From positions 10,354,001 through 10,418,000 of the forward strand of contig OZ176053.1 in NCBI GenBank assembly GCA_964247055.1: a DNA stretch of 64,000 bases, written 5' to 3'. The notes below the pieces were generated by a model, which saw only the letters and a list, made by a program, of their open reading frames with translations, searched no databases and was not told where the DNA came from. Source of the stretch: Paragordius varius (taxonomy: Eukaryota; Animalia; Nematomorpha). A program made the translations under genes and the position numbers. Shown piece after piece: positions 1-64,000 of this stretch. Position 1 is the first letter of the stretch. Every line of letters starts with the position of its first letter.

Positions 1-96
1 ACTATTAGGAACAATTTTGATTTCTGCCATGAGAGGCATTTTAAACAGGCTTCCCGTTGTTGAAATAATTATATTAATAAACAATATCTTTAACAG

Positions 97-8913
<8,817 letters not shown>

Positions 8914-9246
8914 AATAATTTAAAATGCAAGCAAAACTTCAATACAGGATTACTTTTTTTATTAAGGGTGTAATCTAATCATAATTATCAAAATTCCACA
9001 TTGTTGCAATAAAACTTAAACATGTTTTTAAATTATATCAAATTTTTACAATTTATTTGATTATTCTTATAATACTCTAATATATAAATGAATCTTTTAT
9101 TGGCCTAAACAATTTTGTCCATTGTAAATTTTTAATAACATTCGATGTTTTTTATCATTTATACAAAGTTATTGATATACAATAAATTATCTTGAATACA
9201 ATATCTTTGCCAAATTGACACCTTTTTAATTCCAAAAAGTATATTA

Positions 9247-12200
9247 TTATGGAGGTCCTTCCTGAATTTGTGATATCTGAGGAGGGGATGATTCGAAGGA
9301 GTCTAAGAATTTTTTACTAACTTTAAATTCGTGTTGGGGCATAACAAAGGCTTTTTCTTTAGGGCCTTTGCTGGCTCGAATACTTGACATAATATTATGG
9401 TGTGTCGGACTGGTATTAAATGGTTCGTGCTCATCATTACTTTGGTTTTGATTATTTGAAGTTGCCCATTCTGATGACGAAGTAGAGGTGGATGGAAACA
9501 TCACCCCTTGCATACTATTTTGATCTACTGAGGTGGCTTTTGCCATTTTATCGAGATGGGTCAAACTTGGTGGTAAGATATTATTGTAGTTATACGTAGC
9601 ATCAGTCTGACGGCTCTTTGAATTGGTCAATGGTAAGTCCTTTCGCTTTAATTCTCGATATTGTCGCTCCAAATCAATGGTTTCAGGGAAATCTTTTTGA
9701 AAGGTTTGGACTGCGCTTTCCTTTGCCTGATCGAATGTTTTAAAAACTTTTGATATCTCCTCCTTCCAACTGGACACTATACCTTGCTTCATTTTATTCC
9801 AATCATTCAGGGCTTCACGTTCAAGTTGATCAATTTTTTCCCGGCCATTCTCATCAAGGACTTCTCGTTTTCTCAATTCCCAATCAGCGATAGCCTTGGC
9901 TTTGGCATCTTCCCATTCATCCTTTCGCTTTTCTTCCAATGTTTCAAGGCGTTCTATTTCTACAATGATATAATAACGAGTATATTGGACAATGATTAAA
10001 TACGGTCCAACGAGAAAGTCTAAACATTCACTCAAAATAATTTGGTATGATTTTAACATTTGAACACGTCTTTTGATATGTTTGTTGTTATAAAAACGTT
10101 GATGCCTATGGCAATTGCGTACAGATAATTTTAAGCATTGAAAATAGGCCTAAAAATTAAACTTGAATTAAGGTTGTTCTCTAAAACCGGAATCGTGTTA
10201 ACTGCAAAAAATGGCGAACCCCCTCATATGTGGAAATTGTTAACTTGAAATTATCATTTTCCTATTCTTCTTTCAAATTATATTTTGCTTATGACATAAA
10301 GCCAACCATTTTTTTAGATTTTTACGTGATTCTTTTAATGCATAACCTAATCGTTTATAGACCAAAATATATTTTGCCAGCAAATATTCTAAATCAAAGA
10401 AAATATCATTTTTACAATATAATATATTTAAAAAAATTTAAATTTTCCATTTTTTATTGAAATTTAAACTATTTAACCGATTCCGGAAAATAAAATTCTA
10501 AGTAAAAAACATGATTTTCATTATATTTGAAATTTTGTTTTTTACCTAAAAATGATTTTTTGTTATTTAAATTTTTTGGAAATTTAAACAACAAAACATA
10601 AAACCACCCATTTTGGGTTATGAACGAATCAAGGTGAAAGAATTAGACATTTAAGTAAAGTTGTTTAATGAAAACTAAATGCGCTGTCTCAAAAAAATAT
10701 TTTACAAATATGATAACTATATTCCAAAAGGTAAACAATATCTATTTCAAATTTTATTAAGTCCGAAACTCTGCTAAAAACTATTCTTAAAACAAAAAAC
10801 CTATATTGTTGGATTTAATATATGCTAGTTGACCTTCAAATATAATTTAGCACAATTTGGCTTAAAATATATTTTTTTAAAAAAAATTGTTGAAGCATAT
10901 TTTATTGTGTTAATAAAGACACTTTGAGAGCAGAAACGCTTAATCTAAAAATTTGAGATTGAAAATTTAAAGCATAAAATTTTATTTAAAAGATCTGTTT
11001 GCTATCAAATTTTGGTGATTTTTGAAAAAATTCATTTATGTATTCTAATATTTGCAGATTAGCAATATTCTTAGGTATTAATCTTCATCAGCATTATATT
11101 AATAGGTGTTTAAAGGGATAACGTGTTTTTTTATCGTTTTCATCATGGTTAAAAATACCGGAAAATCATTAAATTTAGGGAAAATGCTTTTTTCAAAGAT
11201 TATTTATTTTATGTCATAATATAGCATAAATTATGAATAATGCGCAATGTCAGCTCTTTATGGCTTATTTTTAAAATTTTTGTATTATCTTAAAATGAAA
11301 GAATTTACATAGATATATACCATTTACAATTCAAATTCACCCTCGAACAATTCAAATTCACCCTTGAACAATTCAAGTTCACCTTAAAAATAAATTATGT
11401 GTTTTCGGGCTAAAATAACTCATTATTAATATGAAATATTTTATGTTTATGGCATAGTTTATTATTTTTTGCGTATTATATTAATTTTAAACAAAATTGT
11501 ATTTTTTAAAAAATAAAAAATATGGGTATTTTAATCCTAAAAACACATAATTTATTTTAGGGTGAATTTGAATTGTTCAAGGGTGAATTTGAAGTGTAAA
11601 TGATAATTATCATTTGTTAAGAGATTATTAGTATTTTTTTCGAATCAGGCTTCTGCCAAAAAATTTTACTTCGCATAAAGTGCGCTTTGCGGGTTTTTTT
11701 ATATGAAGTTACCATACAATTCAGAATATTTTTCTTAAATGACGCGTAAGGCCCAAAAATGCAATTAATATTTTTACTGTCATTTTATTTTGGCATACTA
11801 AAATTGTATTTACCGTACCCGTATTATCTCTCATTTTTTTCTCCCGTTCCCAATCCCTTAAAGCTTTATCAAGGGAGCGCTCAAAATCAACCATTATATT
11901 CTTTTTAAAAACTTTCCAATGTTCTTCCATCAATCGTTGCCTTTCCTCACGCATATAATTCCATATTTTTAGTGCATCAATTTTTTGGCTCTCCCAATCC
12001 TTCATAATTTTTATCCTGTCTTGCGTCCATCTAACAAATAATTCTTCCTGCTTAGCTTTAATCCGCGTCTCATCGAAAGTAATGAAATTTTGTTTCATCT
12101 CTTCCCACTCTTTGTGTAATTGTTCCTTCTCCTTATCTAATTCTGCGATGTGCTTTTTAAGTTCGGTATCCCATGTGCTTTGAAGTTTGTCCAAAAAAAG

Positions 12201-13455
12201 TTTACTTCGCACATCTTTCCATTCTCTTAGCATGTCACGCCGATTATTTTTCCAATCATTTAGGGCCCTTATCCGTTTTCGTTTCCACTCATGGATTTGA
12301 TCTAAAATTCTTTGATATTCATCTTCTTCATTTCCTAAGCCTATGTCCACGATTGGTAAATGGTAAAGCTCCCGATTATCATTCGCCTTTGTTTCCATTT
12401 GGAAAGATTTCGATTTTGACGTGTCTTTCTTGGCAATATTTTCTGAATTCTCCAACTTTGATGATGTTAATGATGATTTTGACATTATTAAGTTGGAATC
12501 GTTTGACTCTTTTTTTACAGAATTCCTATTAGGTTTTTCATTATCGGCCTACAATAATATAATTAAATTTGATATTACAGATCATCATTGATATATTATA
12601 CCTTATATGTGGTATCTGTGATTTCCTTCATACCTATATAAAATATAAATTTATCAAGTTATAAAATGGTGTAAAATCCTAAATTTGCGTTTTAAGGCAC
12701 AAATTTTATATGTTTCATTATTTCGGTAAAATGTCACAAACTGGAAAAAAATATAAAATACAATCCTATCTTGATAAACCGTTTAGTTGGTTTTCGTCAT
12801 GCAGAAAATCTTTACTATTCTTCTTAAGGTTTGCATTGGATTCCTTTGCATTTTTTTCGGACGGTTGTTTGGTTTTCGAAAAAATACTTTTCAAGGGCAC
12901 ATCTTCCCCTTGAATAACATTGGGTGGATTGCTTTGTGTTGTTGTTTGCATTGAAAGTATGTTGGAACTTGGTTTATTTTTTGGTAATAAATTGACACTC
13001 ACATGTTTAGAGGATAATTTGCGTGTCAACTCACGGCTCAAAGATTTTGGTAAACCAGAAAGTGATTTTTTTGGCCTAGGTCCAAAATTTGTAACAGACG
13101 TAGTACTGACAGAAGGGAGGGGTTCATTTGATTTTGCTAGCACGTTTCCCACATCATCCAGATCGAAGGGATCAACGGTACTCCCGCTCATGGTTGGAAG
13201 AAAGGGGTGAGATGAAGACAGATCATCAGGGAATTCGTGAGAACTGCTGGTCCCTGAACTACCGATTGTGGATGATGTACTACTCAAGCTACTACTATTT
13301 CTACCTTCTTCCGATTTTTTATCTCTATCTTTCGGTTTAGATTTATTGATAGTTTCTACTAGACTTGTTTTACTAATGATTGGTTCATCTGAAAATTCAG
13401 AATCTAGGGCTGCTTGAAGCGTTTTTTCAGTCTTGTCAAAATCCAAACGACTCAT
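9247..13455 (-). CDS. Uncharacterised ~716-aa protein: Ser-rich disordered N-terminus, Trp-periodic charged helical core, low-complexity C-terminus
   Basis: Exons 13455-12780, 12633-12602, 12548-11819, 9959-9247 join with GT-AG sites and consistent phases (2151 nt, divisible by 3), linking ORFs 12766..13455, 11721..12485 and 9247..10059. An in-frame stop lies a few codons upstream of the ATG. No family recognised. Confidence 0.8.
11321..11602. mobile_element. MITE family A, copy 1 (TIR CCATTTACAATTCAAATTCACCC with subterminal ~21-bp tandem units)
   Basis: Left CATTTACAATTCAAATTCACCC and right GGGTGAATTTGAAGTGTAAATG are near-perfect inverted repeats; the unit AATTCAAATTCACCCTyGAAC recurs 2-3 times at each end. 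Confidence 0.8.
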
Positions 13456-15499
13456 GTGTCGTAATGATTTCGCGACACTGTGTTACAGCAAACTATATTG
13501 TCCCAAAGACATTGATGTTAACTTTTTTTCGATATTTTAATTAGCGCTCTGCGATGTGCGGTATTCAAAAATGACCCATGAAATGTGTACTGACAATTAT
13601 ATAATTATTATTATCATATACAATCTATATAACATATTGTATTTAACATTAAATAATAAAATATTTTGAAAGTGTTCAACAATTAACAATTTTAACAGCC
13701 ACACGCACACCGTTTTTTATGTTTAATGTAAAAAATGTATTTATATTATTCATTTATTATCAGAATATAAATACATATATCAGCATAATCAATATTTTTA
13801 TATTATATTAGAGTTTCCAAATATACTTTTTCTATGTTCAATTATTTTCTTATCATCAATTACGGATCATACTGATTAAATGGGGCACACCTATTGCAAA
13901 ATTTATTTTTGTTTTTTTTTCTGATTGAACAGATCGATCTAACAACATTATTTCATAAAAAGATGTATCTGCATATATATTTTTATATTATAAACGAATC
14001 AAATTTATTTATACTTGCAAAAATTATTTTGTAATATATTAATTACATTTATTGAAATACAAAAAATGGATAAAATAGTTAAAAGGACCAACGAATATTA
14101 CAAAATTGCCCAAATATTTTGAGTCTTGGCAAAATGTATTCCAGTTGATACAATCAATCTATAAATTATGCAATAAATATAATAAATTTTACATAAACAA
14201 TAAATATAATATTTGAGAGCATTGAGGAAGGAGTGTAAATGAATTCAGCAATAAATAACTTTTGCATGTTTTAATATTCAAATATAAATTATTTAGCACA
14301 GACTCTCGAAAACGAAAAAATAAACTTGATTATAAATTTATTTTGTTACTTTTAATTAATAATTTTATGTATTTTTCCTAAACTTATATGATATAAATTT
14401 TAATTGCTCATCAAATTTGTGCAATTTTACAAAGAATATGCGCGCAAATTTTACATAATAATATGAATCCTTTTTTTATGAACTATTCTATAGAATTTAT
14501 TCCTTGAAATGTTGAAGGTACACATTTATATTTTTTGCAAATTCGGATCTTTATGATATTACTTTGTGCATAGAAACTGTGATAATTATATTATCAACCA
14601 CCTTGACAAGATAGGCTTAAACAAGGGATTGATTTTAATTTTTTTTAAAGTGGGACCTTTATTACAAACATTAATGGGACAGCTATAATTTCACATAATT
14701 TCATAACAAAGCGATTTCGGCCAAAATGGTGTTAACTGCAAGTTTTATTTGCAATTTTTTTGACGGTTTCGGTTCCAATGTTTTGTGCGAAAAAATTTTG
14801 TTTCCGGTTCCATCTTTTTTTGTCAAATGGTGGTAATTTTGAATCCATTTTTTCAAATTTAAATAGAAAATTTTACTTATGAAATGAGACTTCGCAAAAA
14901 CATAAAGAAAAAAATTTATATGCTATTTTCCATAAAAACATACTTATTAATTAATGAGAAAATGATATTAAAAATGGTTATAGCACATAATATTTAAAAT
15001 TAAAAAATACAATTTTGAAATTATTAAAATCTTAAATTCCGATTATTGAAATAATAAAATAATAAAATAAACAGTATTTGAATTACACCAATTTTTCTGC
15101 CTGCTATTACCATGAATATATAAAATCTTATAAGATATATATGGTAAGACGAGCTTGGCTTGTGCCAGTTTAAGATGTCTAGACCCAAAAAGATTTTACA
15201 TTAGATTTTTGCCCTAAAACCTTTCAAGAAAAAAACCTTGATATTTGTTCAGAAAAAAACTATTATTTTTCTCAAAATGGCTAAAAAGCAATGTTAAAAA
15301 ATTTGAAATTAATAAATATTATAAATTCATTGTGCGACAAAAAGGTTTATTCAAAAATAAATGTTATGTCATATATAATATGAAAAAACTTCGACAACGA
15401 TAATGGGCTTGAAAAACAATTTTTTTCGAATTTTTCTGCTAATTGTCAAAATCGAAAACGTATTTTTTGCTCTTTAGGTCAAATAAATATTTTTGTAAT

Positions 15500-16500
15500 A
15501 GAACAAAATGCGTCTTAGAGAAATGCATCAGAATAATCATGGTGCTTTGGTTTTACTCCTTAAGAAGGATTCAAGAAAGTTTTTTACATTGTGGTAAATG
15601 CTCCACTAGAAAATTGTAAAATCCAGGCACGCTTTGTTAAATAAAAATTTTTTGGTGATAACTACATGCTTTCCAAAAAATATCACTTATATATATTAAA
15701 AACAACATATAAAAAGCCATAATTTTTAGATGTGGGCTTCGAACGTCTTAAAATTTATCACCCTCATGCCGAGATTGCGCAATAAAAATTTAAACAAAAC
15801 GGTCTTCGATAAATTTAATATTTTGCTTAAAAATTTAATTTATAGCAAAATTTTGTTGAACCGTACTTCATAATATTCTAAAGCATGATGGAAACGGTAT
15901 AAATAAGATATTTTAAATGTTATTCTATAAAAGGTGATGGGAAACTCTACCTCAGAATTTTGATTAAAATATTGGTTCGTCTTAAAATTTATTTTAAATA
16001 TAAATTGTCTTTTTGCAAATCCCCCAAATTCAAAAGCAGAATTTTAAATAAAATTCTGTTTGTGATAGAAATGTTCAGCATCATCGAATCTATATAGAAA
16101 AAGTGTTTGTATAATATCTTAAATCGTTTTACTGTTTCCATCATGCCTTAAAATAGTAAAAAGTACACTTCAACAAAATTTTTTTATAAATAAATTTTAT
16201 AAGCAAAATATTTTTTGGTGTCAAAATTTAGCATATATTCAATATTTTTATCGCGCATCCTGCTTTGCGCCCATTTTATAAAAGCGAAAAATTTAGAACA
16301 TTCAGACCCACATCTAAAAAAATATAAACATTGCTTCCACCAAAATAATTTTATTTAAGAAAAGGTGTGCAAATTTTGTCATTTTCTGAAACGGAGCAGT
16401 TAAACTTTTTTGAATCATTAAGAGCCAAAGCCAAGAGCACCATGTAATCCCGATACATTCTTCTATCAAAATATATATATTTCATCAGGATAAATTTTAA
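15500..16500. repeat. ~1-kb imperfect palindrome (foldback-like element)
   Basis: Example: 15881 AAGCATGATGGAAACGGTAT versus 16130 ACTGTTTCCATCATGCCTT; 15537 CATGGTGCTTTGG versus 16430 CCAAGAGCACCATG. Centre near 16000. A related copy lies at ~41540-42310. Confidence 0.75.
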
Positions 16501-16899
16501 ACCCCCAATTTCGGACGCAGTGTTGTTTAAGAAGATTTTATATTTTTAAAAAGACTTTAGAAAGACACATTATAAAGCTAAAAAATTGTTCTTGTATAGT
16601 TTAAACCAAATAAAATGATCATGCGGTAAAATTTTAATTTTTATTTAAACTATCATATAATCACCACTATATAAAGTTTACCAAACTCTGGCGTTCAAAA
16701 AAATGATTTAAGGTCTACGAGTTTTTAAATATGAATAAGTAGCGTATAATTTTTATCTAAATTGTATAAATATTAGAATTACTTTTTATATAATAAATGG
16801 TAACTTTCATTACATCAATTTATTTAGGAAACTTTGGTGGCCGATGATTGAATATTTTAGCTACATTGTAGTCTATTGGGTTTGACCAAAATATAGGTT

Positions 16900-18750
16900 C
16901 CAAAAACCTTTAGAAAAAACGATGATTATGATTAGAAAAGTGTTGAGTTTGGCTGAAAAATTGTTGAGAGTGTTATAATAATGCTTTTGAATGAAAAAGA
17001 TATATGATTTTCTATTAATCAAAAAAGTATTGGCTCTAAGACGATTATCCTGAAAACGTGTAGGCCCATTCGAACTCAAAAGTGGAGAGTTAAATATTTA
17101 TTAATGTGCCGACTATAGTCCAGCCTTATCAACCTTAGTTAAGCCCCACCCCGTATAGAAATAGGGTTTTTAAAAATAGAAGTCGTCGAAATCGTGTTTT
17201 TGAGGCAATTTTCCAGTAAACGTGCAGACCTATCCAATTCAATAATATTTACTATTTATTACAAATTTCCAAAAATAATCGGCCCATATTTTGAATCAGT
17301 CCTGTGTTTTGCTACCTCCGTTAAGGGATTTTGCAAAAAAACTAAATTCCCCGAAAATATGAAGCAAGTTATGAGATTATATAATAAATAGAGGTTTAGC
17401 GATATCTTGAGGTGTTAATATGCTACGATTCCAATTCACCAAACGATTCAAATTCAACCTCAAACAAACAAATTCACCCTAAAAATAAATTGTGTTTTCG
17501 GAATATAACTCATCATTAATATTAAATATACTAAGGCTTTGTTTATGATTTTCTCAGTATTTTAAATTTAAACAAAATTTTATTTTTTAGAATTAAAAAA
17601 ATTATAGGTAATTTTAAACTTAAAAAACAAATAATTTGTTTTAGGTGAATTTGAATTATTTAAGGGTGAATTTGAATTGTAAATGAAATATTTTAGCCCA
17701 GTGTCTTTTTGAATTAGGCGCTGAGTATGGCTCCGCCCTCTGTAAAATGTGCCACCATTTAGAATTAACATAGTTTTGAAGAATATTTTCGGTAAACGCA
17801 TGAAACAATGAGATTTGAAAAGAATTTTTGTCATTTTTTGCATAATGGCAAAAGAAATAAACGCTTTTTTTGGGTAAGGCTCCCCCCTCTATAATTGCCC
17901 AATTATGTAAAATAACGTGGTTTGAATCAAATTTTTGGATAGGCTTCGAAACCATGTAATATGTATTATGGTATAATGGATATTCCCCTTATTAAGCAAA
18001 AAACTTAAGTCAACTTTTTTAAATTAAATGCTATTAATTTTAAATTAAATTTGAAGTTAATTTTCGGACAACCTATGAAAATATTTGGATTTAAAATGCT
18101 TTTAAAAAGCATTTTTAAAGTTAGAATAGTCCAGCGCTCTTTTTAAATTAGCCTTGAGTGATCACCCGTACTCAGACTCAAGCATATATAAATAACATCC
18201 AAACTAATATTTCGCACAAGTAATGACAACAAATATAAAATTAATAGTGGTTTTAAGTTTTCGCGTATAAAGGCGAAATTCGTAGTTTAGCGCTTTTTAT
18301 ATCACCCTGTGGGTAAAGGCTCAATCTATGGTATTTGAGTTACCATAAAATAACGTGGTTTTAGAGCTTCAAAGCTAATAGATTATGTAATAATAATAAT
18401 GGTTTTGAGTATCATGAACTGAGGCAAAAATTTAATCCAGCGCTTTTCTTAAGATAGGTGTTGGGTATGGCTCTGCAATAAAATTCCATATAATGTTTTT
18501 GTCAAAATATCTATTTAGGTATTTTTTGTTAAAAGCAGAAAATTCAGTCTAGCGCTTTATTGAATTCTGGTTAGAGAGAGGTTAAAACATATATAAATAA
18601 CGCGTCTAAGCAAATTTCAGAAAACTATGGCAACATATGGATTAAAACATGGTTTTTATTTTCCGTTAAAGACAAAAACTTAAGTCCTTTGCTCTTTATG
18701 TATAAGCCAGGGGGCCATATTATGTCAAATTCGTCACTACAAAAATATTA
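16900..18750 (+). repeat. Helitron-related degenerate sequence with diverged ~110-160-bp internal repeats, interrupted by a MITE A copy
   Basis: 17040-17090 and 17145-17240 resemble the Helitron interior at 19580-19690 (ATCGTGTTTTTGAGrCAATTTTCC). The motif AGCGCT(T)n recurs at ~18133, 18289, 18439 and 18551. Confidence 0.5.
17421..17685. mobile_element. MITE family A, copy 2
   Basis: Same AATTCAAATTCACCC units on the left and GGGTGAATTTGAATTGTAAATG right end as 11321-11602; internal sequence also similar. Confidence 0.75.
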
Positions 18751-19440
18751 CATGACCCTGACTCAACCTTTTGGATAATAAGACTGTGTAATATTTTATT
18801 TCTTTGCAGATCACGGTTGAGTCATTCCTTCAAATTGGTTGTCTTATCAGGTTTACATTAATAAACATATTTTGCCAAATTTAGGGTCAAAATGTAGATT
18901 TTCTAATATTCCTATTATTTATTAAAAAGAAACTCTCTATATTTCAAAATCCGAGAAAAATGGGAGCACTTTGCTAATAAGGAAAATATACTCACCAAAA
19001 CTGATTTTAGCCAGCTGTTAGTAAGATTGTTAAAAAATATGAACCCAAATAAACTTTGCCATAGATAATAGCGAAATACATAATTTATAAGCTAGCTTCG
19101 ATATTTATATAGTAAAGCGTATAAGATGTAAAAATCAGGAAATAAAATCAAACGTTTTTCATAAATTTTTTTAAAAGTTTGCACATAGACGTGTTAAAAT
19201 ATGACAAATTCACCTAAAATAACAGTTCCTAAAATGCTTAGTCTTTTTAATATTTTGTATTAAAAACGTTTGATTAACTCGTTCGATACCTGGTGGAGAT
19301 AAATTGAAATATATGTTTTATAAAGCATATAGCATCAATTTTTTAGAAATTTGCTAAAAACTAATTAACCCATAAATTATATATATGTATAGGATGTTAA
19401 AAAATATATGGATAAAAACAACATTATTTATGGTAATTCA

Positions 19441-20028
19441 TCTATATATTTTATAAAAATGGAAAATGCTGGCTTTGTGATCTGTTTCCGGAAAACCGGT
19501 AAACCCATTCAAATCCAAATATCGAAAAAAATATAATCAATGAATACCAATAGCTTCGCCCTTTTTTGTAATAGGCCCCCATTTCGGGCCCACCCCCTGT
19601 GAAAAAGGCGTTTTTTTGAAAAAAAGAATCCACAAAAATCGTGTTTTTGAGACAATTTTCCGGATAACGTGTTGGACCATTCAATTTCAAATATGATTTT
19701 TGTTTACTTATTTTCGATTGCGCCGAACATAGTCGTCTCGCTTCTTTAATTTAGGCCCTCTTTTTACCCGCTCCTCCCGTAAAATGCCATTTTTCAAAAA
19801 ACAGTCCACAAAAATATTTTTTGAATCTATTTTTCGCCCAAGTAAACAATATATTAGTATGAATGCACCGTTTTGAAATTCCTAAGAGACCATAGCTATT
19901 AAAAAATGTTTCGAAATAATTCTTATATGTGGATCATTTTATTGTCCTTTTTTTTCAAATAGCCCCCCCCCCCCCCAGAAGTCCGAAGGACTTCCTCGGG
20001 CTGCGTAGCTGCACGAGATTTACGCTAG
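19441..20028 (+). mobile_element. Non-autonomous Helitron, copy 1
   Basis: Inserted between A and T. Starts TC (TCTATATATTTTATAAAAATGG) and ends CTAG. GC-rich hairpin CTCGGGCTGC-GTA-GCTGCACGAG lies 7 nt before CTAG. Colinear with 40035-40599. Confidence 0.85.
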
Positions 20029-20820
20029 TTGTATAATAAAATTATAGATTTCTGCATCATGTATATAAATTGATTAGAAAAAAATCAGTCAACCCAACTT
20101 GGCCTATTTGAAATTTATATTTTTCCCATAATAACATAGTTGTATATTTAAATAATCTTTGTTAAAAAACATTGTACCATATATATAAATTTTATTTAAA
20201 ATATTTTATTTTTAAACTACATAAATTGCGCTAGCAAAAGTTACCTTAAAGCCATCGCTTAAATAAACTAACCTTGCAATCTATAACGTTATTTTATATA
20301 GAATCCATGATGGTAGAATGACGGTTATGAAAGATGATGATGTATACGTCGGAAATTTTGTCAAAATATCATGGTTGTAATAAATTCAACTGCCCGATTA
20401 ATGTTTTTTTTTTCGAATTGTGTAAAAAGTTTTAATGTTTATTATTTTAATTCGGCTTAATAGGTTGTTACATGTAGATTTTTAATTTTATTTACCCTAA
20501 ACTTTTTGACTATTGGTTAATATTATTATTAAAAATAAGCTTCTATAAGCTACACATTAATGTTTGTCATACAAATTTTATATTTAATTTGAATGAAAGA
20601 AAACTACAACGCTTCTCAAAGAGGTCATTTATTTCGTTTTTTACAGATGGTGTCTTACAAATGTATATAAATACATGTACATTATGCTTGATTAGATTTA
20701 TAAATATAGATATCTCTATTTTTTGTTATTATTAAAATATAGATTAATATGGTTTTAAATGGTTATGCCTCTCAAAACAATACACTTGTTTACCATAACC
20801 CAAATTAACGCGACATAACG

Positions 20821-23800
20821 ATGGCCATGATGTACCAGCAATATAGGACCGGGCATCATTTTTCACCGCCCCCCTATCATTATTATCCGAACAAAAAATT
20901 AGTTCAAGAATATGTTAAACCAAGAAGTGTCACAGGGCCGCTTAACTCAACGCGTACATACAGTTTGGATAGAAAAGATACCTACAAAAGACCCTTCGAC
21001 AAAACGGGAAATAACATGGGAACAGCTTATGCTTATCCCGGTCAGTATGTCAAGTTTGATGTTTGCGTAGGTGGACGACCTCATCCTCGAGTTAGCTGGT
21101 ATTACTTAATGGAAGAAAATACATCATATAATTCGCCCGGTGGACCATCGACCAACAAAATTGGGTTTGATGTGTTTGAGGTTCTTTTGACGCCCGGTAG
21201 CAGACACAAATTTACTTCATCCGAACCTGGATGGATGTCGAATCGAGGATATTTTCCAGAACATTCGGGTGCATTTCATTCTTTAACTATCGGACCATTA
21301 GATGTAGGCGACACTGGTGTATACATATGTCGAGTCAGTAATGTTAATGGAGAAGCATCATCCCCAATCCGATTAGTAGTTTTAGGTAATAATTTATATA
21401 TAGTCAAGTCGTTTGCTATTATTATTTAAGTTATGAAAAAATTGATTGATAAACAAAAATACCGTTATTTCGGGTTCTAAATTTTGATTACATTGTTCGT
21501 AATGTAATTTTAGAACATTAACAACCTTATCATTATACATATGATATTGTTTTTAAAAATTCAAATGTCAAGATTAATGTAATATCAAAAAAATAAATCG
21601 ATAAAAACTTTATTTTTGAGAATTGAATAAATACTAACGAAATAATAGTTTTTAATTTAATTGTCAATTTTACATATAATTAATAATTTGAATTTCTAGT
21701 TACAGTACAAATATTTATTATTAATCAGTTTTTTGTAAGAGCCATCCTGGTTAAAAAATTGTTAAAAAGTTAAAAAATAATTAAATCTTAAAATGATTTT
21801 TGCGGTTTAAATAAAATATTTAACGGATAACCTTCATTTTTACCAACGATGTTTAATAGATAATAATAGATTTTATTAATAAAAACATTTAGGATAATTG
21901 AATACATGCGTGCTTATAAAACATTGATTTTATCTGTTCGCAAAATATAACGACGGCCTATATACCATTAATTTTTTTTCTAATTTTTAAATTTTGCCTT
22001 AAAAATATATGTAATATTAACCAACCCTAATTATATTTTTAAACGAGAGTATAGATTTTACTAATATATATTTTTTTCATCAGATCGACTACACAACGGT
22101 TATGATAAACGCTTCTCTAATGAAAGCAAACCTAATGAAAACGAATTTCTAACTTGGAGTATATTCGAAAATCAGCCACATTCCGACGCATCTTTATTGC
22201 CAACCAGGCACGTACTTTCTAATCTAAGGAAAACTAATAATATAGATTACCGCAATAACAACAAAGAAAACGGTCATTCTGGACAACGAATCAACAGAAA
22301 TCAACGATTTAATAGCCATGATAATCATTTTTTCGAACGTCCTATAAAACCTAATTCCGCAAATCGCAATTTTTCACAAGACCGTTACCCGTACAATAGA
22401 AGGTCCAATCAGCAAATCCATCATTCTTCGGCCATTAAAAATATTGAAGACAATACATCGAGTAGAGAAAGTGATATCTTACACGATTCATATAACAACG
22501 AATTATTAAGCGATTGTGAAAATAGCACAACCCTTCCAATGCAAAGTTACATGACCAGAGAATGCCGTTTTGAACCCGATGGATCGCGGGTTGAAACTAT
22601 TAAATATGTTAAGGAAAACGATAGCTCATCCCACACCACCTCTAAAAAAATAATAAATCAAAAATCAACCATAAATAACCAAAATGAGAGGCGTCTTAAT
22701 GGTTATGAGCGAAGACCGATTCACGATTCTCACCATTATACTGATCAAGAATATTATGAAAGATCCAAACCTTTACCGCCCAGAAGAGATAGAACAGTTA
22801 TAACTATTGGTTTAAAGATGCCAGAGATAGAAATGGGTCCAGACAAATACAAACACACTCGTCAAAATCATCGAAGGCATAAAATGTATATTGACGAACG
22901 AGACACTTTGGTCCGACAACAAAATATAGTGAGTAGATCACATTCTTGTCATCCAGAAGAAGAAAGATATCGTGAATACGATGGTTTACAAAAATACGAT
23001 AGGTACACCGATGATAAATCTCAGAATATAACAATTAATCGTGTAATAAAGAATCAACCCAATCAAAGAATTAATTCAAGACACCACGATGAAAGAGATT
23101 GGAAAGCTGACAGCAGGAAGAAATATATGTATGAGGAAGAATCGCGATATACTAAACCAAGGCGTTTGGAGCGCGGTTCCAGCAAAACCGAGCATTATGT
23201 TAATGTTGAACAGGAAATAAGAACACCAATACGTGGAACTAATGTTAAACGAACTGATTATTACACACAAGTTACATCTGACACTGATACTCGAACACCT
23301 GATATCCAAGAATCGTATTCTTATGAAGAAAAACGCGTATTACCAAAATCAAAATCCATCAAACACAATGCATATGAAACTTATAGCGAAAATATTCTAC
23401 AACAACAACCAAATAAAGAGAAACGAGCAGTGTTCGACAAATTTGATGAAAGCACACAAACTAGTATGGATGATCAAAGATTCTACGAATCGATTGACAA
23501 TGTAACCAATTACATTCACAAACCAAGCAATAAAACCGTTACCAATGTAAGAGAAGAAAGAGTGGATGATTTTACATCCTATTATCGGGACGAAGAACCG
23601 ACCTTCCAATCAGCACAAAAAGAATCCGAGATGGAATATGTAAGAATTAAACCAAAACCACCTATATATGTGGCACCAGAGTTTTTGAAACCGTTTGACA
23701 AGAAGGTAAAAGCTAAGGAAGGTAAAAAGGTACGCTTCGCTGCCCAAGTTAAACCTGAAAATGATCCTTCACTGAAGATTGATTGGTATAAAGATGGAAA

Positions 23801-24408
23801 ACCGCTACCTATTGGTTTACAATTTATTTATTACTTAATAATTTATTAATCTTTGTTAACTTTTATATATATCGGCATTTAGGATCTCGACATGAAATTA
23901 ATTATTTGGATGGTGAATTAGCCATGCAAATAGACCCAACGTCTAAAGGAGATACTGGGGATTATCTTTGTCAAATATATAATTCAGCTGGATCATCCGC
24001 ATCTCCATTCAATTTTATCGTTGAAGGTATATTATTTCTGATAAAAATAATTATTTCGATCCATAATATAAGGGCACATATTGGTTTTTTATATCAATAT
24101 AAATTGTATTTTTAAATAAAAAATTAAATATTAACAAAATGTTTTGGGACGCCCGACAGCGCTTTAAAAATACCGCCATTTTGTTAATACTATATTTTAA
24201 AATACATTTCTGACTATATATAACGGTTATACAAATCTATTATTGAAAATTAACCAATAATAATTATATATTTTATTAAAATAAATTTCGTCCGTAAACC
24301 GACTCTTAAGAAGCACAAAAAAACGTAAAAAATTTTGTGACCTTATTTTGTTTTAGGTTAGGAAAGGATAGGGTCAAACTTTAGAAATTCATTTAAATAT
24401 TTATCCTA

Positions 24409-24443
<35 letters not shown>

Positions 24444-27400
24444 CCATAAAATAATCCATAAAAATTTTCCTATTCTGAAAATCAATGGTATTTAACACAT
24501 AGTTGATCCGCTTGATCGCCTTATAAACAAAATTATTAATTCATAATCGCTAATTACCGAATTCGTGTGCGATAGAGGATAAACCAGTCCCAAAGCGCAT
24601 TGTAGATCCAAATGAGCTATACAAACAATTTGGACAATATCGACCGTCTGAGAGTACAAAGGAGGCAAAAATGTCGGAATATGAAAACAGATATGGTGAA
24701 ACAATTACTGTACCTAGATGTGTACCTGCACACTTTTTAACACACATCAAGCCTTTGACTATAGAAGAGGAAGCCCAAGCAACCTTTTCGGCTCAGTACA
24801 GTCCCAATGATGACCCTCAGCTCAGCGTTGAATGGTTTAAAAATGGTGTACCACTCATAATATGTAAGTATATAACTACCACATTAAATACTAATCACGG
24901 AATCGTTTAGTATCACTTATCCTATATCATGTGTACCAAATATAATATATATATTCTTACAATTTTGCAATGGTGGCATAAATTTATTTGATAATTATTA
25001 TTTGTAAAGCACCTCGCATCATACAAAAACAAGAGGATGGACACGTTACATTAACCATAAATCCAACTTTTCCCAGTGATTCTGGCATCTATACTTGTGA
25101 AGTTAAAAATAGTTGTGGTCGTGATACCACTCAAGCTGGACTTACCTGCCAACGTAAATAATATATTATCTTTTAACTTAATTGATACGAGATATGCATC
25201 GTTCAAAATACTTGAATGATTTTGTTTGCAAACATTTTTTATGCTCTATTATTATTTTTTCATTGACACATAATAACACTTCCATAATCACGAATTTATT
25301 GGTACACACAATAGCCAGCTTAGGCATATTACATACCATTTAAACCTCGAATTACCCCTTAAACAGTTTTAATTCACCCTTGATCATATAAAATTTCTCT
25401 CAAACATTTCGAATCCACCATAAAAAAAATTATGTGTAACTTAAACTTTAAAATATGTGATTTGGTTAATCATATTTTTATATTTATAACTCTAATTTTT
25501 TTTAAAAAAAATCATAATACTAATATCTAATTTTTAATTTAACGTTTTAAGTAAAATTTGTAAAACATTTTTCACTTATAATCAAAAATTACCCATTTTT
25601 ATATTTATTTAAAATATTTTTTTTAATAAACAAATAAAGTAAAATATAAATCATAACAAAATCTATTATTAATTATAAATTAATTTAGTTAAACTATAAA
25701 TATACAAATTTTAAGGGTGAGTTAAGAGTTGAATTTTAAATATTCAGGGGGTAAACGAAGCTAAAATGGTATATTATTGTGAAAATTATTAAAATGTATA
25801 TTATAAGACATTGACGCAAAACATATTATCGAAAATGTTTTTGCAGAATGCAAATAACTCGATGATAATTGAAAATATTTTTAAAAATAATTAGCGAGAA
25901 ATCTAATATGTTGTTTTCTGAATAAATTTAGCTATTCAATATGAGATAATGATAAGGCCTATCTCAACAAATTGAGATACAATAGTTAAGCAATTTTTTT
26001 AAAATTGACCTGGGTCAAATGCCCCTACTTATTTCTAAGATTCAATATACATATATACTATATACAGTTCAAATTCACCCTTAAACAATTCATATTCACC
26101 CTCGAACAATTCAAATTCAACCTAAAAATAAATTTGTTTTCGAACCAATATAACTCAGTATTAATATGAAATATATCTCTATGGCATAATTAATTATTTA
26201 TTCAGTATTTTAATTTAAAACAAAATTTTAATTTTTAAAAATATACAAAAATATAGGTAATTTTTAATATTAAAAAACATATATTTTAGAATTGTTTAGG
26301 GGTGAATGTGAATTGTTTTAGGGATATGAATTGTAAATGGTATATATATCAATAGAAAAATAGAGTTTTATATAATTAAGGTGTATAATATAATATATTG
26401 GTTTTAATACCCTGAAAATTTTATTGAATATTTAGCTAAGAAACCTATTAAAATTGTTCCACCACTCCCTATGCAACCATCAAATTATTTTAGAAAAGAT
26501 TTGGGAACCAAGGAAATGCATGTGCCCCAAGTCGTACCTGGAAAACCAATTTCATACTTTAGACCCTTCAATATATTGCCTCCACCAAGCAAACGGCAGG
26601 AAGGTTGGACATTAATTATTAAAATTTATGTTTGTTGGTGTTGAATTTTTTAAATAAGGTTAAATAAGTTTGGTAAATTTATTTTTGGAATACTATGAAG
26701 ACTGAGTTCGCTTTTAAAATAATCAGTCAATTGAATGAATGTATTGTTTGCTATTTAGTACTAAAATTTTAAAATATTTAAAAAAATAGATTATATAATA
26801 ATGAACGAATTGATTTAAATTTAGTTGATCATAAAGTTTGTTTTAAAGCAGCTAATTTGATTAGTTTTATTTTAACCGGTCCTTGGTTTAGTAATTAGTC
26901 ATAATTTTCTCTGCATATAAATATATGTTTTTTGTCAGAACCTATTCAGAGCGGACCACCCATCTCTGTTTACCATTATGAACAAGCATTTATAGAAGGT
27001 GTTCGTCCCATGTTTCCACCAGCCATTTATACGTCTCATTTGGTCGATATTGATGGGATTAATGAGGAAAACACAGCACACTTTGAGGCAACTTATGAAC
27101 CCAAAAATGATCCTGATGTTAAATTTGAATGGTTTAAAGATGGAAAACCCCTTCTTATATGTAAATATTCAATTAATTTAAACTGAATTTACCTTTAAAG
27201 CTAAACTGAATAAAGATTAAAACATTAAATAACCAATAAATTTGTAAATTATATTTATTTAATTTATTATGTTTGAGATTACAATAATTATTTGTTCATA
27301 ATGATTTTGATAATGAGGCGACAATTGTTATCTAACAATTTGTTAATTGAATTCAAAATTTGGCAGAGTGCTATTTGCATTATATATCCTTCATGCATTT

Positions 27401-27829
27401 TTCTTAATGCCCCTCAACTCAGCCTAGGGGATGATTTGCCTCGGTTAATATAGAACACCTATTATTTAAATGAAGGAAAGAGACTATGAGCTCGATTTTT
27501 AATATAGTATTTTTTTAGATTTTTTCCACAAAATTGCATGGACTGTTAATATTTTGGGTGATTTTTGTTTTTCTGCTGTTTAATATTTTTTAATATCCAT
27601 ATTTTATAAAAACTGACGGTTATATAGCACCAAGGATTACTCGAAAAATCGGAAACGGTCATATATTACTTGATATAAAGCCCGTGTACGCATCTGATTC
27701 TGGATTATACTCTTGCGTTATAGCAAACAAAGCTGGTCATGATCGGAGCCAAGCCTACCTAAATTGCTTCGGTATTTTAAGGCATTTTATGAAAAAATTT
27801 GCAATAAAGCGCATTTTTTTATTTCTTAC

Positions 27830-27881
<52 letters not shown>

Positions 27882-30800
27882 GGAGAAGCCGATAAAACAA
27901 CGTGAAACGCCTGAAATTCCCGGTATATTAATTAATTATTTTAGCTAAATATATATATTTTATTGTTTATTTCATGTTTTTATTTTTTCAGGAAAATCGA
28001 TTAAATAATGTTTTTACATTCCACAAGTACAAGATCATTGTTCTGATAAAATTAGATTTAAGGGGATTCCTCCTTAACATTTGTTCCATATCGTTTCAAT
28101 ATATAATTATTATCATTATTATTATATCAGAAATTTAGTGTGAATTTACAACAATGTTTTTTTCTTATACAAAACTACATAAAATATTGTAAAATAATGA
28201 TTTAATTAAAAAATTATCCAATTTTTACTTCGATGCTATCTAGGAGTTTCTACCGAACGCTAATTATTATATATATTTTTAATATTTCGTCAATATTACA
28301 TAAATCGCTTATTTTGCTCCTTTTGATGAATAATACAACTACTTTACTGTAAGAATATTAATGATAATTTGATCTCTTTTCTGAGTTTTTCACTTCTTTT
28401 TTACTTTAATAATTATTAACGAAAAAAACTGAATAGTAACTTCCCCTAACGACGCTTTACAAAAACACCTTTCAATGATGGCCGCCAATAAATCCCAAGC
28501 TGTAGCTGTAGAATGCAATGGGCCTTCAAGCTTCTTTAAACCCTACCAATTTTTGCCCCCAAACATAAAACAGGATTATGTGGAACCGCTTAATCCAATC
28601 CCATTGCCTTTATACCAATACGAACATTTATTACCTCCACCACCATCTAGTTTTGGACCCCCAAAATTCCTGAATGCATTTAATAGCTTAAGTGGTTTAC
28701 GGGAAGGACAAAAATCACATTTTGAGGCCCGTTTGGAGCCCAAAGATGATCCAAATCTTAAAGTGGAATGGCTCTTTAATGGACGCCCCATAAAAATTGG
28801 TATTTTTGCATATGTTTTCAATCTTAATTTTAATTGTGTTAATGTATCGAAAAACCATTAATATTTTCTTTGCTTTAAATAAATCGGTTCATAGGTAAAT
28901 ATTTAGACGTGATTCACAATTTTTTTATCCAGGCAAGAATGACATAGGGAAAAACGTTTAAAAAAAGCTGTTTTATTGTGATATATTTATGAAAATACTT
29001 AATTTGTATCATCCGAGTAGTATTATTGATCAAAAAATAAATTGTGCTCATAACAAGTTTTTATTATAATTCTCCCAATTGCGTTGCTAGAATTTTTAGG
29101 CTAATATAAGTCACTCAGAATTCATAAGTCTCATTTATTTTTTTATTAGCTGCTTTTTTAAGAAAATATTGGACCGTAACGCCCTATATTTATTTAAAAA
29201 ATTTTTTTTGCCTTTTCCTTTTATACTAGGCTCAAGACATCATTACATCAAAGATTTTGGTTTTGTCGCACTTGATATTTGCCCAACTTATGCAGAAGAT
29301 TCCGGGGTTTATACTTGCGTGGCCTCAAATAAGGCTGGACAGGATATTAATCAAGCAACTTTGCAGTGTTATGGTAATTTATACATTTAATTAGATTATA
29401 TCTCAAAATTTTGCCTTAAAATACATACAGTTTGAGTAAGTATATATTGCTAGTTTTCCATTAATATTGATCAGTAATTTGTTTCCCTTTTTGATGCTCT
29501 TTGTTGCATATGCTATCTGGCATATTTAATTAATAAAAAATTAACAATGTATATTTAATCCCACTGTTAACCATGGTTTTTTAGGTAGTAAAAGTATAAT
29601 AACGGATACGGAAAACCCAGAATCCTTAGCCAAGATACAACAATTGGAAAAATATCAAGATGCTGCGTTTACACACTTACCTGCCGAGGATTATGGGACA
29701 AAAGATTTTGGGCCACCAGTTTTAATGTCCAAGGTTTAGCATTGAGAATAAAATTTTACATGATCAATTATTACATTCGAGCAAACGTTTACTTATGTTT
29801 TAATATATAATTTTTTAGCCTCAAAATTTAACCATATACCAAGATCAAAATGCCCATTTCCAAGCTTCGTACCAACCTATCGATGATTCAAGTCTTAAGG
29901 TACAATGGTACAAAGATGGATTACCGATGAAAGATGGTATATATACGATTTCAAAATTAGTTAAGATGGGAAAAAATAAATTTTTATGAATGAATATTTA
30001 AATTAAATTGCGTCATATAGGGAGTCGTTTCAAGTATATCAAAGATTTCGGTTTTATTGCACTTGATATAACCGATTGTCACGTTGAGGATTCTGGAAGA
30101 TATACCATTTTGCTTACAAATAATCAGGGATATGCTACTGCTGACATGCTTTTAACTGTAGTAGGTACAATAAAAATTATATATGTATTAGAAAAATAAA
30201 TAATTATTTTGTAAATATTCCTAATTTAATTATCGTATATAGGTGAAAAAGGGCTTGATTTTAAGTCGATTAATCCAGAGGGCTTGGCAAAGATACAAGT
30301 TCTTGAAAATCAACATATCGTTAAGCGTTCACAGGAAGAAGCAGGTATATTTTAAAGCACATATTAAAAAATGTCAGCAATTTTTCATATATAATAAGAC
30401 GTAAAAATTTTTATAATGTAACTTTGTAGAATCCCTATATCACCCCATTCCACCCAAATTTACTATGCATTTAAGTGATTTAACCAATATCAGGGACGGT
30501 GACACGGTACACTTCGAGGCCCGGTTTGTACCTGATCGTGGAGACTCCTCATTAAAATACCAATGGTTTTGTAATGGCAAACCATTAATGTCAGGTAAGA
30601 GTTTTTAGTTTGAATTATAATAATTAATGTTGAGATTGAATTTTATGATAATTTTTTAATTATTTTAGTTTATATGTTTTAAATATAATTTCGACATAGT
30701 TGTAAAAATATTCTCGAATCAAAGTAAAATAATTTATTATAGGGAGTCGTTTTAAAACCGTATGCCATATGGGAAACCTAGCTTTGGAAATTTTTAAAGT

Positions 30801-33800
30801 TACTGATGCCGACAATGGAGTCTATGAATGTAAAATCTGGAACAATTTGGGCGAAGATTGGACCAGGGGTTCTCTTTATTGCTCTGGTATATGGCTTTTT
30901 TATTAATTCCTAAAAACTTTTATATTATTTTTAATATTTTTCCGATCAAATGTTAGCTAAACTGTCCTGTGGATAGTTCTAATCAGGAATGTATTGAAAT
31001 TTATTTAGCTGCCCCAATAATTGATCAATCTTCGATCAATCCGGAAAGTTACAAAGAAATCCAAAAATTAGAATTTTACAATCGAAAATTAGCTGAGGAA
31101 GAACGAGGAAAGCTTTTGATGGATGAAATTAGAACTACACAACCTCCTAAATTTTTATCGCAATTTCCGCCAGAGCTAACGGCTAACGCTGGAGATAATA
31201 TAAATTTGGAGGCTAAGGTTGAGACCTTTAATGATCCTAGCACTGTTGTGGAATGGTTTCATAATGGAAAACCTATTATAAATAGTAAAAAATATGCATG
31301 ATAAAATTAGTTTATATATTATATATGATTTAGTTTCATTATCAATATGCACTTCTTTTTTTCCGAATCGATATAGCCCAATTTTTCCTTTACATTTTTA
31401 AGGTTGCCGAATAACACCAACTTTCAATTTTAACTTCGCTACACTTAGGATTAATCCTTCGATTATTGAGGATTCAGGCATATACACATGTAGAATACGC
31501 AATCGATCCGGGGAAGATATTTTACAGACTAACATAATTTTGACAGGTATTATAATGATTTTGATATATAAAACAATTATCCAAAGAGTTAACAGTGAGT
31601 TTTGACATGAGTCTAAAATGAATATCTCTATTTTAATGTAGTTAATTTTTTTGAAAAAAATGGTAATAATACAGACAGTATTATGAACATAACCAGGGTA
31701 TCCTGAATGAAATATCCAAAAATTTAATTTATTTAAAGGTGAAAAAGCTATAGACAACAACCCAATTAATCCCGAAGCTCTCAGTGGCGTTCGTAAATTG
31801 GAAGCCATGTATGATGCTGAAAAATATAATATCCAAATGCAAAAGGAATTACAGCTCAAAAAAACCGAAAGTCTAGGCCAGAGTCCACGCTTCCTAAATG
31901 AATTTGGAATCATTCGCCTTCAAGAGGGTGCTACTGCTTTATTCAAGGCCAAAGTCGAGCCAGATAAGGATGCGAGTTTGCGGGTCGAATGGTTTTTGAA
32001 TGGAAAACCTTTAGTTATGGGTTTGAAAATTTATATATTTGTAAAAAAATATTGGATATGGATAAGTTTTATATAAATCTATTTATATTATTAGGAAATA
32101 GGCACCGCACTTTGAATGATTTTGGATATGTCGGCCTGTCAATACGTAACGTTAATTCCAATGACAATGGAATTTATACGTGCAAAATTTCAAATCCACA
32201 TGGATCTGCCACATTAGAGGGAGCCATAGAATGTCAAGGCAAAATTTAATATTTAGATAATTTTGTTTTGAGTTAATCACTTATGTGCGCTTAGGAACGC
32301 ATAAAGCTCGATTCTTTTTTGAATATTAATTTTGTGAATTCGATTTTTATAGCTTTCATAATAATTTAATTAACAAATAATTATAGATCATCCGAATGTT
32401 CAAACAACATCTCTTAACCCTGAGAGTCTGTCAACCATCCATAGATTGGAATATCAAAAACCCGAGCGCGTCACAGAAACAGGCAAATCTTTTGGAGTTC
32501 CACAATTTATTCGTCCGCTACAAGAATATTTTGGAGACCTAAAGGAAGGTGATAGAATTAGATTGGAGGCACAATATGTTCCGTATGATGACCCAAGTCT
32601 TCAAATTTCTGTTCTAAAAAATGGAAAACCTATATTAGCAGGTTTTGATAAATAAAAAAATCTGTCCATAAATTTTTTTAACACTCATTAAAAAATCAAA
32701 ATATTGTTTAGGTTCAAGGTTTCGATTAATTAACGAATTTGGCATAATATTATTGGAGATATTTGATTTGAATGCCCAAGATTCTGGAATGTATGAATTC
32801 GTGGTTAGAAACAATAATGGGGAAGCCATTTCACAGTCTTCTCTCAATATCACAAGTATTTGATTAAGATTTTTTGAAAAATGTTACAATATAAGTAGAT
32901 ATTGCTACTATTCTTTAATTATTGCCAGATAGCTTATTCAGCAAAGGGCAGTATTGGCTTTTTTTTACTTTTTATTATTATTGGCCAATAATAATGCTCT
33001 TTGCCCATATATAATGTCTGGCGATAAATTATAAAGTTATCAAAATGTTATTAAGATAAATCGGTAGTACTCCAACCGCGGCCCATGGGCTGCAGCATGC
33101 GATTCTAAAAGTGCTTGTTTATGGCCATAAATTATTTATTTTTTGACATAATTTTTGGGGTTAAATATCTGCAACTGTGTGAAACACTCATGACTTTATT
33201 ATTATTATGGCTCTTGAGACACGAAAAATATTTTTGCGGCACTTTAAACAATTTTAGGTGAGTGTCACTGTATAAAGGATAAGTCGTTTTTCATGGGATG
33301 GAACATATATTCTTTCCCTAAAAATGCGTATAAAACCATATAATATTTACATTTATATATTCCGTTTTAGGAAACAAACTTATTATATTTTTTGTCGTTT
33401 AGATGATCAGGTCATACAAAATACTACATTAAATCCTGAGTCTTTGCGTCAAATACAAAAGTTAGAGGAATGGGAACACAAAATATTTGAGCGTGGATTT
33501 GATGAGGTCAGGCATGGCGATTCATTTTATCCGCCGCCCCTATTTTTACGGGAATTTCCACCTCAAATCGTTGTATCTGAAGGACAGAGAGTTCATTTAG
33601 AATCAAGAATCGAGCCAAAAGATGATCCCACCCTAATGGTTGAATGGTTCAATAACGATAAACCATTGCCAGCCGGTCAATAATTATTATAATTATAAGC
33701 CGTTGCATTAAATTGTGTGTCATGTTTTATGTAAATAAGTTGCTTTTATGTACAAAATTATGTGTTTTGCATATTATAATAGGTGATCGGTTCAAAACCT

Positions 33801-36591
33801 TCCGAGATTTCGGCATAATAACTTTGGATTTGTTGTATATGTATCCAGAAGATTCTGGGCTATATACATGCCGCATTACCAACTCACAAGGCCAACAAGA
33901 ACAAAGCACCCGAATCATTTGTCAACGTAACTTATTGTTTTAAAAACATTCACAACAGGGGTGTCCAAAATATATATCTTAGCGGCTGCTATTTATTGTT
34001 TTAATTTATTTTGGGCCCTATTTTGGATGTATTTTCTAAATAATCGTAAATTTTTGATTGAAATCTATTTTTTTATTTTTTTAACATTTTTTAAAGCACT
34101 TTTGCCTACCGAAAAAAAGTGTTTTGGACATCCCTGGCGTCCAATAAATCAATGACTTAATTATAAATTTATCCAGTACGCTTTTTATCAAAACTCATTA
34201 TATCAGCATTAAAAATTACGGTGAAGAATATTTTATAATTATTTAAAATTACAATGTTTTTATAGCGAGCCAAGCGATTATGGGACAAACCTTGTTACCA
34301 CAAGGCATTGGGGATATTGAAGCATTAGAAGCTCACTTGCATGCAAAGCATAAACCGATGGAAGTTCTCGAACCTCAAAGTGCGGAAGCTCCAAAATTTA
34401 CAAAGTATTATAAGATCAAACTTTCAAATATTGATTTTCGAGCTTTGTGCTTGGTGTTTATAAAATTTTAAATACATTTTTGATTATCAGAAACTTTGTC
34501 GACAAAACAGTTAAAGAAGGGCAAAGAGTGTGGTTTGAAAGTCGCTTAACTCCGAACCGAGATCCTAACATGAAAATAATGTGGCTTAAAGATGGAAAAG
34601 CTATGGCTGCAAGTTTGATTTTCCCTGATTTAATTATATATCTTTTGGTTTAATGATCCATTTATATTTGTAAATTATTTCATCTAATTTTATGTAGGTA
34701 ACCGTATGAATATAATAAATGACTTTGGATTCATTGCCTTGGAGATTACATCGGTTATACCAGATGATGAAGGGGAATACAGTTGTATTGCGAGTAACCC
34801 TCTCGGAGAGTCTATAACATCAGCCAAACTTATATGTCAAAGTTTATTTTCTTTTTATCTGCAAACGTTAAACATATTTTTAGTCTAAATAAAAGTTTTT
34901 ATTAAAATACCTGTCAAATCTCTTTTTAACCTCTTTTCCGGCTATGTAAGCACTGTTCCTAGATATAACGTAACTTATTAGAGAAAATACTACACAAAAC
35001 ACACTAAATATTGTCCTATAGTGATTAATTATCTTACGTGGATTAAAGTCGGATATTTGTTTACAAATTGTTCTGTAATACCATCTGTATCTTAGCAAAA
35101 GGGAATGGCCCCAGAGGTGACATATATTGTGCGCCCTAATAGAAAAAATTAAAACATTTCCCAAACTACCGTTAATTTATATACAAATATTCTGTTTATG
35201 CATTAGTTATACCAAAAATTATATCTGATTCCCAATACCCACGTGGCGAGTTAGCCATCGAATCAATGGAAAAAATTCCACCCACGCAATCCTATGTGGA
35301 GCAAAGTATATCCATATCATAACATTTATCTTTTGTGCTAATTTTTATTGGCTTACGTTAACTATAATTTAGCTGAGAATATGAGTATTCATTTGCCGAA
35401 ATTTGTACAACCTTTACCGTCCCAACTCGCCGTAGAAGAAGATAACAATGTCGTGTTTGAAGTGCAAATTGATCCACCTACAGACCCTAACCGGATCATT
35501 AAATGGTACAAAGATGATCAAGAGATAAATGCAAGTGTGTGTAAACGATTTTTTATTTTAATGGATAAAAACAGAGACTTTTTTATAACTTTATGGCATT
35601 TATAAAAAATTAAAAGTGGACCAACTTACTAATTCCTTGATCTTGAGGGTTCAATTAGTTCCAATAGGTTGCATGTTACCTTGTTCCCATATATCATCAT
35701 GTTCCGATGCCGAAATTAGAACACCCGACTCCATACTTTGGTTTTATTAGTATCAATTGATTCTCATTTTAACTCCCCAAGAAACAGTTTTCCACCTTTT
35801 GACACCCCTGCGTTCATATATATATATATATGTATATATATAAAATCTGATTATTTAGATTATTCCATATAATCTAGATAAAATAAAAACCAAAAAATGC
35901 TAAAAACTTCCTTTTAAATTTTTACCTCGAATTCCTGGCGTAAACGGTATTTTATTAAAAGATTGTTTATACTGAAAAACGTCAAATAGTTTATTAAATG
36001 TTGGAAAACAAAAATATTTTAACAATTTTTAAGTAAATAATTATTTTAATTGTTCAAAGGCAATCGAATCGATATAGTTTGCGACTTTGGTTTCGTGGCT
36101 TTGTACATCAAAGGCGTCCGCGTAGACGATACTGGTCTTTACACTTGTCGTGCTATCAACCCACTCGGTGAAACGATGACATCTACGCATTTAATTATCA
36201 GAGGTATAAAATATATTAATATAAAATTTGAGATGTTAAGTTTAAATTTACATATTCGGCAATTCGTATTAAAAAACAATAGTTTTAATTAATCATCAGT
36301 TACACCGGAGTAAAATATTAATTGATGAAAATCGGATGATTTTGTGTTTTTCCCTATGATATAACCCAAGCTATAAAATTTTCTGTTTTAAATTTAATGT
36401 TAGGATCTGAGAATATTGTTAAAGAAAGTATGATGCCAGATCCAGAAACCACTCTTGCGAAAATCCGTAATTTAGAAACCTGGGAGAATGTTTTAACAAA
36501 CAAGCAAGGCGCCCGGAGTAAATTGAGCCAACGAATGGCACAACGGCATGCATCAAATGCGCCTTCACCTGCTACTTTGCCACAAAAATAA
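20821..36591 (+). CDS. Kettin/sallimus (titin-family) Ig-repeat muscle protein, ~2478 aa, 13 Ig domains
   Basis: 32 exons: 20821-21385, 22084-23814, 23883-24026, 24576-24863, 25010-25153, 26436-26603, 26939-27160, 27628-27771, 27881-27922, 28437-28799, 29230-29373, 29585-29733, 29819-29936, 30021-30164, 30243-30344, 30430-30594, 30743-30886, 31009-31284, 31403-31546, 31739-32020, 32095-32238, 32387-32641, 32712-32855, 33403-33675, 33783-33926, 34266-34404, 34491-34612, 34698-34841, 35207-35305, 35373-35534, 36060-36203, 36404-36591. Total 7437 nt, open to TAA. Repeats read PxF...F(E/K)A..EP.DDP.L.VEW..NGKP...GSR.....DFG...L.I......DSG.Y.C, with kettin-type linkers (NPESL..IQ.LE). Confidence 0.9.
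24412..24441. repeat. (TA)n microsatellite
   Basis: Direct reading; intronic. Confidence 0.95.
25336..25769. mobile_element. MITE family A-related element, diverged copy 3
   Basis: TA|CCATTTAAACCTCGAATTACCCC ... GGGGTAAACGAAGCTAAAATGG|TA; degenerate AATTCACCC units. Confidence 0.6.
26058..26340. mobile_element. MITE family A, copy 4
   Basis: Left CAGTTCAAATTCACCCTTAAACAATTCATATTCACCCTCGAAC; right end GAATTGTAAATGG followed by TA; interior matches 11321-11602. Confidence 0.8.
27834..27877. repeat. (TA)n microsatellite abutting a splice acceptor
   Basis: About 22 TA units followed immediately by AAG|TG, the acceptor of the 42-nt exon 27881-27922. Confidence 0.9.
32920..33027. repeat. Short inverted repeat / mini-MITE in kettin intron
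   Basis: TTATTGCCAGA...GCAAAGGGCAGTATTGGC versus GCCAATAATAATGCTCTTTGC...TCTGGCGATAA. Confidence 0.6.
33956..34136. mobile_element. hAT-like MITE, copy 1
   Basis: TIR CAGGGGTGTCCAAAA / TTTTGGACATCCCTG; shares TTTTGCyTACCGAAAAAA with 58368-58553. No clear 8-bp target duplication seen. Confidence 0.65.
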
Positions 36592-36979
36592 TTGTTATAT
36601 AGGAGAGATTAATTATTTTTTATCTCTATACGCCTGCAACACTCGATTTATTTATATAACTCTAAGACTTGATAATAATTAAACTTATTTATATTTATAT
36701 TTATGAATTTGATAATTATATATGCTATGGATTGTTTGTCGGATTCGAATAAATATTTATGTAATGCAAAAAAGTGATATATACTTCTTTGATAATATGT
36801 TCCATTGGCTCTATTGCATTTGTTCCCAAAAGAGGGCGTACAAAAATCTTGGGGGTGGAAAAAATTTGGAGAAACGGCCTTAAATTTATGTTTACTATTA
36901 TTTAATAATTGGTCATTTATTATTATTTATAAAAATTACATTGTTGGGTAATCATTTTTAGTTAAATTTACTCATATTA

Positions 36980-37198
36980 CAGTCATGTATCCTTTATTTT
37001 ATCAAAAATTTATTTTTTTCGTTAAATGGGTATAAATATTTGGTAAAGAATGGAAAAAACCAGAGCTCTATGGTATTAACAATATCATATTCATCAAAAA
37101 ATATAAGAATTGCCATAGAGCTCTTGTTTCCATACTTAGCAAATACTTATACCCATTTAAAAAAATAAGTTTTTTATATAATAAAGGATACGTGACTG
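36980..37198. mobile_element. Tc1/mariner-type MITE (almost fully palindromic, TA-flanked)
   Basis: TA|CAGTCATGTATCCTTTATT ... AATAAAGGATACGTGACTG|TA. Arms pair over ~100 bp (GGGTATAAATATTTG/CAAATACTTATACCC; AGAGCTCTATGG/CCATAGAGCTCT). Confidence 0.8.
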
Positions 37199-40034
37199 TA
37201 TGTATATATAATAATGTTTTCTTTGCTAGTTAAAAAACAAATAAATGGATTTATTAAAGAATCCGCAATACATTCATAAATATTGCCCATTCTTCGTTTT
37301 ATAATACATATATTTGCATTTCAACCTTGAATCAATTGAAAATAAAACTGGAGACAAATTGAAAATCCACGTTTGCCTTCTATATGGAAAAAATATTTCA
37401 ACGATTACAAGATTTCATTGATTATGATTTTCCTAATATCATATTTACAGTTTTATCTTTGTTTTTTTGGGAAGAAGGGCATATAAGCATGCACATGAAT
37501 TTTTTATCAATTTGGCGGGGCCTGAACAAACAAAGGATGCACTGCTCTATTGGATGCATTTAGCTATGTGCTTTAAAATATATTTCCAATTATATAATTT
37601 CATCATTGCGTATTAAATCGCAAACTAGTGCTAGAAAAGAATACTATTTTTTAATGAGTAAAAGTACCTAGGAGGAGCGTACCCAATTCATTCCTAAAAC
37701 GGCTACCAGGCTTGACTTCAGCAAGGAAATCTTTTAATCTAAAAAAATCTTCAAAGATATCGCATATCTAAGAGTAATATTTTTATTATTTATGGTGTTA
37801 TCCGTTCGTAGAAAGTTAATTATCTTAATTATGATTATGCTAAAGTTTATGTTTATTAAATTAGATGAATGTTTAATAGATTTTGAATCTTATTGGCAGA
37901 AATCTGAAATTATATCTTGCAATCTCAGGCTTTTTGTGTATATGGCATTAAAACATTTAAAGTTTTTCAAAAATGGCTTTCGAAACTTATATTTAATCTA
38001 ATATAATACAAAGATATAACGTAAATTGGTTTACCAAAAATAAATTTAGCATTATGTGACCCAATTATTTTGAGTGTTTACGATAGGGGTTTATTTGCTC
38101 TCTGGTAAATTTATTTTTACTCGTGTTAATTGAAACCGTGTTGGATCGTACGTACATCTGTGAAGAGAATAAGTAACTCTATTATTTTATATTACTTTTT
38201 GGTATAATTTACTGCCTTATAAACTAATTAAGATTTAGATTATAAAAATATTATTAAGTATTTGAATTAATTATTTAAAAGTGTGTGAAAAGCAAGGATA
38301 AAATTTGTTTAAAAATAAGTTATCTGTCTTTGGCAAAAACTTTATCATATCAAAAATATTAGCCTACACACATCTTTAATGGAAATATGTAAAATGTGTT
38401 TTTAAAATTATTACATTTTCACCGTTTCTATCATGTTTTAAAATTAATAATTTAATTTAAGGTTATAACGTTATCAAGTTTTCCGCTTATATTTTAGCAA
38501 CACCAGCCTCTTCGGGGCATATCGGATATTTACAATCTATTATAATATATACTTTAGTACAGAAGTATTTAACACATTCGCGGGCTACTTTGATATTTTT
38601 GTGTTTTTGATTTATTTTAAGGTCAATTTTGGATAATATATTTAAATAATTGTAAATTATTGAATGATATGCAATTTTCATTTTTTACCACATATTAGAG
38701 GACTTTAGCGCAAAGAAGAAAGTGTGTTACACACCCCTGCTTTAGTATCAAAAGTCTGCCAAAAAATAACAGCACAGTTCACGAAATCGTCGTTTCTGTC
38801 TTTGGGTAAAGTGACCAGATAGGCTGTTTTTCGCAGTACAGTACTGGGTTCTCAAAAAAAAACCGCGCCTGTACTGCGCTGACTTTTGTACTGCTTTTTG
38901 AAATAATTTTTTTTCATAATTTTGTTTAATTACCATTTATTTATATAAGTTTTGTTTGTAGAATTCGATAGAGTACCCTTAGTTAAAATAAATAAATGTT
39001 TTTTTTGCTGTAAAAAACTATGGCCTTTTATTTTAATATTTTATTTTCTGCTCTAATTATACATGGAGTTGAGTTTTGGACCGGTTAAATCGCTTATTAA
39101 TGCAGCCATTCGCGAAGTGGCGGAACTATCAATATGAGACTCCAGATTTAGGCCAACCTTTCACTCAGGGCTTCCGCAAAAGCGACCTCAATAAACAAAA
39201 AATAAATTAATATTTTAGTAAATTTATCTTTTGAAAATTCATTTTATTTCATATAAGTTTCAGCTAAATTAAATTTATTTGAGTTTACTGTAATTATAAT
39301 TTATCAAACGGAAAATTTTTATAATTCCGCAAATTATTTTTAAAATTCATTATATTTGGTTTCGATATAACCTTTTTTTTTCTAAGAATAAAACAACTTT
39401 TTTATGTTTTGGGCGGGAGGTATGTTCCTTAATTTTTTGCTTCCTTAAATAATTTTTAGCCAGTCTTTTCATTCTTTTGTGCATAAAAAAATTTATAGAC
39501 CTATTTTAATTTTGGCCCACACACACACACACATAATAATTTTTTTATTACTTTGAAATCAAAATAGTCAAAAATACAGAAGAAAATTGTAAAGCTTTTT
39601 TAGAAAAAATTTCGTAAAACCATAAATTGGAACAAATACATAAATCTGAAAAATATATATAATTTATTATTTTTAGATATTATTACTATAATAAAAAAAT
39701 AATTATTTATTAATAATTATGTCACGTCATATACCATTGATTGGGTAGACCCAGAACTATTTGAATGATTTTTGAATTTTACACTGTAGCAAAGTCAGCA
39801 TTTGAATAATTTATCCATTCACCTATCTTTTTTTCATCAACGCATAGTTTTACCTGCTATCAAATAGTAAGCTATGGAACAGAACTTTCATAAGATCGTG
39901 TGTGAATGATTTTATCTGCACGGCAACATCTTATAAAAACCAGATATATTGTTTCCCTCTATTTTTATTATCATATATTGGTAATTATATTGTTTTTGAC
40001 AATTAGCATTTTTTAAACAAACATACCATTATAA

Positions 40035-40599
40035 TCTATATATTTATAAAAATGGAAAGCTTGGTGTTCTATTTCCGGGAAACCGGTAGATCCATTCAAA
40101 TCCAAATGTCGAAAAAATATAATCATTAATGAATGCCCCGACAATATTATCGCCATTTTTTGAATTAACCCCCAGTTCGGGCTTACCCCGTGTAAAAAAA
40201 CGGTTTTTTTTGAAAACAGAAGTCCACAAAAATCGTGTCTTTGAGAGAATTTTCTGGAAAACGTGTTGGACTATTCAATTTCAAATATGATTTTTGTTTA
40301 CTTATATTCGATTGCGCCGAACATAATCCGCTCGCTTTTTTAATTAAGGCCCTCTCCCGCTCCTCCCGTAAAATGCCATTTTTCCAAAAAAATTCAAATT
40401 GTTAGAATCTATTTTCCGCCCAAGTAAACAATATATTAGTATAAATGCACCGTTTTGAAATTCCTATGAGATCATAGCTAATAAATAATGTTTCGAAATA
40501 ATCCACATATGTGGATCATTTTATTGTCCCTTTTTTAAAATATCCTCACCAGTCCGAAGAACTTCCTCGGGCTGCATAGCAGCACGAGATTTACGCTAG
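40035..40599 (+). mobile_element. Non-autonomous Helitron, copy 2
   Basis: A|TCTATATATTTATAAAAATGG ... CTCGGGCTGC-ATA-GCAGCACGAG-ATTTACG-CTAG|T; colinear with 19441-20028. Confidence 0.85.
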
Positions 40600-40954
40600 T
40601 ATTATTATATATCCATATATATAACATATGATATAATTATATGTACATACATTTATATTAAATTTTTAATAAATTTATTGTTGGATATTTTAATTGTTAT
40701 TAATGAACTTATAAATAGTAGAACAATATCATTTAATATAAAACGCCAAAAATCCGGTTAAAAAATAGGCAAAGTGTGTTTTAATTTTGTACTGCGCCAG
40801 GGTTTTAAATATCTGGACACATTATCTTTGGGGGCTTACACAGTGCCCACAAAAAAGCAAAATATATGTATTTTCTGATAGAAATATGCATCGCTTTTGG
40901 TGTTTTTGATTTTGGTTATTACGAGTGATTAACACTTGAATACAACACATAGTC

Positions 40955-41498
40955 CTTAGATTTAAATTTGGGTAGTTGGATACACCAGGCCTGTTTAAAA
41001 TTAAATACTTCAAAAAATATGGAAGGACTTAAAACCATGTCAAAAGTTTGCCTTTTATATAAAAATAATAAACCTAAGTATAAAAATTCATTCTAAAATA
41101 ATTTATATTATTCATTCAGAGGTAAAACCCAAAGGTAATAATTTAGCCAACATGACTTGTGTGCATAAGCTAAATATAGAAATAATGCAAAATATACCAT
41201 TCTTTCTGTTTATATTAAAGTTAAACATTTTAATAAAAAAGTAAACTTAATTTTAGCCTTAGAATAAAATAAACACGATATTTTGCAAAAATGTTTCGAA
41301 ATAAAAATGCCGCCAAAATAGTTTGTTATGGAACTTTTTTTCAAAACTAAATTTTATTTAGATTTTTCAGCTTTATATATAATATTTAATAGAATGGATG
41401 CATAAATTTATATAAGGACCGTTTCTTTCAGTAGTTTTTTTTTAAATATCATTTTAAAATAATCTGGGTATTTGGATATCCCAATTTGAATCGAAGTG
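40955..41498. mobile_element. MITE, copy 2 of the 5278-5806 family, inverted orientation
   Basis: Ends CCCAATTTGAATCGAAGTG|TTAA. The reverse complement aligns to 5278-5800 (e.g. ACTACTGAAAGAAACGGT; CCAGGCyTGTTTAAAATTAAATA). Left boundary approximate. Confidence 0.65.
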
Positions 41499-41539
41499 TT
41501 AAGAAAGTTAGGGCCACTTTTGGGCAACCTCCATTTTGC

Positions 41540-42310
41540 TAAATACTTTTAAAAAAGTAAAACAATATTCGTTAATTTTAAATTTTAGATATGGACTCTC
41601 AAATTTTGAAAATTTTGGACCCGTCTTAATGGGCCTCGCAGGTTTTCTCAAACTAAAGGCATAAATGCCGAAATGCGCATTTTAAAATGTTAATTTGACA
41701 TTGAATAAGTTTTTTTAAAAAAAAATGATTTATTTAAAAATTGGATTTCCAGCATTTTGTTGAAGCTAGTTTTATGGTATTTTGTAATGTGGAATGTGAT
41801 TCGATGTTTTTAATTCAAATTATAAATAATTATTTGGCTAAGAACGCATTTTATATTATTTGTAGTAAAACGAATTTTTAATCGAAAATCTGAGTTGATG
41901 CAAATGTTTAGCATCATCGAATTATATAGAAAAGGTGTGTATATTTTATTATCTTAGTATTTATACCCTTTTCATCGTGCTTCTAAACATAGCTTCACAA
42001 AAATTTTGGTATAAAATAATTTTTAACCAAAATATTCATTATGATGTCAAAATTTAGCATATATTTAAATTTTTTATCACGCAATGGCGACATTTTTGCG
42101 TTTAGTTTACAAAAACTTGCTTATTTAGACGGGTTTAAAAATTTAAAACTTTTGGAGCCCCTAAAATTATAAATTATATTAAAATATTTTTTTATATATA
42201 TATAGTTTATGACGTATTTTAATGATATTTTCTGATTTAGCAAAATGTGAGCAAATTTTTTCATTTTCTAGGATATGATAGTTTTAAATCCTATTAAGCA
42301 TATTTTCCGA
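41540..42310. repeat. Second copy of the 15500-16500 foldback family
   Basis: 41900 AAATGTTTAGCATCATCGAATTATATAGAAAAGGTG matches 16070 AAATGTTCAGCATCATCGAATCTATATAGAAAAAGTG; GTCAAAATTTAGCATATATT is shared. Boundaries approximate. Confidence 0.65.
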
Positions 42311-45300
42311 TAATTATGGACAATGAACTTTAAATTATTTTTTACAAGCGGCTTATAAATTTATTTGCCAAAAATTTTAACGACAAACTAAGAGAAAAAA
42401 ATAAATGAAACTAAAAAAGGTTCAATAAAGTTCACATTATCCAGCATATAGTATATTAAAATATTAAAACAAATAGATGTATAAATATACCTATCCTATT
42501 AATAATTACAACATAATGTACCATATAACACCTACATTTGAATTGAGCTTTTAAGATTCACGCAACCGCAAAAGATAAAAATAGTAATAATAATAATTAT
42601 AATATTAATCTCACAAAGAATGAATTTTTTTTCGAAAAATGCCGCCGACACTCATAAAACATGTTTAAGTTTTTAGTTCCTTGAAAAAACAACAACTTTG
42701 TCTCAAATATATAGTAGGATAATTGAGAGTTCACATAAGATACACATACAAATTTAAAATTTAGAGATTATGCATTTTTTATTACAAGAAAGGAAGTAAA
42801 AATTTGTTGCTATTCTACTAACTTATTACATATTAATGACTTAATAAAATCCATTTTTTTCAAAAAACAGTTATTCCAAAATCGATATTGGTAGCTCTGG
42901 TAAATTTTTCCCCCATAATAAATAATTAAGAAGGTCTATATAAGTGGCTGTTCTTGGTGTCATAAAATTTTTAAATTTAATTAAATTGAAATTTTGAATT
43001 ATATATATAACAGCCATTTCTTAATGAGTAATCTATATATATAATTTTATTTAACATAAACATTACTTGAAAATCATCATATATACAATTTTTTTAGTTG
43101 TGATAAAAATTAACAATAACAAACGATTTGCACAAAATTATAATAATTCTTATTCAATAAACTATATATATGTATATATATATATAAAATTAAATTATTT
43201 ATGTAATCAGGCTCAGGCCTATTTCTCCAGAAGTCTAGAGATAGGTGGTTAGCATGAAATGACAAGTGTCACACTCTTGTAAATATAAACACTTGAAAAA
43301 AAACCTCAAAATTAAGAAGCAATAAATTATTAATATAATATATATAAATTTAGTAAAAAAATATTTTTAATTGGACATTAATTATTACAATTACACTCCA
43401 AGTCTTCATTTAAAATTATATTTTTTTTAAATTAAATTTCCCCTCTTCCCCACCTATTTTTTATCAATCTATTCTTGTTACTGTTCGTAAGATATATTTG
43501 ACAAATCTATCCAAATTAATATAAATGACAACCATATGCCACTCACTCTAAATGCAAAATAAAATTTAAAAAGAATGAGGATTTAAATTTTATTATAACA
43601 AAATTGGGATAGATAAAGAATCCCAATATACATTTAACCATTAAAGTTTATTCTTACCTGATATAAATAAGATTAAATTAGGAAGACATCAATACTAATT
43701 CAAATTCCTATTGTTTTTATGGCACAATGCCTGATAATACCTTTAAAAGGACCTAATGGGCTCTTGACCTACAAGATAAGCTTTATGTATAAAATTCAAA
43801 CAAACCAAATATTTAAGTCAAAATACGACAATTTACATAATATAGTTATGTAATCATAGGTCATGGCAATATATCTTTCTTTCTCTAAGTCAAAAAATAA
43901 ATAAAAGATTGTTGTGTAATTTGAGAATCAATGGAAATTTTTTTTATAATATATAATTTTTTGTATCATCAAAATCTGTACTTAACCTTAATGCCATAAA
44001 TTATATAATATATTAATATATTTAATTTTTTTGTGACATTTTATTTAATATATTCCTGGACAATGGTTACTTGTCAAATTGCGTTGTGTATAAGTATACA
44101 ATTTCTATGATATCTATATTGAAAATTGTTTTTTTACAGGTCTATCGAATGCCAAAGGATACATATAAATCAAATATAAAAATGAAATAATTTATATTAA
44201 TATAATTAAAATATTTTTGCATTATGGAATTTATATTTTATAATTCTGCTAAATTAAAACCAATATTGAAATATTAATTATAAAAGGTGATTTCAATAGC
44301 TCAATGTTTGAAAAATTTGCTGGTAAGTTATTAATTGATTTTTTTATTGGAAGTTGCTTTAATTTTAACGAATCTATGATATTTTTGCATAATGTTTGAT
44401 CATCACGATATTTTTCCATATATAAATTATATTTTTTTAAAAATATATTATTGCTTTTTTCCTTATTTAATAATTATAGTATATACATACACCTGATAAA
44501 AAATGATGATGTATGGCTACACTCCAACGAGGCTTTTAATTTTGACCTTTATTTAATATTTTATAATAATAAGATAAAATAATAATTAATTGATTACTCT
44601 TTCCATTATGGTGCCAGCCAGGTAAAATATATAATAATAATAATTTATTGCATAAACATACATAGCCAAATGTTACAATTTATGAATCTATATAATATAA
44701 CCATAAAAATTATCTATTTTTCCTTCAAAATTTGGAAAATGAGGACTACATTTATTAATGGAAAATGCTTAGATCAAATTTTATTGTTGAAATTCAATAC
44801 TTACTATTAAAAAGTACATTAAAAAAATGAAAAAAAAGCTTGAATTACAATGTATCCTGTATTAGTAATATTAGGAGTTTTCAATATTCATAATGTATAT
44901 ATAATATAATTATAACTATTCAATAACACCTTTTAATCCTATTATAATTCAAATTTATATATACAATATAGGTGTTAGAACATGACAACTTTTTGAAAGC
45001 ACTTTAATTATTTTTATTTATTTTTTCTATACAAGTTTATCTAATACTATTTATCATTCGATTTCAATGGATTTAAAAAAATTTAAATTTAATATTTAAA
45101 AAATAATTATTGTTCTTTACCTTGACAAAAACGATGCGCAGTTTAATGCAAAATCCATCTTTGTTAAATTATTTATATAAATTTAAATCTATGCCTGCTT
45201 TATCATTATTTTATCAATTTTATCTGTAACCTTGTTTAAAAAAGCGTTTTGAAACGTTTATTTAGTTAACACTAAAGCTCGAAATATTCCAGGTCTTTGC

Positions 45301-46132
45301 GATTTTTTATTTAAACAAACACTTTCATTCACGTTTTGATACTGAAATCTCTAAATATAATAATAATAATAATATTTATTGTATTCAAAATAAATTTTTA
45401 TATATTGAGAATCTTACATTTCTTTTCCCAACATTGTTTCATGCATGCATGGTTTGTATAAAAAATTCGCTTTTTAATGACAAATGAATCAAACATTCTT
45501 ATTCAAAATATAAAATTTCTGTTGAAGATAACTTCCTTTTATAGTAATTCGAAAAGGTTGGCAGGCAGGTATGACAATAAATTATTTTTTATTTGAACCT
45601 TAGTCTTTTTATTTTATATCATTTTTTTACAAAGATATTTTAGCATTATTTCTATGCCATGAAAATGAAAAAATATATATAAAAATTTATTTCCAATAAC
45701 AATAAAAAATATATTATCAATAAAGAGTAGATAGATATTCAACCAACCGTTAATACTAATTTATCATCTAATTATTTTCATTTTATAATTATTATTACCT
45801 AATAATATTTTTATTTTCTGGAGCAAACATATTTTTATATTTATGTACGTATGATGGAAACGAAAAAAAGAAATTAATAAAAAAAAATTTTCTCTATAAA
45901 ATTAAAACGTTTCAACAAACCGATCAATAGTTTAGCCGCGCGTGTTAATATCCATGGATTAAGATTAAGCAAAACATTCATAACGCTAACTAACCTCTAT
46001 CCTTATAGAATAGACCCATCAAAATGTTTATTAATATTTATCTTTTTTCCCCAATATTAGATACAAAACATAATGACAAATGGAATATTGGACATACTTA
46101 TAATTAAAACCATAGCCTAGCCAAAAAATCAA

Positions 46133-48823
46133 ATGTACCAAATAATGGTTTCAATGCATTACATTCATGTGTTTACTTACCTTGTACCATTTTTGGTCAT
46201 CTATTCATCATCCCTTATCGTTATTTCCAATCAAACGGACTCTAATATCGAAATTATCGAACATGTCGATATTTTGGAAAGTGAAACTTTAATCAAACAA
46301 CCAGCATGTCAACCACTCACCATTCCAATGTGCAAAAATTTGGGATATAATATGACAACTTTTCCAAACACACTTAATCACGATACCCAGAATGAAGCTG
46401 GTTTAGAGGTCCATCAATTTTGGCCTTTGGTGGAAATCAAATGTTCTCCGTATCTCCGTATGTTTCTTTGCAGTGTGTATGCCCCCATATGCGTAGAAAA
46501 TCATCCAACCCACCTCAAGGTTTGCCGGTCCGTATGTGAAAAAGCTAAAGCCGGATGTGCCCCACTAATGATGAAGTATGGCTTTTCTTGGCCAGAACGC
46601 ATGAATTGCGACTCTTTCCCGGCCGAATCCGATCAAAATATTGAGACATTTTGTGTTGATTTGAATCACTTGGATAAAATCGGTGGCATGGACAAAAGTT
46701 CTACCCTATCGACCATTAATTCCCGGCAAACTACGAACCTATACAAACTGGAATCATCAACGAATCAACCAATCAAAATTAGTCCTTTGTCCCGTGTACC
46801 ATCCGATAAAGTTATATTTACTACCCCCAACGCTTCACAAAATAAAAAGTGTTTTTCCCCATTGGTTCACATACCGTATCTTACTAATAAAAGGAATAAT
46901 ACATATGAATACAATAATAATTATGCTGGAGTAGGTGGAATACAAAATTGTTTTCATGGGTGCCATGGGAGCATATATTTTACTGACGAAGACAGGACAT
47001 CCGCATATTATTGGGTCGGATTATGGTCCATATTTTGTATTGCAATAAGTTTGACTTGTCTCTTAACCAGTTTTATCGATAAATCCAGATTCAGTTATCC
47101 TCAAAGGCCGGTAATATTCATAGCTATTTGTTACATCTTCATTAGCGCTGGTTACCTTATGCGGTATTTTGTTGGAGAAAATAATGTAACATGTACAAAA
47201 AATATATTAAGAACTCCATTACACTATAATATTGAGTCAACTCTAAATAATTTTAATGCAAATCCAGCAAATGTAAACTTAACTACCATACATACAACGT
47301 CTACACTGAATTCGATAAATACCCAAATCGGTGGCCATGTATGTGTCATTGAATTTATCCTCATATATTATTTCCTAATGTCAAGCTACATGTGGTGGAT
47401 TATTTTTTCAATCTCATGGCTACTTTCGTCAAGTTTGGGTTGGGGCGAAAAAGCCATAAACAAATTATCCATATACTTTCATTTGTTGGGTTGGTTCTGG
47501 CCCATGATTCAAACTATATTCGTTATTTTACTGTTTGCCATCGATGGTGATCCTCTTTTCGGGGTATGTTTCGTTGGTCACACTTCTCGCACTAATCTGT
47601 TAGCGTTTTTAATTTTACCAACCACCCTGTATTGGCTGATTGGATCTATAATAACAACCACGGGCTGGATATACCTGATTAAAGCACGCAAGTTATATGC
47701 GAAATATGGAAACTTGACGAAAATGGATTCTTTGGTGTGGAGATTGGGTGCCTGTGTGTTATGCACCGTTATACCAATAGGTATCGTAATAGCATGTTAC
47801 CTCTATGAATACTTGCTGAGAGAAGCATGGGATACTGCTTATGTCACAAGAAATTCACAAAATATAAAACCAATTTTTTGGGTTTTTGCATTCAAATATT
47901 TTGTTACTCTTTTTGTGGGCTCATTCTTTACAGGCGTTTGGGTTTTTTCAAGAAAAACTTTTATTGCATGGAAATCATTTGTATATTCAATATATCGAAT
48001 AATTACATCACCCATTTCTCGCAAGCCCTCAAAGATTGGAGAAGAAGAAAATGAAAAACACATATATCCAAAGATACAGGGTAATGACAAAATAGCCAAA
48101 AATGATTATAATGAAGATATTATTTGTGTACTTAATCCCCGTGTTTTTAAATCTCAACCATCAGTTTTATTGCCCAAAACTTATTCAAACTACAAAAAAT
48201 GGGAAACAGATAAGACAGAATCAAACCCTAAAATTATGTATAAACACCCTACTAGGCTGTTTGAACATCAACGAAATTACAATCAAGAGAAAAGTTCATC
48301 CGAAACTTATCAACCTGGACACAGTAATAATTACACAAATTCGGATCAACCACTCTTGTATAATGCCAACAAAAGTGGTAGCAAGAGCCACAACAAAATT
48401 CATGACAATACCCACATTTCACATCATAACCATTTCTTGAAAACGCATAAAATTCCACCCATCCCACGCCTCCCTTCACTGGAAACAAAATCATTTTATC
48501 CAAAGCTGTATAAAAGTGTATTTAGCGGTGCAAAAGCCTCATTTTCTATGCTTAAGGCTAATCCATCACACCCTAAACATTTATTGCTAGTATCATCCGG
48601 GACAGAGAAAGAAGATACGAGTGTAGGTTTATCACCCAATCAATCCCTTCAAACGAAATCAACACATTTATTAGCGAGCCCTGTAACAATCGATGGATCT
48701 CATGATTATAATCTTCTTACACAGCAAAACACAACTATTCAAATAGCACCTAATAATATTTTTTTTAATCAGGGTACGCCCACAAATCAAGAAAATCACA
48801 AAAACTTTCCTGTCTACATTTAA
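46133..48823 (+). CDS. fzd5/8: Frizzled receptor, Fz5/8 (Dfz2) subfamily, single coding exon, 896 aa
   Basis: Hydrophobic N-terminal signal and 10-Cys CRD with the subfamily-typical HQFWPLVEI and CEKAKAGCAPLM. Seven TM segments with YPQRPVIF, GDPLFGVCFVG, TM6 RLG, and KTxxxW (KTFIAW) after TM7. Confidence 0.95.
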   Translation: MYQIMVSMHYIHVFTYLVPFLVIYSSSLIVISNQTDSNIEIIEHVDILESETLIKQPACQPLTIPMCKNLGYNMTTFPNTLNHDTQNEAGLEVHQFWPLVEIKCSPYLRMFLCSVYAPICVENHPTHLKVCRSVCEKAKAGCAPLMMKYGFSWPERMNCDSFPAESDQNIETFCVDLNHLDKIGGMDKSSTLSTINSRQTTNLYKLESSTNQPIKISPLSRVPSDKVIFTTPNASQNKKCFSPLVHIPYLTNKRNNTYEYNNNYAGVGGIQNCFHGCHGSIYFTDEDRTSAYYWVGLWSIFCIAISLTCLLTSFIDKSRFSYPQRPVIFIAICYIFISAGYLMRYFVGENNVTCTKNILRTPLHYNIESTLNNFNANPANVNLTTIHTTSTLNSINTQIGGHVCVIEFILIYYFLMSSYMWWIIFSISWLLSSSLGWGEKAINKLSIYFHLLGWFWPMIQTIFVILLFAIDGDPLFGVCFVGHTSRTNLLAFLILPTTLYWLIGSIITTTGWIYLIKARKLYAKYGNLTKMDSLVWRLGACVLCTVIPIGIVIACYLYEYLLREAWDTAYVTRNSQNIKPIFWVFAFKYFVTLFVGSFFTGVWVFSRKTFIAWKSFVYSIYRIITSPISRKPSKIGEEENEKHIYPKIQGNDKIAKNDYNEDIICVLNPRVFKSQPSVLLPKTYSNYKKWETDKTESNPKIMYKHPTRLFEHQRNYNQEKSSSETYQPGHSNNYTNSDQPLLYNANKSGSKSHNKIHDNTHISHHNHFLKTHKIPPIPRLPSLETKSFYPKLYKSVFSGAKASFSMLKANPSHPKHLLLVSSGTEKEDTSVGLSPNQSLQTKSTHLLASPVTIDGSHDYNLLTQQNTTIQIAPNNIFFNQGTPTNQENHKNFPVYI

Positions 48824-49166
48824 TAAAAACCATTTTAATTCATATATATATATTGTTTCAGATCTCTCCCTCTCTTATTATCTATAATTATATAGCCAAC
48901 ATCGATTCCTATTTATATAACCAATCAACCAGGATAATCATTCATGCATTTTTAATGATGACATTCTAAACCTGCCCATTAATAATAATCAATGTAAAAA
49001 TGCAATATATTTTTCTTTATTTACATAGTAATATATATTAAAATTGAGCATTTAATTATTTTTTATAATGTGAAATTAAATAAATGTCTATTTAAACAAA
49101 TTCAAGATGATGGTATTAGTTTTATTGCTGCTTCTCTAGGCTTTTAAATGAGTTTATATAGGCTTA

Positions 49167-52100
49167 TTATGTGTTAACCAAAAAATTTCTATATGCATCC
49201 TGTAGTGTCAGTTTTATCCTTTGTGCTGATAGTCTTGATTTGGGGTTTGCATTCCAACACTCTTTAATTATACTGATGAATGGTATTAGGTCCTAAGAAA
49301 TACATGTTATATACATTATTTCTACAATAAATATTGGAAATTATTAAGGTTTAAAAAAAAATCATAGGAAAATAGAAATCTTACAGAAGTGTCAAGGGCC
49401 TCAGGGGAAAATGTAGGTCTTAATTGCTTAGTTACGACTATGTTGGTGACATCGCTTATGGATGGATTATGGGGAACATTGTATTCACAGTATGGTAAAC
49501 CAATAACATTTTTATTTTTAGCACAGGCTACCGAAGATTGCTCAAAACCTTTAAAGTGTTTAAATTAATCGCAATTTAGTAGAAATTAGAAAATTATTTA
49601 TCGAATTAAGAATTCTTTGGAAAATTATTTGCAAATTTTAATATTAAAATAATATTTTTATATAAAATGGAATTTAACCAAAGATAACAAGTCCTATATA
49701 CACACATTTATATAGCAAACTTATTAACGATTTTTTTATTAATATTTAGTATTAATTAAAGAGAAAAGGCGAGAATAGTTTGTGATAAAATCAACACACA
49801 ATATTTTTATTTAAAAAAACATATTATGTATAATTTATCATCATTATTGGAATATATCGAGTATAATCGGAATCGATTTTGGAAGCCGTAATATAGCTCT
49901 GAACCGTTTTGGAACCGAAAATATCCCAGAAACGGCAGACGTTTTGAAAACCGTATATTTGTTATATTTATATTTCTTCTAAATTTTTATACCATAAGAA
50001 TATTTTTTCATTTTTAGAGAAAACTATCATAATTTGATTCGTTGTGGTTTATTTTATGCTTTGTAGTAATTACATTCAGTCCAAAATCCTAGCTTCTGTT
50101 TTAAAAAGACGAATGTCAAGTTTGATTAAAATACAATAAAACCATTTTTGCAAAAAACGGAACAAGAGCCAAAGCTAAAAAACTGACTCTGGTTCCAAGG
50201 GAATTACTTTTGGGGAAGTAGGCATCAAGAATTTCCCAAAATACTAAAGCAACTGAATAGAGATCAGCGTATTTTAAGGCCTCAAAAGTTTTCTCCATTT
50301 TTTCCGTTAGAACTTCAGGTGCCATGTATCGTTTTGTCCCAACCTTATTTAATTAGAATCAATTATTATTCGGAAACCTTTAAATTAATGTAGGTAAAAA
50401 GCACAACCATTTTTTTAAATATTCTAATCAAAGTAAACATTTTTAAGACCAGGATTACTTTATTTAAACTTAAACTCTTTATGAAGAGACTAATATCTGA
50501 CTGCTTATGAGTGGGTCAGTCATGGTCTTAACCAGTAAACGAAATTAAATCAAGCTGTTTTTCATATTGATATTATTATTATTAATGACATAAAACTAAA
50601 AAACTAACAAGTTTTTTAATTATTGTACCAATATATTATATATCACATGATTAACATATGTTAAAAAGAGTTGCACTTGTTGCCTATTTTATAAGCGACA
50701 ACAGTTAGTGTCATGAAGGACTAATAAATCAGACCCATATCTAGTTCTCCTTATTTGGAGTTACCTAAAGAAATATTGCTGAATCGTTAATATATTAGTT
50801 TAAGAAACTCACAAACTAAATACTAACCTGAATATTAAAGCTTTCGTTTAAACAACTTCCCTTTTCTACGACAGCCAACCCCAAATCGGAAATGCAACAT
50901 GTGGCTGGATTGCAATTATTATTTTTTATAAGTATAGTCGTTTGTTTAATGTATTCATCTTCGGTTAAGATATTTTGTGGATGAATGTTGGAATTTAATT
51001 GAGTTTTAATCTTTTTGTCGTTCGCTAAATGTTCCGCGCTGTCGAAAAACCATTGAGATGAACCATATGTTGGAGGATACAAGGGAGACACTGTTTGACA
51101 TAAATGTAATTTATAATTTGTAAAAAATTAGGCCAAATATTCCAATTATACTGTAACATTCGAATTTTTAAACAAAATTTTATAAAAAATGTTAGTGATT
51201 AACAGATCTATACTTAAGTTTTAAGAATATCAGGAGAGGTGGTTATTATCCAAAAAAGTTAATTATATTTACTAGTATTCACTTTTTGGCAAATATCCTA
51301 AAATATTTTTTTGTATGGTACATGGTATTTATTTTATCAAAAATTTAAACCTCGAGGTGCGTTAAATACTCAATGAAAAAAGCATCAACATGTGGAAAAA
51401 TTTAAAATGTGTGCTAAGTTTACCGATAAAAATCAGTTTTACATTGAAATTATTGCATCATACTGTAATATAGTTGTTTAATTATAATGCAAACACATTT
51501 AATCGAAGCACTTTCAATTTAATAAATCGTAATTAACACGCAATACCTTTTAATTTTATGACGATTACATTTTGGTGTAGTTTTGTACCCCAGAGTTTAA
51601 AATTGTAAATAAACTATACTGTATTAAAGTTATTTAATTAAAATTTAATTATCAAGCGTTTTTTCAGTATTGATAAAAAAGCATATATTTACAGTTTAGT
51701 CCCAAATTCGGATAGTTCCACAACACGATTTAAACAACAAGTAATTTTAAAATGAATAATATCATAAATGTATTTTTAAAGCTTTATAAAGATAATGAAC
51801 ACATCCTAACCATAATATACTATTTGCCATTGAATTACCGATTTTTAACCATACCGAAAAAATGGTGCCAATAATTAGAAGAGGATATTTTTTATATTCA
51901 TTAACAAAGGCAAATAATTTAAACATTTTTTATATTCGAATTTTATGGGTGTCTGGGGGAATATACTAACCCAAAAAGGTAATTAATTGTTAATATAAAA
52001 TAGTTAGAAATAAGAATAAATTTATGTTTATACTTTGTACATTTAATAATATTGATTCTAAGTGCTTAATATACGGCATCAACTGTAAAAAACATGTATT

Positions 52101-54713
52101 ATACAACTTCCGATGCTATACAATACATATCATTTATTCTTCAAAACACTACCTTCTTCGAAATGAAAAGTTAAAAAATATTGTCTTTGAGTTTTTAGAG
52201 AAAACTAATTTTCCCAAAGATAAGTATTTGAATTTAATGGGGAAGGCAGCTTTTTGCTTTAAAGGTAAGGAGCGTTTAATTTTAACCTTTTCTTAACCTA
52301 GATATTACAATAAAATAAAAATATAATTTATGGAAGTTAACAAAAAAATGGTCAAACATTTAATGTTCCAAAAAAATATTTATGCGGTTTTTTCGATCTT
52401 TTTAATAGATATGCCGGCCTCAAAAATATGATCATTCAAATCATCATGACTAAGCCAATCCAATACTAAAATTTCGCCATCTATCCTTAATTTTATTGCA
52501 CAATCCAATAAAAAATTAGAAAGAGAGCAAACAATATTGTACCTACTATGCTGGTTGAAGTTTCAGTTTCTATACATTTGTCAGCATCCATAGAGGTTAA
52601 AGGTGTTTGGTGAATATTTAATTGTTCCTCAGGGCCGTCCACAATATCATAATCAAAGGCATTTCGAATCAGTATATTTTTACTCTTTATATCCCTATGA
52701 GCTAAAGCAGATTTGGGATCTACGCCATATATTGGCATATGCAGATACATTAAACCTTTGCTTATGCTATAAGCCAGACTGTATACCGCATTTATACGGG
52801 TTTTTAAGTTGTTTAATGTAACATTATTAGTATTAGGATCATCATTAAATTGTTCCCGTCGAACCTTTTGCAGATAATCAAAAAGGGTGTGTTGACCATG
52901 ATACTCAAATATAATGCAATAAAAATAACGGCTAATATCTGCTCCCACGTAACGTAACACATATTCACTTCGTAAGGAAATTTGTTTGTAAATGTTTACC
53001 TCCTTTTCCCATGCGTCCATGGCCTGCAATTTGAAACATTTGATTGCAATTGGTTCTTTATGGAAATATCCTTGCCATAATTCGATTTGCGCATTTTTTT
53101 CTACATATAAATTTGGTATTAAAGTTATGGTAAAAAATTAAATATGTTAAGTTATGTATTTACCTATCAGGCGATTGAAAGTTATATCATTGATTAATGT
53201 TTTCTGTTGGCAAATATAAGAGTGTGAAGAAACATGGTCATTCTATTTATAATATAACAAATGTGTTTATTGGTCGTTTTAGGGTAATTTTATATAAATA
53301 GTGTCAATTTTTTACATTAAGCTTGCACGCTTTGGACCAAATTTTTAGAAAAAATGGATTGCTTGCATCCAAAAAAAGGGTCAAATAAAGGCGTCAAACA
53401 GATGAAAAAATAAAGTTATTGAATAATATCTATACCTCACGGTTTTGAACAAAACATGGTTAAAATTAAATCGATTTAATTTAGGTCATCGATAAAAATT
53501 TTATTTTGGCAATATTCAATTTTTCTTATTTTTTAACAGTCACGCGTTTTTTAAGCTAAATTTACCATAACCTATTTTATACAATAATAAAAATTTTAAT
53601 TCAAAAATTTATCCCGAAGCTTCTTAATGTTGTTTGAAAAAAAAACAATCAACAGTTTAGAACATTTTGGTTTGCATTTATTCTATTAGGTGACATTTGA
53701 CGCCCAATTTTTCAGATTCTAATAGTTTATCATTCGCTTTATTTTAAAATTTGTGCATAACAACTGCACCTAAATTTAAAAAACTATGTTGCATATATAT
53801 AACTTGAGAGTTCAGTGATCCCTTTCTTCGGTCCAAATCTTTACAATGTATCGAATACGAATATATTTTATTGAAATTATATTTTCCAACGCTAACATTA
53901 GATGATGTTGGTATACTACTGTTACGTTTACCGAATTTCCGTTTTTTCTTTTGAACAATCAGGAGGTACGCCAGAAGGGATGTGAGAACAAGGATGCATA
54001 TTATAAATGCCAAAATAATTTGCACCAATCTTGAATGAATATCAAAAGACGAAGTTTTGTTTGACACCGGGTCAGTGCACAGGCAATCGATTAAGCTAAA
54101 ATTATTGTTCTTAATGGAATATATGGTGGATGGAGGTAGGGATACATTTTCATACTGGCTTGGACTGAATTTAGAATTTCGCAAATCTGTTATATTATCT
54201 AAAAATCATATGTAAAAATTAGGATCGTTTTATGTAAAAGGCATGAAAAAGAATAGTTTTTTGACATTTATGTCAAAGAAAATAAATAATAATCTTAAAA
54301 TTGATCTAAATATGAGTTACCATCTCTCCTATCCATATGAGTAGCTCTGGTGAACGTAACTGGATTAAGAGTTTGCGAAGTCGTTTTCTCGTTTGTCGCT
54401 GAAAGAAAGGTTGTGTTGGCATTGCAAAATTCGAAATCGCAACAATACGTTTCCATGCCCTTGAAATGGCAACGATTTCGACTAAGACTAAATTTCAAAC
54501 ATCCGCGTTTTATAGTGTGACTTCCATGCAACATACTTACATAACACTATGAAAATATAGGGTTTTTTACATTTTTTTCTAGAATAAAAAACAGAATAAT
54601 TTTTCATTGAAAAAAAAACTGTAAAAATGGATTACAAATTATACCAAATTATCCGTCATACAAAATTCGTCCGCGCAACTTGAGCAGCTACATTTGATCC
54701 AATTTTTTGTAGT
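49167..54713 (-). CDS. TGF-beta/activin/BMP receptor Ser/Thr kinase, type-I-like but highly divergent; first coding exon unresolved
   Basis: Exons 54713-54645, 54546-54321, 54198-53804, 53242-53164, 53100-52543, 51090-50828, 50343-50188, 50095-50074, 49548-49385, 49292-49167 (2058 nt, open to TAA). Ectodomain CSCSSC...C...CY...RGC...C...YCCDFEFCN, one TM ([25 protein letters not shown]), then [73 protein letters not shown]. Confidence 0.92.
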
Positions 54714-56892
54714 CTATTATGACAGTCATGGTTAGAATTGTGCAATATTAGTAAAAAATAAAATTTGCTTTTACAATATTTAGAAAGTATAAATAGTTTA
54801 CCATCTAACAGAATAATCTTCTGGATATTCTTTATATCATGAATTGGAAAGAATTTTTTGAAATAAAAAAAATATTTTTTTTTGGTTTCAGACTTATTTT
54901 TATTGCATAGCTGTCCAAATAATAACTGATTCGTTCTTAAAAAATGGTTATGAAAAAGAAAACCTATTTTACTCACGCAGCACTATAGTGTGCCTTGATT
55001 TGCATAGTCTTCAACAAATCGCTATTTTTTATACACATTTTTAAAAAGAAAATGATATTGGCGCCAGACATACTTAGCTACATGTTAAATCTTGTTTTAA
55101 AAATTACTCCTTATAGTTAAAAGCTAAAAAATAACTGTTAAAAAAAGTCAAAACGTGTTTTTTACTACTTTCCCGAGCCTCTATTCTGTTAAACCTGAAA
55201 TATATAATAGTGGTATGATGCAACAATATAAATAATTTAAATAATGGTTAATATGTTAAACCTTGACCAATGTCAAGGTATTTTTTCAGTTTTTTATATC
55301 TATCTACAATTTTGTGTGAGTAACTTTTTTGAAAACGAGGAAACAATGCTAATATGAGCTTTCACTACTACTTAAGTCATTTAAGAAAATCTTATAATCA
55401 AACTCAAATGCGACAAATCGTTTCTAGTGTGCAGGCCGCCGGGAGTTAGTTTGGATGACTATATAGATATTATAAAATTGCAAATGCAAGAAAATTGTTC
55501 TTACTTTATTAGCTTTTTTGACGCTAGCCAAACCGTTTCAAAACCGTCAAGACCGTTTATCGAGCCGGATCACGTCAAAATAGATTTTATTTTTTTAAAA
55601 TTTTGAAAACTAAAGATTTTAGGTTTTTAAAGTGGATTAACATTTTTGTTGCTTAAATGTTTATTTTTTGACTATTTATCCACATTATATAAAATAATTA
55701 GGTTACGCTTATGGGAGCCAAAGTTAAAACTACTTAACTAAATAATCAGTATAACTTTTTCAAGAAACAAAATTAGTGCATCCGAAAACCCTTTTTTAAA
55801 GAAATATGTGGAATCAAAGCTGGAATCAGGTATAAAAGTAACATAGTTCTGGTTTTAAAAACGATGTGGTTTCAATCCAACTATTATGATATCACTGATT
55901 TAAAATTCAAAGTGCTATATCTTTTTAAAAATAGTAATAATCCTATGAAATGATATTTATCTCATATATAATCAAGTTAGGCCTTAATTCTAAATCATGA
56001 TGTCATTCATTGATTAAAATTGTTTTTACTTTTGCGATTGACGATATTGGCCCCTTGAAACGATAAATAATTGGAATTTGACATAAAGGATATATTTTTG
56101 ATTTTATTTTTTATCGCACCACACCAAGCTTTATTTAGTTTTATGCATTAACTATTTGAAACTCTGATAGTCATATTTAATCAATAATCCGTCCAGAAAA
56201 AATCATTTTAACTTTTGTTCCTCATTAGGGCAAAAATACTCATGATCGGTGTAATAACTAATCAATAGGCATTAATAAAAATAACAATTCAGAAACGTTA
56301 GGCAAAGTACAGCCAAATTTTACATATAATAAGAATTCCAATCTAATATTAATTTTAAGGTATGAAAAAGTTAATACTTTTATGTCGGAAAAACAATAAA
56401 TCAAATGGGTCCTATATGATGTGTAAAAAATATTTAAAATTAATGAGTCACGCTCAAAAACAAGTTGGGGAATTATATTCGCGTTGTGTAAATTTTTAAT
56501 GTTCTTAAAATTGTTATTTATTAAAAACATTAAAGTGAGTTGCTAAAAGGACATTCTGTGTCATCAGTTATAGTTAGTTAACTTCTGTTTTTTTATTTTT
56601 GTTTTGGTTGTTTACAGGTAACATAATGATATATATTTATATTATTTATCAGAACTTAACTAAATTAACGGTTTTCATTTCGTTGTTTTTTCTATAACTT
56701 TCTTTATAAGACACCTGATGATTCTAAAATGGGTGATATTTTTGGATATCTATATGATGGAAACAGAAATCTAAAATTCATATTTATAATGAAAATTATT
56801 TCAATTATAACTATTTCAACATCCATAAATTTCATTATCAATATTAACATTCTATCCGATCAACACCACCAATAATAAATTACACTTAAAAA

Positions 56893-59331
56893 ATGGCTTG
56901 TCAACCCTATTTTTTCAAGGGATTTCTCTTGACATGCACCTGCTTCCTATTGGTATCAAATTTAATAGTTTATCTAATTTTATATATTCCCTTTCGGTAT
57001 TTACTTGATCAAAGTTCTAAACATAAATATAACCCCAAAATGTATATTATGTTTATTAGATTTGTGAACTTTTTGATAATATTTTAGCTCGTGGGTTTGA
57101 CTTTCATAACTGTGGGTTTATTGATCAAAGAGACGGAAAATGATATTCAATACATCAAAGTCATGAATGTATTTATGAAAGCTTATTCAGGATTAATCGG
57201 GGTGGGTCTAAGCATTTGCCTTATAGCACTCATTGGGTGTTTTGGTTCCCTGTTCCAAGTTTATTGGATGATTTTATTGGTATGTAATAATCATTTTTTA
57301 TACGCTTTCACTTGTTCAATTAATTTCAATGTCTATATTATTTTTATGAAAATTTACTAATAAGTATCATGATTACCATTGCATAGTCAAAAGAGGGTAA
57401 TTTCTAACTGAATTTTCGGAATGGTTATATACATAAATCCATTAAAATTAGTTAGCGCTGCGTATATGTGGGCTCAACTTTGAAACAGAAAATAACATAT
57501 TATTAGAATAAAATTTATGCAGAGTGGTTGTTATTTTATCTAAATTAAATATAAATCAAATTAAAAAATGCAAACATATATTAATTCGACTGATTGAAAT
57601 TTTACGAAAAATATTTTTATTTTCATAATTTATTTATTGATGAGTGCGAAATTGATATATAACTTGAAAAATATAAATTTTGTTTAATTATGTAGCACAT
57701 CATCTTCATATGCATTATTGTCGTGGCAGAAATTACCATTATAATCGTATACGTCGTCCATCTCCAAAAAGTATAATTTATGTCTAAATCATAGCTCTCA
57801 GATTCATTTCTCTCGTTCTCCAGTGCAAAATGTAAAGGGGTATATACTTTATTTTATTATATATATTGGATTGTTAAATATCACAAAACTCCCGTTTTTA
57901 AGCTAAAATTAGAGCTTTGAGTTTAGAACCAGAACCGACATCACAATTCTAATTATATAGTTCTTAAACGGGCTAAAATGCCTGAAATTGTTGAATCAAG
58001 TTTATAGTTAAATTTTATTTTATTTTTTTGCGAACTTTATTAAATTTTTAGGTAAAACTTGGTGTGCGAATTCTTAAAAAAGTAATTTTAAATTTGTCCA
58101 ATTATAACATTAGATAAAGGTTCCAACAAAATGGGTATGTATTGACCTAATTTTTTATTTTTAGATTCTATTATGAATTATGTTTTAGAAAAATTGTGTA
58201 GAGAAAAATCCATCTTCAAACTTTACTTTTGCAAGCGTGTTTATGGATTACATGATGCCTATCAAATGCATTATAACACTCGTGATATTCATACAGGTTG
58301 GGGATTTTAACTTTTTTTAACATGATTATATTTGTACCCAGAGGTGAACAGTTATAAATTTAATGATCGAGGGGTGTCCAACACAGATATCTTCGCGAGC
58401 TTCTTTGACATTATTTTATTTATTTTATTTTAAGCCCAATTTCGGATGATATAGCTTATAAATAATCTTAAATTTTTGATTGAAGCAAATTTTTTATTTT
58501 TTAACATGTTAGAGACTTTTGCTTACCGAAAAAAGCGTGTTGGACACCGCTTGAAAAATAACCACTCATACACATTTGAACATATGTGAATCACATGATA
58601 TGAATTAAATATATAATAGTGGTATAAAACTTAAATTAGAGTTAAGATCAAATTAATCATATTGTATTTATATGTTTATATACAACTAAAACTTTTAAAT
58701 TTATTTTTTGGCTTCATCATATGAGTTAAAACAGATACTTGCATTCCTTATAACATTGACAAGTCATGTAAATAACTCTGTTATAATTGTTCAGACCAGT
58801 CGATAACCCTATATGTTAAATCATTACAAACAAATAACTAAAATCACTCGTTTATATTTATGTATTAAAGGATATAAGCTATACATTTGTGAATCGAACA
58901 ATGATAAAATTTATCGTAATATTCATATAAACTTTATGTTTTATATACAGGTTTGTCAATTGGTTACAGCCTTGAAACTGGCCATCTTCATTCACATGCC
59001 CAAAACTTTGATTGACCTCAATAATGTATCAGGTACAAGATCTCAACCTTTGGCCCCTTCAATACAACCGGATCCTAACGCGGTTTTAGGAGTTAACTCA
59101 ATCGACACTCCTCTAAATGATGTAGCAAGTGCCCCGGTTATTACCACTGATCTTAGGAAAGATATTGTTGAACTGAAATCCATAAAATCTGTCAAGTCTT
59201 TACAGCAAGGTACTGCCCCGGATATTGTAATAAATCAAAATGAATCGCACAATCTTAATAATGTTCAGGGTCAAAATAATAATAAAATTACTGTAAATAA
59301 TACCATTGATACTAATGATATAGTTAGATAA
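56893..59331 (+). CDS. Tetraspanin-like four-TM protein (internal exons partly unresolved)
   Basis: Exons 56893-56952 (MAC..FFKGFLL, TM1), 57088-57279 (TM1 end/TM2 with LIGCFGS), 57696-57770 (TM3 with AEI), probable 58165-58277 (large loop), 58735-58767 and 58951-59331 (TM4 with VCQL, then tail). I could not close the phases across the large-loop exons. Confidence 0.6.
58368..58553. mobile_element. hAT-like MITE, copy 2
   Basis: GAGGGGTGTCCAACAC ... GTGTTGGACACCGC; interior similar to 33956-34136. Confidence 0.6.
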
Positions 59332-60619
59332 TTATGTAGTACAGTTTATTAGTTTATGCAATGTATTTATAATATAAAAATATATAGACAATTGAAATGC
59401 TCATTTTATGAAGGAATTATTATATACCATGCATCTTATCAATTTTATTACTATATATTTATAATTTTGTAAATAAATATGGTTCCGGATAATATATTTG
59501 TACATTAAAGGCGGCTATACTGATATATGCGTTACATTAAGATTGTATGGACGTACATCACAGATCTAGGTATTTTTAGCACCGGTCCTTTTATAAAAAA
59601 TTGTTTTGCCACGTTAACATTGGGAATAATTATACACATAGACTAATTAGCTTATTCTCATCATGCATTTTTCCGATTTTTAAAACTAAAAAGTTAAAAA
59701 CACCTTTCCACAAATTACTGATTTGGGAGTATTATGGAACCTTATTAACGAAGCAAGAAAAAGCCTTTAATAAATTTCTTAGATGCAGTTAGTTCCTACT
59801 ATCATATACGCATAATAGATTAATAACTACTTCAATATCACAGGATTTTACCTACTTAATATTTTTTAGAAAATCAGTAAACTCCGGAGTAAAATGTACT
59901 ATAATTAATTATAATAGTAAAAAACTCTCACTCATACACTTCCCTCAAAAGGATTATATATAGTCCAATAACCAAATATATAAAAAAACACGATTTTTTA
60001 ATTAAAAATTATTTTGCCATATTAACAAATTTACATTTATTGTAGCTTACATAGAGAAGTCACAAATCAAATAAATAATACTTTGAATAATAATCATATT
60101 TAATTTTTGACACTGATTCACAATAATTTACAATAGGTCAATATGACAAATATACAATAATATCATTATTATAATTAAATTTTCTTTACCATTAACGATA
60201 AAATAATAATGGTTTAAATGATTGTACATTTTAATATAATGTCCACCCGAATACTATATAAAAAATTGGTTGATCTACAATGATAAAAAAAACTTTTGAT
60301 AATTGTAATAATAAATAATAATAATTTTTAATAAATATATGACTATATTGCATTTGCACATAAAATAAAGATGTTTCAAAAAGAGAAGTGTAATATTCTT
60401 TGGGTAAATCATATTTAGTAAATATATATTTTTTTATAATTGGTTTAATGTACATAGATATGTATAATTTACACTGCATTTAAAACATAAATATATTATG
60501 CTAATGAATAAAATGTTAGTAATTGGACTTTGGAGTACACTCTGCAAAACATTTAGATTTTGAGGGCGATTTGGGCATAATCATAGATTTGGAATGGTAA
60601 AATAATTTGGATGAAACTT

Positions 60620-60977
60620 TCAATGAGCTAAACTTGATAATGATTCCTTAATTTTTAATATAAATATTAGGATATAAATTACATATAAAAATAAGTAAAA
60701 AAAGATAAAAGAATATTACATCCTATATTATATTATAACACAATTTGCATGACTAGATATTAAAAATTAACTACCGATTTAATATCAAATAATATAAAAA
60801 CAAACAACATAATTATATTTGAAATCAATACCATAAAAAATGTAAATTAATTAAAATAATAACTTTCATTTCGCGACCACGCGTTTCAATAGGCAATAAG
60901 AGTGCACAAACGGCAGCCAAAATTCCGGATAAGGCATAAAGATCAAAAGCTCCATTTGCTGAATATCGCAACATTAC
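60620..60977 (-). CDS. svop: Last two exons of an SV2-related MFS transporter (SVOP-like); upstream exons lie beyond the window
   Basis: Exon 60977-60864 (AG|GTA ATG...AAA|GT) encodes VMLRYSANGAFDLYALSGILAAVCALLLPIETRGREMK, i.e. TM12 plus the LPIET(K/R)GR motif of SVOP/SLC22. Exon 60646-60620 encodes ESLSSLAH* in phase. Confidence 0.75.
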
Positions 60978-61244
60978 CTATTATAAGAGCAAAATAATTG
61001 AAAAATGTATAATGACCTTATGCTTGTTTAATGCGATATTTGGAGGAATGTTTTATAATTGGGCAATTTGTTATTTGGATAATAAATATTTGATTGTTTT
61101 CTTTGTTTTTGAAGAAAATTAGAGGTTTGTTTTTGGAAAAAAAAATAGTAAATTCACTATAAGTTACTAGCAATCATTTATTGTAATCTACAAAATATAA
61201 AGAGTCAACGGAATATGTATATAAAAAAATTTGGATTGCAACAT

Positions 61245-63300
61245 TTCATCATCATCAGGTCGTTGATTGTCCATTTGTCGATAGCTTCCATATTTTGGAG
61301 CGATATAATTTACGATCGAGACAGTCGCTTTTGGTTAAATGAGTTACGTCTAGGTCATGGCTGATGGTTTGTCCCAATGATGATATGGTCTAGACCGTTT
61401 TAAATTGCCATTGGAGGGAAGTGATATTATTTTGTTAATTTAACCATTTAAGCGTTAAATGTGGCCCCAGTATCTGAGACGATTTGCTCTGACAAAAAAG
61501 GATATTGGTGAGATTAGGAACAGACTATGTATCTTTTTATTTTTATTTGTTTTATCGTTGGAGACATGAGTTGAGATGTTTTTATATTTCACAAAATATA
61601 TTGATTTAAGGGCCAACATTCGCTAGCATATGTGAGTGCTTGGCGAATGGCAATAGTATTTGCTCTTGATTGGGTTTGAAATGTGTCTATGTTTGATTAC
61701 ATACTTAGGTTGGTGAAATTTGGCCTAAGTTTGATGTGTTCGCGTTGTTATGGCGTTTTTAATAATAATATTGGCTGCTATTGTATCAGGGTAATTGTAC
61801 TTGTTTACTATTTCATTGTTTAAAAATGGACAAGCTTTACAAACGAAATTATCAAGGCTTAATAAACTTTATTATGTGAATTGTGCACCCATAGTTGACA
61901 TTTAGTGCATTTGATGGCATAAGGTTAGACTTCGGAGTGAAAATATAACAATGAGCCTGAGATTAAGGCTTTTGTTTTATCTGTTAAATTTGTGTGCAAA
62001 TTTTTCTAACGTAGATTTCCAGAGAATGAATATATTATTAATAAGTTTCGCGGATGCTCGTTATTATAATATCGTCAGCGCATATTTGAACGGTAAAACT
62101 GTTTTTATATAATCAGTTATTACATCCATAATATAGTAATGGGCTTAGGATGGAGCCCTGGTGTAGCCCGACAATCACTGGGAATTGATTGATATCTACC
62201 ACGGGAGTTATCACGCAACTAGTGGTGTTCTCATATAGTAAATTTATTATTTTTATTATCCATTCCGGAATTTCTTTTTTTCGTAAAGCAAATGGACCGC
62301 GAGATGCGATTGAATGCCCGGCTTAAATCAATAAAGAGCTGATATAAGATTTTATTTTTGCATATGTAGTTCTCTTGTAAGCTTCTTAGAAAAAAATAGT
62401 GCCAGAGGTGCAGACACTCTGTTGAAATCCGAATTGGGTTTCGTCAATCAAGCGAGACGTATTTTCCTTTCCATTATAATTTCGAATAATTTTATTGCAT
62501 GTTCAAGTAATTTTAATGATCTATAGCAGGAACAGTTAAGCATATCGCCTTTGTTTTTATAGATTAAAATTATGATATACTTTGGTTCCAGTCATTTGAT
62601 ATTTTTCCTCCGTTATAATCGGATTAAATAGCTTTGTGAAATAGGAATTGCTTCATGTATATTTTGCACATTTCGGTTTTGATTTTCGTAACACCAGGTG
62701 CTTTGTTAATTTTGTATTTTTGCATGGCTAAGCTCACATCTTCTGGGTAATGATTGGGGGTCCCTAATAATTGAGGGTAAGTTTGGTGACTCGACATTTG
62801 AATGCTAAAAATTTAGGGATGTATTGTGCCCATACATTTTGAATGCTTTATTTGCTTTTATGACATTTACCACCCGTATATCTTCTTTATTACTATTGAT
62901 ATTTTTTAGCGTTTTAAAAACTTGTAAGCTTTTAATTTATTCTTCAAATTTTTTGGCCATTTCCAGGTCATTTTGTTAGCTATTATTTTTTACTCTTTTT
63001 TTACCATGATGTTAGCATGTTTGTCATTTTCAACTTTAGAAATTTCCATTTTTTAAAAACTTCTCTTTTCTCATTTAATAGAGGTTTAATATAGTTCTGC
63101 CACAATCATTGGGATTTTGTTTTGATACGTTTCTTACGCAAATTTTGGAAATGTTTGTGAGTTAAGTGTTTTTTAGATGCTCCCAGCCGTCATGTACTTT
63201 TTTAGGAGAATGTCTTAGTTCAGTAGTAATGGTAAATGAATTGATGCTTTAGGATCAAGCTACGTTAAATTGAGAAAATATTTTGGGTGGTTGGTTTACA
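61245..63300 (-). mobile_element. Decayed RTE-clade non-LTR retrotransposon: linker, reverse transcriptase, Cys-rich segment, 3' (TGA)n tail
   Basis: Minus-strand fragments with stops and frameshifts: IYKNKGDMLNC..YR..KLLEHAIKLFEII, IDETQFGF, FIDLSRAFNRI, AIKCTKCQLWVHN, FVCKAC. Ends ACGACCTGATGATGATGA near 61245. Confidence 0.8.
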
Positions 63301-63399
63301 GCTACCATTTTGTAGGTTTTTATATTAAATATAAATTTTCTATGTTGTTTATTCATTAAGACGAAATCTTGAGATCTATGTTTGCCGCTTATGTATGAG

Positions 63400-64000
63400 T
63401 GTAATAGGCTGGGTTATTTTGTTGTTTATAAGAAACAGATTCTAAAAACGGAGGTAACTATCGACATGAAGGTTTCACACTTTATTATGAAGGAGGAAAA
63501 ACGGGGAAATCAGGCGTAGTTTTAGCCATAAGGATAAAAAAATTATAATCAACATAACACGTCATAACGAGAGAATTTTCACAATGCGAGTGGCTCTCAA
63601 TCATTCAACCCTCAACATAATATCCATCTATACCCCTCAACAGGGTCAAAATGAAACTAACTACCAAACAGGAATTCTGGAACCAGCTTTATCAGATTGC
63701 ACAAAATGTTCCCACAAATGACATACTTTATATAGGCGGAGAATGGACACATTAGAATGCACGCCGATAGTTACGAAGGAATACACTGTGGAGTAGGTAT
63801 TGGTTCCCGAAACCAAGAAGGTGAAAAGCTTTTAGAATTCTGCAGTGGCAGATCTATTGATTTCAATATACACTTGACAAAAAACCAGTCTAATGCACAC
63901 ATACAAAAGTGGCAAACACATATCTCAAATTATCTTCGTTTTAATGAATAAACAACACGGGAATTTATAACTAACATTTAAACCTGTTTGCTGATCCGCC
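63400..64000 (+). mobile_element. Decayed AP-endonuclease domain of an RTE-clade LINE, running off the window
   Basis: Fragments NIISIYTPQQG, EFWNQLYQI...NDILYIGG, HADSYEGIHCGVGIGSRNQEGEKLLEFC, with frameshifts. Confidence 0.8.

Follow-up and report, generated by a model that had tools for sequence, protein, structure and literature searches.

On the minus strand of the window (the whole 64,000-nucleotide stretch of DNA analysed here), the gene at positions 54713-49167 is, judged by its sequence, an intact and lineage-specific receptor Ser/Thr kinase of the TGF-beta/BMP type I family, in which the GS box, the glycine-rich loop and the L45 loop are all altered. These three elements are regarded as defining and near-invariant in every type I receptor, from sponges to humans. 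The sole close relative among 1.84 billion representatives was a protein from Gordionus sp. (Nematomorpha), and this orthologue carries the same three changes, its corresponding segments reading ENFPSNYSYYYQQKT, IEKNPQTELW and GADISRYYY. Sharing of the altered state with a second genus argues that it reflects neither a pseudogene nor an assembly artefact. Since the altered segments are conserved between the two species and the catalytic residues are kept, the receptor is a lineage-specific variant that has been retained. We consider the chances evenly balanced that it signals under atypical regulation and is not a dead decoy.

Gene structure and domain layout

Nine exons were found, in frame and with intact GT-AG splice sites at all junctions, giving an open reading of about 617-650 codons. 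The coding sequence totals 1950 or 1851 nt, depending on which of two candidate pairs is used at the junction of exons D and E (52543>51024 or 52576>50958); the frame is kept both ways. The predicted protein combines a putative three-finger ectodomain of type I character with one TM helix and a kinase. Searches and folding were carried out with the single exons and with the Gordionus protein (P0001).

Exon A0 (54645..54713, minus strand as are all exons below, read between ag and gtataa) supplies the opening four cysteines of the putative three-finger domain and is 53% identical to its Gordionus counterpart, RIKCFCEPCKMQYCVTDNL. A signal-peptide exon was sought upstream of A0 and not found. 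Exon A (54321..54546) continues the ectodomain through the CC-x4-CN cysteine box (YCCDFEFCN) into a linker rich in Ser, Thr and Asn, and matches positions 9947-10090 of Gordionus L001 with 40% identity (E 4e-5). Across A0 and A, ten cysteines can be read in type I order. The ectodomain had six PDB matches, all weak (E ~0.1) and all ALK1/ACVR1 ectodomains; Pfam PF01064 (Activin_recp) gave no match on the separate exons A0 and A. Exon B (53804..54198) encodes more of the linker, the TM helix (a hydrophobic stretch of 25 residues at 54028-53954, then QKKKRKF) and a juxtamembrane stretch of 50 aa without SGSGSG, for which no alignment to Gordionus could be obtained. It ends at 53804, where RRKGSLNSQ is followed by gttata.

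The degenerate GS region lies on exon C (53164..53242), which ends in the Ile and the first Glu base of the loop IEKNAQI; the split Glu codon is completed at 53100, where exon D starts. The juxtamembrane-to-kinase sequence quoted in an earlier note on this DNA, with its junctions 53804/53242 and 53164/53100, could be read letter for letter. The B-C-D junctions are supported by exon C of Gordionus, which agrees with the window exon in length (79 nt) and phases, is 50-59% identical to it and reads ENFPSNYSYYYQQKTLVNELTFESLI.

Exon D (52543..53100, with 52576 as the other candidate 3' end) runs from the nucleotide loop to HRDIKSKN and the start of an insert, and is 41-50% identical to Gordionus. 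Exon E (50828..51024, or from 50958) holds the rest of this beta7-beta8 insert and then DLG. A splice from just after HRDIK straight to exon E was rejected, as no compatible acceptor yields a canonical beta7-beta8. A high-depth stretch in the D/E intron was checked for repeats, with no clear result. Exon F (50208..50343; 54% identity to Gordionus, E 4e-15) encodes the activation segment with APE, and alphaF; exon G (49385..49548; 53% identity) encodes the C-lobe block LPY..NPS...VV.K.LRP; and exon H (49167..49292; 69-73% identity) encodes a type-I-style C-terminus. The stop codon (49169-49167) falls 11 residues past RIKLTLQ, in agreement with the type-I-like absence of a C-tail described earlier. 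Both this tail-less end and the one TM helix that separates ectodomain from kinase are characters of type I receptors.

A single-exon Frizzled gene (46133..48823, plus strand), convergent with the receptor gene, served as a synteny marker. The Gordionus orthologue also adjoins a Frizzled gene, the two Frizzled proteins being 41% identical, and an ESM Atlas search of the neighbour protein confirmed its family.

Placement among type I receptors

Both PDB scores and phylogeny place the kinase with type I receptors. Exon D matched TGFBR1/ACVR1 at 69 bits (E ~4e-18), against at most 50 bits for type II receptors, and P0001 matched BMPR1B best (203 bits), then TGFBR1 at 182 bits, type I receptors as a whole scoring 164-203 and type II receptors 92-136. 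In a maximum-likelihood tree of 48 rows, 13 of them type II, the split between type II receptors and type I plus nematomorph sequences had a support of 100/100, and the clade of window and Gordionus sequences 100/99. Within the type I side the pair has a very long branch, and the tree assigns it to no particular subfamily and does not group it within the BMPR1 clade; terminal branch length was 1.86 for window exon D and 0.42 for Gordionus. An AF2 model of P0001 (pLDDT 82) returned only type I receptor kinases among its top 50 PDB matches, with BMPR1B at rank 1. The classification as a type-I-like receptor kinase, grouping with type I and not type II receptors, is thus upheld by tree and scores alike. 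A first quick tree had put the pair beside the type II outgroup, at the root. It held only two type II sequences and was suspected of long-branch effects, and was superseded by the tree with 13.

The GS region is degenerate

The region ahead of the kinase has neither SGSGSG nor Leu-Pro. HMMER searches with the TGF_beta_GS and kinase profiles gave a Pkinase match of 4.5e-11 on exon D, and no match to PF08515 (TGF_beta_GS) at E up to 10 on exons B and C, the L001 pieces or P0001; receptor P0151, the positive control for this profile, scored 46 bits. A custom HMM of the GS region and glycine loop, derived from 145 canonical type I receptors, gave no match beyond a weak one to exon C (positions 23-39, E ~0.5-4). 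The only recognisable portion of the GS region is the helix that follows the SGSGSG site. This C-terminal half, equivalent to the LLVQRT-IARTI helix, is kept in both species; in the window it is the alphaGS2-like QQKTLINDI (53209-53183), in which the Thr matching ALK5 T204 is retained. Ahead of it lies an SSHSY remnant (53230-53216), whose S-x-x-S-Y pattern preserves two serines common to the window receptor and Gordionus. The GS box had been called absent, which holds for SGSGSG by motif, Pfam and HMM scans but not for the surviving, conserved C-terminal half. With the QQKT helix and the S-x-x-S-Y remnant conserved, "no GS domain" would seem too strong a description. Canonical type I receptors are switched on by GS phosphorylation by the type II receptor, and FKBP12 binds the GS region. 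The surviving serines and Thr suggest that some phospho-regulation may still be possible.

It is very improbable that the altered region is a gene-model artefact, in which a missed or alternative exon would restore the GS box and glycine loop, or in which the locus would be a type II receptor or other TKL kinase. The junctions are predicted from DNA only, the P0001 database model has a differing 5' structure, and the thinly rooted first tree could be read in the same direction. Nevertheless, scans with [ST]G[ST]G, GxGxxG and the custom HMM found no hidden exon in any frame across 20 kb of the window (44000-64000), nor was there a hidden GS or GxGxxG ORF piece in any frame of 22 kb of Gordionus L001. 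The Gordionus introns between the TM exon, exon C and the kinase exon measure only ~45 nt, too short for a hidden exon. These results agree with the previous observation that the flanking introns hold no alternative GS exon. The 100/100 placement with type I receptors, obtained when 13 type II sequences were included, also speaks against an artefact, as do two type I hallmarks, the DLG motif and RLSA-RIK-TL at the C-terminus.

A shortened L45 loop and a long insert

The L45 loop reads GADISRYFY (52945-52919, exon D), which leaves a gap of 4 residues against ALK5 and BMPR1B in HMMER alignments; the Gordionus loop is of equal length. Shortening of L45 had been recognised in the earlier note as the loss of most of the loop, an overstatement for a loss of 4 residues only. 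No part of the N-lobe is better conserved between window and Gordionus than the surrounding block, LRY-GADISRY-YCI-F-Y. The earlier note did not describe an insert of 48-81 aa between the catalytic loop (beta7) and DLG (beta8). Gordionus carries an insert at the same beta7-beta8 site, where it is disordered in the predicted model.

A glycine-free loop in a kinase with its catalytic residues

The GxGxxG motif is absent. As had been reported, EKNAQI stands in its place in the window (loop IEKNAQI..., 53100-53084, exon D), with no loop glycine, and Gordionus shows the same loss, so that all three glycines are replaced in both species. Across the other 49 receptors of the alignment (A1), G42, G44 and G47 are each conserved at 90% or more, and none of the 265 other proteins retrieved, almost all of them receptors of type I or type II, had lost all three loop glycines. 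Where 50 type I receptors show no variation, P0001 agrees with them in all 27 columns (K62, E75, H162, K166, N169, D226 and E253 among them), and it departs solely at the near-invariant G42, G44 and G47. The window kinase likewise retains the residues listed in the earlier note, which we located in exons D-F: the Lys of IAIK (53050-53039) and the alphaC Glu in WEKEV (53011-52997), the HRD Asp and catalytic Asn in HRDIKSKN (52699-52676), all on exon D, the DLG Asp in SDLGLAV (50890-50870, exon E) and MAPE, with APE at 50322-50314 (exon F).

Replacement of a P-loop glycine by a bulkier residue usually impairs ATP binding, and with all three replaced, catalysis may be weak or absent. It is quite possible, though not what we would favour, that the gene encodes a conserved pseudokinase, whose glycine-free loop would block productive ATP binding and which would serve as a ligand decoy, a dominant-negative partner with a BAMBI-like effect, or a scaffold. 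The loss of the glycines in both species is what such a protein would show, and the Pfam Pkinase alignment leaves the loop unmatched, beginning no earlier than profile position 22-24. GS and L45, the elements of R-Smad docking and selection, are both altered, and the branch is very long. Pseudokinases are, however, defined by three motifs, among which loss of the Gly-loop is not included, and the VAIK Lys, HRD Asp and DFG/DLG Asp are present in both species. Together with the alphaC Glu, the catalytic Asn and APE they have been kept after very deep divergence, which speaks to some degree against a dead kinase. The substituted loop (IEKN-Q-ELW-G) is conserved too, unlike a sequence in free decay, and the beta1-beta2 hairpin is still confident in the AF2 model. 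The earlier note's view that the receptor cannot signal canonically, and its decoy, pseudokinase and non-Smad options, are inferences.

Selection on the receptor gene

Between window and Gordionus exons, pN (0.32) is well below pS (0.84), although pS is saturated and a dN/dS ratio is not quantifiable. Differences from divergent contigs labelled as the same species could be taken as a sign that constraint on the gene has relaxed in the window species, or that it is an incipient pseudogene there, unexpressed or dispensable though open. Among the coding differences listed (at least 7, a tiny sample), 6 were nonsynonymous, including a P>S change in the conserved LPY, and 1 was synonymous, which would suit relaxed or rapid evolution. 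Exon G seemed at least as variable as its flanking intron in one contig record, and the terminal branch of the window sequence is long. Against these points stand the low pN relative to pS, a contig divergence of 1.8-3.7% in exons versus 5-10% in introns, and the nine-exon open frame with its splice sites and its catalytic and structural motifs intact. We regard such a loss of constraint as improbable.

A possible mode of regulation

Before the two sampled nematomorph lineages split, the GS loop degenerated to S-x-x-S-Y, the P-loop glycines were replaced and L45 lost 4 residues; the long beta7-beta8 insert, for which the Gordionus model predicts disorder, arose as well. As an atypically regulated signalling receptor, the protein would still bind ligand and its kinase would still transfer phosphate, probably with altered ATP handling. 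Canonical phosphorylation of the GS box at multiple sites, and gating by FKBP12, may no longer be required for activation, and the substrate-docking surface formed by GS and L45 would have been remodelled, presumably alongside its Smad partner. A bolder version, which we put forward only tentatively, is that horsehair worms use this receptor as their working BMP-type type I receptor: GS-independent, with a glycine-free loop, with neither an SGSGSG switch nor an FKBP12 gate, and with a docking surface that evolved in concert with a Smad modified to the same extent, an alternative solution to activation conserved across the phylum. No canonical GS-bearing nematomorph type I receptor was present among the AT-rich top matches, which came from mites, rotifers, Intoshia and Strongyloides.

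With all three elements remodelled and the residues of catalysis constrained in two deeply diverged worms, the gene offers a natural experiment on switch parts held to be indispensable. If active, the kinase would show an alternative means of gating type I receptors; if inactive, it would be a full-length pseudokinase receptor within the family, distinct from BAMBI, of which we found no report in the literature searched. That literature, on nematomorph TGF-beta receptors and on natural GS-less type I receptors, yielded only BAMBI and type II contexts. The receptor also extends a pattern of strong divergence among the signalling components of Nematomorpha.

Comparison with known receptors

Among known receptors, the BMP type I group (BMPR1B/ALK6, BMPR1A, Drosophila Thickveins and C. 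elegans SMA-6) is closest, BMPR1B being the best match by both sequence and fold. Shared features are the C-x-C-x2-C start and CC-x4-CN end of the ectodomain, the single TM helix, the ADI- opening of L45, DLG for DFG, and the RLSA-RIK-TL C-terminus with no tail behind it. Unlike these receptors, the window receptor has no SGSGSG or Leu-Pro and no loop glycines, its L45 is 4 residues shorter and it carries the 48-81 aa insert; identity is only ~35-41%. The kinase fold is also that of TGFBR1/ALK5 (TM-score by target 0.88-0.90), as is an alphaGS2-like helix with Q-(R/K)-T. In ALK5, the unphosphorylated GS region and FKBP12 keep the receptor inactive, and type II phosphorylation of TTSGSGSG turns it on; in the worms this loop is replaced by a non-conserved stretch of which only S-x-x-S-Y is common to both.

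BAMBI resembles the window receptor in its type-I-like ectodomain and TM helix, and in a possible decoy role within receptor complexes. It is, however, a kinase-less pseudoreceptor, whereas the window gene encodes a complete kinase on exons D-H. Type II receptors such as ActRII/Punt likewise have no GS box and share the HRDIKSKN loop; as constitutively active kinases they provide a possible functional analogy. They are separated from the window receptor by the 100/100 branch and by lower scores, and keep the Gly-rich loop. The glycine-poor loop followed by ELW-G is also found in TKL pseudokinases such as ILK. These belong to the same kinase group but have lost catalytic-loop or DFG residues, whereas the window receptor keeps its catalytic-loop and DLG residues.

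A type-I-like receptor kinase with an altered activation region

Using three-frame translation and direct reading of the minus strand, we assigned nine coding exons to the receptor gene in this window of 28% G+C, with AG/GT borders throughout: A0 (54713-54645), A (54546-54321), B (54198-53804), C (53242-53164), D (53100-52543, or -52576), E (51024, or 50958, to 50828), F (50343-50208), G (49548-49385) and H (49292-49167). The reading frame is kept with either D/E option (1950 or 1851 nt), and the stop codon lies 11 residues past RIKLTLQ. A signal-peptide exon was looked for upstream of A0 and not found. Across exons B, C and D the sequence is exactly as written in the earlier note: B ends in ...RRKGSLNSQ, C encodes 26 residues before a split Glu codon, and D completes that codon. 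A 10-residue segment takes the position of the canonical I-G-K-G-R-F-G-E-V-W, and the catalytic motifs IAIK, alphaC Glu (WEKEV), HRDIKSKN, DLG and MAPE are retained, as had been reported.

Searching the receptor against Pfam returned the kinase domain alone, from profile position 24, past the Gly-rich loop. TGF_beta_GS gave no match, with a control mollusc receptor scoring 46 bits for that domain. The description of the GS box as lacking holds for SGSGSG, which is absent, but goes too far for the rest, since S-x-x-S-Y and an alphaGS2-like helix persist in both this species and the horsehair worm Gordionus. Common to the two is S-x-x-S-Y followed by QQKTL(V/I)N(E/D)(L/I)TF, which corresponds to the alphaGS2 helix LLVQRTIARTI and retains the Thr matching ALK5 T204; further upstream, their juxtamembrane sequences cannot be aligned. 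Judged from these motifs, the GS region of the nematomorph receptor is not entirely lost. Similarly, L45 is indeed shortened (GADISR...Y.FY), but 'mostly' lost overstates what is a 4-residue gap in the HMMER alignment to ALK5.

Orthology with a Gordionus receptor and search for a concealed exon

A word-index search with exon D found nothing within its length window. An exhaustive search of 1.84 billion representatives found one close match, P0001 (E 3.5e-35, 45% identity), an unnamed protein of the horsehair worm Gordionus sp. m RMFG-2023. Apart from P0002 (E 7e-29 over 15 repeated stretches), a repetitive and unrelated kinase protein, every other match was to an ordinary type I receptor, at E 1e-17 or weaker. 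In both the window and the Gordionus locus (L001, in OX940784.2), a Frizzled gene adjoins the receptor on the opposite strand, a conserved synteny; in the window it is convergent with the receptor (46133-48823, plus strand) and is a single exon of 896 aa with a CRD, 7TM and a long Asn/Ser-rich tail. The two Frizzleds share only 41% identity, which indicates deep divergence between the species and orthology of the loci.

The Gordionus gene has an ectodomain exon (RIKCFCEPCKMQYCVTDNL) and a single ORF that encodes the remaining ectodomain, the TM helix and juxtamembrane residues up to ...ESHEHE. Between this ORF and exon C (ENFPSNYSYYYQQKTLVNELTFESLI) lies a 45-nt intron; exon C has the same 79 nt and phases as in the window, and a second intron of about 45 nt precedes the kinase exon, which starts (E)KNPQTELWKGKYQNDNVAIKCY. 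This receptor is likewise without SGSGSG and without any loop glycine, and its L45 (GADISRYYY) is as short as that in the window. The P0001 model (L001 9829-10620) starts at an internal ectodomain Met and splices ..NFTII directly to the kinase exon, omitting the TM exon and the exon C shared with the window, so the 5' end of this model is probably wrong.

To look for a concealed exon, we built a GS-to-beta3 HMM from 145 canonical type I receptors and ran it on all six-frame stop-to-stop pieces from window 44000-64000 and from the orthologous Gordionus locus. Its GS part gave noise only (best E >4), and matches were restricted to exon C (positions 23-39, E 0.5) and exon D (positions 44-58). Equally, neither [ST]G[ST]G nor GxGxxG occurred in any frame of these regions. 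Both scans of the window agree with the claim that the flanking introns hold no alternative GS-encoding exon, and in Gordionus there is no space for a further exon because the introns are tiny (~45 nt). That the altered elements are an artefact of the gene model is very improbable.

Type I identity

The kinase had been called type-I-like, and its phylogeny agrees. Single exons and P0001 served as the queries for searches and folding. Exon D scored 69 bits against TGFBR1/ACVR1, 50 against ActRIIA and lower against other type II kinases; P0001 scored 203 against BMPR1B, 182 against TGFBR1, 175 against ACVR1 and 164 against ALK1, with type II kinases at 92-136. An initial tree, which had two type II rows, was not informative. 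A careful ML tree of 13 type II and 33 type I rows plus the nematomorph pair split type II from type I and the pair with support of 100/100, and no grouping with type II was seen. Window and Gordionus group together (100/99) on a stem 1.7 changes per site long, at an unresolved type I base outside the supported BMPR1, TGFBR1/Baboon and ACVR1/Saxophone clades. The best 50 fold matches of the P0001 model were all type I receptor kinases, BMPR1B first, and against the PDB the ectodomain exon gave weak matches to the ALK1 and ACVR1 ectodomains alone.

An insert between beta7 and beta8

Four residues fill this site in canonical type I receptors. Gordionus has ~47 between NILIKS and CCISDLG, within one uninterrupted exon (L001 about 11135-11275); the window has 48 or 81 between NILIRN and CCISDLG, depending on the in-frame donor/acceptor pair (minus strand, 52577-52663 and 50900-50956, up to 52544 / 51024), broken by a 1.5-kb intron. 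In the AlphaFold model of P0001 (pLDDT 82, pTM 0.81) the insert (residues 178-213) is predicted to be disordered, and the glycine-free beta1-beta2 hairpin is modelled at high confidence. The insert was absent from the earlier description. Compared with Gordionus, the window kinase has an additional 14-residue Asn-rich stretch between alphaD and alphaE (52850-52800).

Constraint and likely function

The receptor is a conserved, nematomorph-specific type I derivative: its GS loop is degenerate, its nucleotide loop has no glycine, its L45 is short and an insert lies between beta7 and beta8. Of the columns invariant in an alignment of 50 receptors, P0001 matches 27/27, including K62, E75, H162, K166, N169, D226 and E253; it deviates at G42, G44 and G47, which are nearly invariant. 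None of 265 other proteins retrieved, nearly all of them type I or type II receptors, lacks all three loop glycines; one or two are substituted in a few. We favour, at roughly even confidence, a receptor that would still be catalytic, with its activation switch and Smad-docking surface remodelled, because all catalytic residues outlasted a divergence deep enough to saturate synonymous sites and the segments that were replaced are conserved in their turn. A conserved pseudokinase or decoy is possible but less likely. In the literature searched, nematomorph TGF-beta receptors are nowhere described, nor is any natural type I receptor kinase that lacks a GS domain; such wording is used for BAMBI or type II receptors alone.

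Exon-by-exon codon comparison with Gordionus gave 43-55% amino-acid identity, with pN of 0.32 and pS of 0.84; this fits long-term purifying selection, with pS saturated so that dN/dS is not quantifiable. The top-conserved N-lobe block is the region around the short L45. Exonic contigs differ from the window by 1.8-3.7%, intronic ones by 5-10%. Among the coding differences listed between the window and divergent contigs labelled as the same species, a tiny and incomplete sample, 6/7 are nonsynonymous, which weighs against purifying selection. Relaxed decay of the gene in Paragordius varius is unlikely in our judgement.

Other observations

A search of sequencing runs for the receptor region returned no RNA run, and the four runs compared with it (X3-X6) were DNA. 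Over window 49050-55040, contigs from two DNA runs labelled as the same organism (X4/X5) were 5-10% different, and the B/C intron showed two or more haplotypes; X3 and X6, low-depth runs that carry the names of two other organisms, gave many contigs at least 99% alike to the window. This mismatch may reflect cryptic lineages, mislabelled runs or host samples that contain parasite DNA. Within the D/E intron, 51450-51660 has a summed contig depth ~five-fold higher and many loose ends (X4/X5), resembling a dispersed repeat; no clear terminal repeats were found there. Elsewhere, at about 20800-33700 on the plus strand, several ORF pieces share the ending ..EPKDDP.L.VEW..NG.P.., typical of titin/kettin-type Ig repeats, and this region is probably a large muscle Ig-repeat gene.
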